DNA of 64,000 nt from Spirochaetia bacterium (GTDB lineage: Bacteria; Bacillota; Desulfotomaculia; Desulfotomaculales; JAJYZD01), in the NCBI GenBank assembly GCA_035530395.1, contig DATKUX010000146.1, positions 273-64,272 of the forward strand, in the 5' to 3' direction. A program made the translations under genes and the position numbers. Shown here one piece after another: positions 1-64,000 of the stretch. Numbering within the stretch: the stretch's first letter is position 1; each line of letters opens with the position of its first letter. The notes beneath the pieces were generated by a model, which worked only from the letters and a program-made list of their open reading frames with translations, was not told where the DNA came from and did no database searches.

Positions 1-510
1 CTGCCGTACGTCGTCTTCCGTGAGGAGAAGCCCCCCCGCCAGGATGGGGATGTGCAGGCTTTCCCGCAGGTCGGTGACCACATAGGCGGGAACGGTGGCC
101 GGCAGTATTTCCACCGCGTCCGGCTTCACCGAAAGGGCCGTGCGAATGGAAGTTTTGAGGGCTTCCGAGTCCAGCATAAAAATTCTCTGCACGGTGACCA
201 GCTTTTCTTTCTGGCCCAGCCTCACCAGTTCCGGCCTGGTGGAGATCACCCCGTCCACACCCAGGCGGGCCAGGAAATTGATGCCGGCGTGATCGCGTCC
301 CACGCCTTCCATCAGATCAAGATGTACCAGGCTGTATCTGCCTGCTCCTTTGACTTTCCTGATCAGCGATGGTAAGGTGGCGATATTGCCATTCAAAAAG
401 AAGAACATTTTTATATGCTCATTCTTAAGCGCTTCGGCCAGGTCATCGTCCCTTCGGATAGCCGCTCCTATCTTCCAACAGGAAAACATCGGGTTGCCCA
501 CCGGATTCAT
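1..510 (-). CDS. glpP: Glycerol-3-phosphate-responsive antiterminator GlpP (3' end runs off the window)
   Basis: Not in the ORF track because it is open to the window edge. Minus-strand translation from ATG 510 gives MNPVGNPMFSCWKIGAAIRRDDDL...VTVQRIFMLDSEAL...KPDAVEILPA...LHIPILAGGLLLTEDDVRQ. These blocks match the G3P_antiterm/GlpP family (QRxFxxDS, PDxxEILP, IPILAGG). An in-frame TTG at 531 is an alternative start. Confidence 0.8.
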   Translation of the reverse strand, partial: MNPVGNPMFSCWKIGAAIRRDDDLAEALKNEHIKMFFFLNGNIATLPSLIRKVKGAGRYSLVHLDLMEGVGRDHAGINFLARLGVDGVISTRPELVRLGQKEKLVTVQRIFMLDSEALKTSIRTALSVKPDAVEILPATVPAYVVTDLRESLHIPILAGGLLLTEDDVRQ

Positions 511-535
511 CTCCTTCAGCCGGATAACCAACTAG

Positions 536-1543
536 CTAGCCATTAGATATATAGGCCAATAAATCCACTATGCGGTTCGAGTATCCCCACTCGTTGTCAT
601 ACCACGCGACCAACTTTACCATGTTGTCCACCACCATGGTGGAAAGGCCGTCAACTATGCATGAATGGGGATTACCGTTAAAGTCCCTGGAGACCAGGGG
701 AAGCGGACAATATTCCATAATACGGGACAGCGGCCCCCGCGCTGCATCTTCCAGCGCCCGGTTCACCTCCCTCGCCGTGCAGGGCTTCGCCAGTACGGCA
801 ACCAAGTCGACGACCGAAACGTTGGCGGTCGGCACCCGCATGGCCAGACCGGTCAGTCTTCCCCGCAGGGAGGGAAGTACGCGGCCCACCGCCTGGGCCG
901 CTCCCGTGGTGGTGGGAATGATGGACATGGCGGCCGCCCGCGCCCTCCTCAGGTCCTCGTGGGGCAGGTCCAAAATACGCTGGTCGTTGGTGTAGGAGTG
1001 GACGGTGGTCATCATACCCCGGGCAATACCGAATTGGTCGTCGATCACCTTGGCCAGGGGAGCCAGACAGTTGGTGGTGCACGAAGCATTGGAGATGATC
1101 CGGTGGCTCTGCGGGTTGTAGTCGTCTTCGTTCACCCCCATAACGATGGTGATGTCCTCGCCTTTGGCCGGGGCGCTGATGACCACCCTGCCCGCCCCAG
1201 CCTCCAGATGTCGGGCCGCCCCGTCGCGGGAGGTGAAACGCCCGGTTGATTCCACCACCACGTCCACCCCCAGGCGGGCCCAGGGGAGCCGGGAAGGCTC
1301 GCGCTCCGCAAGGACGGCAATTGACCGCCCCCCCACGAGCATCCCGCTCTCCGAGGCTTCCACGTCGGGGGGGAAGATACCGTGCACGGAATCGTATTTT
1401 AAAAGGTGGGCCAGTGTCTGCGATGCATCAAGGTCGTTTACGGCCACCACTTCGATCTCCGGTCTGTCGAAAGCCGCCCGCAGTACCAGGCGGCCGATAC
1501 GGCCAAAGCCGTTTATACCTATCCTCAGCGTCAAGTCAACCAT
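536..1543 (-). CDS. gap: Type I glyceraldehyde-3-phosphate dehydrogenase
   Basis: 335 aa. NAD-binding INGFGRIGR and the catalytic SNASCTTNCLAP motif are present. Confidence 0.95.
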   Translation of the reverse strand: MVDLTLRIGINGFGRIGRLVLRAAFDRPEIEVVAVNDLDASQTLAHLLKYDSVHGIFPPDVEASESGMLVGGRSIAVLAEREPSRLPWARLGVDVVVESTGRFTSRDGAARHLEAGAGRVVISAPAKGEDITIVMGVNEDDYNPQSHRIISNASCTTNCLAPLAKVIDDQFGIARGMMTTVHSYTNDQRILDLPHEDLRRARAAAMSIIPTTTGAAQAVGRVLPSLRGRLTGLAMRVPTANVSVVDLVAVLAKPCTAREVNRALEDAARGPLSRIMEYCPLPLVSRDFNGNPHSCIVDGLSTMVVDNMVKLVAWYDNEWGYSNRIVDLLAYISNG

Positions 1544-1591
1544 CCTTTCACCCGAAAGTGTAACTGATAAGCATCCCGGTGTGCTTAACAG

Positions 1592-2785
1592 TCATACGGT
1601 ACCTCGAACGAGCAATTCCGCCAGCACGCAGGCCGGATGTTCCACCGTCAGGCCGGTTGCGGCCATGATTTGAATCTTGCAGGTCCCGCATTCCGTCAAC
1701 ACTTTATCCGGTCTGACCTCCTGTACCCTGTCAAAGAGTTTCCGGCCGACGGCCGTGGCCGTGGCATAGTTTTCGGCTTTGAAACCGTAAGAACCGGACA
1801 GGCCGCAGCAGCCTCCGTCCAAGTCCACCATCTCCAGGCCCGCAAGGCCGGAAAAGAGAGCCAGGGCGGCCGACCGGGTGCCGGTGGCACGCAGGTGACA
1901 GGGAGCGTGATAGGCAAAGCGGCCATGTATTGCCGGCAGACTGCCGGAATCCACTCCGGCGTCCCGCCCGATAAATTCAAAGAGGTCCCAGACATGCGCC
2001 GCCACGACGCCGGCCTCTTCCAGGCCAAAGAGTTCCGCATACTCCTTCCTCAGCATCAAGCCACAACTCGGACAGGTGGTAACGATATCCAGGCCCTTTT
2101 CGACCAGGGGGCCCAGGAGCGACAGGTTTTCCACCGCCTTTTCGCGGGCGGCCGCGAGAAAACCGTTGGTTACCTGCGGTAGGCCGCAGCAGTGGACATC
2201 GGGAAGCTCGACACGGTAGCCCAGGTGGTTCAGGATGCGGACCGCGGCGACTCCGATCCGGGGCTCGAAAAAGTGGGCATAGCAGCCGGGAAAGTACACC
2301 ACCCGCTTTTGCCCGGGCCTCTGCCGGGCCTTTCTAAAACTCGCCGGGCCTTGGCCATCGCCCCGGAAAAAGGCCACGGTCGGCGAAAGACCGAATAATC
2401 TCTGTCCGATCCGTGCCGGAAAACCATCCCCGGTAAAGTATCCGGCCATTTTATTAAGCGGGAAAGTGTTGATAAGTTTCCCCGTCAGTTCCACATTGGC
2501 GAGAAAAAAGTCCCGCAGACGAAAAGACCGGTTTTCCAAATAGGAGCCGCGCGCCAGGTTTATCATGCGGGAAATCCCCACGCCAAAGGGACAGGCCAGG
2601 TCGCAGTTTTTGCAGTTTGAGCACAGCTTCAGGGAAGCCGGATAATCTTCAGAACCCGTTCTTTTTATCCTTGCCAGGTCGGGACCCAGCCTCTTAGGCC
2701 CGTCGAACAAGACGTTCACAGCACCGACCGGGCATTGGGAAAGGCAAGTCGTACATTTAACACACTGGTCCAGGTCAATGGACAT
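1592..2785 (-). CDS. glpC: Anaerobic glycerol-3-phosphate dehydrogenase subunit C (Fe-S / CCG-domain protein)
   Basis: Two ferredoxin-type clusters (CVKCTTCLSQCP, CSNCKNCDLACP) plus Cys-rich CCG repeats. It lies immediately downstream of glpA/glpB. Confidence 0.8.
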   Translation of the reverse strand: MSIDLDQCVKCTTCLSQCPVGAVNVLFDGPKRLGPDLARIKRTGSEDYPASLKLCSNCKNCDLACPFGVGISRMINLARGSYLENRSFRLRDFFLANVELTGKLINTFPLNKMAGYFTGDGFPARIGQRLFGLSPTVAFFRGDGQGPASFRKARQRPGQKRVVYFPGCYAHFFEPRIGVAAVRILNHLGYRVELPDVHCCGLPQVTNGFLAAAREKAVENLSLLGPLVEKGLDIVTTCPSCGLMLRKEYAELFGLEEAGVVAAHVWDLFEFIGRDAGVDSGSLPAIHGRFAYHAPCHLRATGTRSAALALFSGLAGLEMVDLDGGCCGLSGSYGFKAENYATATAVGRKLFDRVQEVRPDKVLTECGTCKIQIMAATGLTVEHPACVLAELLVRGTV

Positions 2786-2798
2786 GCTTTTCGCCCCT

Positions 2799-4049
2799 CT
2801 AGGCTAAATTGCCGGCTTTGTAGCCGCTGGCGACAGCTATACCGGTGCCTGACTTCTCGACCGAAAAATCGTAGCCGGCAAGCTTGGAGCCGGTAATGAA
2901 AACATTTTTGCAGATTACCTCGCCGGACGGGCCGGTCGGGTTGAGGTTGTCATCCACTTCTATGCCGACCCGCATAAAGTCCTTGCCCTTTCCATCCAGA
3001 AAAGGACCGTCCACCCCTTCGATACCTTCCCGCGGCAAAGTTACCGGAAGACCCATGACCGGCTCCACGGGTTGCCCTCCCTGCCAGGAGTAGCCCGAAC
3101 TCACGAAGGAACCGGTGGCCAGGACGAAGGAGGAGGCAGCAAACTTGTGTTCCCGGCCCGAAATGCAGGCCGTAACCCCTGCACAACCGTTATTGGAAAA
3201 CCAAGCGCCGTTAACCCTTACATTGGCGGTAACAGTCACGCCCCGGGACATGACCCAGCGGCGCAGCGCAGCATATATTCTCAGCCCCGGCACCGAAGGG
3301 GGCAGGGTAGAGACCTCCATGAGCGGAACCCCGAGAGATTCTTTGACGGAAGAGAGCACTTTGGCGGCTGCTTCCAAGCCGAAAACGGCCGGAACCAGGA
3401 TCAGCGACCTACCGTCCGCCGCGTCCGCCACCCGGTTGAGAAAGACCTCCCGGCACTCGTCCCTCTCCAGGTACCCGGCCAGGGTAAACGAGTCCACATG
3501 CCGCGGGAGGCCCAAAGAAACGGTAAGGGTGCGGACGTCGCGAGCCGGGCGAGACCCGGCAATCCCTTGGGCTACCGCAAGCGGAAAGAAGTCCTTGTAT
3601 TCCGCCAGTCCTACCACCAGCACCTTGTCCGCGGCATCCCATCCGGGGACGTACTGGCTTTCGGGGGCCATGAACGCAGGCCTCGCCATCCCCAGCGGTG
3701 TGGGAACCATTATGTTGCGTCCAGCCGCGGGGTTGTAAACCAGTCCTTGCGACCCGCAGACGGTCCGGAAAAACTCCATGCTCTCCTTCAGAACGTCGAG
3801 CAACCTGCCCCAGGGGTGGTCTGGCTGACTCCGGAGGTACTCCCCGATTCCTTGAACGGGATCCAGGACCATCGGGCTTTTTTCCAGCGGAGCCCAACCC
3901 CAGACGTCAATGTGGCCGGGCAGGAAGGGAAATGAGCCGAGTCCGTCCGTGAGAAGAAGCACCCTTTTCCCCCGTTCGGCAGCTCTGGCGGCGGCCACGT
4001 AACCGGACAACCCCCCGCCGATCACGACCACATCATATTCAGCCTTCAT
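2799..4049 (-). CDS. glpB: Anaerobic glycerol-3-phosphate dehydrogenase subunit B
   Basis: FAD fold MKAEYDVVVIGGGLSGYVAA. ATG 4049 has GGAG 9 nt upstream and overlaps the glpA stop by 11 nt. The ORF-track extension to 4340 overlaps glpA and was discarded. Confidence 0.75.
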   Translation of the reverse strand: MKAEYDVVVIGGGLSGYVAAARAAERGKRVLLLTDGLGSFPFLPGHIDVWGWAPLEKSPMVLDPVQGIGEYLRSQPDHPWGRLLDVLKESMEFFRTVCGSQGLVYNPAAGRNIMVPTPLGMARPAFMAPESQYVPGWDAADKVLVVGLAEYKDFFPLAVAQGIAGSRPARDVRTLTVSLGLPRHVDSFTLAGYLERDECREVFLNRVADAADGRSLILVPAVFGLEAAAKVLSSVKESLGVPLMEVSTLPPSVPGLRIYAALRRWVMSRGVTVTANVRVNGAWFSNNGCAGVTACISGREHKFAASSFVLATGSFVSSGYSWQGGQPVEPVMGLPVTLPREGIEGVDGPFLDGKGKDFMRVGIEVDDNLNPTGPSGEVICKNVFITGSKLAGYDFSVEKSGTGIAVASGYKAGNLA

Positions 4050-5700
4050 TATTGAACGCTCCATATTGAATTCGCTCCAGGCAAAGTAGTGACGAATAGA
4101 CCCCCAGGGCCAGTTCAGCCTCGGCCAGTTGTTGACCGTGTAAAACAGCCTGCTGGCCGCGCCACCTCTTCTCCAGGAACTCGGCCAGAAAGGGTCCGAA
4201 TTTGTCAGGCCCGAGGAAACCCTCTTCAACCAGAAGCCCCGTGGTTCTAACACCACAGAAAACACCCTGGCAGGTGCCGGTCCCCATCCTGGTTCGCCGG
4301 CGAACTTCACCCAGGCTTTGCAGAGGAAGGTGGCGGGCACTCGCCATTACTTCGGCCATGCTTACCCCTTCGCACTCGCAAAGGATGTCTTTGCTAAGCG
4401 GGTTTCTGGCCAGTTCCGCTTTCACCTCGTCCAGGTTTGAGGCTGAACGGGTAACCGTTAATTCTCCGAAACCGGAAACAAATGTTTTCCTAACTCTCTC
4501 CGTTGCCATCTTGTCCGGCTCAACCAGTTTTTCCCGGGAGGTTGAACCAGGAACGTAACAACCTATTTTTTTAGTTACCAGGTCGGCTGTCTTTTCGCTC
4601 ATCAGACGATAGATGGTGAACTTCCCACCGGTAATGGTGACAAAGCCCTCCAGTCCATCTTCCCGGCCGTGATCTATCAATACGAAGTTGCGGGTGGCGG
4701 CCCGCCCTTTGGCGCCGGACGTCCCCGGCGAATAGAGGGGGCGCACTCCGGCATAGGCCCTCAAGGGCCGGTAATCCCCCAGATCCCGTACCATTTCCCC
4801 GCCCAGAGTCATCAGACGGTCCAGTTCCTCGCGGGACGGCCGGTAGTCGTCCGGCTTTACCACATCGACTGAAGTCGTGCCCAGGATCATGGTGGTGTTG
4901 TGCGGAACGAAGATATCGGCGTCACTCGGCGGCCTCAGTCTGTTGAGAACCTTGTTGGCAATCCTGTGGTTGAACACTATCATCGCCCCCCGGTTGGGCA
5001 GCATGGTGAGGTCAACCCCGGCCAGGTTGGCGATGCTTCCGGCAAAGGCACCGCCCGCATTGACGACGATCTCGCATTCCATCCGGGAACGCTCCCCGGT
5101 GAGAATATTTTCCACCTCCAACCCGGTAACCCGGGAACCCGTGCGGAAAATCTCCTTCACCGCGGTGTACGGGTACATCCCGGCCCCGTGACGGGTGGCC
5201 GACCGCGCATTGGAATAAACCAGGCGAAAGCCGTCAATGGCAGCGTCCGGCACTCTGAACGCCCTCTGGAGGGATTTCCTCAGGCACGGTTCCTCCCGCA
5301 GGACGGCATCCCGATCGGTCTCCACGGCCTCTATACCGGCCGCCTGGCACGCTTCGACCCATTTTTGCACATATCGGTCATCGTCCCCCTCCATCTGGAG
5401 GAAGTAGCCGCCGCAATCCTCCACACAGTGCCAGGCAACCTTTTTCAGAATGAGGTTTTCCGTAATGCATTCCCGGGCTGCGTCAAGATCGTTTACGGCA
5501 TAGCGGCCGCCGCTGTGCAGGAGTCCGTGAAAACGGGCGCTGGTTCCGCTGCACAGGTCCCCTTTGTCCACGAGGGCGACCTTTACCCCCCGCAGGGCGA
5601 GATCCCTCAGGACCCCGCTGCCGGTCGCCCCCCCGCCGATGACAACCACCTGGTATTTAAGCATTGCTCTGTGCCAATCTCCTTGATCGTTGTATTGCAT
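4039..5700 (-). CDS. glpA: Anaerobic glycerol-3-phosphate dehydrogenase subunit A
   Basis: FAD motif VVVIGGGATGSG and a C-terminal BFD-like Cys cluster (CECEGVS...GTCQGVFC). Alternative start at ATG 5664 (MLKYQVVVIGGG). Confidence 0.85.
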   Translation of the reverse strand: MQYNDQGDWHRAMLKYQVVVIGGGATGSGVLRDLALRGVKVALVDKGDLCSGTSARFHGLLHSGGRYAVNDLDAARECITENLILKKVAWHCVEDCGGYFLQMEGDDDRYVQKWVEACQAAGIEAVETDRDAVLREEPCLRKSLQRAFRVPDAAIDGFRLVYSNARSATRHGAGMYPYTAVKEIFRTGSRVTGLEVENILTGERSRMECEIVVNAGGAFAGSIANLAGVDLTMLPNRGAMIVFNHRIANKVLNRLRPPSDADIFVPHNTTMILGTTSVDVVKPDDYRPSREELDRLMTLGGEMVRDLGDYRPLRAYAGVRPLYSPGTSGAKGRAATRNFVLIDHGREDGLEGFVTITGGKFTIYRLMSEKTADLVTKKIGCYVPGSTSREKLVEPDKMATERVRKTFVSGFGELTVTRSASNLDEVKAELARNPLSKDILCECEGVSMAEVMASARHLPLQSLGEVRRRTRMGTGTCQGVFCGVRTTGLLVEEGFLGPDKFGPFLAEFLEKRWRGQQAVLHGQQLAEAELALGVYSSLLCLERIQYGAFNNEG

Positions 5701-5729
5701 CCTCCGCTTGTTCCCGGGACCCTCGTACC

Positions 5730-7433
5730 CTAGCCTCCCTCTCGCACCACTTCGCGAACAATGTCATAGTTGGCGTCGGTCGCGGCTATGAACCCGTCGA
5801 TGGGCGAGTCAGCCATAGCACGCCGACCTTCTTCAAGTTGGGAAAGTTTCAGGAGGTTTCTTTTCAATTTATCTACCAGTCCCGGATTCAGGCCGGGCCG
5901 GCCCGCCAGGCAGTCCTTGGGGATTGGCTCCGTCTCGGCCAGGTAGACTAGGTCCGCCACCCTCAGTCCCCGCGCGGCGGCGTCGTCGATCGCTTCCGAA
6001 TAGGTGGCGCCCGCGGCCACCGTGCCGGCCAGCACCGCGTCGATGACCCGGCTGTGCGTTCCCAGGAAGACCGTTTCCCCCAGGTCCCGGTCGGGATCGA
6101 CCCCGGCCCGGCGCAACAAAATGCGGGGGTAGGCGTAACCGGAAGCCGACTTGGGATCCACGAAGGCCATTCGTTTGCCCTTGAGTGCGGCCAGGGAAGC
6201 CGCACCGGAGGCGCGTGTGACGATGTATCCCTTGTAGGAAGGCGACCCGTTGACGACCGGGGTAGCCAGAGGTATGACCCCGCCCCGCTCGCTGGCATTG
6301 ACGTAGGCCAGGGGCGAAAACCAACCCACGTCCACCACTCCGTCGATCAGGCTGTCGGCCAGGGCGTTGTAGTCCGCCGTTATTAGGACCGCCGGGCGGT
6401 AGCCCGTCACGGCGCAAAGCGCGGATATGACCGGAAGATACATTTTCCTTATGTTTTCCGGGCTCAGGGCCGGGTTTATACCAAATACGAGCTCTTTGGC
6501 ACCCCTGAAGGCCGCCGCCTGCTTCTGCAGGGAATAGACATTCTCCGAAAGGACGCCGGACAGGCTGGCCAAATAGGCATGAACCCTCTCCTGATTTCTT
6601 ACCAAACCGGTGATTTCCTGCATGCCCCCGTTGAGGTTGGAAAAAACATCCGCCAGATATTCCGTCGTTCCGGCCTGCTGGGCCATGGATCCGGAAAGTT
6701 CCTGGTTCAGTCCCGTGATTTCCTGGAATGCGGTGACGATATTGGCAAGAGCGCTTTTCACTTCGCCTGCGGTGCCTTGCACCGAGCCCAGCTCCCTGGC
6801 GCTCTTCTCCGCCTGGGACGCCACTTTGTTGATACCGGTGGTGATTTCCTCCGCCGTTTTGGCGATCATTTGGGAGGAATGCACGCTCCGGTCGGCCAGT
6901 TTGCGGACCTCCTGGGCCACCACCGAAAACCCCCGCCCGGCCAGTCCGGCCCGGGCCGACTCGATGGCTGCATTCAGGGCCAGGAGGTTGGTCTGGTTCG
7001 CGATGTCGACCACTTCGGCGACAAACCCCGTAATCTCGTGCGACATCTCTTTGAGCCGGGCAGCCGACGTGGCGAATTCCATCACGTCGGCAGCGATGGA
7101 ATGCAGAACCTTCTTGGCCTCGTCCATCAAATCCTCACTGCGTCCGGCATCCTCGAGCCGCGCCGAGCACAACGCGCTCACGCTTCGCGCGCTCTCCTCC
7201 AGGGAGCGGGCCACCGCTGTCAGTTCCTCCAGGCCGGCCGAGCCTGACATCAGTTCCTCCGCGTTTTTTTCCGTGTTTTTCACCAGGCTGGCAGCCAGTC
7301 CGGCATTTTCCCGCACCGTCCAGTTTATCTGGTGAATGTCAAATCCCAGTTTTTCGGCCAGGGGTAAAAGTTCGGGCTCTCCCCCCCCGCCCTGGCGGCC
7401 AGCCTTGGCCGTCGCCGTCCTGAACGAAAGCAT
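5730..7433 (-). CDS. Soluble methyl-accepting chemotaxis signalling domain fused to a C-terminal PhnD-like (phosphonate/phosphate-ester ABC substrate-binding) domain
   Basis: The N-terminal half has the MCP hairpin core ([37 protein letters not shown]). The C-terminal half is PhnD-like ([12 protein letters not shown]...GWFSPLAYV...[16 protein letters not shown]). I saw no hydrophobic TM segment. Confidence 0.75.
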
Positions 7434-7603
7434 GTTACCGACCTCCTGGTCTTGCGGGATATTATAGTTATCAGATCGCGGAAGGAGCCGGCAACCCGGT
7501 TAAACGGAGCGAGGCAGCTGCATTTCAATCGGCCGGGGACACTTTGCGGATGATGCAGCTACCTCAACCGTACTTGGAAATCAGTCGTCGTCCGTCTATG
7601 CCT

Positions 7604-9172
<1,569 letters not shown>

Positions 9173-9329
9173 TTATAGACGGTTCTTTTCCACATGTCTC
9201 GTCTTTTTGAGCTAAGAGGTTGAACTTTCAAAAACCGCCGGCGGAGGTCAGACCTGTACCCTTATTACGATTGGGTCAACTTTCGTCCGTCGGCAAACCA
9301 ACCTGCTTCAGCCGGTGATCTTTTGGCGT

Positions 9330-10124
9330 TTAGGCTCCCTTACTGATGTTCTGCTCGATTTGCTGCGCGTTTTTTATCGCATTGGGCAGGAAAGGGGTAA
9401 CGCCGAAATCGTAGAATAAAGCGCCAAGAACGCCGCCAAGCAGTGGAGCGATGATTGGTGCGGTCCACCAGTAACTGCCCACAAAGGCGCCGGTGTCTCC
9501 CGCAAACAAAGCGGCGAAAAGACGCGGGCCCAAGTCACGGGCCGGGTTCATGGCGTAGCCGGAGGGACCGCCTAAAGACAAGCCGAGGGCCACGATGGCG
9601 ATACCGACCATGAAGGGCCACAGATTGGCGCCCGGGCCGTTATTGTTGACTGCATCCACAATTGCGGAAATGAAGATGAGGAGACAGAAGGTGGCCAATA
9701 CTTCGGTGAAAAAGGCTGTTCCTAACGAGATGCCCTGGCCGGCACCGGTGTAGAACACGTTCTTGTACCCCTGGGAGACAAAGCAGCCCTGGTAAGACAG
9801 ATAGACCAGGCCCGCGCCTACGAAGGCGCCCACTACCTGGGCGATCCAGTAGCCGATGGCCTTGCCGAAAGACATGTTTTTTCTCAGCACGTTGGCGAGG
9901 GTAACGGCCGGGTTGATGTGGGCACCGGTAACGCCGCCGGCCACATATACGGCCATGGCCACGGCAAATCCCCACCCCCAGGTGATGGTATCCCAGTTGT
10001 ACCCTCCAGCAGCCAGACGGGGGTGAAAGACTACGTTGGCCACCACCCCGTCGCCGAAGATGATCAGAAGGGCTGTGCCGATAAATTCGGCCCAGTACTC
10101 ACCAAACGCTGAAGACCTATTCAT
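9330..10124 (-). CDS. glpF: Glycerol uptake facilitator (MIP/aquaglyceroporin)
   Basis: 264 aa with two NPA boxes (HINPAVT, MNPARD). RBS AAAGGAG lies upstream of the ATG. Confidence 0.92.
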   Translation of the reverse strand: MNRSSAFGEYWAEFIGTALLIIFGDGVVANVVFHPRLAAGGYNWDTITWGWGFAVAMAVYVAGGVTGAHINPAVTLANVLRKNMSFGKAIGYWIAQVVGAFVGAGLVYLSYQGCFVSQGYKNVFYTGAGQGISLGTAFFTEVLATFCLLIFISAIVDAVNNNGPGANLWPFMVGIAIVALGLSLGGPSGYAMNPARDLGPRLFAALFAGDTGAFVGSYWWTAPIIAPLLGGVLGALFYDFGVTPFLPNAIKNAQQIEQNISKGA

Positions 10125-10370
10125 ATTTCACTTTCACTCCTTTGATTATGATCCTTTTACTTGTCATGCGCCATTGCCTTTCCTGGGAAATTGACCGGAT
10201 CGGTAACTTGCTTTTAGACTGCCGAAACCGCTGGCTGGTATCACCCCCCTTCCCCATATCGGCAACCGGTCCCGGCATCACTCCTTCCTCCATCATTTTC
10301 AGCATAAGGCCGGCACGCCTGCCCGACGTTTCAGCGAAATGCGTCCGCCCGCCAAGCAGGCTGGAAAATG

Positions 10371-10417
10371 AAAAAACCCGGCAATTGCTTCTCTTTTGGG
10401 AGAAGGCAATGACCGGG
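10371..10417 (-). terminator. Leader intrinsic terminator upstream of glpF
   Basis: Minus strand: CCCGGTCATTGCCTTCTC-CCAAAA-GAGAAGCAATTGCCGGG followed by TTTTTT. It sits about 245 nt upstream of the glpF start, inside the operon leader. Confidence 0.6.
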
Positions 10418-10640
10418 TTTTCAAATCTCTAAACCCTTTTATCAAGTTGTTGGGGACCTAGGACGAACCACATGGACTCTAACCCAGTTTTATGTTAGGC
10501 CACTCCGTCCCAGAAGGCAATAGCAATTATTCGACCAGCAGGAAACAGGGGACAAGCGGTATCTATTAGCAATTAAACGGCGGAGCCTGTCGCAGGGAAC
10601 CTTAAGGGGCGTCACTCCGCGGTTGACGCTCTTGCCCCCC
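10418..10640 (-). promoter_or_regulatory. glpFK leader RNA, candidate GlpP-dependent antitermination element
   Basis: It shares conserved blocks, in the same order and spacing, with the leader at 12157-12400. The main block is ACAACTTGATA-A-GGGTTTAGAGAT-TGAAAACC abutting the terminator. TTTCCTGCTGGT lies about 80 nt further 5'. Confidence 0.55.
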
Positions 10641-10661
10641 GGCTCCGACCACGATGCAGCC

Positions 10662-11186
10662 CTACCCGGCCATGGCGGCAATCAGGGACCGGCAAAAGTC
10701 CGGCAGGTCGTCGGGCTTGCGGGAGGTGATCAGGTTCCCGTCGCAAACCACCGGTTGGTCCACGTATGTTGCCCCGGCGTTTTGCACATCGTCTTTGATG
10801 GCCACGGTGCAGGTCACCGTCCTGCCCCGGAGCACCCCCGCCGAAATCAATACCCATGGGGCATGACAAATGGCACCGATAACTTTGCCGGAGGAAAAGG
10901 CGGCCCGCACGAATTCCAGGACGCTCTTGGAGCGGCGCAACTTGTCCGGAGCCCATCCGCCGGGGATAACCACACCGTCGTAGTCCACCACCCCGACTTG
11001 GTCCATGGTTTTGTCAGGGCGGCAGGAAAGCCCGTACTTCCCCCGGTATTCGACGGCACTGCCGGTGCCGACAATTTCAACCACGGCTCCGGCTTCCCGC
11101 AGCCGCAAGACCGGGTACCAAAGCTCCAGATCCTCAAAGCCTTCCTCCGCCAGCACCGCTACAGTCCTGCCCCTTAGCTCATCCAT
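10662..11186 (-). CDS. DJ-1/PfpI family protein (glutamine amidotransferase-like / deglycase)
   Basis: Nucleophile elbow AICHAPWVL. ATG 11186 has GGAGG with a 7-nt spacer. The ORF-track start at 11246 overlaps the upstream gene. Confidence 0.85.
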   Translation of the reverse strand: MDELRGRTVAVLAEEGFEDLELWYPVLRLREAGAVVEIVGTGSAVEYRGKYGLSCRPDKTMDQVGVVDYDGVVIPGGWAPDKLRRSKSVLEFVRAAFSSGKVIGAICHAPWVLISAGVLRGRTVTCTVAIKDDVQNAGATYVDQPVVCDGNLITSRKPDDLPDFCRSLIAAMAG

Positions 11187-11224
11187 GGACGCACCTCCGT
11201 GCCGAAAAGTCCCATTGGCTACTG

Positions 11225-12043
11225 CTACAGTCTTTTTTCGACCCAACTATGAATATCTCCAATAACCGTGCCTCTTTCCTTTTCATTGAGTATTTCATGA
11301 AAAAGACCCTCGTAAAACTTCAATTGCTTGTCCTGCGACGAAATATTTTCGTAGAGCCATTTTGCAGCCTCAGGAATAACTATCCGGTCGGCGCCGCCAT
11401 GAACAATAAGGCATGGACACGCATAATCCTTAATATTTCTTGCCAGCCATGCAGGCCCCCTGATACCTATCTCACCAAGCAGCTTTAATTCCGTTTCTTT
11501 AAGAACCAGAGGGTCTTTCTCGTAATCATTGACCACAGCCTCATCCCTACAAATTAGACGGGCCAGTGAATTTGGTGATTTTACCCCCCGTAAGGCGTCG
11601 AAATCCACCTTCTTGAGTTCGGCCATCGAAGGAAGTTCTATGACCAGCGCCCCCGAAAGCACCTGCCCGGCAAGCTTATGTCCGTACTTCACGCCGTAAC
11701 AGGCTGCGATAAGGCCCCCCATGCTGTGTCCCAATATAAACAGGGGCAGTCCGGGATTATCCTTCTTGGCCAGGTTTACTACAACATCGGCGTCATCGAC
11801 AAAACGGAGAAAGTTATCAATATAACCCCTGTCCCCACCGGATTTTCCATGTCCTCTATTGTCATACCTGTACACACCGTAACCAAATTGGTTAAACTTC
11901 TGGGCTACATATTCATATCGGCCAGAATGCTCACATAGGCCATGCACAAAAACAAACACTGCCTTTGCTTTTTCAGGTAAATCCTTCCTAATGAACAACT
12001 CCGTATCATCAGCTGCGCCAATTAGCCCTTCATATGTCGTCAT
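11225..12043 (-). CDS. Alpha/beta hydrolase, monoacylglycerol lipase / lysophospholipase family
   Basis: HG oxyanion motif FVHGLCEHSGRY and nucleophile GHSMGG. Alternative start at 12067. Confidence 0.8.
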   Translation of the reverse strand: MTTYEGLIGAADDTELFIRKDLPEKAKAVFVFVHGLCEHSGRYEYVAQKFNQFGYGVYRYDNRGHGKSGGDRGYIDNFLRFVDDADVVVNLAKKDNPGLPLFILGHSMGGLIAACYGVKYGHKLAGQVLSGALVIELPSMAELKKVDFDALRGVKSPNSLARLICRDEAVVNDYEKDPLVLKETELKLLGEIGIRGPAWLARNIKDYACPCLIVHGGADRIVIPEAAKWLYENISSQDKQLKFYEGLFHEILNEKERGTVIGDIHSWVEKRL

Positions 12044-12111
12044 ACTACTATCCCCCTTCATTAACACTACCCAACCGGTCTGTCACAACTAACGGGTCCG
12101 GATTGGGAAGC

Positions 12112-12156
12112 AAAAAAACCACTCTTTGCTTCCCCTGAAGGGAGGCAACGAGCAGG
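12112..12156 (-). terminator. Leader intrinsic terminator upstream of the lipase/DJ-1 operon
   Basis: Minus strand: CCTGCTCGTTGCCTCCC-TTCAG-GGGAAGCAAAGAGTGG followed by TTTTTTT, about 70 nt upstream of the lipase start. Confidence 0.55.
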
Positions 12157-12400
12157 TTTTCAGATCTCTAAACCCGTCTATCAAGTTGTCGGTTTCCGGC
12201 GAAGCATGGGGTGCCATCCGTGCTGATTATAGAGCGCGGGGCTGCAAATAGTAAAGGGCAGTTTCTTTACCAGCAGGAAATAGAACGCAAACGGTAATAT
12301 TGGCCAGGCAAACGGAACAGCGGGTTTTGTGCCGACTGCAAACCGGCTTAGGAGAGCGGTCGGCAAACCGTAAAATTAACCTGTGGTCAATGTTCAACGT
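12157..12400 (-). promoter_or_regulatory. Lipase-operon leader RNA homologous to the glpFK leader
   Basis: Minus strand CCGACAACTTGATAGACGGGTTTAGAGATCTGAAAACC compares with glpF leader CCCCAACAACTTGATAAAAGGGTTTAGAGATTTGAAAACC. The shared TTTCCTGCTGGT block sits at similar spacing. Confidence 0.55.
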
Positions 12401-12544
12401 TGAACAATTCCCCGGAATTCCTGCCGCAAAACCAAGCCGCCGGTTGGGTCGGGGCCGAACCCATGAGTTCCTTGAAATCCGGCAAACAATCCCTTATAAT
12501 TAACACGGCGATTTTGCCTCTGATCAGGCTGGAGGGGTGTACCG

Positions 12545-13147
12545 GTGGTTATCAGTCTCGCGTTTATCGTCGCCGGCTACCTGGTCGGCTCCATTCCGTT
12601 CGGTCTGTGGCTGGTGAAGGCTTTCAAGGGCGTGGACGTCCGCCGGTTCGGCAGCGGCAACACCGGCACCATCAACGTTTTCAGGGTGGGCGGGGCGGGA
12701 TTGGGTGTCGTGGTCTTCGTTCTGGACGTCCTGAAGGGTTTGTTGCCCGTATTTCTGGCCAGCACGGTTTCCTTCTCTCCCCTTTTGATCGTCCTGGTCG
12801 GTCTGGCGGCCATCGCCGGCCATAACTGGTCCCTCTACCTGAAATTTTCCGGCGGCAAGGGAGTGGCCACCAGTCTGGGCGTGCTGGTCGCCCTGTCCTG
12901 GCAGACGGCCGTACTTGGTTTCGCGGTCTGGCTGGTCATGATTCTCCTGACCAGGTACTCGTCCGTAGGGTCCATGACCGCGGGAGTGGCGGCCCCGCTG
13001 CTTTTGTGGTGGCTGAAAGCGCCGCCGGCCTACATAGGGTTCGGAGTGGTCGCCGCGTTGTTCATCCTCTACCGGCACCGAGCCAACATCCAACGGCTGG
13101 CGCACGGCGAGGAACTGAAGATTAGCCTGCCGGGCAGGCACAAATAA
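12545..13147 (+). CDS. plsY: Glycerol-3-phosphate acyltransferase PlsY
   Basis: 200 aa polytopic protein with GSIPFG...FGSGNTGTINVFR and HNWSLYLKFSGGKGVAT motifs. GTG start. Confidence 0.9.
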   Translation: MVISLAFIVAGYLVGSIPFGLWLVKAFKGVDVRRFGSGNTGTINVFRVGGAGLGVVVFVLDVLKGLLPVFLASTVSFSPLLIVLVGLAAIAGHNWSLYLKFSGGKGVATSLGVLVALSWQTAVLGFAVWLVMILLTRYSSVGSMTAGVAAPLLLWWLKAPPAYIGFGVVAALFILYRHRANIQRLAHGEELKISLPGRHK

Positions 13148-13156
13148 CAGGCGGAG

Positions 13157-14197
13157 GTGCCGGCTATGCGCGTTCTTTGCTACGGGGCCGGGGCCATAGG
13201 CACCCTGGTGGGAGGTTATTTGGCCCGGGCCGGTAACCCCGTCGCCCTGCTGGGCCGCCCAGGCCACGTCGACGCCGTCAACCGACAGGGCCTGGAGATG
13301 CGCCTCCCCGGGGCTCCGCCCGAACGGGTCGGCCTCCAGGCCTATTCCTCCCTTGTCCAAGCCCTCGGCGACGGTTTTGCCCCCGAACTGGCCATCCTGA
13401 CCGTCAAGGGATATGATACCCCGGCGGCGGTAGCCGACCTGCAAGCCCACCTGCCCGCCGGCACCCTGGTCTTGACCCTGCAAAACGGCATCGGTAACGA
13501 GGAACTGTTGGCCGGGGCCCTGGGCCTGGATCGCACCCTCTCCGGCTGCATCACCCTGAGCGTAGGTCTCCCGGAGCCGGGCTGCGTAGAGCTTTTTTCC
13601 ACCAAAGGGGGCATCGGCCTGGCCTCCCTGGACGAACGGACTTCAATCGCTCCCGTGGCTTCCCTGCTCGGCCAGGCCGGCTTTACCGTTATGGTCCAAC
13701 CGGACTGGCGCGCCCTCAAGTGGTCCAAGCTACTCCTGAACGTCCTGGGCAACGCCGTCGCCGCCATTTTGGACCTGGCCCCGCGGGAGGTTTTCGCCGA
13801 CCACGCCCTGTGCGGGCTGGAGAGAGCCGCCTTCAACGAAGCCCTGGCGGTCATGAAGACTTGGGAGTTGCGCCCCGTCGACCTGCCCGGCTTCCCGGTC
13901 CGCCTCCTGGTGTTTCTCTTCCGCTCCCTGCCGCCCACCGTCCTTTCCCCCCTTCTGGCCGGCCGCCTCGGCTCCGGCCGGGGCGAGAAGATGCCCTCCC
14001 TATGGTTGGACCTGCGGAAAGGGCGGACCGAATCGGAAGTGGCGCAGTTAAACGGCGCGGTAGCAGCCTGGGGGAGGAAACTGGGCCTGGCGACGCCGGC
14101 CAACACCCGCATAACAGACGCCCTTACAGACATACTGGCGAACCCCTCCCGCCAGGAAAAATACCGGCACAACCCCGCCGCGCTTCTCAAGCCCTGA
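13157..14197 (+). CDS. 2-dehydropantoate 2-reductase family oxidoreductase (ApbA/PanE-like)
   Basis: Rossmann N-terminus MRVLCYGAGAIGTLVGGYLA and a ketopantoate-reductase-like C-terminal domain (SLWLDLRKGRTESEVAQLNGAV). ATG 13166 is an alternative start. Confidence 0.75.
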   Translation: MPAMRVLCYGAGAIGTLVGGYLARAGNPVALLGRPGHVDAVNRQGLEMRLPGAPPERVGLQAYSSLVQALGDGFAPELAILTVKGYDTPAAVADLQAHLPAGTLVLTLQNGIGNEELLAGALGLDRTLSGCITLSVGLPEPGCVELFSTKGGIGLASLDERTSIAPVASLLGQAGFTVMVQPDWRALKWSKLLLNVLGNAVAAILDLAPREVFADHALCGLERAAFNEALAVMKTWELRPVDLPGFPVRLLVFLFRSLPPTVLSPLLAGRLGSGRGEKMPSLWLDLRKGRTESEVAQLNGAVAAWGRKLGLATPANTRITDALTDILANPSRQEKYRHNPAALLKP

Positions 14198-14242
14198 CCT
14201 GCCGGAAACCGGAAGCTGCAACCATCTCCCGCAGGGCCTCCC

Positions 14243-14271
14243 TTGACAAACTGGACTGAATTTGGTACCAT
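14243..14271 (+). promoter_or_regulatory. Putative sigma-70 promoter of the toxin-antitoxin cassette
   Basis: TTGACA, 17 nt, TACCAT, followed by a GGTAC...GTAC palindrome-like operator and RBS AGGGGG before ATG 14296. Confidence 0.4.
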
Positions 14272-14295
14272 ATTTGTACAGGGGGCGATAACACG

Positions 14296-14577
14296 ATGAA
14301 TATTAAAGAAGATATTCGGGCCATTTCTTATGTTAAAGCCAATGCGGCTGAGATTCTTACGCAAGTGAACGAGACCCATAGACCTGTCTATGTTACTCAA
14401 AATGGAGAGGCTAGGGCGGTTTTATTGGATACTGAATCGTTTGAAAAAATGATGAAGGCACTCGGTTTATTAAAACTATTGGCCCAAGGCGAGCGTGACA
14501 TAGTTGATGGAAAAGTCTTATCGCAGGAAGACTTTTTTCGCTTAAATCGCAATTTTGATAATAAAAACGATGTCTAA
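14296..14577 (+). CDS. Type II antitoxin, Phd/YefM family
   Basis: 93 aa. The N-terminus ISYVKANAAEILTQVNETHRPVYVTQNGEARAVLLDTESFEKM is typical of Phd/YefM. It overlaps the toxin start (ATGTCTAA). Confidence 0.85.
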   Translation: MNIKEDIRAISYVKANAAEILTQVNETHRPVYVTQNGEARAVLLDTESFEKMMKALGLLKLLAQGERDIVDGKVLSQEDFFRLNRNFDNKNDV

Positions 14578-14905
14578 GGGAGTATATCAGGTTTTCTGGA
14601 CACAAACTGCCCAGCAGGATTTGCAAAGAATAATTGAATACATTTCCGCTGACAGCGAGCTTCAAGCACAAAGAGTTTATCTTTCCATTAAGGAAAAAGC
14701 TAATAACTTGAAGCAAATGCCCCTACAGGGAAGAATTATTCCAGAATTAAGATATTATAGTATTTTAATCTATAGAGAATTAATTAGTCCGCCCTGGCGA
14801 ATTATTTATAAGACTGAAGAAAATAAGGTATGGGTGCTTGCAGTAATCGATGGCAGAAGAAATGTGGAGGACATATTGCTTAACAGGTTCATCGATACTG
14901 AATGA
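14570..14905 (+). CDS. Type II toxin, RelE/ParE family
   Basis: MSKGVYQVFWTQTAQQDLQRIIEYI...WRIIYKTEENKVWVLAVIDGRR is a ParE/RelE fold signature. Low-GC cassette. Confidence 0.8.
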   Translation: MSKGVYQVFWTQTAQQDLQRIIEYISADSELQAQRVYLSIKEKANNLKQMPLQGRIIPELRYYSILIYRELISPPWRIIYKTEENKVWVLAVIDGRRNVEDILLNRFIDTE

Positions 14906-14974
14906 TCTTGCTAGCTAACATTTTTTAGCGCCTGAAAGTTCAGTAGTCACCGTCGCGGGTAACTTACTGTTACT

Positions 14975-15283
14975 GGGTTATCCGGTGCGCCTGCTGGCCT
15001 TTCTTTTCCGCTCCCTGCCGCCCGCCTTATTGTCCCCCCTGCTGGCCGGCCGCCTCGGTTCCGGCCGGGATGGGAAATGCCGTCTTTATGGATCGACCTG
15101 CAAAAGGGGCGCTCTAAGTCGGAAGTGACGCAATTAAACGGTGCGGTGGTGGAATGGGGGCAGAAACTGGGCTTTGCGACTCCGGCCAACGCCCGGATCT
15201 TGGCCGCCCTCACCGCCATACTGGCGGACCCCTCCCGGCGGGAAAACTACCGGCATAACCCGGAAGCCCTTCTCCAGTCCTGA
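14975..15283 (+). pseudogene. Orphan 3' fragment of a panE-like gene (diverged duplicate of 13886-14197)
   Basis: The DNA aligns by eye along its whole length with the 3' end of the intact gene. Encoded MPSLWIDLQKGRSKSEVTQLNGAVVEWGQKLGFATPANARI compares with MPSLWLDLRKGRTESEVAQLNGAVAAWGRKLGLATPANTRI. There is no 5' part. Confidence 0.8.
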
Positions 15284-15612
15284 CCCAGCGTTCCCAGCGT
15301 TCCCACCCACCGGCCGTTCGGCTCCTTCACTTTTCACCTCTTCCCCTCCGCGCTGTTACCCTCATCTGTAATATATTCCCTGGATGGGATGTTAAATCAG
15401 CGTAAAGCGTGTGTTAAATTAGGGTAAAATGTCTTAAATGCCCCAGTAGAAACTCGCCATTAAGCCGAATATATCGATGGGATTGCGGTATCCGTCGGTA
15501 TTTTCTGAAAGTTTCTCGTAGGAGGGCATATACTTGACGTTCTTTCTAGAATCTTCCTTTCTGAAATCGATTTTTTCGCAAACCTTCCCTTCTTAAATCG
15601 TCTTTTCTAAAG

Positions 15613-16143
15613 ATGAGAATTCGCGAACGAATTATAATGATTATGGCTACCATCTGCACAATCGTGATATTTCTCGGCCTGTATAGCCTATATAATGTGA
15701 ATCAAGTAAATAACAGCCTGAATAGCATGTACAATACATCCCTCATGTCTACCCAGTACCTCGCCAAAGCCGATCATTCTTTTCAGCAAATGAGGGTGGC
15801 GAAATACAGGAACATTGTAGCCACCGACCCGCAGGAAATGCAGACTTATAGTAACGATGCCGAGAATAACTATACAGATACGGAGAAATATCTCAAACAG
15901 TATCACTCTACCGGCCTATCGGCACGGGAAACAGCCGACTTGAACACCCTTCAATCTTTCCTGGACGAATACAAAACCAGCGTCGCCCGGATGGTGGCCG
16001 GCTTCTCCGTGCAATTGACTTCCCACGCCGAACAAACTTCGTCGGCCGTCTCGCAAACAGCCTCCGCGGCTAACGAAATCGCCCCCTCCGCGGCGTTATT
16101 ACTGGACTGCGCGATAGTTTCCATCCGGGCCGTGATAGCGTGA
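15613..16143 (+). pseudogene. Truncated methyl-accepting chemotaxis protein (N-terminal TM + 4HB-type sensor only)
   Basis: TM segment IMIMATICTIVIFLGLYSL and a 4-helix-bundle-like sensor, then an abrupt short piece of signalling-domain-like sequence (EQTSSAVSQTASAANEIA) and a stop. HAMP and most of the MA domain are missing. Confidence 0.6.
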
Positions 16144-16283
16144 TTAACATCACGGCAAACTTCTAACCGGGGCCACAGCTGTCGCCTCCGAAAAGGATAA
16201 AGTATAGGCAGGGCGGTAAACGGAGAACTTCCCAAGTTCACGTTGGAGTCAAAGCCGAACTGATCCTTAACGGAGGTGCATTT

Positions 16284-16847
16284 ATGGATACGGATACTAC
16301 CGGCAATAGCGGGCCGGGCCACCGCTCCCGCCTGATCCGGTATGTCACCAAGATGAAAGGGGCCAGGCGCACCACCCCTTTGCTGCCACCCGCCAGCCTG
16401 GACGTTCTAATCTCCTGGCTGGGGGCCTTTCTGGGCATCGGCACGGTTACCCTGCTCAGCATGGTTTGCAAAATGCCGCTTCTGGTGGCCTCTTTCGGGG
16501 CTTCGGCCGTGCTCGTCTACGGGGTACCCGACGTGCCTCTGGCCCAGCCGCGCAACGTCATCGGAGGCCATTTTCTTTCCGCGGTAACCGCCGTGATCGT
16601 TTATGCCGTCTTCGGCTCGACCTGGTGGTCCATTTCCCTGGCCGTAGCCCTGGCCATAGCCCTGATGCTCGTCACCCACACCGCCCACCCGCCCGGCGGA
16701 GCCACCGCCCTGGTGGGCGTTTTGACCAAGGCCTCGCCGTCCTTCATTTTCACCCCGGTTGCTTCCGGCGCGATCATCCTGGTCGCCGTGGGCCTTCTGA
16801 CCAACAATCTCTCGCCGAACAGACATTATCCCCGGTACTGGATATAG
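16284..16847 (+). CDS. HPP family membrane protein
   Basis: FGASAVLVYG...PRNVIGGH...THTAHPPGGATAL is the HPP signature. Confidence 0.8.
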   Translation: MDTDTTGNSGPGHRSRLIRYVTKMKGARRTTPLLPPASLDVLISWLGAFLGIGTVTLLSMVCKMPLLVASFGASAVLVYGVPDVPLAQPRNVIGGHFLSAVTAVIVYAVFGSTWWSISLAVALAIALMLVTHTAHPPGGATALVGVLTKASPSFIFTPVASGAIILVAVGLLTNNLSPNRHYPRYWI

Positions 16848-16850
16848 GGA

Positions 16851-17450
16851 ATGAAGCACGATGCCACAAAGGGGGCTAAGATTATGAGCGACCAACCGAA
16901 TATTACCCGGGAAGATGTGGAGGCCGCCCTGGAGCAAATGGCAACCGCCATGGATGTCACCTTCGAGGACTTGTGGAAAGTCGTCCGCCTGACCGTGGAC
17001 CATGCCGAACAGCGCAAAGCACTTTTCGAAGCCAGGGAATGGATCAGGGACATAATGAAAAGCCCGGTCATAACCTGCGCGCCGGATGCCAGTGTCCACG
17101 ACGCGGCCCACCTGATGCTCGAAAAGGACATTCACTGCCTGCCCGTGGTCGAGGACGGAACTAGGCTGGTGGGCATATTGACGGAGTCGGATCTGATGTA
17201 CCAACTGTCTCCCGAGGCAACTGACACCCCGCTCCACCACCTTTTCTTCCGGAAAAGGGTGCACAAGGCCGGCCATACCGCCGGGGAGGTCATGACCAGG
17301 GAAGTGCTTGCCGTTCATCCGGAGGATTCCATCATCGATGCGGTGCACATTCTCCTGAAACACGGTTTCGGCCGTCTCCCGGTAGTCGACCAGGACAACC
17401 ACCTTGTCGGCATCGTCGCCCGCAAGGATCTCCTGCGGTTTGTGCGCTGA
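16851..17450 (+). CDS. CBS-pair domain protein
   Basis: Two CBS repeats (IMKSPVITCAPDASVHDAAHLMLEKDIHCLPVV; VMTREVLAVHPEDSIIDAVHILLKHGFGRLPVV). Alternative start near 16884. Confidence 0.8.
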   Translation: MKHDATKGAKIMSDQPNITREDVEAALEQMATAMDVTFEDLWKVVRLTVDHAEQRKALFEAREWIRDIMKSPVITCAPDASVHDAAHLMLEKDIHCLPVVEDGTRLVGILTESDLMYQLSPEATDTPLHHLFFRKRVHKAGHTAGEVMTREVLAVHPEDSIIDAVHILLKHGFGRLPVVDQDNHLVGIVARKDLLRFVR

Positions 17451-17535
17451 ATCCTTTGGCTCCGGTGAAACGAACCCCAGCCAGTTGCTTAAGGATCTCT
17501 CCGTAGTGAAACTAAAAAACTAAGGACAAGGACAC

Positions 17536-17577
17536 AAAACTCCGATATGTAACCTTTTTAGCGTCACATATCGGAGT
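17536..17577 (-). terminator. Perfect 12-bp hairpin downstream of the STAS-like gene (possibly bidirectional)
   Basis: ACTCCGATATGT, 15-nt loop, ACATATCGGAGT. On the minus strand it is followed by TTTTG. It lies between convergent genes. Confidence 0.45.
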
Positions 17578-17599
17578 CTAAACAAAGACCATAAGGTAA

Positions 17600-17980
17600 T
17601 CAGACAGTCACCAGATCCTCAATCTCAATCTTTCGCAGGGCATCTTCTTCATCCCTACCCTTAAAGGGCATCCCGGAAGATGAAGAACGAGAAATCATCC
17701 CCAAGCTATAGGTGGCCACCATAGTTATTACACTTTTAACTACATCATTACAGTCCTTGAAGTGTATTCTGTGGTGAAAAGAAGGGCCAATTTGCCTAAT
17801 TATTACACCTATGGCTTCGTCAATGAAACTTTGAGTAACAAGATTAATGCCACTGAAGTCCAGCGTTATAGTATTGCTATTACCCAAAAGCTCTTCTATC
17901 TTTTCTCTCAATATTCGACCGCTGTGCCGTGATCCGATATCACTAGACTCAAAAATATCGAGCAATTTTAGAGAAAACAC
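17600..17980 (-). CDS. STAS-like (DUF4325-type) small protein
   Basis: 126 aa. The pattern GRILREKIEELLGNSNTITLDFSGINLVTQSFIDEAIGVI is typical of DUF4325/STAS-like proteins. Low-GC island. Confidence 0.6.
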   Translation of the reverse strand: MFSLKLLDIFESSDIGSRHSGRILREKIEELLGNSNTITLDFSGINLVTQSFIDEAIGVIIRQIGPSFHHRIHFKDCNDVVKSVITMVATYSLGMISRSSSSGMPFKGRDEEDALRKIEIEDLVTV

Positions 17981-18002
17981 GGCTTATTACCTCCTTCCAA
18001 TA

Positions 18003-18956
18003 TTATTTGAAAGCTATGTTCACCAATTTATCCTCAGATTCCTTTAGTATATCACTCATGCAATCCTTGAGGCAGTGTTTGATATTATTATTTACCAATT
18101 CAACAGAAACTACAACACCAGGCCATGGCCGGGTCAAACTACCTTCGTTTCTTTCGTACCCATTTTCCACCGAAAACAAGCCTTCGCCAGATATTATCTT
18201 AAGAGTGCCGCCACTTTTAGCAACTAAACCTTTTGTAATATACAAACCATATCCCACATTACTAAATGAATTTCCATAAATGCCTGGAATCACTCCAGTA
18301 ACTCCTTTTCTTAAAGCTAATGCTATGGCTTCCATATCGGTTTTAAGATTGTACTGTGACGATAGGTGCCGCTTAAAACCAATGCCACAATCGGAAACAC
18401 AGAATTGGGCTTTATTCGTCTGTGGCCAATACTGAGCACAGACGACAGCGCCAAAGAGGCACCCGGAATGTTCTACTGCGTTGGCGATAATCTCTCTTAT
18501 CATATAGCTCATGTAGTTCTTAAGTTCCGGTTCTCTTAAAAAAATTTGAGCTATACTATTGGATATCTTGTCCGTACTGGCAGTACTGTCAACTATCTCT
18601 GTCTCTATAAACCTACCGCTGCTATCCCTTCTATGAAATCCTTCATCCTTTTCAATCTGTAAAATCTTGTAAAAGCTAATCCTTTGTAAATATCTTTCCA
18701 CGTCTCCATCAAAAACATTCTCACTAACTGAGACATATATTCCTGCACCCTGGAGAAACTTAATATAAGCCAGCAGGGTAGCTATCCCACAAGGCTCCAC
18801 CCAGGCCAGTTGACTTATATCAATGAACACTGGCTGAGTATCGTCCCTCATAAGACTGGTTACCAATTTGCCAAGGGATGCCATATCCAGTCTTCTGCCC
18901 AAGTCTACCTCGATCAATGCGGCACCTCCGGCCCTGATTGAACCAGCCAATGACAA
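18003..18956 (-). CDS. GHKL/histidine-kinase-like ATPase with N-terminal STAS-like region (anti-sigma/partner-switching-like)
   Basis: N-box-like IREIIANAVEHSG and G1-like VSDCGIGF. The N-terminal 100 aa resemble a STAS fold (PVFIDISQLAWVEPCGIATLLAYIKFLQ). Low-GC. Confidence 0.6.
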   Translation of the reverse strand: MSLAGSIRAGGAALIEVDLGRRLDMASLGKLVTSLMRDDTQPVFIDISQLAWVEPCGIATLLAYIKFLQGAGIYVSVSENVFDGDVERYLQRISFYKILQIEKDEGFHRRDSSGRFIETEIVDSTASTDKISNSIAQIFLREPELKNYMSYMIREIIANAVEHSGCLFGAVVCAQYWPQTNKAQFCVSDCGIGFKRHLSSQYNLKTDMEAIALALRKGVTGVIPGIYGNSFSNVGYGLYITKGLVAKSGGTLKIISGEGLFSVENGYERNEGSLTRPWPGVVVSVELVNNNIKHCLKDCMSDILKESEDKLVNIAFK

Positions 18957-19308
18957 GCTCTTTTGGTGAGACAGTCATATCAGTAGATTACCATCTTGGC
19001 TACTCTTCATCATTTCTTTCGTTTCTTTACGGGCACACTTCTTTACTAATTCCTTCCGTTCTTCGGCAAGAAAAGTGTATAAAGGTACTCTTTCTTCCTG
19101 AAGACATACCCGGCGATCTTAAAGTCATCATCGGCGAGGTCGAGCCAGTTTTCCGTCTTTGTCTTCACCGTAACGGCCTACGGAAAGACAAAAGGATTGA
19201 AACACCAGCCCGGACTTGGAAAGAGCAAAAAACCGCTTGGGAAGTTCCTAACGATATTTTACTGCCTTTCGTCGCTCGTTTCAATCCCTACCGCAAATAT
19301 TTTACAAA

Positions 19309-19935
19309 TCAGCCCGAATTGCCCTGCCGCCCGGCGGACCAAGGGCCGGAGGTCAGTTCCGCCAAAACCGCCGCCACCTGCTTTTTGGTCTCCGCCACGG
19401 TACCGTTGTTATTGATCACGAAGTCGGCGAACTTCAGCTTCTCCTCCACCGGCATCTGGGCGGCAATCCGTCTTTCGGCCCCGGCCCAGGTGAGCCCGCG
19501 GCCGCGAAGCCGTTCCATTTGCACGACCGGGGATGCGTACACAACGACCACCTTGTCCACCATCTCCCGGGCCATATCTTCCGTGAGCAGGGGGATGTCC
19601 TTAATGATAAGGGCCTGCGGCTCGGCGGCGAGGATGGCGGTGGTCCTGTCCCGGTCGGCGGCGAATACCGCCGGATGAACGATCCGGTTGAGCCGGTCCA
19701 GTCGGGCCGGATCGTTGAAGACGACCCGGGCAAGTTTGGCCCGGTCGATGGTCCGGTCCGGTCGCAGGACTTCCTCCCCGAAGCACCCCGCAATTTCCCG
19801 CCACGCCGGAGAAGGGGGCAGGATCACCTCGTGGGCCAGCCGGTCGAAATCAATGACTTCAGCGCCCATTTCCCCGAACATGGCGGCCACAGTACTTTTG
19901 CCCGTGCCAATGCTGCCGGTCAGACCCACTATCAT
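19309..19935 (-). CDS. coaE: Dephospho-CoA kinase
   Basis: MIVGLTGSIGTGKST P-loop at the N-terminus. The ORF-track start at 19971 is probably extended. Confidence 0.9.
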   Translation of the reverse strand: MIVGLTGSIGTGKSTVAAMFGEMGAEVIDFDRLAHEVILPPSPAWREIAGCFGEEVLRPDRTIDRAKLARVVFNDPARLDRLNRIVHPAVFAADRDRTTAILAAEPQALIIKDIPLLTEDMAREMVDKVVVVYASPVVQMERLRGRGLTWAGAERRIAAQMPVEEKLKFADFVINNNGTVAETKKQVAAVLAELTSGPWSAGRQGNSG

Positions 19936-19994
19936 CCTTATCCATCTCCCGGCAAAAAAGGGGCCGGACACTTTCGTCCGACCCCCTGGTGCCC

Positions 19995-21446
19995 CTAATA
20001 CCTCTTGCGTCTTGCGGCGGCAGGGATGCCCAGTTCATCCCGGTACTTGGCAATAGTCCGGCGGGAAACGTTCATCCCCTGCCGGCCGAACATCTCCACC
20101 AGTCGCTGGTCCTTGAAAGGGTCCTTGGAGTCCTCGGTCGCGATAAACTCCTGCAGGCGGCACTTGATGCTTTGTGCCGAAGTAAGCGTCCCGTCGTCAT
20201 TGTTTAGCCCGGTAGAAAAGAAATACTTCATCTCAAAAACGCCGAGCGGTGTCTGGATGTGCTTATTGGCCGTGGCCCGGCTGACCGTGGACTCGTGCAA
20301 GCCCAGATTCCCGGCTACTTTCCTCAGGTTCAAGGGCTTTAGGTACCGCACCCCGTAGTCGAGGAAATCACGCTGCAACTCCACCAAACATTCCGTTACC
20401 CGGTAGAGAGTAACCTTTCTCTGCTCAATGCTGCGAATCAACCAACTGGCCGCATTCAGCCTCGATTCCAGGTAGCGCCTGGTCGGGGGATCCTCACCGG
20501 ACCGGTTCAAAAGGGAGCGGTAAGCCCGGTTAATGATAAGGCGGGGTGTCGCCGCGTCGTTGATGATTATGACGTAGTCGCCGCCCACCTTTTCCAACAC
20601 CACGTCCGGCACGATGTACCTGGTATCCTCCGCGCCGGCAAAGTTACAGGCAGGTTTCGGATCGAGTCTCTTGATGAAATCGGCGGCCTTCTGGACCTCC
20701 TGAACCGTCACCGACAGACGGCGGGCTATCCGGTTGAGCTTGCCTCCGGCCAGGTCCTCCAGATGGCTTTCAATAATCCGGCGGACCAGGGAATCAATCG
20801 GGGCAAGCTGGTCCAACTGGTTCAACAGGCACTCCTTCAGGTCGCGGGCGCCGATCCCGGGGGGATCGAAACCCTGGAGAACCGAGAGGGCCTGCCCCAC
20901 TTGGGCTTCCTCCACGTGCAGACTGGCGCAGACCTCATCCACCGAGCAGCACAGGTAGCCATGCTCGTCCAGGTTGCCTATCAGATACGCGCCGATCTTT
21001 TTTACCGTGCCCCGGCACGGACTCAAATCCAGTTGAAACAGCAGGTGTTCAGCCAAGGTGGGTGCCCTGCTGACGAAGTTTTCATAGCCGGTATCCCGGG
21101 ACCGATCCTGGTTTATACGGGCCGGAGCATGGTCGGCATACTCCGCAAAGTATTCCTCCCAGTCCGTTTCCGCTTCCTTCTCGCGCTCGGCCGGTTCCTC
21201 AGCCGGCTCCTCAGCCGGCTCCTCGGCCGGTTCTTCCGGCTGTTCCCCGCTATCCTCGTCCCGTATTTCCAAAAACGGGTTTTCCAAAAGCTCCTGCTCC
21301 ACGTACTGGGACAGCTCCAAAGAGGAAAGTTGCAGCACGGTTATAGCCTGGCGCAACTCCGGGGTCATAACCAATTTTTGGGTCTGTTCCAGTTTCAGAC
21401 CGTAGCCGATCACTAGGCTCACCCCCTGACCGGAAAACCGGTGCAT
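19995..21446 (-). CDS. rpoN: RNA polymerase sigma-54 factor
   Basis: Region I LKLEQTQKLVMTPELRQAITVLQL, an acidic region II, and a C-terminal RpoN box ARRTIAKYR. The exact start is uncertain. Confidence 0.93.
   Translation of the reverse strand: MHRFSGQGVSLVIGYGLKLEQTQKLVMTPELRQAITVLQLSSLELSQYVEQELLENPFLEIRDEDSGEQPEEPAEEPAEEPAEEPAEREKEAETDWEEYFAEYADHAPARINQDRSRDTGYENFVSRAPTLAEHLLFQLDLSPCRGTVKKIGAYLIGNLDEHGYLCCSVDEVCASLHVEEAQVGQALSVLQGFDPPGIGARDLKECLLNQLDQLAPIDSLVRRIIESHLEDLAGGKLNRIARRLSVTVQEVQKAADFIKRLDPKPACNFAGAEDTRYIVPDVVLEKVGGDYVIIINDAATPRLIINRAYRSLLNRSGEDPPTRRYLESRLNAASWLIRSIEQRKVTLYRVTECLVELQRDFLDYGVRYLKPLNLRKVAGNLGLHESTVSRATANKHIQTPLGVFEMKYFFSTGLNNDDGTLTSAQSIKCRLQEFIATEDSKDPFKDQRLVEMFGRQGMNVSRRTIAKYRDELGIPAAARRKRY
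21190..21237 (-). repeat. 12-nt tandem repeat x4 inside rpoN region II (EEPA)4
   Basis: Plus strand GCCGGTTCCTCA GCCGGCTCCTCA GCCGGCTCCTCG GCCGGTTCTTCC encodes EEPAEEPAEEPAEEPA. Confidence 0.85.
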
Positions 21447-21559
21447 CTTTGAAATTCGCCGTCCGGCACCGGATTTCCTGCCCGCATTCTCTCTACAGGA
21501 TATTCGGCACCGTGGCCAAAGAAGCCCCCTCTATCCGTTTAACGGTGCAGGGATTTACC

Positions 21560-22525
21560 TTATGTCAGACTTCTGCCGGCTCCGGGCCCCGTCGCGCCCA
21601 GCTTTGCGGCCAGTTGTTCCAGGCGCCGCAACCGGTGGTTGACCGCCGACTTGGAGATCTGCGGCTCCATCATTTCCCCCAATTCCTGCAAACTGGCATC
21701 GGGGTTTTCCACGCGCAAGGCGGCTATGACCCGGAGAGCAGGCGGCAACCTTCTCAGACCCAGTATTTCATCCAGCTGCCCTATGCTCTCCAACTGGCGC
21801 AAGCTTGCTTCCACCGTCCGGTTCAGGTTGGCCGTCTCGCAGTTGACCACCCGGTTGACGTCCCCCTTGACTCCCCTCAGCACACGCGCGTTTTCAAACT
21901 CCAGGAAGGCGGTGTGGGCACCGGCCAGCTTCAAAAAGGCGGCGATGGATTCACTTTCCTTGAGATAGACCACATGGCGCCCTTTGCGCGGGCAGCCCAA
22001 AGCCTTGAGCCCGAAACGCCGCATCAGGGCGGACACATCCCGCGCTTTCCGGGCGGAGTTCGTGACTATTTCCAGGTGGTAATCCCCGGCCGGGTTGCTG
22101 ACCGAGCCGGCGGCCAGAAAGGCCCCCCGCAGGTAGGCCCGCCGGCAGCAATCCCGGCCGGTTAAACGGGCCGGGCAAGTCTGCGAAAGAAGCCCCGACC
22201 GGTCCAGGAGACCTAGACCGGCCAGGACGAGACGGGGCTGCGCACACTCGGGCAGACGAACCCGGTAGAGGTTGTTTTTGTGCAGCCGCGCTCCTTTGTA
22301 GACCTGCACCTCGGCGGACAGGCCGGCACATTCCTTGAAAAGGGTGAACGTCTTTCTGGCCACCGCTGCGCTGGGGGTAACCACGGCGAGACACAGGCGC
22401 CTGTCGCCGGCGATCTCCAGACGGCCGGCCAGGCTCACCAGCGCCGCCAGTTCGGCTTTCCGGCAACAGGCGGACGTACTCCCCACGCGGGCCAGTTCGC
22501 TTTTGGTCAGAGCTGAAAAAGACAT
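21560..22525 (-). CDS. whiA: DNA-binding protein WhiA
   Basis: 321 aa with the WhiA-type N-terminus MSFSALTKSELARV, LAGLIDADG-like repeats and a C-terminal HTH. Found in the usual neighbourhood with yvcK/rapZ. Confidence 0.85.
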   Translation of the reverse strand: MSFSALTKSELARVGSTSACCRKAELAALVSLAGRLEIAGDRRLCLAVVTPSAAVARKTFTLFKECAGLSAEVQVYKGARLHKNNLYRVRLPECAQPRLVLAGLGLLDRSGLLSQTCPARLTGRDCCRRAYLRGAFLAAGSVSNPAGDYHLEIVTNSARKARDVSALMRRFGLKALGCPRKGRHVVYLKESESIAAFLKLAGAHTAFLEFENARVLRGVKGDVNRVVNCETANLNRTVEASLRQLESIGQLDEILGLRRLPPALRVIAALRVENPDASLQELGEMMEPQISKSAVNHRLRRLEQLAAKLGATGPGAGRSLT

Positions 22526-22543
22526 GGCGGTACCCCCCCTCGT

Positions 22544-23338
22544 TCAGCCGGTTCCCAGGAGCAGGGCGGCAAAGTCGGCCGGGCCGATCCGGCCGTTGAC
22601 ACGCAGGCGGCGCAAGGCGTACAGGTCGGCCCCGGGCCTGTTGACCCCGGGCCGGGTGGAAACGGCGCCCCGGTAATACCGGCGGGCCAGCCGGCGGGTC
22701 TTTTGGTCAAAACTTCCGTACGGGTAGCAGAAAAAGGCTACCGGGCGGCCCAAAGCGCTTTCCAGGATGGTCCGGGAAGAGAGTAATTCCGCCACCGCCT
22801 GGTCCGGCGCCAGGCCGGCCATATGGAGGTGCCTGGCGCCGTGGGACTCGAAGTCGATACCGTCCGCCGCCATCTCCCTTATCTGGCCCCACTGCAACAT
22901 CGGCAGAACCGGCCCCCGGTCAAAATAGTTGGTTTTATCAACGGCCCCGGCCACCAGGAATATTGTGGCCGGGAAATGGTACTTCTTTAATACGGGGAAG
23001 GCGAAACGGTAATTGTCCTCGTAGCCGTCATCGAAGGTTATAACCACGGGCCGGGGCTCCAGGGCACCTCCCCGCCGCAGGTAGGCGACCGCCCGGTCCA
23101 GGGTGACCGGGTGGTAACCGGCCCGGGCCAGGTAGTCCATCTGCCGGGCGAACTGCCCGGGGGTAACCTTCAGGCCGGGACCGCCCGGACTGGTCGCCGT
23201 ATCCACCCGGTGATACATGAGCACCGGCACGAACCGCTCCCTGCCCCCGGCCCGTCCCTCGTCGGGCACCAAAATCCCGGGCTGCAGGGCTAAAAAGACA
23301 ATCAGACAGGCCGCGAAAACGAGACTTCTTATAGCCAC
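22544..23338 (-). CDS. Polysaccharide deacetylase (CE4) family protein, secreted
   Basis: Signal/TM N-terminus. NodB motifs VVITFDDGYEDNY and HGARH. Confidence 0.85.
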   Translation of the reverse strand: MAIRSLVFAACLIVFLALQPGILVPDEGRAGGRERFVPVLMYHRVDTATSPGGPGLKVTPGQFARQMDYLARAGYHPVTLDRAVAYLRRGGALEPRPVVITFDDGYEDNYRFAFPVLKKYHFPATIFLVAGAVDKTNYFDRGPVLPMLQWGQIREMAADGIDFESHGARHLHMAGLAPDQAVAELLSSRTILESALGRPVAFFCYPYGSFDQKTRRLARRYYRGAVSTRPGVNRPGADLYALRRLRVNGRIGPADFAALLLGTG

Positions 23339-24747
23339 CGCCCCCCCGGCCCCGGGGCGGGCATGATCATTATCACAAACGGCCCGTAACCATTGGGGGG
23401 CAGGGTTGTCCGCAACACGTAGGTATGGCCGGGCACCGCGTAAGGCAGATCGAACACCACATGTCCCTGCCCCAGCGGCTGGAGGGAACGGGGCGACCGG
23501 TAATAGCCGGCATAGCCGGGATCCCGGAAGGACACCGTCCTTACGACACCGTCCAAATCGAAGACCAGATGCTGGTCATACATATCCGGCGAGGCCAGCG
23601 GCCCGCTGTAAAGGGCCGGTTGAACGGCTACCGCCGCCGGTCCCGACAACTGGAGCCGGAAGACGTACACAATCCCGTAGTTGCCGCTGTCCTGGGCCCG
23701 GACATGATCGTCAAGGCCGTTTGCGGAGACGTCATTGACGAACATATCCGGTTCATAACCTGGGGCGGTGTCCGGACCACTATCACGGGCGAAATACTGC
23801 TGGGCCACCTGCACAGCTACGGGCTTCACCCCCGGTCCCGGGTCATACCTGATGGTCATGGTCCGGTCGGCCCCGGCAAAAATCCCCCGCTGGTGGAACG
23901 GAGTCGGCGAGGGCGCGCCCGGGGCGTCATCGGCCGGAGATATCACGTCCGATTTGTCGGCCAGCCGGTAGAAAGAGGTAAAGTCGGTCCCGTAACGGGT
24001 GATGAGGACCTCCACCCCGATCCCGCCGTCTGATACGGGCGTCACCAACTGACCGGTCTTTTGGTCGCGTAGGACGAAGTCGAACAGGCCCATGGCCCAG
24101 GCTCCCGGGCCCACGTTTTCCTGGTAGAGGTAGGAACCGCCCGGAGCCAGGTCGGCCAACCGGTGTTCCTCGTCGCCGTCCCCGCTGGCAAACCACTTTT
24201 CCACCAGGGTGGTGCCTTCCCGGCCGCCGAAGTCCGGTCCGGGGCCGGACCCCCCGGCAGCCGGCGCATAGTCCACCGGCCCCGCCAGGGTGCCGTTTCT
24301 GTCCGTGGTGCGCATTGTCGCCATACGCGTCCAAAAAAGGGAGACCGCCCGGCCGGTGTGGTTGACGACAGCCACACCTATGGTCGCCGGATCGTCCACC
24401 CGGGGGTTGCGCGGATCGAAAAGCAGGTTTTTATGGCTGTAAAGGAGCCGGAAACGGCCCGACATGACGTTATCCATTTTACACAGTATGCCGGGCCGGT
24501 TGGGAAACTCGGGGCTGTTGCTCAGCACCAGGGGCTGGGTGGAAAGATCCAGGGCCCGGCCCCGGCTGAGTGATACCGCCTGATCGAACACGCTCGCCGC
24601 TACCGTGAACTGACCGGGATCGGCCGGCGCGGGTACAGCGGTTCCCCACCAGCCGGCCAAAACGAGTAAAATTGCAAGAAGTCGCGTCCAACGGTGCAAG
24701 AAGAAGTCACCAAAAGTTGCCGCGCGGAAGCCCCTGGATTTATCCAT
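23329..24747 (-). CDS. Secreted hypothetical protein (no recognisable domain)
   Basis: 472 aa from ATG 24747. Signal-like WTRLLAILLVLAGWWGTAVPAPA. It overlaps the deacetylase start by 10 nt. The start codon lies inside the IscB element end hairpin. Confidence 0.6.
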   Translation of the reverse strand: MDKSRGFRAATFGDFFLHRWTRLLAILLVLAGWWGTAVPAPADPGQFTVAASVFDQAVSLSRGRALDLSTQPLVLSNSPEFPNRPGILCKMDNVMSGRFRLLYSHKNLLFDPRNPRVDDPATIGVAVVNHTGRAVSLFWTRMATMRTTDRNGTLAGPVDYAPAAGGSGPGPDFGGREGTTLVEKWFASGDGDEEHRLADLAPGGSYLYQENVGPGAWAMGLFDFVLRDQKTGQLVTPVSDGGIGVEVLITRYGTDFTSFYRLADKSDVISPADDAPGAPSPTPFHQRGIFAGADRTMTIRYDPGPGVKPVAVQVAQQYFARDSGPDTAPGYEPDMFVNDVSANGLDDHVRAQDSGNYGIVYVFRLQLSGPAAVAVQPALYSGPLASPDMYDQHLVFDLDGVVRTVSFRDPGYAGYYRSPRSLQPLGQGHVVFDLPYAVPGHTYVLRTTLPPNGYGPFVIMIMPAPGPGGRWL

Positions 24748-26584
24748 GGGGAGGAATCGCGGCACCGGCGTCAGCCGGCATCCTTTCGTGTTGCCAACCA
24801 TTGGCCCTTTGCCGCAACCGGCAATACTTTACCGGGATCCCCTGGCAGATCCGTTTCCCCGTGCCTTCCTTGATGTCGAAGTAGCCACTCTTTCTGACAG
24901 CCACCCGGCCGCGCCAACTGCCTGTGTACTTCCCTTTCGGGATATCGGCCGCCACCAGGTCGCCGGTCTTGAAACCGCAGTGGGTCTTCTTCCGTTCTCG
25001 CCACCGATAGGGAAATCCGTACTTGTCGATCCCGGCCATCTGCCGGTTGCCCCGACCGGTGGCCGTGTAGACCTCGACAAACGACACAGCCACCGTTTCC
25101 GGAAGGTTTTTCCCCACGCACGCGGCATCATAGTAGTGGGTCTTCGGTAGTTTTAACACCTGGGTACGATTGTACTTCGTCAGGCCACCGCTCCCGGTTT
25201 CCAGGGGCAACGCGAGAGCCGTGAGCCGTCGATAGAGCCCCCACCTGGTCGCGTTCATCATGGCCGCATCCTTCAGGGGCTGTTTCAACTCTTGGAGCGC
25301 CTTTGGCAGATTATCTGTCCGAATCTGGTCCAGGGCCTTGCCGGACGCCCGCAACTGTTCCAGCCACTCCTCCGGCTGCAGGTTGCCCTTATCATCATTG
25401 CACTTCTTGCAGGCGATGACCAAATTCGAGACCCGGTCCGTGCCCTTCGGCCCGTGGTCCGGGTTCCTTGGAACCACGTGCTCCACGTTCAGAACAGGGT
25501 CTCCGGAGGCACCCCGACAGTAAGCGCATAGGCGGGCAAATTTCTGCAGCAGGTACTCCCGCACCTCGTACCCGGCCAAGGTACCCTGCTGGTACTCGAC
25601 GCCGGAGATGTCCGGATTCTCCATCAGTTGGGTATCGAACCGGATCAACTCCATCGCGATCGCGGTGATGGGCAGGAGCTGGCGCATCTTACACACCCAG
25701 GACAAAGTCTCCTCCACCCGGGCCCGGAGCGAAGGCGGCAGCCACGCCTCCCGGAGACCGTTGTCAACGAACCGCCCGGCCTCATGGCACGGACGGCAGT
25801 ACCGGCTGCCGTGTTTCGCGTTCCGGCCACAGGCGGCACACTTCTCCGGGTGCCGATTGTTGAACCGGGGTTCCCGATACCGGGTCTTCCGGTTCCTGCG
25901 GCTCCGGCGTTGCTCCCGCCGGGCGTCCAGGTTTCCCTTGATGTCCGTCCGGTGTCGACATTCATAGCAGCCTATGGTTACTTTACCGTCCCGGACCACC
26001 GCACCCCCGGTTACTTTCGACCCGGGATCCAGCTTCATGTCGAGGGGTTGCAGAACACTGTCCTCAACCAAGCGGTCTTTCAGTCTGATCGTGAACGGAG
26101 CCATCTTGTGGACCACCGCCCGGCCGTGCTCCAAAAGTAGCCGGGCCCGTTTCTCGCTACATGGCATTAATGGTTTTTTGCGCTTGTCGAGTACATAAAC
26201 CACATGATTTCATCCTTTCTCTCCTTTCGGAGATCCCTTACGGGACCGGTTCCGCGCCGGGCTCGACACCCGGCATCTCTCCTCGCCGATGTTATCCCGG
26301 CTTTGCGCCGGCGGCACTGCTCGCATATAGTACGGTGATTACTGTGAATATGCTGTGTCCATTGTTACATCCACCCCTGCTCGCTGTTTAACCGCCGACG
26401 GCAGCTCCTGGAACTGGAGAAGCATCCCAGGGTGCCGGGACCGGAATAACGTAGTCTGCTCGCTCGGAGATCCCGGCAGACTTGGGCTGGTCATAGCGCC
26501 CTTGCGGGCTTTCTCGCCTAAATCCGGAGACTGTCGGAGGAGGACCTCCTCAAGCCCCCGGCTTTAGCCGTGGGGTCTATGACC
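24708..26584 (-). mobile_element. Non-autonomous IS200/IS605-type element carrying iscB + omega-RNA (copy 1)
   Basis: The ends were defined by comparison with copy 2. Similarity starts at CACCAAA (24708) and stops after ...GTGGGGTnnnTGAC (26583). Subterminal hairpins lie at 24731-24751 and 26556-26575. No tnpA. Confidence 0.7.
24740..26203 (-). CDS. iscB: IscB RNA-guided endonuclease (PLMP + split RuvC + bridge helix + HNH)
   Basis: 487 aa. Motifs: KKPLMPC (PLMP); LDPGSKVTG (RuvC-I); RREQRRSRRNRKTRYREPRFNNR (Arg-rich helix); IAMELIRFD (RuvC-II); CAYC...NVEHVVP...SNLVIACKKCNDDKGN (HNH); KTHYYDAA (RuvC-III). GTG start with an AGGAGAGAAAGGA RBS. Confidence 0.9.
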   Translation of the reverse strand: MVYVLDKRKKPLMPCSEKRARLLLEHGRAVVHKMAPFTIRLKDRLVEDSVLQPLDMKLDPGSKVTGGAVVRDGKVTIGCYECRHRTDIKGNLDARREQRRSRRNRKTRYREPRFNNRHPEKCAACGRNAKHGSRYCRPCHEAGRFVDNGLREAWLPPSLRARVEETLSWVCKMRQLLPITAIAMELIRFDTQLMENPDISGVEYQQGTLAGYEVREYLLQKFARLCAYCRGASGDPVLNVEHVVPRNPDHGPKGTDRVSNLVIACKKCNDDKGNLQPEEWLEQLRASGKALDQIRTDNLPKALQELKQPLKDAAMMNATRWGLYRRLTALALPLETGSGGLTKYNRTQVLKLPKTHYYDAACVGKNLPETVAVSFVEVYTATGRGNRQMAGIDKYGFPYRWRERKKTHCGFKTGDLVAADIPKGKYTGSWRGRVAVRKSGYFDIKEGTGKRICQGIPVKYCRLRQRANGWQHERMPADAGAAIPPHG

Positions 26585-26599
26585 AATCCTTTTTAGCCG
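26204..26599 (-). ncRNA. Candidate omega-RNA of IscB copy 1 (scaffold about 26204-26584, putative guide about 26584-26599)
   Basis: 380-nt non-coding gap directly 5' of iscB, dense in GC-rich hairpins. It is homologous to the region upstream of iscB-2, with compensatory changes. The extents are inferred, not measured. Confidence 0.65.
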
Positions 26600-27921
26600 G
26601 CAACGTTTTTAAGCAATTCCTTGATTTTCTTTTCCACCCGGAAGGGAATCAGGCCCATCCGTCCGGCGCGCCCCTGCCCGGCCAGCACCAGTTCCAGCAC
26701 GGCCCGACCCAGAAGCTCCGGGTCATGCCTCAGCAGGTCTCCTTCCCGCAGAAGGCGTCCGCCGACCACCCGCACGCCCAGCGCCTCCAGGGCGGCCAGG
26801 TCCACCTGCACCGGCGCGGATCCCTCTTCCCGGTAGCGCTCCAGCACCTTTCCCGGGGCCGGCTGCTGGTTCACCAGGACGCAGTTCACCTTCAACGGGG
26901 CGTGGGCCAATATGGCCCGGAAGTGGTCCGCCGCCGTGTAGCCGGCCGTTTCGCCCGGCTGGGTCATCACGTTCACCACATATATTTTGATGCCCGGGGC
27001 CTGGTTTATAGCCTCGGGAATCCCTTCCACCAGCAGGTTGGGGATGACGCTGGTGTACAGGCTGCCCGGGCCCAGCACTACCGCGTCAGCTTCCCGGATG
27101 GCCGCCAATACTTCTGCCGGCGGCCGGCAGGGAGCCGGTAACAGAAACACCCGCTCGACCGGCAGGGGACTCCGGGCAATGTGACACTGTCCCTTGAGGA
27201 CACTGCCATCGGCCAGGACGGCGCCCAGAACCACGTTGGCCAGGGTCACCGGCAGCACCCGGCCCCTAACCGCCAGTACCTTAGAGAGGCCCTGCACGGC
27301 CGCGAAAAAGTTACCGGTCACCTCGGTCAGGGCCGCCAGCATCAGGTTGCCCAGGCTGTGCCCAGCCAGTTCCCCTGTCCCGAAACGGTACTGCAAAACT
27401 TTTTCCATCAATGTTTCCTTGTCCGCCAGGGCGATCAGGCAATTCCGGATGTCCCCGGGGGGCAGGATACCCAGATCCTCGCGCAACCGGCCCGAACTAC
27501 CACCGTCATCGGCCACCGACACCACCGCCGTGATGTTGGCGGTGTACGCTTTAAGTCCCCTCAAAAGCACCGAGAGGCCGGTGCCGCCCCCGATCACCAC
27601 GATGCGCGGACCACGCTTCAGGTAGCGCCGGGCAAAGATGATGTCCACCAGGCGGCTTTGTTCCTCCGGCAGGAGAACCGTGACCACCGACCGGAAGGCC
27701 CGGTACAGGCCGGCCAGCAAAAGCGCGAAGCCGAGCAGGGCGAGCAGAGCCCCGGCTCCAAACCATTCCAGACTGTGGCGGCTCGGTCCCAGCACCGCCG
27801 CGGCGATCTGGGCGTTCTGGAAGAAGGAACCCGCCACCAGGAGTAACATCATCCCCGCCAGGGCCAGAATAAGCCACCTCTTCACCCGCAGGCCGGGATA
27901 GAGCCACTTCATTATTCTCAA
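26593..27921 (-). CDS. yvcK: Gluconeogenesis factor YvcK (CofD-like, UPF0052)
   Basis: GGGTGLSVLLRGLK motif. N-terminal TM segments. Neighbour of rapZ. Confidence 0.88.
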   Translation of the reverse strand: MRIMKWLYPGLRVKRWLILALAGMMLLLVAGSFFQNAQIAAAVLGPSRHSLEWFGAGALLALLGFALLLAGLYRAFRSVVTVLLPEEQSRLVDIIFARRYLKRGPRIVVIGGGTGLSVLLRGLKAYTANITAVVSVADDGGSSGRLREDLGILPPGDIRNCLIALADKETLMEKVLQYRFGTGELAGHSLGNLMLAALTEVTGNFFAAVQGLSKVLAVRGRVLPVTLANVVLGAVLADGSVLKGQCHIARSPLPVERVFLLPAPCRPPAEVLAAIREADAVVLGPGSLYTSVIPNLLVEGIPEAINQAPGIKIYVVNVMTQPGETAGYTAADHFRAILAHAPLKVNCVLVNQQPAPGKVLERYREEGSAPVQVDLAALEALGVRVVGGRLLREGDLLRHDPELLGRAVLELVLAGQGRAGRMGLIPFRVEKKIKELLKNVAG

Positions 27922-27937
27922 TCAACGAGCCCGCCCT

Positions 27938-28807
27938 TCAAACCCGGTTGACGTCACGGTGCCGGACCCTCACCCGGAAACCCCGCTCCTTGAAGATTTC
28001 GCCCAGCCGGTTGGCCAGGGCCACCGAGCGATGCATGCCGCCCGTGCAACCGATGGCGATCATCAGCGTCGTTTTTCCTTCCTTGGTGTAAAAGGGGATC
28101 ACGTATTCAATAAGATTTATGAACCTTTTCATGAACTCGACTGTTACCGGAGAAGCAAAGACGTAGTCAGCCACCGGCGCATCGTTACCGGTGAAAAGTT
28201 TCAACTCGGCCACATAGTGGGGGTTGGGGAGAAAGCGCACATCCATCACCAGATCCGAGTCGAGCGGTATCCCGTACTTGAACCCGAAGGAAACCACTGT
28301 AACCAGCAGGCCGCCGGTGTCGGGCCCCTCGCCGAAGACACTGGCCAGTTCGTCCTTCAGTTGGCGGCTGGTGAGGTCCGAGGTGTCGATGATCTTATGG
28401 GCCCGTCCCTTGAGCTCTTCCAGTCGGCGGCGTTCCTCCCTTATCCCGGTCAGGATTTCCGTGGAAAGGGGGTGGCGGCGGCGTGTTTCCTTGAAGCGGC
28501 GTACGAGGGCCTCGTCGGACGCGTCCAGGAACAGGATTTCGTAGCGTACGCCGCTGCGGTCCAGGTCGGCCAGCACCTCGAACAGGGTGTCGAAAAACTC
28601 GCCGCCCCGGATATCAACCACCAGGGCGACATTGCTTATCCGGCCGGCCGTCTGCGCCAGGAGTTCCCCAAACTTGGGAATGAGGGCCGGGGGCAGGTTG
28701 TCGACGCAGAAGAACCCCAGGTCCTCCAGGCTACGCAAGGCCTGCGTCTTCCCCGCCCCGGACAGCCCGGTTACAATTACCAGTCTGGGCTGGGTTATGA
28801 TAAACAC
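27938..28807 (-). CDS. rapZ: RNase adapter protein RapZ (YvcJ)
   Basis: [32 protein letters not shown] and C-terminal [10 protein letters not shown] motifs. Confidence 0.92.
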
Positions 28808-28920
28808 CTCCTAATGACGGATTCGCGACCGGGTTAAATTGACTTAAGATAGAGTACGGCATCCCCCCGACTTACGGCACCGTTCACGGGCGGGTCGGGC
28901 GGAAAAAAAGTGGCGCGACC

Positions 28921-29982
28921 TCAGAGTTTGGCCAGCTCTTTCTTCAGGCGCTCGATCACCGGTACCGGCCCGGGGTCGATGCCGTAGAGAGCCGCCAGGT
29001 AGACGCTGGTGTAATCACCCCGGTAGATGAGGTCGTAGGTACGGGCAAGCCGGCCCTCACCCCTGGCCGTCAATTCAGTTACGTCAACCTGTTCCGCGAT
29101 GATCCGCCGGGTGATGTCCATCCTGAGGCCTACCCGGGGATGGTCGCCCGCATCACGTAAAAGCACGACCGACAGGAGTTTCAGCGCCTCGCCCGGACCG
29201 GTAAAGCCGTTGATCTCGTTATGGTTCAGCTCCGGCAGGATACTCCAGTAGGCCGGGGCCTTGGCGTTTTCGTTGATCTGCCCCTTGAAGCGCAGGGCCA
29301 CCACCTCGGTGGTACCGGCCGTACCCCAAATGACGGGCAGCTTGCCGACCAGGCGCCGGGCCAGTTGTTTGGCCGGATTTGTCTCTTCCGGGACGGCCGG
29401 ACCGATCTCCTCCCGCACCCCGGCCAGGTGGGTGACCAGTTCGGCTACCTCGGCACCCGGGTCGTCCACCAGGCCCAGCCGGTGCAGCACCTTCAGCATG
29501 GGCAGGAAGAGGTAACCGGTGGCCGAACGCGGCGAGATGCCGCCGGGCACGGTGATGACGGGCACGCCGTCCGAGGCGGCCATTTCCTTGAGCCGGCCGC
29601 CGGAGGTGAGGGCCACCACCCGGGCCCCCTTTTCCCGGGCCCCGGCATAGGCGGAAAGGGTCTCCTCGGTATTGCCCGAGTAACTGACACAAAAGACCAG
29701 GCTGTCCTCACCCACAAAGGCGGGCAGGCGGTAGTCGCGGTTGACCAGCACCGGCACGGCCAGGCGGCCGGCGGCCCAGACCCGCAGCAGATCCCCCCCG
29801 ATCGCCGACCCGCCCAACCCCGTGACCACCACGTTGCTCAGGGGACCGGTATCGGGAAACGTCACCCCGTCCGCCAGAGCCCAGGCCCGGGTACACTGCT
29901 CCGGCAGATCCCAAAGCGCGCCCAAGGCGCCGATGGAATCCAGGGCGGTTAAGGCATTCTGATCATCGAGTATGTTGCTCAC
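28921..29982 (-). CDS. Bifunctional phosphoglucose/phosphomannose isomerase (SIS domain)
   Basis: SIS motifs VTGLGGSAIGG and VSYSGNTEETL. GTG 29982 overlaps the upstream stop (GTGA). The ORF-track extension to 30303 was rejected. Confidence 0.8.
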   Translation of the reverse strand: MSNILDDQNALTALDSIGALGALWDLPEQCTRAWALADGVTFPDTGPLSNVVVTGLGGSAIGGDLLRVWAAGRLAVPVLVNRDYRLPAFVGEDSLVFCVSYSGNTEETLSAYAGAREKGARVVALTSGGRLKEMAASDGVPVITVPGGISPRSATGYLFLPMLKVLHRLGLVDDPGAEVAELVTHLAGVREEIGPAVPEETNPAKQLARRLVGKLPVIWGTAGTTEVVALRFKGQINENAKAPAYWSILPELNHNEINGFTGPGEALKLLSVVLLRDAGDHPRVGLRMDITRRIIAEQVDVTELTARGEGRLARTYDLIYRGDYTSVYLAALYGIDPGPVPVIERLKKELAKL

Positions 29983-31973
29983 GTCAAAGCACCCCTCCTG
30001 TATTTTTCTTCCAGGGGCGGTCTCTTCTCCAGCACTTCCTCCACCCAGGCCCGCAGCACCTCGCCCACGCCCCAGGCCTGGGCGAAACAACCCCGGGGAA
30101 CCAGCGGCTCGTCGCCGTCGAAGATTTCGGCGATGTAGCCCACCCCCTGTTCGTCGAGGTGCTGCCTGAAGGGGTCCAGCAAACGGGCCGCCCGGACCCG
30201 GCTGGCGCTTGAGTAGCCGTTGACTTTCCGGTAAGCGGTCACAAAGGGTCCGATGAGCCAGCTCCAGACCGTTCCCTGGTGGTAAGCGCTGTCGCGCGCA
30301 CACTGATCACCCTGGTAGCGGCCCTTGAAGCGGGAATCATCCGGGGCCAGGCTGCGCAGCCCGTAGGAAGTGTAAAGGCTGCGCCAGACCCGGCCCACCA
30401 TCCGGCGGGCCGCTTCCCCTTCCGCCACGGCAAACGGCAGGCTGACCGCCAGGATCTGGTTAGGTCGTAAAGACGCGTCCGGCCCGTCCTTGCCCAGGCA
30501 GTCGTAGAAATAACCGTCGTTCCAGAAGAGCCGCTGAAAATTCTCGCGCACTCGTTCGGCCAGTTCCCCCGCACCGGAATCTTCGCCACGGAGAGCGGCC
30601 AAACCTTCCAGAACTTTCAAAGCGTTGTACCAAAGAGCCTGAATTTCCACCGGCTTGCCGCGGCGGGGCGTCACCACCCAGTCCCCTACCTTGGCGTCCA
30701 TCCAGGTCAGTTGGACCCCCGTCTGGCCGGCCCGGATCAGCCCGTCGTCATCCATGCCGATGCCGAAGGAGGTGCCGTCCCGGTAATGGTGAAAGATGTC
30801 CTGCAGCACCGGATAGATCTCTTCCCGCACGAAGGCCAGGTCACCGGTATAGGCCAGGTAGCGGTCCACGGCGTAAAAGTACCAGAGGGAGGCGTCCACC
30901 GTGTTGTACAGCGGCGTCTCGGCGCCGGCGCCGAAGGCGTTGGGGATCAGGCCGTCCTTACAGTAGCGGGCAAAGGTACCCAGGATCTCCCGCGCCGCCT
31001 CGTAGCGTCCGGTCACCAGGGTCAGACCGGGCAGGGCGATCATGGCGTCGCGCCCCCAGTCGGTGAACCAGGGGTAGCCGGCCACCACCGTACTGGCGGA
31101 GGTGGAGCGCCGGGTGACCACAAAGGCGTCGGCCGCCTTCACCAGCCGGGTGGCCAGGGTACCGGAAAGCCCCGAGCGCCGCACCAGGCCGGCTTGCCGG
31201 TCCTGTTCCGCCGGCCACACGCCGGCCGGGTCGGGACAGGGCCCGTTTTCCACGGTCGCCACGAAGTGAAAGACGGTTTCTTCGCCGGCCGGGCATTCCA
31301 CCCGGAACTGGCCCGGCCGGAAATGGTCCTCCCGGGCGTCCTCCCCCCGCTCGCGTTCCACCGCGTAGCTGAGGCCGTAATACCAGTCGGCGCCTGGTAG
31401 AAACTCCCCCCTCGTAACGGAAAGGGAAAGCGGCGGCACCGGCAGGCGTCCCCTGACCTGTACTCCCCCGGGCACCCTTGTTACCGCAAAGTCCACCTGG
31501 CCCCGCCGGGTCAGGTCGTGGTAACCGCGACAGTTCACCATGGGCTTCAGGTAGAGGGTGGCGGCAGCCCCGGCGCAAAACACCCGGTAGGAAACGACGG
31601 TGGTGTTTTGCCCCCGTACCATGGCGATGCGCTTCTCCAGTCGAACGTCCGCCATACTGTAGACGAAGACGGGCAAGGGGTCCACACCCACTGACTGCAG
31701 GTGTTTGAAACCGTCCTCCCACAGGCGGCCGTCCACCTCGTTGGCGGCCAGGTTGTAGCCGGTGCCGTCCGACTCCAGGTACTCGTCCAGCTTGGCCAAA
31801 AGCAGCCAGCGTTCCCCGGGCGGGTTCAGGGCGGCCAAAAGCAGGCCGTGATATTTACGGGTATTGGCCAGCGCCAGGGTACCGGCGGCAAAGCCGCCGA
31901 TGCCGTTGGTCACCAGCCATTCGCGGCTGGTAGCGCGTTCGAAGGTGGCCAAATCGCCCTTACCGAAAAACAC
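29979..31973 (-). CDS. Glycogen debranching enzyme (amylo-alpha-1,6-glucosidase, GDE_C family)
   Basis: GYPWFTDWGRDAMIALPGL and (alpha/alpha)6 barrel motifs. GTG 31973 has a GGGGGA RBS just after the glk stop. The ORF-track extension to 32417 overlaps glk and was rejected. Confidence 0.82.
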   Translation of the reverse strand: MFFGKGDLATFERATSREWLVTNGIGGFAAGTLALANTRKYHGLLLAALNPPGERWLLLAKLDEYLESDGTGYNLAANEVDGRLWEDGFKHLQSVGVDPLPVFVYSMADVRLEKRIAMVRGQNTTVVSYRVFCAGAAATLYLKPMVNCRGYHDLTRRGQVDFAVTRVPGGVQVRGRLPVPPLSLSVTRGEFLPGADWYYGLSYAVERERGEDAREDHFRPGQFRVECPAGEETVFHFVATVENGPCPDPAGVWPAEQDRQAGLVRRSGLSGTLATRLVKAADAFVVTRRSTSASTVVAGYPWFTDWGRDAMIALPGLTLVTGRYEAAREILGTFARYCKDGLIPNAFGAGAETPLYNTVDASLWYFYAVDRYLAYTGDLAFVREEIYPVLQDIFHHYRDGTSFGIGMDDDGLIRAGQTGVQLTWMDAKVGDWVVTPRRGKPVEIQALWYNALKVLEGLAALRGEDSGAGELAERVRENFQRLFWNDGYFYDCLGKDGPDASLRPNQILAVSLPFAVAEGEAARRMVGRVWRSLYTSYGLRSLAPDDSRFKGRYQGDQCARDSAYHQGTVWSWLIGPFVTAYRKVNGYSSASRVRAARLLDPFRQHLDEQGVGYIAEIFDGDEPLVPRGCFAQAWGVGEVLRAWVEEVLEKRPPLEEKYRRGALT

Positions 31974-31984
31974 CGCTTTTCCCC

Positions 31985-32920
31985 CTATCCTTGCGTACCA
32001 AAGGCCAGGGCTACCGCGCCGACGACGCCGGAGTCTCCCCCCAGCCGGGCCGGCACCAGGCTGACCCGCTCCCAGGCCGGACCATAAGCGTGCCGCGCCG
32101 CCTCCTCCCGGGCCGTGGCCAAAAAAGCCGGCCCGCTGGCCATTACGCCGCCGCCCACGACTACCACCCGGGGGTTGAGCAGCGTGATGACGCCGGCCAG
32201 TCCCCGCCCCAGATTGACAGCCGCGGCCCGCAGGATGGCGGCGGCCGCAGCGTCGCCCTGCCGGGCGGTCTCGGCCACAGTCTGCGCGGTGATGGCCCCG
32301 GGCTCCAGCCGGCGCAAGCCAGAGCCGCCGCCCCGGGCCACCAGTTCCCGGGCCTCCCGGGCAATGGCCGTACCGGAAGCCAGGGCTTCCAGACAGCCCC
32401 GCCGTCCGCAGCTGCACAGCGGTCCGTCCCGGTCCAGGATCATGTGGCCGATCTCCCCCGCGCCGCCCGCGCTACCGTGGTAGATGCGGCCGTCCAGGAT
32501 CAGGCCTCCGCCGATGCCGGTGGACACGGTGACGTAGACCAGGTGGCTTTCGTTTTGCCCGGCCCCCCGGACGCACTCGCCCAGAGCGGCCAGGTTGGCG
32601 TCGTTGTCCACGAAGACCGGCACGCCCAGGCGCTCCCGCAACATCTCTCCCAGGGGCACGTTGCGCCACCCAAGGTTGGGCGAATGATACACCAGGCCGG
32701 TGGTATGGTCCAGCGGCCCCGGCGATCCCACGCCCACAGCCGCCAGGGGAACCCCGGCGGCCACTTGCCGGACGCTATCCACCAGGCGGCCGATGACCGC
32801 TGCGGGGCCGTCCGCGGCCTTTGTCGCCACCTTGATTCTGGCCAGTATGTTGCCGCCGGTATCAGCCAGGGCGGTCAGGATCTTGGTGCCCCCCAGGTCT
32901 ACCCCCGCCACATAATCCAC
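31985..32920 (-). CDS. glk: ROK family glucokinase
   Basis: GVDLGGTK ATP motif and the ROK zinc motif CSCGRRGCLEA. Confidence 0.9.
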   Translation of the reverse strand: MDYVAGVDLGGTKILTALADTGGNILARIKVATKAADGPAAVIGRLVDSVRQVAAGVPLAAVGVGSPGPLDHTTGLVYHSPNLGWRNVPLGEMLRERLGVPVFVDNDANLAALGECVRGAGQNESHLVYVTVSTGIGGGLILDGRIYHGSAGGAGEIGHMILDRDGPLCSCGRRGCLEALASGTAIAREARELVARGGGSGLRRLEPGAITAQTVAETARQGDAAAAAILRAAAVNLGRGLAGVITLLNPRVVVVGGGVMASGPAFLATAREEAARHAYGPAWERVSLVPARLGGDSGVVGAVALAFGTQG

Positions 32921-32922
32921 CG

Positions 32923-33735
32923 TTACACCCCGCTCCCGAGAACGAAGCGCTCTACGGCCAAAGCCACGCCGTCGCAGTCGTTGGCAGCGGTCACGTAATC
33001 CGCGTGCGCCTTGATCTCCGGACGGGCGTTGCCCATCACCACGCCGATGCCGGCGTACTCCACCATATCCAGGTCGTTGTAACTGTCACCCACCGCCATG
33101 ACCTCCTCCCGCCGGATGCCGAAAAGGCCGGCCACTTTGGCCAGGGCCTGCCCCTTGCTGGCCTCCCGGTGGGAAAACTCCAGGAAATGCGGTTTGGATT
33201 TGGTTATGTTCAAACGGTCCCCCACTACCGGCATCAGCTCGCGAGCCAACGCATCAAGCTGCTCCTCATCGGCGATCACCAGCACCTTGGTTGGATCCTG
33301 GGACAGGAAGTTCAAAAGGTCGCCCACGGCCTCCACATTCACCCCCGACAGGGCGGCGTACCGCCGGACCTCTTCGGTCAGGGAAGCGACGTAAAGGGAG
33401 TCGTCCAGGTAAACATTGATGTGGTAGCCCAAAGGCACTACCCGGGCGATCACCTCCCGCGCCAATTCCAGCTGCAGGGGAAGGTGTTGGATCACTTCCC
33501 CTGCCGGCCATTTGACCAGGGCCCCCTGGTAGGCTATGACCGGATCGACCAGGCCTAACTCCGTGGCCTTTGCTTGCGCGGAACGGAACATGCGGCCGGT
33601 AGCCAAAACCACCCGCACCCCGCTGGTACGGGAGCGTTCCAGCGCCTCCCGGTTGCGCGGGGAGATGGTCAGGTCGGACCCCAGCAGGCTGTCATCCAAA
33701 TCTACCGCCAAAAGTCTTATCTTATTCGTTGCCAA
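32923..33735 (-). CDS. Cof-type HAD-IIB phosphatase
   Basis: LLAVDLDDSLL (DxD) and GDSYNDLDM motifs. TTG 33735 is the likely start. The ORF-track extension to 33855 overlaps uvrC. Confidence 0.8.
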   Translation of the reverse strand: MATNKIRLLAVDLDDSLLGSDLTISPRNREALERSRTSGVRVVLATGRMFRSAQAKATELGLVDPVIAYQGALVKWPAGEVIQHLPLQLELAREVIARVVPLGYHINVYLDDSLYVASLTEEVRRYAALSGVNVEAVGDLLNFLSQDPTKVLVIADEEQLDALARELMPVVGDRLNITKSKPHFLEFSHREASKGQALAKVAGLFGIRREEVMAVGDSYNDLDMVEYAGIGVVMGNARPEIKAHADYVTAANDCDGVALAVERFVLGSGV

Positions 33736-33776
33736 GGAACCCCCCACCCCTATAACTTGCCGCCGGCGCGGTAATC

Positions 33777-35585
33777 TTACTCGGCGGGTCCGCCCGCCCG
33801 GAAAAAGCGGTAAACCTGCCCGGCCACCGCGCGGTTCATACCCGGTACGCGGCACAGGTCCTCCAGGCCGGCCTCCCGGATGGCCTGCAGGGAGTCGAAC
33901 GCCTGGAGCAGAGCCCGGCGGCGGACGGGTCCCACCCCGTCTATCTCCTCCAGCACCGACTGCAGGCTCTTTTGGCGCCTGGCCCGGTGATAGGTTATCG
34001 CAAAGCGGTGGGCCTCGTCGCGCACCCGCTGGAGCAGGTGCAGGGCCGGGGCATCCCGCGAAAGAAGCACCTCGGTCCCACCGGCCAGAATGATCGTTTC
34101 CTCCCGCTTGGCCAGGCCTACGGCGGGTATGGCCACACCGGCATTCCCCAGAACCTTCTCCACGGCACTCAACTGACCCCGCCCGCCGTCGACCAGGATC
34201 AGGTCCGGTAAGGGCAGAAAGGCTTGGTCTCCGGCCAGCCCCCTGGCCAGACGCCTCTCCATCACTTGCGCCAGCGCCGCGTAATCGTCCGGCCCGGCCC
34301 CCACCTTGAAGCGCCGGTAGAGGGACGGGTCGGGCCGGCCCCCGGTCGCCACCACCATGACGCCCACCTGTTCTGTGCCGGAAGTATGGGAAATGTCGTA
34401 ACCCTCCACACGCTCCGGCGGGCCGGACAGCGAGACCAGTGCGGCCAGTTCCGCCAATTCCGTTTGTTCCCGCTGCCGCTGCCCGCTCCTTTTCTCCTCC
34501 GCCAGGGCCAGGGCGGCGTTTTTTCCGGCCAGAGTCAGCAGGTCCTTCTTTTCCCCGCGACGCGGCACGGTGATGATCACCCGGTGCCGCGCGGACTCAG
34601 TCAGCCACTTGACCAGGGCCGGTATTTCTTCCTTGAGCACGGCGCCGACCACCAATTGCGGCGGTACGACAGCGGCGTTAAGATAAAACTGCTTTAAAAA
34701 AGCCGTCACTATTTCGGCGTCAGACATCTCCCCGGGCGGTTCCAGGGGGAAGTGGTCATGCCCGACCACCCTTCCTTCCCGGACGTAAAAGACCGTCACC
34801 ACGGCCAGGGTGCCTTTCTGCACGAGGGCCAGAACATCCAGGTCGTCTCCTTGCAGCCGGGAAACCTTTTGTTTCTCCAGCACCTCACCGATGGCCCTGA
34901 TCTGGTCCCGCAGGAGAGCCGCCTGTTCGAACGCCAGGTTTTGGACCGCCTCTTCCATCCGTCCGGTCAGCCGCGCCACAACCTTCTCCTGCTTGCCCTC
35001 CAGGAACTGGCAGACGTCCTCCACCAGGTTAAGGTATTCACCGCGGTCCACCCCGCCGGTACACGGGCCCAGGCAGCGTTTGATGTGATAGTTCAGGCAG
35101 GGACGGGCTTTCGCTTTTAAGACCGCTTGGCGGCAGGTCCGCAAGGGGAAAAGACGTTTCAGCAGGTTTAAGGTTTCGTGCACCGCTCCCGTATGGGTAT
35201 AGGGCCCGAAATACCGGGATCCGTCCTTGGCCAGGCGCCGGGTCAGGAAGACCCGCGGGTATTCCTCCGCCAGGGTCACCTTGAGGTAGGGGTAGCTTTT
35301 GTCGTCCTTTAAATTGACGTTGTACTTGGGCCGGTGCTCCTTGATCAGGTTGGACTCCAGGACCAGGGCTTCGACCTCGGAATCGGTGACGATGTATTCC
35401 AGGTCCCGGATGCGCTCCACCAGGGACCCAATGCGCGGCCCGTGGTCGCGCTTGATAAAGTACTGGCGGACCCGGTTCTTGAGGGAACGGGCCTTGCCCA
35501 CATAGACCGTGCGGCCGGTTTCGTCCTTGAAGAGGTAGACGCCCGGCGTAGCGGGCAGATTACGCAGTTTTTCGCGCAGGTCCAT
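33777..35585 (-). CDS. uvrC: Excinuclease ABC subunit C
   Basis: GIY-YIG N-terminus (PGVYLFKDETGRTVYVGKA), UVR domain and C-terminal HhH. Confidence 0.95.
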   Translation of the reverse strand: MDLREKLRNLPATPGVYLFKDETGRTVYVGKARSLKNRVRQYFIKRDHGPRIGSLVERIRDLEYIVTDSEVEALVLESNLIKEHRPKYNVNLKDDKSYPYLKVTLAEEYPRVFLTRRLAKDGSRYFGPYTHTGAVHETLNLLKRLFPLRTCRQAVLKAKARPCLNYHIKRCLGPCTGGVDRGEYLNLVEDVCQFLEGKQEKVVARLTGRMEEAVQNLAFEQAALLRDQIRAIGEVLEKQKVSRLQGDDLDVLALVQKGTLAVVTVFYVREGRVVGHDHFPLEPPGEMSDAEIVTAFLKQFYLNAAVVPPQLVVGAVLKEEIPALVKWLTESARHRVIITVPRRGEKKDLLTLAGKNAALALAEEKRSGQRQREQTELAELAALVSLSGPPERVEGYDISHTSGTEQVGVMVVATGGRPDPSLYRRFKVGAGPDDYAALAQVMERRLARGLAGDQAFLPLPDLILVDGGRGQLSAVEKVLGNAGVAIPAVGLAKREETIILAGGTEVLLSRDAPALHLLQRVRDEAHRFAITYHRARRQKSLQSVLEEIDGVGPVRRRALLQAFDSLQAIREAGLEDLCRVPGMNRAVAGQVYRFFRAGGPAE

Positions 35586-35595
35586 GTTCAGTCAC

Positions 35596-38436
<2,841 letters not shown>

Positions 38437-38496
38437 ACACTTTGCTCCTGCAGACCTCCGACTTCAGTCGGAGGTAGTTGAAGATTTTACCTCGTC

Positions 38497-38524
38497 CCCA
38501 AAACCCCCGTTTTAAAACGGGGGT
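38497..38524 (-). terminator. Hairpin + U-tract between uvrB and uvrA (possible attenuating terminator)
   Basis: Minus strand ACCCCCGTTTTAAAACGGGGG followed by TTTTGGGG. A second 9-bp hairpin, ACCTCCGAC-TGAA-GTCGGAGGT, lies at 38454-38475. Confidence 0.45.
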
Positions 38525-38532
38525 ACGATCCC

Positions 38533-40542
38533 TTACGAACAGGTATCCCAAACGTCCTCTTCCACCGGGGCCTGCCGGCCCTTTTGGGCCAGCTTAAGCT
38601 CAATGATCATGTCCCGGTAACGGGCCGCATCTTCGAAGGCCAGTTCCCTGGCCGCTTTTTTCATCTTCTCCTCCAGGTCGGCGATGATCTTGCGCGCCTC
38701 CCGGGCCGGCAGCTGTTTGCCCCCCCGGCCGGCCCTTGTTTTGGGCAGGGCCGTGGTGGCCTCAATGATCTCCCGGATCTCTTTTTGCACCGTCACGGGG
38801 GTGATGCCGTGCCGGCGGTTAAAGGCCACCTGCAGGATGCGCCGCCTTTCGGTCTCCTTCATGGCCCGGTCCATGGACCCGGTTACCTGGTCGGCGTAAA
38901 GGATGACCCGCCCGTGGACGTTGCGGGAAGCCCGGCCGATGGTCTGGATCAGGGACCGCTCGGAGCGCAGGAAGCCCTCCTTGTCCGCGTCCAGGATGGC
39001 CACCAGGCTGACCTCGGGCAGGTCCAGGCCTTCCCGCAGGAGGTTTATGCCCACCAGCACGTCGAAGGCGCCCAAGCGGAGGTCCCGGATGATCGCCAGC
39101 CGCTCCAGGGTGTGAATATCCGAGTGCAGGTAGCGCACCCGCACCCCCACCTCGGCCAGGTACCCGGTCAGGTCCTCGGCCATGCGCTTGGTCAGGGTGG
39201 TGACCAGGACCCGCTCCCCGCGGCTCACGGTGAGCCTGATCTCGCCGAGGAGATCGTCGACCTGGCCGCGGGTGGGGCGTACCATCAGATCGGGGTCCAC
39301 CAGGCCGGTGGGACGGATGATCTGTTCCGCTACCCGCCCGGCTATCTCCAGTTCAAAGGGTCCGGGGGTGGCGGAGACGTAAATGACCTGGCCGACGGCC
39401 CCCATGAATTCGTCAAAGGTCAAGGGGCGGTTGTCATAGGCCGACGGCAGGCGGAAGCCGTGTTCAATCAGGGTCTTTTTCCGCGAGCGGTCACCCTCGT
39501 ACATACCCCGGACCTGGGGCACGGATTGGTGGGATTCATCGATAAAGAGCAGGAAATCCGGCGGAAAATAGTCCAGCAGGGTATAAGGCGGCTGGCCCGG
39601 GGCCCGCCCGGTCAGGTGCCGGGAATAGTTTTCGATGCCCTGGCAAAAGCCTATTTCCCGCATCATCTCCACGTCGTTTAAGGTTCTGGTCTCGAGGCGC
39701 TGGGCCTCCAGGAGCTTCCCTTCCCCCCTCAGCCAATCCAGTCTTTCGACCAGTTCCGCCTCAATAGAGACGATGGCGCTTAACATGCGGGCCTGGGAAG
39801 TGGCGTAGTGGCTGGCCGGAAAGATGGAGACGTGGGTGCGCCGGCCGATGATTTCCCCGGTCAGGCTGTCCACCTCCAGGAGGCGCTCCACGTGATCGTC
39901 CGACAGTTCCACCCGGATCAGCCGTTCGGCCGCCCCGGCCGGAAAGATTTCCACCACCTCGCCGCGGGCGCGAAAATTCCCCCGGGCCAGGCTTACCTCG
40001 TTGCGGGTGTACTGGATATCCACCAGGCGCCGCAGAAGCTGTTGCCGCTCCAGGGGAGCCCCCTCGCGCAGGGAAACCACCAGGTCCCGGTATTCGCCCG
40101 GGTCGCCCAGGCCGTAAATGCAGGATACCGAGGCCACGATAATCACGTCCCGCCGTTCGATCAGGGAGCAGGTGGCCGAGTGGCGGAGCTTGTCTATCTC
40201 ATCGTTGATGGAGGAGTCCTTCTCGATATAAGTGTCGGTCTGCGGGATATAAGCCTCGGGCTGGTAATAGTCGTAGTAGCTGACGAAGTATTCGACTGCG
40301 TGCCGCGGAAAAAAAGATTTAAACTCGCTGCAAAGCTGGGCAGCCAGCGTCTTGTTCGGAGCCAGCACCAGCGCCGGACGGCCCAACCGCTCAATGACCC
40401 TGGCCATGGTATAGGTTTTGCCGCTGCCGGTAACCCCCAGCAGCACCTGGTGCCGGAGGCCGGCCTCCAGTCCCTCCGCCAGCGATGCGATGGCTCCGGG
40501 CTGGTCGCCGCACGGTTCCAGGGGCGTTTCCATACGAAACAC
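38533..40542 (-). CDS. uvrB: Excinuclease ABC subunit B
   Basis: Helicase motif I GVTGSGKT, a beta-hairpin region and a C-terminal UVR domain. Confidence 0.97.
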
Positions 40543-40889
40543 TGTTTTTATCCCCCCGAGGGTATTATAGCACAGATGGGGAAATTAGCCCACCAAGGGG
40601 CATCCTTTCCCCACGCCCACTGCCCCCGAATATTGGTTTTGGCATTATTGTGAAAATGAAAGGATTTTAAGTAATAATGTCGAAACGAACGATAAATATC
40701 TTTGAGCTTGAGATGACGGCCAAGCGCAGAGGTTTCCCGGGCCGGCACCGTTCGACGGCAAGCCCGAAAAACAGTACCCCGGTACCAGGCGAATAGGCCT
40801 CCGGTGTCAGGAGATTCCTGCACTGACATGGTAGGATGTAGCAAAGGATGCATTTATAGCCCTGTAGGTGGCTGGAAAGGACGTTTTCT

Positions 40890-41474
40890 ATGCTGCTGGC
40901 GACGGATGCAGGGGAACCGGGGTGCCCTGAGGACTCCAACCTTCCTATCCAGGTCATTTTGGTGCGCATGAAGGCTTGGGACGAGACCCTTTACAAACAT
41001 GCCAGACTGACGGCCCGGCTGGCCGTCAGTGCCGGTGAAATACTGGAGCTCTCCCGGGAGGAACGCTTCTACCTGATCACCGGCGCCCTTTTACACGACA
41101 CCGGCAAAATCCTCTGGCCGCCGGAGATGTCCTACAAATCCCGGCTGACTCCGGCCGACCTGGTCCTGGTGCGCACCCACCCCGAGAGCGGCTACCGCCA
41201 CGTGCAGGCCCATTGGCCCCAGGTGCCCGCCGAAACCCTGACCATTATCCGCCAGCACCACGAACGCGCCGACGGTTCCGGCTACCCGGCCGGCCTTTCG
41301 GGGCACCAGATCCACCCGCTGGCCAAAATTGTGGCGGCGCTGGAAGCTTACGCAGCCATGACCGAGGCCCGGACCTACCGGAACTACCGCTTCAACCACT
41401 TTGATGCCATGAGCGAACTGCTGCTGAGCGGTCATCCCGAGCGTCTGGTCAACCTCATCCACCACCTGGCCTGA
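40890..41474 (+). CDS. HD-GYP domain protein (putative c-di-GMP phosphodiesterase)
   Basis: LLHDTGK and HHERADGSGYP signatures. ATG 40968 is a likely alternative start. Confidence 0.8.
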   Translation: MLLATDAGEPGCPEDSNLPIQVILVRMKAWDETLYKHARLTARLAVSAGEILELSREERFYLITGALLHDTGKILWPPEMSYKSRLTPADLVLVRTHPESGYRHVQAHWPQVPAETLTIIRQHHERADGSGYPAGLSGHQIHPLAKIVAALEAYAAMTEARTYRNYRFNHFDAMSELLLSGHPERLVNLIHHLA

Positions 41475-41495
41475 GCGGTTATAAAAGCCCCGCAA

Positions 41496-42683
41496 TCAGC
41501 TGCTGGTTCCCCCCCCGGTCTGGCTTCCGCCCGCCTCGCTGCTTTCAATCTTTTTCAGCTTGCCCTGGTACTGAACCTCGATGGTCTTGCCCTCCTCCGT
41601 GGTTATACGGAGGGTATTCGCCTTGGTCTGGGAACTCCCTGATTGTCCGCTACTGCCCCCCGATTGTCCGCCCCCCGGGGGATCGCCCTGCTGCCCTCCG
41701 CCCTGGCTGCCCCCGCTCCCTCCCGCCTGTCCCTGCCCGGACCATGTCTTATCCAGCAGGTAGAAGTTTTGCCGCGTAATCAGGCGTACCGGTACGATCT
41801 GGGCCGGCACGCTGTAGCTCCCGTTGGCCACCAGTTGATGGTGGGCGACCGGCTGGCCCTTGGCCAGGCTCAGGGCCGCCTGCAGCGCCAGCGTGCCCTC
41901 CTGTTCGGGCCGGGTATCCACCTCGCCGCTGAGCTTGCCCTCGCTGACATACCGGAAGGCATCCTTGGAATTGCCGATGCCGGCGGCAAAGGCCGGCGGC
42001 GCCCCCACAGCGGTCAGATCCCGCACCGCCGCCACGGCCAGGGCGGCATCCCCGGCCAGCACCACCGCTGGACGGTCTCCCGTCTTCAAGACGGGAGCTT
42101 TGCTGCTTGTAGCGGCCAGGACGTCGGTCCGGGCGTATTGGCGCACTTCCGCCAGCAGGCCGGCCGCGCTGACCTGGGCGGTCCACAGATCGGGCTGATC
42201 CAGCCCGGCCACCGTGAGGATCAGGGATGCCCCCTTGCTCACCGCGGCCGCCGCCTTGGTCAGCAAGGTCCGGGCCCCGCTCCGGTCGAAGCTGACGTAG
42301 CTGTCCACCGGCGTATCGGCAGGAAGGACATTTAGAGCTACCACCTTGATCTTGCTGCGGGCCAGCCGTTCCACCAGGTCACGCGCCGCAACCGGATCCA
42401 CGGCTTCCAGCACCACGGCGCTTACCTTTTCCCCGATCATTTGCTCCACGTCCTGCTCCTGCTTAAGGGGATCCCCCTTAGAGTCGGCAAAGACGAGGTC
42501 GGCTTTTTCCTTGTCTTTCTGGCTTTCCATCGTTTGCTTGATCGCCTGGTCCTGATCCGGATCCAGTCCGGCCAGACTGACGCCCACGCGCGGCGGCGGC
42601 GGCGAGGGCTTGGGCGGCTGTTTTTTATCCGGGCAACCGGTCAGGAGAAACGGACAAATAAGGAGGAGAAGCAGCCCGGCCAT
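41496..42683 (-). CDS. Lipoprotein, periplasmic-binding-protein (sugar-binding PBP1-like) with G/S/Q-rich C-terminal tail
   Basis: Lipobox LLTGC after a signal peptide. PBP-like core. The C-terminal region is low complexity (GGSGGSQGGGQQG...). The start is taken at ATG 42683. Confidence 0.65.
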   Translation of the reverse strand: MAGLLLLLICPFLLTGCPDKKQPPKPSPPPPRVGVSLAGLDPDQDQAIKQTMESQKDKEKADLVFADSKGDPLKQEQDVEQMIGEKVSAVVLEAVDPVAARDLVERLARSKIKVVALNVLPADTPVDSYVSFDRSGARTLLTKAAAAVSKGASLILTVAGLDQPDLWTAQVSAAGLLAEVRQYARTDVLAATSSKAPVLKTGDRPAVVLAGDAALAVAAVRDLTAVGAPPAFAAGIGNSKDAFRYVSEGKLSGEVDTRPEQEGTLALQAALSLAKGQPVAHHQLVANGSYSVPAQIVPVRLITRQNFYLLDKTWSGQGQAGGSGGSQGGGQQGDPPGGGQSGGSSGQSGSSQTKANTLRITTEEGKTIEVQYQGKLKKIESSEAGGSQTGGGTSS

Positions 42684-43040
42684 TTTCTTCAAGCGGAACA
42701 AGGCCCGTCGCCCCTTCCGGCACAAATTGTTCTAGAGGTATTATGGAGGGTTTGGAGCGGAAATATCACGAGCGGAAAAGAGCCCCGGAACGGACGCCGA
42801 CGACACGGGAAGCCGGCGGAGTGTACGAAACTGGCAAACCCGGACATGGCAACCTGATGACCCAGCCGGTGATGTCGCTACCGGTTGGCCGTTTTTTGAC
42901 AGAAACCGCCAGGAAGTCCCGTTTCATAGGTGATGAAAGGCGGCAAATATGTAAGAAAATGCTTGCAAGTCCGCGGGCTTTTTGTTAGGATGGATTACAG
43001 GAAGAGTTCCTGCAACGTCTGGCCGAAAGGAGGCTTTGCC

Positions 43041-43307
43041 ATGACCTGGGAGGATGCAAAAAGGATTCTTCCCAATCAGTGGTTGATTATTGAACCGATT
43101 CAAGCACACACCGAGGGCAATAAGACGATCCTAGATGACATAACAGTTGTTGACGCTTTTCAAGAGGAGAATAGCAAGAATGCTTTGTTGCAGTATGTCA
43201 AGCTTCACAGAAAACACAGGGAACGGGAATTGCTTGTCGTCCACACTTCCCGACCTGAGCTTGACATTATTGACAAAGGGTGGATTGCGGTGAGGCCAGC
43301 TCTATGA
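43041..43307 (+). CDS. Small hypothetical protein (88 aa) paired with a retropepsin-like gene
   Basis: Strong RBS AAAGGAGG before ATG 43041. ATGA overlap with the next ORF. Low-GC islet. Confidence 0.55.
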   Translation: MTWEDAKRILPNQWLIIEPIQAHTEGNKTILDDITVVDAFQEENSKNALLQYVKLHRKHRERELLVVHTSRPELDIIDKGWIAVRPAL

Positions 43308-43513
43308 ACATACAATCGCGTCACGGGCTACCTTTTACTGAAGTTATGCTTTTACACAAAGGAAAGTCAGTCCTTTTGAAAAATTTCTTAATTGACACCG
43401 GCTCTACATCCACCTTGATATCTGCTGATGTTGCCACTAAGTTAGACCTAGAACCAAAGTCTAATGATATCATAACAAAAAGTCGTGGCGTGGGTCGCGT
43501 TGAATACGTCTAG
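43304..43513 (+). pseudogene. Retropepsin-like (clan AA) aspartic protease, apparently 3'-truncated
   Basis: Catalytic FLIDTGSTSTLIS (D-T/S-G) motif. Only 69 codons before the stop, which is much shorter than I would expect for this family. Confidence 0.5.
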
Positions 43514-43735
43514 ATTTGGGGGAAATGGCCATAGGATAACACCACCTATTTTCAAGGACAGATGGGGCGTGAAACCACAAAGCCGCAATCTCACATCTAA
43601 ACCGGCCACCACCGTACAGATGTTCTTTCTGAAGCTATTAACAGACCCGTAATTCACCCGCTTTACATCACCGCCACTAGGACGCATCACAGATGAAGAA
43701 GGTTATAACTGACCATATTCCTCTCCGGTCATCCC

Positions 43736-43936
43736 TTAGGAAGTTGTCGAACCTCTCAGAGTGTACAAAGCCTCCCCGCAACTCAGGATCCTCACATCAT
43801 CACCGTCGATTTCAAATGACAATTCGTCACCCTCATTGATGCCCAGAGCTTTGCGAATCTCGGAAGGCATGGTAACCGGGCCCTTGGTCGTCACCGTTAC
43901 GGAACCAGTATTTGCCAATTTCCCGGCGTCTTGCAT
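43736..43936 (-). CDS. AbrB/MazE/SpoVT-family DNA-binding protein (antitoxin-like)
   Basis: SVTVTTKGPVTMPSEIRKALGINEGDELSFEIDGDDV is a SpoVT-AbrB swapped-hairpin signature. AAGGAGG RBS before ATG 43936. Confidence 0.75.
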   Translation of the reverse strand: MQDAGKLANTGSVTVTTKGPVTMPSEIRKALGINEGDELSFEIDGDDVRILSCGEALYTLRGSTTS

Positions 43937-44146
43937 GGGGAAAACCTCCTTGCTTCCTTTACGTCTACCAGTGGTATTATGCCGGATTACCAACGGTGGA
44001 AATCATCTTCCGGGCAAGCAAAACTTGGCATAGCATGTCATCGATCTGGAGGAATTATCCAGGAACAGGAAACGAGGGAAGCCTCCCGTATCCCGGGAGA
44101 TCTTCCCTCTTGTAAAATCCTTGCGTACCCTGCTGCGACCGGGGAC

Positions 44147-45286
44147 TTAAGCCGTGTGCATCATATCCACGTCCAGCAGTTCGTGCAGGGCTGTGTAGGG
44201 CAGGCGCAAAGCTTCGGCCACGGCCTTGTAGGTAACCTGGCCGTCGTAGACGTTCACGCCGCGGGCCAGAGAAATATCTTCCTTGACCGCCTGGGCCAAG
44301 CCCTTGTTAGCCAGCGCCAGGGCATAGGGCAGAGTGACATTGGTCAGGGCAAAAGTCGAGGTTCGGGCTACCGCGCCCGGAATGTTGGCTACCGCGTAGT
44401 GGACCACCCCGTACTTGACATAAGTGGGATCGGTGTGGGTGGTAACCCGGTCGGCCGTTTCCACACAACCGCCCTGGTCGATGGCCACGTCCACGATCAC
44501 GGAACCGGGCTTCATTCCCCGGACCATCTCCTCCGTCACCAGCCGGGGAGCCCTGGCGCCGGGAACCAGCACGGCTCCGATAACCAGGTCGGCTTCCTGC
44601 ACCGCTTCCTTGATGTGGTAGCTGTTGGAGATGTAAGTTTTGACCCGGGCGCCGAAAATGTCGTCCAGGTAGCGCAGCCGGTCGGCGTTGTTGTCCAGAA
44701 TCAGCACCTCGGCCCCCATGCCCACGGCCACCTTGGCCGCGTTAGTGCCCACGGTACCGCCGCCGACGATGGCCACCTTGCCGGGGAGCACGCCGGGCAC
44801 CCCGCCCAGTAGCACGCCCCGGCCGCCATACTGTTTCTCCAGGAACTGGGCCCCAATCTGGATGGACATGCGGCCGGCCACTTCACTCATGGGCATCAGC
44901 AGGGGCAGGGCGCCCCGGTCGGTCTGGATGGTTTCATAGGCCACGCCGGCCACTTTCCTGTTTAACAAGGCGCGGGTCAGCTCCGGTTCCGGAGCCAGGT
45001 GCAGGTAGGTAAACAACAGTTGACCTACCTTGAATAGGTCGTATTCCGCCGCCAGGGGCTCCTTGACCTTCATGATCAGGTCCGCCTGCGCGTAAACGTG
45101 TTCGTGAGCGGACACCATGCGCGCCCCGGCCCCGGTGTAATCCGCATCGCTGATCCCGCTGCCGGTGCCGGCGCCTGCCTCGACCACCACCTGGTGGCCC
45201 GCCTTAAGGAAAGCCTCCACGCCGGCCGGAGTGATACCCACCCGGTACTCGTTGTCCTTGATCTCTCCGGGAACCCCGATAATCAT
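44147..45286 (-). CDS. ald: Alanine dehydrogenase
   Basis: [21 protein letters not shown]-terminus and NAD motif [14 protein letters not shown]. Confidence 0.93.
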
Positions 45287-45622
45287 CTTTCGCGCACCAC
45301 CTTTTAAATTTACCAATCTTCTCCTAGAAATCATCGCCCCAAACCAGGGATACGGCTTGATGCCTCAAGGTGGGTGGGGAAATACCCTTCTCATTCCTTA
45401 TGTATGACCCATGCGAGAGAATTTCTCTAACTTCCTCGACATTCCTTGACACGCCTTTTACCGGTAATTACAAATAACCCACTCCTGTTCCCTCCCTCCA
45501 GGGAACTGCCATAGTATTTGCACCCGCCATATAACTATTTTTACCTTTTTATCTTAGAAAACCTTTATGTATCCTCCCTGCGCAGATTTGTTATAATTAG
45601 TTTGGGAACGGGGGCAGACATA

Positions 45623-46861
45623 ATGCGCCAGGGCAAGGAAGGCCTCTTGCATTTAATTGAAAAAGACGTACTGCTAAAAATCATCGAAAACTTTACCAGG
45701 GCAACGGACATAACCATCGACATCAACGATGTCCAGGGCTACCCCTTGGTAGAACACGACTTCTTTCATGGTTTTTGTCACAGCATCCGCTCCACCCCGA
45801 AGGGATTGAAAAGGTGCATCCGGTCCAACGCCGAAGTGGGTTTCAAGACGGCCACCACCGGTGAAGTCTGCTATGGAACCTGCCATGCCGGCATCCTGCT
45901 GATGGCCGTACCGCTGGTTGTGGAGAACCGGTTCCTGGGCTCCATCACCTGCGGCCAGATGCGGCTGACCCCTCCCGGGGAGGGAGATGTCAGGAAGATG
46001 TTGCGCACCACCGCCGATCTGGGGCTGGACAGGGAGCACTTAACCGATACTTACCGGCAAATTCTGGTTCTGACGGCAGACAAGTGCCAGGCTGCTTCCC
46101 GCCTCATCGAGTACGTTTTGAATTACATTACCGACCTGATTTACCGGGCCAAGGTCCAGGAACAAAAAACCCGGGAAAAGCTGTTCAGTATGCGGGAAGC
46201 CAAAACCAGGGCCGAGCTGGAAAACAGCCTGCGCATGGCCCAGTTGAAAAACCTGCAGGCCCAGATTAAGCCACATTTTCTTTTCAACACCCTGAGCACC
46301 ATTACCAGCCTTGTGACCTTGCACGAAAACGACCGGGCCCTGGAAACCCTTTACGCCCTATCCAACCTGTTGCGGTACAACGTCCAGCATCCGGCGGAAC
46401 TGGTGCCGCTGCAACAGGAACTGAAATATGTGCGGAGCTATCTGACCATCCAGCAGACCCGCTTTGGCGACCGACTGCAAGCCAGGATCGATGTAGATGA
46501 AGCCTTGCTCGACCTGCCGGTGCCTTTCCTGAGCCTGCAGCCCCTGGTGGAAAACGCCTGTATCCACGGACTGGAACCGAAGGAGGGAACGGGCCACCTG
46601 CTGATTACCGCCCGGTCCGGGGATGGTCTCGCGGTGATTGAGGTGGTGGACGACGGAATCGGCATTTCACCCGCCAACATTTCGGCCCTGCGCCGCGGTC
46701 TGAGACACCCGGCCGGACCGGAAGCTCTGGAACGCGGCATCGGCCTCTACAACGTGGATGAGAGGCTCCGGCTCCACTTCGGCCCGGAATTCGGCCTGGT
46801 TCTGGCGAGCCGGCCGGGCGAAACCCGGGTGAGCGTAATGCTCCCCCGGAATGAATTGTGA
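45623..46861 (+). CDS. Cytoplasmic sensor histidine kinase with PocR sensory domain (YesM-like)
   Basis: PocR domain (FCHSIRSTPKGLKRCIRSN...CHAGIL), His_kinase region (QIKPHFLFNTL) and HATPase. No TM segments. Confidence 0.82.
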   Translation: MRQGKEGLLHLIEKDVLLKIIENFTRATDITIDINDVQGYPLVEHDFFHGFCHSIRSTPKGLKRCIRSNAEVGFKTATTGEVCYGTCHAGILLMAVPLVVENRFLGSITCGQMRLTPPGEGDVRKMLRTTADLGLDREHLTDTYRQILVLTADKCQAASRLIEYVLNYITDLIYRAKVQEQKTREKLFSMREAKTRAELENSLRMAQLKNLQAQIKPHFLFNTLSTITSLVTLHENDRALETLYALSNLLRYNVQHPAELVPLQQELKYVRSYLTIQQTRFGDRLQARIDVDEALLDLPVPFLSLQPLVENACIHGLEPKEGTGHLLITARSGDGLAVIEVVDDGIGISPANISALRRGLRHPAGPEALERGIGLYNVDERLRLHFGPEFGLVLASRPGETRVSVMLPRNEL

Positions 46862-47952
46862 GGGATTATCCGGTGTACAAGATACTCCTGGTGGAAGACG
46901 AGGAACTGGAACGCCAATTCCTGCGCCATCTGGTGCAAACCTGCGGATGCCCCGTAGAGGTCGCCGGTGAAGCCAAAAGCGGCAAGGAAGCGGTGGAGAT
47001 GGCCGCGGATGTCCACCCGGACATTATCCTGATGGACATTCGCATGCCCGGCTTGGACGGATTAGAGGCTACCCGGCTGATCAAGGCGCGTCAGCCCGCC
47101 GTGGAAGTGATCATTCTCACCGCCCACGGCACCTTCTCCTACTCCCAACAGGCCATCAAAAGCAAGGTGGCTGACTACCTTTTGAAACCGGTCCAGCCGG
47201 AAGAACTAGCCGAAGCCCTGGACCGGGTCATCGCCGGACTGGAGGCGCAGACGCCGGGGGTGGAGCGTTTTCTGGCCACTGCCCCGCCTTTAAACGCGGC
47301 CGCCACCGACCTGGTCAAGGCCATCCGTTATTGTGATCCCGCTGCCGCCCGCCAAGCTGTGGCGGGACTGCTTTCAGGTTTTTTAAGGGAAACGGAGCGC
47401 CCGGAAAAGGAACAACTGGCCGCCCTGGCCTTCGAAATGCTGGTCACGGCGGGTCAGGGTCTGCTGGCCGGCGGCGCGGGCGAGGTGGCGCTGTCCTCGC
47501 AACAAAGCGATCTGGCCCGGGAAATAAGGGACATCGGCACCGTCTCCGGGTTGACCGCCTGGGCGGAAAGGATGTATACCGCCCATATCCGCTGGATCCG
47601 GGATCACCGCGCTACCGGCGACCAGGCGGTCATCGGCCAGGTCAAAGAATACCTGCGCCGGCACTACCGCGAGGAGATAACCCTGGCCCGGGCAGCCGGC
47701 TCCGTCCATCTCAACCCGGCCTACCTGAGCCGCCTGTTCAAACAAAAGAGCGGCCAAAGCTTTGTGGCGTACTTGACCCTGTTACGTTTGGAGAATGCCA
47801 AGGAACTGCTGCTCTCCTCGGACCGGACCATCGACCAGATTGCGGCCGACGTGGGATTCAGGAACAACAGTTACTTCACTACCGTATTCCGGAAGCGGGA
47901 AGGCATCACGCCTTCCGAATTCCGCTCCCGCCCCTTGTCGGAGCGGACCTAA
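46858..47952 (+). CDS. Response regulator, CheY receiver + AraC-type HTH (YesN-like)
   Basis: ILLVEDEELE...DIILMDIRMPGLDGLE receiver and a C-terminal AraC HTH (IDQIAADVGFRNNSYFTTVFRKREGITPSEFR). Confidence 0.9.
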   Translation: MRDYPVYKILLVEDEELERQFLRHLVQTCGCPVEVAGEAKSGKEAVEMAADVHPDIILMDIRMPGLDGLEATRLIKARQPAVEVIILTAHGTFSYSQQAIKSKVADYLLKPVQPEELAEALDRVIAGLEAQTPGVERFLATAPPLNAAATDLVKAIRYCDPAAARQAVAGLLSGFLRETERPEKEQLAALAFEMLVTAGQGLLAGGAGEVALSSQQSDLAREIRDIGTVSGLTAWAERMYTAHIRWIRDHRATGDQAVIGQVKEYLRRHYREEITLARAAGSVHLNPAYLSRLFKQKSGQSFVAYLTLLRLENAKELLLSSDRTIDQIAADVGFRNNSYFTTVFRKREGITPSEFRSRPLSERT

Positions 47953-48019
47953 TTAGGGCATGTCCCCCTCCCTTCCGGCATATATTGCCTCAAAGCCGGT
48001 AAAGGGGGCAATAGCCGTA

Positions 48020-48310
48020 ATGTGGCAGGAACTTACCAAGTTGTTTCAGGAGATCCGGGACCGGATGCCGGTGAACCCTCCACCCAGGCAGGACCCACCG
48101 CTCCTGCGGGAATTGTGGCAGGCCCACGAGCAGCTCCACTGTCTGGAAAACCAGCTTAATCATGTGGACCGGGACATGGTGGAATATATCATCTTCCGGA
48201 TCAACGCGGCCGAGCGCCTGTGCACCGCGCTGTGGCAGGTGGCGCGGCGGGAGAACCTGACAGCCTGGGGTGAGCTGCCTAACCCGGTGTTCAAAGTTGT
48301 TGAGTGTTGA
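48020..48310 (+). CDS. DUF2508 (YaaL-like) small protein
   Basis: The pattern DMVEYIIFRINAAERLCTALWQVARRENL resembles the YaaL family. GGGGG RBS before ATG 48020. Confidence 0.55.
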   Translation: MWQELTKLFQEIRDRMPVNPPPRQDPPLLRELWQAHEQLHCLENQLNHVDRDMVEYIIFRINAAERLCTALWQVARRENLTAWGELPNPVFKVVEC

Positions 48311-48451
48311 GAAGGCCAAAGCAAACCGGGCCTGAAGCCGAAAGAACCAGGGAGGATCCGGACACTCCCGGACAATGATGACAAAACCTTAACTTTCCCC
48401 CCGGCCCCGTCTTGCGGTATAATTTACAGCACGCAAAGGACGGGAAGGGCG

Positions 48452-49030
48452 GTGGGCGCAGGCTTGTTCTTTGAGATGATTGCCCCCTTTTACGACGCTT
48501 TCATGAAAAAGGCCGGACTTGACCTTTCGGTCAAACTGGCCGAAATTATCGCTCCCGGGCCGGGGATGTCCGTGCTGGACCTGGGGGGCGGCACCGGCTT
48601 GAACGACGCCCTGCTGGCGGAAAAGGGCGCCGCGGTAACCATCCTGGACCGTTCGGAAGCCATGCTGAGCAGGGCGAGGCAAAAGAACCTGCCCGTCCAC
48701 CTGGTGCTGGGCAGTGCCGAGCAAATGCCTTTTGAGGACGCCTCCTTCGACGTGGTGCTGATCTCCGATGCCTGGCACCATTTCCAGGCCCAGGAGGAAG
48801 TGGCCCGGGAGGTGCATCGGGTTCTCAAACCGGGCGGTCGCGTCGTCGTTGTCGAGTTCGACCCGCGCCAGCCAAAGATCCGCATCGTAGCCGCCCTGGA
48901 GAGGATGGTTTTGGAACCGTCCACCTTCCAGGCGCCGGAGCGGCTGGCCGCCACCTTCGCCGGAGCCGGGATCAAAGGGGAGATAAAGGCCATCTCCCCC
49001 ACCCAGTACGTCTTTACCGGCGTCCGGTAG
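48452..49030 (+). CDS. Class I SAM-dependent methyltransferase
   Basis: Motif I VLDLGGGTG and post-I/II motifs. UbiE/Methyltransf_11-like. Confidence 0.85.
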   Translation: MGAGLFFEMIAPFYDAFMKKAGLDLSVKLAEIIAPGPGMSVLDLGGGTGLNDALLAEKGAAVTILDRSEAMLSRARQKNLPVHLVLGSAEQMPFEDASFDVVLISDAWHHFQAQEEVAREVHRVLKPGGRVVVVEFDPRQPKIRIVAALERMVLEPSTFQAPERLAATFAGAGIKGEIKAISPTQYVFTGVR

Positions 49031-49108
49031 GCAGAAGTTTTTTACGGAGTTGCAAGTCGTGTTTTTCACCGGTACATTGGCGAGAGATTGTAAAGGGGGA
49101 GAATCGGT

Positions 49109-49267
49109 ATGTACGATGCCGGCAAAGTCATGGCCGTTCCGCCGGAAATGGTCACGATTAAAGCCCTTGCCGATTCCGTCCAAATGGGCATGGCCGAGAA
49201 CGGCATGGATTTGGAGGAATTGCTAGCCGGATTAAGGGACGGTTGCAACGACTATGATACGGATTAG
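49109..49267 (+). CDS. Unlisted small ORF (52 aa) with strong RBS
   Basis: AAGGGGGAGAATCGGT-ATG. MYDAGKVMAVPPEMVTIKALADSVQMGMAENGMDLEELLAGLRDGCNDYDTD. It is below the ORF-track size cutoff and fills an otherwise empty gap. Confidence 0.4.
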   Translation: MYDAGKVMAVPPEMVTIKALADSVQMGMAENGMDLEELLAGLRDGCNDYDTD

Positions 49268-49301
49268 GGTTACTGGATGGCTTCGCGGCCCCGTAGCCAG
49301 G

Positions 49302-49601
49302 TCAGATTTCGTAGTCGATGACCAGCCACGAGTCCATGGTCTCGCGTAAGAGTTTCAGCACGGCCTGGTGCTCGGGATGCTTAATGTAGTTACTCAGGGA
49401 TTCTTTGTCGGCAAACGTTGCCGCCAGCCCTACGTCATACCCCAAACTGCGCGCAGGATCAGAGATAAAACTGATTCCGGCGGAAAGGCTGAGTACACCC
49501 GGAACGCTCTTTGCCAAGGCATTCAGTTTGCTGACAACTTCGGCCAGCCTCTCTTCCGCTAGCCCCGGTAAAAACTTAAATGCAACTATGTGTTGGATCA
49601 T
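49302..49601 (-). CDS. Dabb (stress-responsive alpha/beta barrel) domain protein
   Basis: MIQHIVAFKF... 99 aa, typical Dabb length and N-terminus. Confidence 0.8.
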   Translation of the reverse strand: MIQHIVAFKFLPGLAEERLAEVVSKLNALAKSVPGVLSLSAGISFISDPARSLGYDVGLAATFADKESLSNYIKHPEHQAVLKLLRETMDSWLVIDYEI

Positions 49602-49657
49602 GGATCAGAACCATTCCCTTCTCTGCCAATTTAGCCTGGTAAACGTCTGTTCCGGCA

Positions 49658-50287
49658 TTAAACCGGCGTGTTCCCCTTCACCGCATCGTAGCGTTCCTTT
49701 ACCTTCTGGAAGTCCTCCCACACCGGCTTCTTCCAGCCGGGGTTCCGTAAGAGGGCCGCCGGATGGTAGGTGGGCATTACGGCGATACCGCTCTTTGTGG
49801 TCAGCCAGTTTCCCCGGGCGGCCGTGATGCCGCTGGTCCCCCCGATCAGATATTTGAAGGCGGAGGCCCCCAGAAGTACGATGATGGCGGGCCGCAGGGT
49901 TTCCACCTGTTGGAAGAGCCAGGGCAGGCAGGCCGCCGCCTCGGCCGGCGAGGGCACCCGGTTGCCCGGCGGCCGGCATTTGACCACGTTGGCGATGTAG
50001 ACTTCCTCCCGGGTAATATCCACCGCAGCCAGAATGCGGTCCAAGAGCTGGCCGGCCGCTCCCACAAAGGGCCGGCCCAGCCGGTCCTCATCCGCCCCGG
50101 GCCCCTCGCCGATCAGCATCAGCCTGGCTGCCTCGTTCCCCTCGCCGAAGACGATCTGCTGCCGTCCCCCGGCCAGGCCACAGGCCTGGCAGTTGTTCAT
50201 CTCCTGTTTAATGTCTTCCAGTGTCAAAAAAATCACCCCGGGATATCTTTCTCCCCGGGGTGCCGTGCTTCCTGCCGTTGTTCCCAC
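49658..50287 (-). CDS. Family 4 uracil-DNA glycosylase
   Basis: GEGPGADEDRLGRPFVGAAGQLL and HPAALLRNP motifs with an Fe-S Cys pattern. The start may be internal to the ORF. Confidence 0.88.
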   Translation of the reverse strand: MGTTAGSTAPRGERYPGVIFLTLEDIKQEMNNCQACGLAGGRQQIVFGEGNEAARLMLIGEGPGADEDRLGRPFVGAAGQLLDRILAAVDITREEVYIANVVKCRPPGNRVPSPAEAAACLPWLFQQVETLRPAIIVLLGASAFKYLIGGTSGITAARGNWLTTKSGIAVMPTYHPAALLRNPGWKKPVWEDFQKVKERYDAVKGNTPV

Positions 50288-50308
50288 TACCGTTACCGGC
50301 GGATTATC

Positions 50309-50503
50309 TTAATTCTGGTCTTCCTCCAGCACGATGCGGTGATCCACCAGGGCCAGTTCCAGAATCCGGCCCTTTAAAACCTTCCGCCGGCCAAAAATGT
50401 CCTCCAGGACCAGGCCTTCGGGCTGCGGTACTACCTTATCCACCATCTCGAGATACAGTTCGTCCTTGTCCCCGCGCCGCAGGTAGGCATTAGCCTCACA
50501 CAT
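50309..50503 (-). CDS. cooT: CooT-family nickel-binding protein
   Basis: 64 aa beginning MCEANAY (conserved Cys2). Length and beta-rich pattern are like CooT. Confidence 0.65.
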   Translation of the reverse strand: MCEANAYLRRGDKDELYLEMVDKVVPQPEGLVLEDIFGRRKVLKGRILELALVDHRIVLEEDQN

Positions 50504-50548
50504 CTAAATCACCCCCGGAATTTAGGAAAGAATAGTTCCCTTCCTCGA

Positions 50549-51754
50549 TTATATCCTTTTCCTCCGCCAAGTCAACCACCGGTAAAATCCAGTCCGGCCC
50601 GGGGTTCCCGTCTCCAGGGTGGGTTCGTCCCCCGGCTCCGGTACCGTCACCAGCCCCGGGGACGGCCCCACCGGGATTATGATGCCCCGGTGAAACTGAC
50701 GATCCCGGAAAAAGACGATGTCTAACGGAGCGGCTTTAGCGACCGCCGCCAGGAGTTCCCGCCGGGAGTTCACCACCTGCTCCCCGGCCTCGGCGATGAC
50801 GTCCCCGGCCCGCACGCCGGCCCGCCAGAAGGGGGAACCGGGCCAGACGTCCAGAACCCGCACCCCGCGCGCGGGACGCGCGTAGTAGGTCGGACCGCCA
50901 TACTCCAACCGGCTGCCCAGGTGGATAACCCCCTCGTGGCCGAGGGGAGCAAACAGGGCGGCCACCCAAAGGAGGAAGGGTTCCCAGCGGGATAACACCG
51001 CCAGGGCCAGGAGAATCAGACTGTAGAGGAACAGCACGGCGAACTGCTGCCGGCTTTTCTGTTCCGGCGCTCTCGCCAGGGCCAGATCGCCGTAACCCAG
51101 GGCGGCTACGACAGGTATGAGACCGTAGGCCAGCGCCGGACCCGCTCCCAAAAGGGGCCACCAGCCCGGCATGGAAAGGCCGGATACCGGGGCCTGCAGG
51201 GCCACCAGGGCCACCACCGGCAGCGGCCAGAACTTCTGCAGGACAAAGCCGCCCACCACCTCTCCCCGGGATGAGCGGACATAGGTGGGCACAGCCCCCC
51301 GGTGGCCGCTCACCAGGATCAGGAGGCTTTCCACCAGGTGCAGTACCGCTACCAGGGCCATCAACTGGGCCACGTCGAGGGCCGGCCAGCCAAAGAGGAG
51401 GTTGGCCAGGGCCAGGATGCCCCCGGCATAGGAAAAGCACAGGAAGCGGGCGTTGATAAACATGAGGAGGATGGCCAGCGGCCAGAGGTAGGCCAGGGAG
51501 GACGCCGACAGGGTCACTCCGGCCAGCACCATGACCAGACTGCCGAAGAGCCCCCCGCCAAGACCCCAGACCGTGGCCTTGAGGGTCTCCACCAGGAAGG
51601 CGCCCGGCCGCCTGAGACCGAAGGTTTTTTGGCGCAACCCTTCCACCCGCCGGTACAAAAAGGCCACCAGGACGACCACCAGCCAGAAAACGGGATCGGC
51701 CGGCAGTTGTCCGATAGTGGCCAGGGTCATAGCGAGAATAGTTGCCCAGTCCAT
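50549..51754 (-). CDS. Polytopic membrane protein with C-terminal PDZ domain
   Basis: About 8 hydrophobic segments, then a PDZ-like GVRVLDVWPGSPFWRAGVRAGDVIAEAGEQVV. No HExxH. Confidence 0.7.
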   Translation of the reverse strand: MDWATILAMTLATIGQLPADPVFWLVVVLVAFLYRRVEGLRQKTFGLRRPGAFLVETLKATVWGLGGGLFGSLVMVLAGVTLSASSLAYLWPLAILLMFINARFLCFSYAGGILALANLLFGWPALDVAQLMALVAVLHLVESLLILVSGHRGAVPTYVRSSRGEVVGGFVLQKFWPLPVVALVALQAPVSGLSMPGWWPLLGAGPALAYGLIPVVAALGYGDLALARAPEQKSRQQFAVLFLYSLILLALAVLSRWEPFLLWVAALFAPLGHEGVIHLGSRLEYGGPTYYARPARGVRVLDVWPGSPFWRAGVRAGDVIAEAGEQVVNSRRELLAAVAKAAPLDIVFFRDRQFHRGIIIPVGPSPGLVTVPEPGDEPTLETGTPGRTGFYRWLTWRRKRI

Positions 51755-51760
51755 GGGCGC

Positions 51761-52936
51761 CTAAGCCGCGTTGACCTTAACTTTTTCCAGCATGATCTTC
51801 AGGGCGGCGTCCAGTTGCAGGTCGGGCTTGTTGCTCTCCGGATTGGCCACCACGACGTTGGGCTCTATGCCCTTGTGCTGGATGTCGTGTTTGGCCGGCG
51901 TCAGGTAACGGGCGGTCGTCAGCTTGAGGCCGGCGCCGCCGGAAAGCGGGTACACGGTCTGGACCACGCCTTTGCCGAAGGTCTTGGTGCCGACCAGGAT
52001 GCCCACCCCGGTATCCTGGATGGCCCCGGAAAGAATCTCGGCGGCGCTGGCCGTGTTGCCGTTCACCAGCACCACCACGGGCACGTTGATCAGCCGGTCC
52101 TCGGTCTGCGTCAAAACGTCTTGCCCGAAATTGGACTGGATATAGACCACCGGGCTGCCCTTGGGCAGGAAAAAGCGGGCCACGTTCACGGACGACTGCA
52201 GTTCCCCGCCGGGATTGTCCCGGAGATCCAGAATGAGTCCCTGCAGCCCCTGGCTCAGCAACGACATCAGTTGGGCCTTCATCTCATCCGGGGTATTCTC
52301 GCTGAACTGGGAGATCGCCACGTAGCCGATCCCGGGGGCGATCATCCGGCTGGCCACCGTCGGCACGCTGATCTGCTGGCGTACCATGGCCACCGAATGT
52401 ATGGCGCCGGTGGGCCCGCCCCTGGCCACGGTCAGGGTGACCTTGGAACCTACCGGTCCCCGCAGCAGGCCTACCGCCGTTTCCAGATCCATGCCCTTGG
52501 TGTCCCGGGAATCAATCTTGAGGATGGCGTCGTTGGAACCGATGCCCGCCTGCTGGGCGGGAGTTCCCTTAATCGTGCTCTTTACCGTAAGGTAACTGTT
52601 CTGCTGGTTAATGGTCACCACCATACCCAGGCCGGCAAAGGACCCCTGAATCTGCTGCTGCAGCTGGTTGAAGCTGGTCGGGGTCATGTAAACGGAATAA
52701 GGATCGTTGAGGGAGTCGACCATACCGCTGATGGCCCCTTCCATCATCTGACCCACTGATACCTTGTAGATGCCCTGACTGCGAACCATAGCCACGACTT
52801 TGACCAGGTTGCCAAGGTTGTCGAAGTTGCTGGCCATGGCCCAGCCAGTTCCCACGGCCAGTAGCAGTACCAGCACTCCGATGGCGATCAGTACCCTGCC
52901 CGCCGTGATAAAGGAGCCCGTCTTCTTAGGTTCCAC
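51761..52936 (-). CDS. ctpA: Carboxy-terminal processing protease (S41A)
   Basis: PDZ + S41 catalytic motifs (LDLRDNPGGEL; NGNTASAAEILSGA...KTFGKG). Confidence 0.92.
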   Translation of the reverse strand: MEPKKTGSFITAGRVLIAIGVLVLLLAVGTGWAMASNFDNLGNLVKVVAMVRSQGIYKVSVGQMMEGAISGMVDSLNDPYSVYMTPTSFNQLQQQIQGSFAGLGMVVTINQQNSYLTVKSTIKGTPAQQAGIGSNDAILKIDSRDTKGMDLETAVGLLRGPVGSKVTLTVARGGPTGAIHSVAMVRQQISVPTVASRMIAPGIGYVAISQFSENTPDEMKAQLMSLLSQGLQGLILDLRDNPGGELQSSVNVARFFLPKGSPVVYIQSNFGQDVLTQTEDRLINVPVVVLVNGNTASAAEILSGAIQDTGVGILVGTKTFGKGVVQTVYPLSGGAGLKLTTARYLTPAKHDIQHKGIEPNVVVANPESNKPDLQLDAALKIMLEKVKVNAA

Positions 52937-53110
52937 TTGGCGACCTTCCTTCCCGCTACTCCGGCCTCAATAATGGTCCAAAGCGCTCCCTGACAGATAT
53001 TTACCCCGGTTTTGCCGGGGTAAAGGCAACTAAGGCATACCCAGCCTTATCGGTACCGGTCTGCCTTAATATACTACAACACAGTGGGAGAAATTACAAC
53101 CTGTCCGGAG

Positions 53111-53983
53111 CTATACCTTCAGGTAGCGTCGCAGGGAGAAAAGGCTGCCCGTCGCTCCGATGAACACGCCGAGCACCAGGAGCCCGCCCACCACCGCCAC
53201 CAGGGTGACAGGGTCGTCAACCGGCTTGATAAAGGGCAGGGCTGCCTCCACGGCGTTAACCGCATAGGAATAGCCCAGGTAGACGGCCACGCCGGCCAGG
53301 AGTGAGCCCGCAGCACCCAAGGCCATTCCTTCCAGCAGAAAAGGACTACGGACAAACCAATTGGTGGCACCGAGAAACTTCATGATACCGATCTCGTAAC
53401 GGCGGGCGTGTACCGACACCCTAATGGTGGTGGCGATGAGGAAGATGGCCGACAGGCCGATCAGCACCATCAAGGCCAAGCCGCCCAGCCGCAGCCAGTG
53501 GGTCACCGTCAGCAGTTTCTCCACCACACCCTGGCCGTAGCGCACCTGGTCCACGCCGTCCATATGCTCCACCTGGCCGGCCAAGGCGGGAATGTCCGCC
53601 GCGTTAACGGCCTTGACCTGGAAAGCATCGGGCAGGGGGTTGTTCTGGTCCAGACCGGACAGGAGTTCCGACTGGCCACCCATGTTCTGCCTGATCTGAG
53701 CCAGGGCCTGATCCTTGGAGACGAACTGCACCGAAGCAACCCCGGGCAGGGCCCGCAACTGGTTGTTCAGGGCCTGGACCTGGTTGGTACCGGTGTTGTT
53801 CTGGAGGAAGACGGTCATCTGCACCCCGGACTCCAGGGTCCCCGCCAGATTGTCCACATTCAGCACCATGAGGGTGGTGGACCCCAGGATGAGCAGGGAG
53901 AGGGCTACGGTAACCACCGAGGCGAAAGATAGCCAGCCGTTGCGCCAGATGGACCGCAGGGCTTCGTTAAGATGGTGTTCCAT
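53111..53983 (-). CDS. ftsX: Cell division ABC transporter permease FtsX
   Basis: FtsX topology, with LNEALRSIWRNGWLSFASV at the N-terminus. ATG 53983 overlaps the ftsE end. Confidence 0.88.
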   Translation of the reverse strand: MEHHLNEALRSIWRNGWLSFASVVTVALSLLILGSTTLMVLNVDNLAGTLESGVQMTVFLQNNTGTNQVQALNNQLRALPGVASVQFVSKDQALAQIRQNMGGQSELLSGLDQNNPLPDAFQVKAVNAADIPALAGQVEHMDGVDQVRYGQGVVEKLLTVTHWLRLGGLALMVLIGLSAIFLIATTIRVSVHARRYEIGIMKFLGATNWFVRSPFLLEGMALGAAGSLLAGVAVYLGYSYAVNAVEAALPFIKPVDDPVTLVAVVGGLLVLGVFIGATGSLFSLRRYLKV

Positions 53984-54674
53984 CGTTCTCAACCGCACGT
54001 CCGTACCCACCCCCTTTCTCGTCCCTGACCATCCGTCCCGCATCCAGAGCGACGACCCGCCGCTTCATGGTGTCGACGATCTCATGGGCGTGGGTGGCCA
54101 TGAGAATGGTCGTACCCTTCTCGTTTATATCCGCCAGCAGTTTCATGATTTCCCACGACGTATCCGGATCCAGGTTACCGGTGGGCTCGTCGGCAATGAT
54201 CAGCAGGGGATTGTTGACCAGGGCCCGGGCCAGGCAGACCCGCTGCTGTTCGCCGCCCGAAAGCTGGGAAGGCAGGTTGTTCTTCTTGCCCTCCATACTC
54301 ACCCGGGCCAGCATCTGGGGGACCAGGCGGCGAATATCCCTTCCCGGAGCGCCGGTTACCTCCAGGGCGAAGGCCACGTTCTCGAAAACGGTATGATTGG
54401 GCAAGAGCCGGAAGTCCTGAAAGACCATGCCTATCTTACGCCGCAGGTACGGCACCTCGCGGCCCTTCATCCGGGACAGGTTCTTACCGGTAAATATGAC
54501 CTGCCCCCGGGTGGGCAACTCTTCCCGGAGGAGCAGCCTGGTCATGGTGGTCTTGCCGGCCCCGCTGGGGCCGACCAGAAAGACGAAATCGCCGCGGTTT
54601 ATGGTTATGCTGACATCGTTAAGGGCTTTGACCCCGTTGGGATACTGTTTGGAAACGTTCAGGAACTGGATCAT
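53967..54674 (-). CDS. ftsE: Cell division ATP-binding protein FtsE
   Basis: Walker A GPSGAGKTT, signature LSGGEQQR, Walker B LIIADEPT. Confidence 0.95.
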   Translation of the reverse strand: MIQFLNVSKQYPNGVKALNDVSITINRGDFVFLVGPSGAGKTTMTRLLLREELPTRGQVIFTGKNLSRMKGREVPYLRRKIGMVFQDFRLLPNHTVFENVAFALEVTGAPGRDIRRLVPQMLARVSMEGKKNNLPSQLSGGEQQRVCLARALVNNPLLIIADEPTGNLDPDTSWEIMKLLADINEKGTTILMATHAHEIVDTMKRRVVALDAGRMVRDEKGGGYGRAVENDGTPS

Positions 54675-54931
54675 ATCACCACTCCCGTAACCCTGTTCCT
54701 TGCTAATTCGACAGTTTGTCCCTAAAAACCTTCTCCGGATATGTTTTGGAAGTTAAAGAAGAGCTGAAAAGTCACCTTAAGAGTCTATAGAAAGATATGG
54801 CAGGAGGAAGGCACCACCGGCAGGCGGACCGCTGGAAGGGTTGCAGACAAGTGTTTTTCGCCGACCGTCGGACTGGCGACGGATACCGGAGAAGATAAAT
54901 CAAGAAGAGTGCCTCGAAGGGGAAAAATCTG

Positions 54932-55153
54932 GTGAACGAAAATGATAAGGATATCGATCTGACTATCATATCTCCGGATCTCGGGAATGACCGGTTTGAC
55001 GAAGCTATTATGCTCAGAAAGTTTACCCGGGGAATTGATCTGGATATTTCCCCGCGGCCTTATTCGGAAAAGCAGTATAAAGAGGCGAAAAAGGGTGACT
55101 TTCTATACGATGAGATCAACAGAAAGGGCAAGGTAGTGTACGAGGGGGATTGA
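54932..55153 (+). pseudogene. 5'-truncated nucleotidyltransferase (MNT-like) fragment
   Basis: It retains ...DKDIDLTIISP... (the DxD region) and the C-terminal part. The GS-containing N-terminus is absent and a stop lies at 54896 in frame. No HEPN partner. Low-GC. Confidence 0.5.
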
Positions 55154-55272
55154 GTCCCCCTTGCGATTAACCTGGCTTTTTTGTGATCTCCCGTGGCGCA
55201 AAACGACTACGTGTTCAAGCATCGTCGGGTCGCTCCACCCAGACCTTTTGACCCACCTCCCTGGGATAATAC

Positions 55273-57209
55273 CACCAAAGATAGCCGGGCGCGGGAGCCC
55301 CTGCATTTATGCATGGGGAGGAGCGCCCGGTATGCCCCCTTTCCTTTTTGGAATCCATTTGGGAATGCCGTGCCCCTTAAGAGTCTTCACAATCGTACCG
55401 ATAATCGACCGGCTTTCGGACAAACGATTCCTGTACGCCCGTTCTTCCAGGGTCAACTTCTTCCAGTCCTTGTCCGCGATCATGTTTGCTTCCAGATGTG
55501 ATACCTCGAAGGTTCCCCGCTCGCGCAATCCGGTGATATAACCGTGAATTCTTATGCCGTCATTGACAAAAGAGACTTTATCGTACAACTGAAAACCATG
55601 CACCCTTCTTACGGCGGAAGTCCTCTCGCATGTTTTGCCTTTCTTGTTCTCGTTCGAGAAGCGGTGAAAAGGTCTGCGGGCTTTTAAACGCCTTTCGATC
55701 ACATGTTCCGCCGGTAGATCAAAATCTAACCCGCCTGCGGCTATCGTCATCGCGTCGATGATCTGCGCCTTTGGTAAACGAATCTTCAACCTGTAATATT
55801 TCGTCTGATAGCCGAAGGTCGCTTCAACCGGCACGCCAAGTTTCTTTAACTCCTGCCAGAGTGCCCATTTGTAACTTTGAGTCAGGGCACTGTACCGAAA
55901 AGCTCTGTGTTTGACTGCTTCTTTCTGGATATTCGGGAATCCGAATTCTTCTGCCGTTCGAGAACCCTTCTTTAAATTACACGTCTCACAGGCGATTACC
56001 AGGTTGGACACCTTGTCGGTACCGCCCCGGGACTTGGGAATAACGTGCTCGATCTCCAGAACCGGATCGCCGCTCTTTCCCTTGCAGTAAACGCATTGGT
56101 GGCCGTGTTTGTGTAGAAGGTACTCCTTGACCTCGTACCCGAAAAGGGCACCCTGCTGATATTCCGTGCCCTGGACCTCCGACCTGGCCATCTTCTGGGT
56201 ATCAAACGCGGTAAGCTCAACCCGGATCTTCGTTATGGGCATAATCCCGACCAGCTTCTTGACCTCCGCCAGGATCGCGTCAACCTTGTTCCGCAATGTG
56301 GGGTTGAGAATCTTATCGGTATCGTGCTTACCTTTCTCGCCGGCACGTTCATGCTGGCATTTCCGACAGACCGCGGCCCGACCGTTCTCAACCTTTTTGA
56401 GGCTCTTTCCGCCGTTCCTGCGTTTGGCCTTTTTCCAGACCTTCGGCGTGTGGTTCACGCCGCAGACCGAGCAGAACGACTTCGGCCGGTTTTGAAAACG
56501 GGACTTCCGGTACCCGGTATTACGGCCCCGGCGCTCTCTCCGGGCGGCGGCCCGCCGCTTAAGCTGCGCCGAGATGTCAGTCCGGAGCAGGATCTCCTTG
56601 GCATAGACGATCTCACATGTTTGCTCTCCCGGCTTGTGCTGCTCTACTGCTACCGGTGTATCGCTGGAACCCGGATCGATTCCGAGTGTCATTTCCACCG
56701 GTACAAATGCCGTACTTTCGTACGTCAACTGGATGGTGAACGGGTTGTAGCACATAATGACAGCCTTGCCGTCTTTGAGGAGATGCCGGACCCGGCCTGG
56801 CCGCCGCGTCGGCGCCAACCGCTTACCCGACTTCGATATTACGAAGATCTGTTGCTGTTCCGACTTTTTCTCGCTCTGCTTCATCAGAAGAACACCTTCC
56901 GTGGTTCCCCCCTGAGGGGGGGATAATGCGGGCCAGGGGCACCCGTTCAATTCCCCGCCTGTGTTCCGCCGGCTTGCCCGGATACGCCGGGCCGTCCCGA
57001 GGTTGACCGCCCCGTCCCCCGAGGGGCTTTTACAGAGCCTCCAGAATGTTCTGCCAGACTGGCTTTTCATCCGGCTGTCTGCTAACCGGTGGAACGCCCG
57101 GTCGCCCGGGCTGGCTGTCGCTCACGGAGCTTCCGCTCCCGCATCAATCCGAGAACATGTCAGGGTGGTTACTGACAAGCCCCCGCATTTATGCGTGGGG
57201 TGATTGACA
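55273..57209 (-). mobile_element. Non-autonomous IS200/IS605-type element carrying iscB + omega-RNA (copy 2)
   Basis: The same terminal architecture as copy 1. It starts at CACCAAA (55273), has hairpins at 55298-55318 and 57181-57200, and ends ...GTGGGGTnnnTGAC (57208). No tnpA. Confidence 0.7.
55307..56884 (-). CDS. iscB: IscB RNA-guided endonuclease, divergent paralog
   Basis: From ATG 56884: MKQSEKKSEQQQIFVISKSGKRLAPT (PLMP-like). Further motifs: GIDPGSS (RuvC-I); RRAAARRERRGRNTGYRKSRFQNR; IRVELTAFD (RuvC-II); CVYC...EIEHVIP...SNLVIACETCNLKKGS (HNH); KAQIIDAM (RuvC-III, with Q where copy 1 has H). The ORF-track start at 57070 reads through the omega-RNA region. Confidence 0.88.
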   Translation of the reverse strand: MKQSEKKSEQQQIFVISKSGKRLAPTRRPGRVRHLLKDGKAVIMCYNPFTIQLTYESTAFVPVEMTLGIDPGSSDTPVAVEQHKPGEQTCEIVYAKEILLRTDISAQLKRRAAARRERRGRNTGYRKSRFQNRPKSFCSVCGVNHTPKVWKKAKRRNGGKSLKKVENGRAAVCRKCQHERAGEKGKHDTDKILNPTLRNKVDAILAEVKKLVGIMPITKIRVELTAFDTQKMARSEVQGTEYQQGALFGYEVKEYLLHKHGHQCVYCKGKSGDPVLEIEHVIPKSRGGTDKVSNLVIACETCNLKKGSRTAEEFGFPNIQKEAVKHRAFRYSALTQSYKWALWQELKKLGVPVEATFGYQTKYYRLKIRLPKAQIIDAMTIAAGGLDFDLPAEHVIERRLKARRPFHRFSNENKKGKTCERTSAVRRVHGFQLYDKVSFVNDGIRIHGYITGLRERGTFEVSHLEANMIADKDWKKLTLEERAYRNRLSESRSIIGTIVKTLKGHGIPKWIPKRKGGIPGAPPHA

Positions 57210-57224
57210 GGTCGAAGAAGCACC
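56885..57224 (-). ncRNA. Candidate omega-RNA of IscB copy 2 (scaffold about 56885-57208, putative guide about 57209-57224)
   Basis: Structured 325-nt region 5' of iscB-2. Its 5' module aligns with copy 1 (ACCCCACG-hairpin-GGGGGCTTG-hairpin-TCTCGGATT...CCAGCCC). The extents are inferred. Confidence 0.65.
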
Positions 57225-58720
57225 TACTCTGCGGAAGTCTGTGGTTGGGCCCACCAGTCGCCTTTTTTAGGTGCAAGCTCATCCTCGGCGCAGGTCCAGG
57301 CGGAACCGCTCCGCCAGGCCTCCCTTATTTCGATGAGATGGCTGAAAAGAAATGCCAAAAAGGCGTTTTCCCTGTCGAACCCAGTATAGCCGGCAATTTT
57401 CGCGAGAACGTAGGTAAGGACGGCCGGATCCTGTTCCCGGTCTATTACCTGCCAGGTTTCCTCCGTCAGTACAACATGCTTTTCGGAGTCCGCAGCAGCT
57501 ATCAAGGCGTGCAAGGTCGTCCCGTCCCAGTTCTTTCCGTCGCAGGCTATTGCTTTCCGGAAGAGCTCGACCTCCTGTTCGGGGTAGGGAAGCTCAAAGG
57601 TGCCAGGTGTGACGTTGGTATCTCCAGTCCTTTGGGGCGCAACGCGCTCCGCCTGCAGTTTGTGTAATATGTTCCGGACTCTTTCTACTGGAACGCCGGC
57701 CATGCCGGCTATTTTCCGGGAAGCCTCTTCCTCCTCAAAGTAAGCACGGGTCCGGTAATACCGGGGTACGAACTCGGCCGGCAGAAAACCGACGGCCCGG
57801 GCCGGTCCGGTAGGTCCCGAATCAAAGGCACCCAGAGCATGAGCGATGGACAATACTTGTTCCAACTCCCACCGGGGGCCGTCGGAGTCCAGGCACGCCA
57901 TCCGCACCAGATCGTACAAGTTGCCCGTACCGTCAAGAATATGGAGGCATTCCCCCAATGCCCCAATGGTCCCGGGGGCATTTTGCTTGAGGCGGTCTTT
58001 CGCCCATGAGTTGCACAGGGTTATGTTTTTTGACACCAGCAGGCGATAAATGGCTGCCTGATCGCCCCTCTGTTCCTCGCTCGTTTTTTGGACCAGTCCG
58101 CTGTCCCTTTGAGCGAGCACGTCCCAGAGCCTTTCCGGATCCAGGAGCAATGGTATATCGAAGGGTTTTCCCTTGATCCCGGTGAGCCACCGGAGGGAAT
58201 GCGCCCAGTCCCGCGCAGCCAGGTTGCCGGTGGCGCAGGCCCGACCGGGAAATAGGTTTTCCGCCAGGGTGATAATGCACCAGATGAAGTCGTGATAAGG
58301 GCAGGACTGGGTCTTTTCGTGAAATACCCTGACCGGCCTCCGGCCCCGGAAGAGGGTATCGGACAAATCTTCGTCGTCCTGCCCTTTATGCTTCGGTCCA
58401 TATATTCTCCGCCGGTAGAAGCCGATATCGCGGTATAACGTGAAGTCTTCGCCCCTCTGCCTTGTCCATCCGTCCCCTACAATGGACAAAAAACGTCCGA
58501 ATTCGTTCCGGCCTTCGATACGGCGGGTGAGAAAAAACCGGTAATAGCCCGACTTGTTCTCCGCGTCCAACCTCTGGAGGGGTAGGGGAAATGCCCGGGC
58601 CAGTGCCAGAGCCTCATCGTAGAAGCCATTCCATTCCCCGGGGTCGATTTCCAAGGGCAGGATGTCCAGACCCAGATAGACTCCCATTTCAAATTCCCTC
58701 CCCACTAACGAAATTTCCAT
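57224..58720 (-). CDS. Hypothetical protein, 498 aa, no recognisable domain
   Basis: Long uninterrupted ORF with normal composition. It is divergent from an XRE regulator, and its stop is 15 nt from the IscB-2 element end. Confidence 0.6.
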   Translation of the reverse strand: MEISLVGREFEMGVYLGLDILPLEIDPGEWNGFYDEALALARAFPLPLQRLDAENKSGYYRFFLTRRIEGRNEFGRFLSIVGDGWTRQRGEDFTLYRDIGFYRRRIYGPKHKGQDDEDLSDTLFRGRRPVRVFHEKTQSCPYHDFIWCIITLAENLFPGRACATGNLAARDWAHSLRWLTGIKGKPFDIPLLLDPERLWDVLAQRDSGLVQKTSEEQRGDQAAIYRLLVSKNITLCNSWAKDRLKQNAPGTIGALGECLHILDGTGNLYDLVRMACLDSDGPRWELEQVLSIAHALGAFDSGPTGPARAVGFLPAEFVPRYYRTRAYFEEEEASRKIAGMAGVPVERVRNILHKLQAERVAPQRTGDTNVTPGTFELPYPEQEVELFRKAIACDGKNWDGTTLHALIAAADSEKHVVLTEETWQVIDREQDPAVLTYVLAKIAGYTGFDRENAFLAFLFSHLIEIREAWRSGSAWTCAEDELAPKKGDWWAQPQTSAE

Positions 58721-58901
58721 CCTCTATTGCCATATGTCGAACACCTTTATCCACACCGCCATGACTTTCAGAGGCCGTCACATCCCCCGCCTACATAGTA
58801 AACGGCATACCGTTGTATGTCAATTGTATTTCGTTAAGACGCGGTAAATAATTTGCTATAAACTATCATTAACGGTTTTCCTGCAAGGAGAAAACGCCTG
58901 G

Positions 58902-59276
58902 ATGGACATTACCAACAGAATCATTGAGCTACGCCAAGCAAGGGGTTACAGTACTACCAAACTTGCCAGCCTTGCCGGCATTGCCCAGTCCACCTTACGT
59001 GAGATCGAAATTGGGAAGACGTCGCCGACCTGGGACACAATCCAAAAGGTTTGTAAAGCCCTGGACATTGGTGTGGCGACTCTGGTTGAAAGTGACCTTT
59101 TGACTTCCTGCCCTGACCCGAGCGAAGATATGTTGCGGGAACCCCCGGGAGATTATCACCCGGAGCTTCCTCCCGACTTGCACCGCATCCTCAATACCGC
59201 CCGACGCCTAACTCCCCGCCAGCGTAAGGTGCTCCTGGATGTGATGGAGGAGTGGGTTCAGATCAATAAGGCGTAA
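58902..59276 (+). CDS. XRE-family helix-turn-helix transcriptional regulator
   Basis: IIELRQARGYSTTKLASLAGIAQSTLREIEIGKTSPTWDTIQKVCKAL is an HTH_3 signature. Confidence 0.85.
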   Translation: MDITNRIIELRQARGYSTTKLASLAGIAQSTLREIEIGKTSPTWDTIQKVCKALDIGVATLVESDLLTSCPDPSEDMLREPPGDYHPELPPDLHRILNTARRLTPRQRKVLLDVMEEWVQINKA

Positions 59277-59394
59277 AGATCTTTACCAGAATCAAGCCCC
59301 ATGGGAAAGCAGCGTGTTACTCGCCGCAATTACCTTGGTAGTCATCACCAAAAAGAGATCGCCGGAGCGATCTCTTTTACAAATTCATTTTTCA

Positions 59395-60142
59395 TTCCTT
59401 ACAGCCCCGCAACTCCTCCTGCAGGGCCCTGTGCCGCGGGTGCCTGGCTTTCGGTTATCTACCTCTGCCACTGGGCCGCCGTCCTCTCCAAGAGGGCCTT
59501 AACCCGTACCAGGCAGGCCTCCCGGTAGGCCCAGGCTGATATATCCTTGCGCCATTTCCCGGTAGACGGCTGCGGTCGGGAAGTCCTTTTCTTGGGCTAA
59601 GTCCTTACGGCAATCCAATCGAAGCGCGGAAGAATGCCGGGAAAACAGGTCCACGTCACCCTCGGCCAAAGCGATTTGCAGAAGATATTGCCACTCTTCC
59701 TTCCCCTCCAGAACCTGCAGCAACTGCAGACGGAGTCGCTCCCAGTCGCCCGTCTTCCGAGCCGTACTGCCTACGGCAAGGAAGGAATCGGCCGCAGGAG
59801 AAAATAGCGGCCCTGCCATTCCAGGGCCTTGTCCCATTCTTCCCTGTCCAGATAATACTTGCAGAGCCACCCAACGTACGCGGGACCTGTTCAGTGGGAG
59901 GCAGTTCCCGGAAGGATTGCGGATCCGGGTCAGCAGACCGCCACGATGTGCTTACAGAAATCCCCCCGGGGGCAGGAGTAATCGGTGATGCCGTTCGAAC
60001 CGAGTTTCACCCTAACGTCGTAGGGTTCGTACGACGAACCCTCGCACCGGGCGCGAAGCCCGTCGCCAGAGGATACAGGCTTAATTACGGCGCCGCGGTC
60101 GTAGTAGCGCTCCCCCCGTTCAAAACTTGCGGAGTCGGCCAT
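59395..60142 (-). pseudogene. Decayed SWIM zinc-finger family gene (N-terminal SWIM piece + frameshifted C-terminal piece, middle deleted)
   Basis: 59930-60142 encodes a SWIM-like YSCPRGDFCKHIVAV. 59395-59870 is paralogous at DNA and protein level to 61667-62150 (SADSFLAV.ST..KT.DWER.RLQLL.VLEG) but is frameshifted near its end. Confidence 0.65.
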
Positions 60143-60403
60143 TTAGCGGATCACTTCTTCGGTGAGTCGGAAAGCTGGCATAAGCGTCACTCCTTGGCCA
60201 AGTCTTCCTGCGAACAGGTCGGCGTAGCCGCCCCGTAACCTCGTTTCTCTCCTGTTTCGACGTATTGAGGGGAAAATCTTCCGATTCGCGGTGGTTCTCC
60301 CTCCTTAGGCACCTTCACCTTCACCGGATCCAACTCGGATTCGCATGTCGAAAACGGGCTCTTTTCGTTTATTGTTTGCCCTTGTCCGGCGCGGGAATGA
60401 CCT

Positions 60404-60431
60404 TTGCACAGGCCGCCGGAAGCGGTATAAT
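60404..60431 (+). promoter_or_regulatory. Near-consensus sigma-70 promoter in degenerate spacer
   Basis: TTGCAC, 16 nt, TATAAT. No convincing ORF follows until the antitoxin about 430 nt downstream. Confidence 0.3.
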
Positions 60432-60858
60432 GAACCTGGAAGGACGGTGAGATGCTCTGAAGAAGGAAGTCAATTGTCCAGACGTTCAGGGACAAGACGC
60501 TTAGAGCTTTCGGCTTGAATACCGCGTGCATCGTGGCATCGCTGCCACCGTCGTCCCGGTGGTCGAGAAGAGGAATAAAGGAAACTAGAAAAGCCCGAAG
60601 CGCTAAAGCTGATTTTCTTGCCCATGATGAAGAGTAAGTCAAGTGAGATGGCCATCAAGGCGGCGGGACTGGCCAAAATCATCCCGGGAGAGATGCGGAC
60701 TTTTGTTTAAGGGGTGCGTTAGGCGACAGGTTTCTTTCAGAAGAAGGCACCAAGAAACTGATGGTGATATTGAGTATGACTGCGATCGGCCAGCGGTTCC
60801 GAGAAGATGGTAAGATGTAAGACATACTTAAGAACAGCGAGTCATGGAGGTATTAATA

Positions 60859-61107
60859 ATGCCAAATATTAAGCCGGTTTCAGATTTAAAAAACTATAAC
60901 GACGTTCTCCGCTCCTGCCAAGTTGGAGAACCTGTGTTTTTAACCCAAAACGGCAGAGGCCGCTATGTTCTTTTAGATATGCAGGAATACGAAAAACAGC
61001 AGGCTATGATCAAGCTTCTGTCCAAGCTCTCCGAGGCAGAAGATGTGATTAAGACCGGAGAGGAATGGAAATCACTTGATGACCTCAAAAAAGCACTGGA
61101 GGTCTGA
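60859..61107 (+). CDS. Type II antitoxin, Phd/YefM-like
   Basis: MPNIKPVSDLKNYNDVLRSCQVGEPVFLTQNGRGRYVLLDMQEYEK. GGAGG RBS. Followed immediately by the toxin remnant. Confidence 0.8.
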   Translation: MPNIKPVSDLKNYNDVLRSCQVGEPVFLTQNGRGRYVLLDMQEYEKQQAMIKLLSKLSEAEDVIKTGEEWKSLDDLKKALEV

Positions 61108-61109
61108 GC

Positions 61110-61443
61110 GTGAAATCCAAAACCAGAATCAACCCTTCGGCGATTTCTGATGTACAGGAAATAAAAGCATACATCGCCGAGGACAACCCCGGAGCAGCCA
61201 CAAAGATAGGAAACGCAATTTATTCTAGCATAGAAAAGCTGGCTAATTTCCCTGAAATGGGATTCTCTCTAAGTTCTAAGTTCTAAAATCAATATGAAAA
61301 CGGATTACCGCTTCCTTGTATGCGGCATTTATCTCATATTTTATAAGGTTGAGGGCGAATTCGTTTCCGTTTATCGTGTATTGAACGGAGTTCGGGATTA
61401 CTTATCCATTCTTTTCGCAGAAGAACTACACAGCAAAGATTAA
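61110..61443 (+). pseudogene. RelE/ParE-family toxin inactivated by a 7-bp tandem duplication
   Basis: The GTG 61110 frame gives ...IEKLANFPEMGFSLSSKF-stop. Removing one copy of TCTAAGT (61268-61274 / 61275-61281) restores GFSLSSKINMKTDYRFLVCGIYLIFYKVEGEFVSVYRVLNGVRDY. Confidence 0.8.
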
Positions 61444-61666
61444 ACACAGCTACAGACTTAGGACCCGGTCACGTTGCTTTGCGGCCGGTTTTCGCCTCCA
61501 TTCCGAGGAACGTTGGCTCTGCTGGCATGGGTACCGGCCTCTGCTGGAAACGTGTCCAGCCAGTAGGAAGCAAACCGAGAATTACAGTTATTTGTCCGTT
61601 TCCCGCCTTTTATCCCCGGGTATTTCCGGGATTGCCCCGGCCCGCTATTTGCCGGAGCAATTCCCT

Positions 61667-63187
61667 CTACAGTCCCGCCGACCGTAACTCCTCCCACAGG
61701 GTCTTGTGCCGCGGATACCTGGCTTTAAGCCCGGCCATGTACTCTTCCCACCGATCCCCCGTCCTCTCAAAGAGGGCCTTTGCCCGTACCAGACACCGGG
61801 CGGCTTCCCGATAGGCTTCCCTCCGCTGCTGTCTGATATGTTCCTGCGCCATTTCCCGGTAAAGGGCGGCGGCTTCGGCGGGAAAATCCTCTTCCGCCAC
61901 ATGGGCCAGGTCTTTACGGTAATTCCACCTGAGCGAGGGCGAAACCCGGGAATACAGCTCCAGTGCCCGGCTTGCCTCTCCCTCGACCAGGGCTATGGCC
62001 AAAAGCTCCGGCCACCTTTTCTCGCCTTCCAAGACGTGCAGCAACTGCAATCGAATCCGTTCCCAGTCGTCCGTCTTCTGAGCCGTACTACTTACGGCAA
62101 GAAAGGAATCAGCCGAAGGCTGCCGGAGGAAGTCGCGGGTCTGCAACTCCAGGGCTTTCCCCCACTCTTCCCGACTCAAATGGTACTCTATGAGCAACTG
62201 CCCATGCGCGGGATCCTCCTCGGACAGACCGGTCACAAAATCAACCGCCTGCTCCATGAGGCCACCTGTTACCAACTGGTCGACCACCCGGGCAATTACC
62301 TCCGGCAGGTACAGGAAATTTTCCCGGGCCATGGTAAGAGCCTCTTCCGCTTTCCCCTCCTTGATCATCAGAAACATGACCTGCTCCGGAGGCCCGGTTT
62401 CTTTGATGATTGGCACCCGTTCCTGCGCCCTCGTCTGCCAGGCGGTCAGCCTTTCGCCGAGGTAGGCCCGGTTGCCGCCACCCACCATTGCTGCCCGGAT
62501 CTGTACTTCCAGTGGAGCCCACTCTTCGGCAGAAGTATGCTCCACAATCAGATCAAAGGCTCCCGGAGCCAGATCAATACCACCCAGATCGGCCAGTTCG
62601 GCCGCCAAAAGGGCGGCAAACCATCCGGCGCGCCCCTCTCCGTTGCCTTCGGACAGGCACTCCTCCATCAGTTCCACACTCTCCCCGCCGAAGACCGCTA
62701 TCTCCCCCTCTTCGTCCAACTCCTGGATATCCTCGTAGTTTTCGGCCAGGGCGGTCAGGATCGCTTGGCACACGGTGCCCGCTCCGACCCAGTCGTTCTT
62801 GTCGGCCATATCCCGGGCCGTGACGAGCAGGCCCCGCAGGTCCCTTTCGATCAGGCGGCCGTCCTCCTGCTGCAGTGCCTCGGAGGCCAGGCTCAGCCAG
62901 GCCTCCCCGTCCGCCTGTCCCCTGCCATCCGCGAGGATGGGGGTGGTCACCGTGCCCAGGTCCACCACCTCGCAACCCGTAGACAGTAATCCTTTCACCA
63001 ATGTGTTTTTCAACCGGGGGGAACTCAGGCGGTTGTCCATCCCCACCAGAACCTGGGCCAGACCCTTTCTTTGCAGAAAGGTGCCGAAGGCGCGGCCTAA
63101 AGAGGCAACCGTATCGTCGGTGAGATCGCGCTCAGCCACGCCACGAATGTCGTATTCGCGAAAGATGCTCGGATTTAAAATAGACAC
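61667..63187 (-). pseudogene. Chimeric ORF: N-terminal about 86 aa of phosphomannomutase/phosphoglucomutase fused to a SWIM-associated family middle+C-terminal region
   Basis: MSILNPSIFREYDIRGVAERDLTDD...GCEVVDLGTVTTPILA is the PMM/PGM domain I start, but the active-site Ser loop and domains II-IV are absent. From about 62929 downward the sequence is paralogous to the 59395-59870 fragment. Confidence 0.65.
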
Positions 63188-63219
63188 CTTGCTCTATCCC
63201 CTCTGCCAATTGGATTCTT

Positions 63220-64000
63220 TCACAGCACGTGATCCAGGCCTGCTTTTTCCAAAGCCGCGGTGAGAAGCTTTAGATCTCCCGCCCGCTCCTTGGTACAGAC
63301 CAGCAGGCATTCACCGTCATCCACCACGACCAGGTCCGTGATTCCCAGGGTAGCTACGAGCCGGCCCGGCACCCTGATGATGCTCCCCGTGGTCTCGAGG
63401 AAAACCCCTTGCGCATCCAGAACATTGCCATTCCCCTCCGTTTCCCGGCACCGCTCCAGGGCCGGCCATGTGCCCACATCGTCCCAGCCGAAATCTCCCG
63501 GCAGCACAAGGACATTGTCGGCCTTCTCCATGATGCCGTAGTCGACGGAGACCTTGGGCAGGGCGGAATAGATGCCGGCCAGCTTTTCCCTATATTCCCG
63601 GCTCCCTTGCACATCCAGCAGGCTCCCGATTTCCGCCAGTCCGGTCGCCAACTCGGGCAAGTACCGGTCAATAAGACGCAGGATAACATCGGCCCGCCAG
63701 ATGAACATGCCGCTGTTCCACAGATACCGACCGCTGGACAGAAACTCCCGGGCCCTGTCCGCGGTGGGCTTCTCGGTGAACCTTTCCACGCGGTAGGCCG
63801 GGATGTCATTTGATGGTTCCACCGGTTCACCGCGGGATATGTATCCGTAGCCCGTGTCCGGCCGGGTGGGGGTGATGCCCATGGTCACCAGCCACTCGCC
63901 GCTGGCGGCGTAGTCCGCGGCAGCGCGTAGCAGCGTCTGGAACTTTTCCGCATCGGCAATGTAGTTGTCGGCCGGCAGCACGATCATAACCCCTCTCGGA
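63220..64000 (-). CDS. manC: Mannose-1-phosphate guanylyltransferase (5' end beyond the window)
   Basis: The C-terminal two-thirds of a GMP-type nucleotidyltransferase (VLPADNYI...TGYGYI...FTEKP...YLWNSGMF). The frame stays open to the window edge. Confidence 0.85.
   Translation of the reverse strand, partial: PRGVMIVLPADNYIADAEKFQTLLRAAADYAASGEWLVTMGITPTRPDTGYGYISRGEPVEPSNDIPAYRVERFTEKPTADRAREFLSSGRYLWNSGMFIWRADVILRLIDRYLPELATGLAEIGSLLDVQGSREYREKLAGIYSALPKVSVDYGIMEKADNVLVLPGDFGWDDVGTWPALERCRETEGNGNVLDAQGVFLETTGSIIRVPGRLVATLGITDLVVVDDGECLLVCTKERAGDLKLLTAALEKAGLDHVL

Follow-up and report, generated by a model that had tools for sequence, protein, structure and literature searches.

Several described IscB systems can be set beside the locus analysed here. 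The OgeuIscB–ωRNA complex (PDB 7XHT, 8CSZ) has the domain order PLMP, RuvC-I, bridge helix, RuvC-II, HNH, RuvC-III and WED/TI; its ωRNA, located 5′ of the gene, contains a guide-adaptor hairpin and a pseudoknot, and its RuvC tetrad consists of D61, E193, H340 and D343 (residue numbers from PMC9640706). TbaIscB (PDB 9K30) is CRISPR-associated and retains the RuvC histidine in the motif PKTHMNDA. CzcbIscB was obtained from an anaerobic digester metagenome; measurements of the target-adjacent motif (TAM) gave RTGA for this protein and GTGAA for a neighbouring ortholog (PMC13180657 supplement). GstIscB/ISGst5 of Geobacillus stearothermophilus combines a co-oriented upstream gene with a tnpA in trans (Meers et al., preprint). 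Following the convention for IS200/IS605 elements, the right end is the one that bears the ωRNA, and the guide of an IscB system is located 5′ to the scaffold, in the DNA beyond this end (Meers et al., preprint).

In the window, the whole 64-kb stretch of DNA that was analysed, two IscB loci are found, here called copy 1 and copy 2. Copy 2 is a genuine second IS200/IS605-type insertion, a familiar type of selfish DNA, that carries the RNA-guided nuclease IscB together with its guide RNA. It is very probably best explained as a non-autonomous insertion sequence of the IS200/IS605 family, with IscB and the matching ωRNA as sole cargo and homing as the proposed mechanism. Copy 2 is ordinary for IscB elements, except that its whole lineage has a different residue at one of the four catalytic positions in one nuclease site.

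The protein of copy 2 shares the domain order of OgeuIscB and matches it with 5e-28 in sequence and 7e-22 in fold comparisons; the two are about 20–25% identical. The guide-adaptor hairpin, the pseudoknot and the 5′ position of the ωRNA are common to both systems as well. The beta-hairpin REC linker of OgeuIscB is replaced in copy 2 by a CxxC...CxxC zinc finger of roughly 40 aa, and the ωRNA scaffold of copy 2 comprises 324 nt compared with 206 nt. The best solved-structure match by sequence is TbaIscB (1e-40; about 32% identity). Both TbaIscB and CzcbIscB possess a zinc finger at the same position, with the motifs FNNR/LTP (PMC13180657). CzcbIscB is only 38% identical to copy 2, in which this insertion is longer, and the two differ at the RuvC-III motif (PKAQIIDA in copy 2, PKTHYYDA in CzcbIscB).

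Boundaries and ends of the element

The features of copy 2 are listed in Table 1. Its boundaries were defined by comparison of 12 to 14 related elements, in which conservation begins at GTCAAT (57208) and stops at RTGR, the DNA on either side being unrelated.

Table 1. Features of copy 2 and its surroundings, with copy 1 for comparison (positions in the window).
Feature	Position	Strand	Remarks
IS200/IS605-type element (copy 2)	55276-57208	-	1,933 bp; without transposase gene
iscB CDS	55307..56884	-	525 aa; ATG 56884, stop 55307
Shine-Dalgarno GGAAGG	56895..56900	-	10 nt upstream of the ATG
CxxC...CxxC insertion	56357..56473	-	C138, C141, C173, C176; between RFQNR and LNPT motifs
Codon CAG (Q374)	55763..55765	-	RuvC-III catalytic histidine position (OgeuIscB H340), from alignments
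ωRNA scaffold	56885..57208	-	324 nt; HEARO-like core 56945-57208
Two extra terminal hairpins and ribosome-binding site of the ωRNA region	56885-56944	-
Predicted ωRNA guide segment	57209..57224	-	GGTGCTTCTTCGACCT; outside the element; 16-nt length assumed
Right-end subterminal imperfect palindrome	57180..57200	.	CCCCACGCATAAATGCGGGGG; also first ωRNA hairpin
Left-end subterminal imperfect palindrome	55298..55318	.	CCCCATGCATAAATGCAGGGG; 5′ arm codes C-terminal PPHA, loop contains TAA stop
Left-end terminal segment	55276..55297	-	CTCCCGCGCCCGGCTATCTTTG; between hairpin and predicted cleavage site
Putative TEM (transposon-encoded motif) at the right-end cleavage site	57204..57208	-	GTCAA (+ strand TTGAC)
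Predicted TAM, TnpA target site	55272..55275	-	GTGG (+ strand CCAC); just beyond the left end
Upstream co-oriented ORF	57224..58720	-	498 aa; no family match
Promoter-like site	58795-58823	-
Copy 1	24713..26583	-	ωRNA 26204-26583, iscB 24740-26203; same end hairpins
Predicted TAM of copy 1	24709-24712		GTGA

Like other IS200/IS605 elements, copy 2 carries a subterminal imperfect palindrome at each end, the two being oriented alike, and lacks terminal inverted repeats. The palindromes belong to a 23-nt direct repeat (57178-57200 and 55296-55318; 91% identical) with one compensatory change, C:G to T:A, and the bulged hairpin of the right end is the same as that of the left end. This hairpin motif occurs four times in the window, compared with 0.25 occurrences expected by chance, and the four are both ends of copy 1 and both ends of copy 2; as single-stranded DNA all of them adopt a like fold. 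The preliminary description of this DNA had ascribed the same kind of terminal hairpins to copy 2, which is thereby confirmed. Within each related element the two end hairpins covary with each other, and matching ends are exemplified by relative L168, where a long hairpin is found at both. In copy 2 the hairpin lies 22 nt from the left and 8 nt from the right end of the element. The same asymmetry exists in IS608.

The left-end terminal segment is conserved in the relatives and in copy 1, its conservation ending after RTGR. Directly behind the left end, (G/A)TG(G/A) is present in 14 of 14 elements compared and is followed by unrelated sequence; on the top strand the motif reads YCAY, and the opposite flank has no such motif. 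This agrees with the TAM of CzcbIscB, and GTGG is the predicted TAM of copy 2, the cleavage position given in Table 1 being likewise a prediction. At the other end, G1, T2, C3 and A4 of the terminal GTCAA are invariant in 12 relatives. By analogy with GstIscB this pentamer would represent the TEM, although the motifs themselves differ (TEM TTCAC and TAM TTCAT in GstIscB; predicted TEM TTGAC and TAM core YCAY in copy 2). No empty site was found among contigs encoding the exact upstream protein; the two extra contigs, L172 and L173, each carry the element and break off within the ωRNA, so the element junction is not fixed by this approach.

IscB protein and its RuvC site

Family-level comparisons identify the product of copy 2 as an IscB. 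With 308.6 bits, the protein passes the NCBIfam equivalog model NF040563 (guided_IscB), for which the cut-off is 175, and Pfam identifies RRXRR (2.2e-42) along with HNH_5 and HNH. Its alignment to the solved IscBs spans residues 7-388, and the top Foldseek matches of a predicted model of moderate confidence (pLDDT 67) are IscB structures. The N-terminal PLMP/RRXRR region is followed by RuvC-I (D70), the arginine-rich bridge helix, a REC-like zinc finger, RuvC-II (E223), HNH, RuvC-III (Q374, D377) and a C-terminal WED/TI region; thus, the RuvC domain is split and interrupted by HNH. H280, N294 and N303 of the HNH site are invariant, as is the C4 zinc site C264/C267/C299/C302. The CxxC...CxxC insertion is the REC-like zinc finger, and its four cysteines are kept in the lineage. 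Purifying selection acts on the protein, with a dN/dS of 0.14 relative to the related locus L001.

The RuvC site departs from this pattern. The domain order and the HNH motif that had been reported as common to both copies are indeed shared, whereas the RuvC motif of copy 2 is not canonical and reads D-E-Q-D instead of D-E-H-D: on proper alignment D70, E223, D377 and H280 are kept, and the RuvC histidine is replaced by Q374. Among homologue clusters with 40% identity or more, all 55 in which the site is covered have glutamine at this position, compared with histidine in 60 of 62 more distant matches covering it (arginine in the other two); glutamine is present in only four of the best 150 50%-identity representatives. 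Only about nine of the close-lineage loci came from metagenome and genome scans, which mostly returned distant IscBs, and the rest from exact-protein look-ups. We read the exchange as a variant inside the IscB family, given that copy 2 passes the curated model and has all other features of this family, and it is not decay, because it is lineage-wide and conserved.

Potentially, the conserved exchange is the one point of this locus that matters beyond bookkeeping. In SpCas9, the alanine mutant of the residue matching the position of Q374 is a nickase. One could speculate that copy 2 is a natural nickase in which the exchange has disabled RuvC, the target strand alone being cut via HNH, or that it acts mainly as a DNA binder. 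The alignment of Q374 with OgeuIscB H340 and the distribution of glutamine described above would suit such a protein, as would the lack of a Q-bearing ortholog among the IscBs tested in PMC13180657; a limited literature search returned nothing relevant on Q-type or RuvC-inactive IscBs. However, D70, E223 and D377 are strictly conserved across the Q lineage, which is unexpected for a dead site; such residues have disappeared from the nuclease-dead relatives of TnpB and Cas12k. In scattered other IscBs, D, N or A is also accepted at the histidine position. Loss of RuvC function is thus rather unlikely. We think that the RuvC site of this lineage is probably still used, because the other three residues are strictly kept.

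Copy 2 belongs to a small IscB lineage that has a REC-like zinc finger and the glutamine. Tentatively, and with low confidence, this lineage might be seen as a coherent group from Bacillota and Methanosarcinales, marked by a long zinc finger of this kind and by the glutamine, in which RuvC chemistry may be altered. If so, the lineage could represent natural HNH-only (target-strand) nickases that still support homing, or RuvC could work without the histidine that Cas9 needs. A lineage that nicks would offer a compact natural nickase and a test of whether homing needs a double-strand break.

H407, which is invariant in the lineage, was considered as a relocated catalytic histidine. This is probably not the case, as by offset H407 lies close to H374 of OgeuIscB, a WED-domain residue that contacts RNA (PMC9640706).

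Mobility and relation to copy 1

A tblastn search of the 64-kb window with an IS200 TnpA sequence as query detected no tnpA; as a positive control, the same query matched a TnpA-like ORF in L151. Copy 2 is therefore non-autonomous, and its present mobility depends on an unseen gene. With regard to mobility, two related elements (L003 and L006) are 94% identical, yet reside at different sites.

The missing transposase gene could also mean that copy 2 is an immobile relic, with an intact-looking gene whose RNA-protein pair is no longer transcribed or whose element is no longer mobilised, and decay is in fact seen in some relatives, among them L006 with a frameshift and P0024 with degenerate motifs. 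In copy 2, however, the ORF, both ends, the TEM and the RNA helices are intact, and dN/dS is 0.14, all of which speaks against a relic. Moreover, a nearby tnpA is missing from most IscB elements, which are still considered functional (Meers et al., preprint). On balance, we regard a relic as improbable, more so than a disabled RuvC site.

The proteins of copies 1 and 2 are only 36% identical over 395 aa in a pairwise alignment, and the whole elements about 62% identical in DNA. Therefore, the copies are no recent duplicates but belong to different, anciently diverged IscB lineages, in agreement with the loose similarity noted by eye; copy 1 is 55% identical in protein to the experimentally active CzcbIscB. 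The left-end sequences are nevertheless about 80% identical despite the different lineages, which suggests that a single TnpA common to both copies acts in trans. Such a combination of diverged proteins and near-same ends fits one TnpA serving several nuclease-carrying families, and the repeated invasion proposed earlier fits these data as well.

ωRNA scaffold and start of the iscB gene

A structured ωRNA is located directly 5′ of iscB on the same strand. The preliminary description had recognised a structured upstream region of its own for copy 2; the structure is supported by covariation, the length being 324 nt and not 325 nt. In an alignment of 12 sequences with 76 pairs (91.1% paired), 39 of the 76 pairs show changes on both sides, compared with 17.1 ± 2.7 in shuffled alignments (reached in 0 of 500); slid controls gave 11-16. 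Covariation supports helices 1, 2 and 5 to 12, and it backs both the P1 stem and the pseudoknot, which changes from GCC:GGC to GUG:CAC in relatives L166 and L167. Helix 3 of the curated structure (GUCAG/CUGAC, columns 44-61) is only 52% paired, with poor alignment support, and should be treated as particular to copy 2. A pairing of columns 1-4 with 333-336 proposed by RNAalifold was dropped, as the HEARO-type P1 stem and pseudoknot covary instead.

The scaffold has the consensus architecture of Rfam HEARO (RF02033), consisting of P1 stem, 5′ hairpin, pseudoknot and multi-stem core, and shares with it the 5′ GUCA...CCCC hairpin and the CUGUAAA and GUCAACC blocks, whereas its two 3′ hairpins fall outside the model. 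The core matches RF02033 over the full model length with 40.3 bits (E = 1.2e-6 in a 1-kb search), below the gathering threshold of 83 bits, and a whole-window scan at this threshold gives no match there. All lineage relatives tested are likewise under the threshold, with 42.6 to 74.3 bits and two undetected; in copy 1 the HEARO match (26272..26583) scores 111.9 bits.

With respect to the gene start, the preliminary description had put the beginning of a protein of about 525 aa at ATG 56884 and regarded the start at 57070 as a fusion of the RNA region into the coding sequence. Both statements are borne out. The long ORF (55307..57070, minus strand) exists, and the internal ATG gives the 525-aa protein; in-frame stops occur 2 to 55 codons upstream of this conserved start in the relatives, and the start at 57070 is not conserved. 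Counted along the long ORF, the Pfam RRXRR and HNH domains begin with residue 75, equivalent to residue 13 from ATG 56884, and the relatives have purine-rich sequence at the Shine-Dalgarno position. That no separate RNA exists and that the protein begins at 57070 (587 aa) or at 56950 (547 aa), with the upstream conservation being coding, deserves hardly any credence: in copy 2 the 79 codons preceding ATG 56884 form an open frame and a public gene call has a 547-aa product, but the relatives' frame closes, the region shows paired compensatory instead of codon-wise changes, and protein homology starts only at residue 13.

As had been anticipated, automated annotation encroaches on the RNA: the public gene call (P0001) begins 22 codons before the conserved ATG and so includes the 3′-terminal 66 nt of the ωRNA. 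Copy 2 cleanly illustrates how an IscB element can be only half-seen by standard tools, which name the protein correctly, leave the ωRNA under the Rfam threshold and extend the gene into the RNA.

Upstream context and proposed homing

Upstream of copy 2 lies the co-oriented 498-aa ORF, preceded by a promoter-like site. In the interval from this ORF to the ωRNA, the minus strand has no terminator-like site, and transcription of the ORF would continue into guide and ωRNA. The upstream genes are co-oriented in the loci of all relatives, matching a reported co-orientation bias (Meers et al., preprint). The 498-aa ORF and a neighbouring 73-aa ORF were also considered as a defence system, for which PADLOC and NCBIfam gave no match.

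A homing model has been described for such elements (Meers et al., preprint). Applied to copy 2, transcription would begin outside the element, most likely from the co-oriented gene, and cross the right-end boundary, and in the read-through product a guide of about 16 nt, derived from the flank, would be joined to the 324-nt scaffold. IscB made from ATG 56884 would then bind this RNA. A TnpA encoded elsewhere in the genome could excise copy 2 as single-stranded DNA via the two identical bulged hairpins, leaving a donor joint in which the guide match is followed by GTGG. This joint might be recognised and cut by IscB-ωRNA, and repair from the sister chromosome still holding the element would restore copy 2 at its site. 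The predicted guide starts with the last base of the stop codon of the upstream ORF, and its sequence has a single match in the window.

The copy 2 gene and its relation to copy 1

The preliminary description had placed a second IscB locus at this position, and that observation was confirmed. The copy 2 gene is iscB. The long minus-strand ORF (57070->55307) encodes 587 aa, of which 525 aa follow an internal ATG at 56884, and the product carries RRXRR (Pfam, 2.2e-42) and HNH domains, which start at residue 75 counted from 57070 or residue 13 counted from ATG 56884. It scores 308.6 bits on the NCBIfam equivalog 'RNA-guided endonuclease IscB' (cut-off 175), and its closest solved structures by sequence are TbaIscB (1e-40) and OgeuIscB (5e-28). 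The top structure matches of an AlphaFold2 model (pLDDT 67) are also IscBs (8CSZ, 7e-22; 9K30, 1e-21). Compared with the closest relative, dN/dS is 0.14.

Copy 2 had been described as only loosely similar to copy 1 (iscB at 24740-26203, minus strand) and not a recent duplicate, which held on pairwise alignment: the proteins share 36% identity over 395 aa and the elements about 62% at the DNA level. CzcbIscB, an IscB shown to be active (PMC13180657), is 55% identical to copy 1 and 38% to copy 2. The two copies represent two old lineages rather than a duplication. Their left ends (55272-55321 vs 24709-24754), however, are 80% identical over 50 nt, with the adjacent coding sequence at noise level. 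Ends this similar on such diverged genes suggest that one Y1 transposase (TnpA) may serve both copies.

Features of copy 2 and neighboring regions
Feature	Position	Strand	Remark
Copy 2 element	55276-57208	-	
Inferred transposon-encoded motif (TEM)			GTCAA, reads TTGAC on top strand; placement after Meers preprint
Predicted target-adjacent motif (TAM)	55275-55272		GTGG
Predicted guide	about 57209-57224		
Copy 1 HEARO RNA	26272-26583		
HTH_3 (Cro/C1-type) regulator	58902-59276	+	
Phd/YefM antitoxin	60859-61107	+	
ParE toxin	61110-61286	+	

ωRNA and start codon

The RNA of copy 2 comprises 324 nt, from 57208 to the start codon, and matches the Rfam ωRNA model HEARO (RF02033) across its full length, with 40.3 bits (threshold 83; E = 1.2e-6 in a 1-kb search); the copy 1 RNA scores 111.9 bits, above the Rfam threshold. 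In relatives fetched at 50-88% protein identity, the RNA block was common to 11 of 11 aligned loci and starts exactly at GTCAAT. The curated structure of the 12-sequence alignment, consisting of an RNAalifold core, a HEARO-type P1 stem and a pseudoknot, has 76 pairs with 91.1% of cells paired. Changes on both sides were observed in 39 pairs, as opposed to 17.1 ± 2.7 in shuffles (0/500 reach 39) and 11-16 in slid controls, and in two relatives the pseudoknot GCC:GGC is replaced by GUG:CAC. Thus, the structured upstream region that had been claimed was recovered, its length being 324 rather than 325 nt. Since the RNAs of the relatives also fall below the Rfam threshold (42.6-74.3 bits; two undetected), those of this lineage are systematically missed at curated settings.

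The long ORF indeed fuses the RNA region into the coding sequence, as had been noted, and the public gene call (547 aa) overlaps the final 66 nt of the RNA. In the relatives, the reading frame closes between 2 and 55 codons before the common start, and a Shine-Dalgarno sequence, GGAAGG, lies 10 nt before ATG 56884. Therefore, the 57070 start is an accident of copy 2; the closed frames argue against real initiation there, and ATG 56884, proposed earlier as the true start, is retained.

Element ends and mobility

A 23-nt repeat at 57178-57200 and 55296-55318 is 91% identical, both differences being compensatory within a hairpin. Within the window this end-hairpin motif has four occurrences (chance expectation 0.25), one at either end of each element, and all four fold alike as single-stranded DNA (4 bp, one-base bulge, 4 bp, 4-nt loop), in line with the earlier statement that both copies have the same kind of terminal hairpins. 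The two hairpins of each related element match each other even where they are unlike those of other elements (e.g., the related element L168). Conservation ends after (G/A)TG(G/A) on the 3' side of the gene, beyond which the flanks are unrelated. Because the IscB guide is reported to lie outside the element and the TAM to abut the left end (Meers preprint), the boundaries, TEM, TAM and guide were assigned accordingly (see table). The predicted TAM agrees with those measured for copy 1 relatives, RTGA for CzcbIscB and GTGAA for a neighboring ortholog (PMC13180657). A search for an empty site among contigs encoding the exact upstream protein found none, the loci L172 and L173 both being occupied.

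The left-end hairpin of either copy has the TAA stop codon in its loop (55307-55321 and 24740-24754, minus strand), and its 5' arm encodes the common C-terminal PPH[A/G], so that the last protein residues are set by the transposon end. At 24698-24712, copy 1 stops about 10 nt short of the likely TTG start codon of a secreted-protein gene that occupies 23329-24698; called as a long ORF starting at 24801, this gene extends into the copy 1 element.

An ORF in the same orientation (57224-58720) lies upstream, its end being 16 nt from the scaffold; in front of it is a promoter-like site, and no terminator-like site separates it from the RNA. All relatives likewise carry a co-oriented gene upstream, which fits the read-through model of guide biogenesis (Meers preprint). 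No tnpA was found within the window by tblastn with an IS200 TnpA sequence (positive control, locus L151), and copy 2 is therefore considered non-autonomous, as are most IscB elements (Meers preprint). The related elements L003 and L006 are 94% identical at different insertion sites, which shows recent movement in the lineage. On L151, an uncultured Pelotomaculum contig, a TnpA-like (IS200-type) ORF (L151:4637-5013) directly follows a distant IscB, and this relative from the same group of bacteria looks autonomous.

A glutamine at the RuvC-III position

The RuvC residues of OgeuIscB are D61, E193, H340 and D343 (PMC9640706), and the copy 2 positions are D70, E223, Q374 and D377. Copy 2 thus departs from the canonical D-E-H-D set only at the RuvC-III histidine. 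Glutamine occupies this position in all homolog clusters of at least 40% identity covering the site (55/55); more distant hits covering it have H in 60 of 62 and R in the other two. Of the best 150 representatives at 50% identity, H is found in 124 and Q in only four besides the query. With isolated D, N and A variants present as well, this residue varies more across the IscB family than usually stated. Scattered IscBs with N, D or A include the representatives P0273, P0276, P0382 and P0380. A further trait of the copy 2 lineage is a long CxxC...CxxC insertion where CzcbIscB and TbaIscB have the REC-like zinc finger described for them (PMC13180657).

As D, E and D stay conserved, we think that the RuvC site of the Q-bearing lineage would still be used. 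Alternatively, this lineage may be a nickase. The IscBs tested in PMC13180657 include no member of it, and our literature search found no paper describing it. Copy 2 is an IscB of known kind from the Q-bearing lineage, and its earlier interpretation as a second diverged IscB/ωRNA locus is supported.

Some relatives are decayed: a frameshift in L006 (L006:1855-3422) leads to 10 stops, the called product of locus L004 spans only 60% of the protein, and in protein P0024 neither D70 nor the Q/D motif is retained.

Host and surrounding region

The host is an uncultured Peptococcaceae member, whose RapZ shares 93% identity with the RapZ of a Peptococcaceae MAG and about 72% with Pelotomaculum. The label 'accessory island' given to 55-63 kb is reasonable, because GC is lower there (0.50-0.59 vs about 0.60-0.65 in the surroundings) and the stretch contains gene fragments besides a ParE/Phd pair and an HTH regulator. 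In a 506-aa ORF (61667-63187, minus strand), the N-terminal ~85 residues of a phosphoglucomutase/phosphomannomutase are fused to a DUF6880-like C-terminus; near it, at 59499-59870 and 59930-60142 (both minus strand), are two fragments, a shorter one that is DUF6880-like and a SWIM-like one with CxC...CxH. All three look like decayed or rearranged paralogs. Further low-GC kilobases are 14001-15000 (0.455), 18001-19000 (0.414) and 43001-44000 (0.470), where the background is about 0.6.
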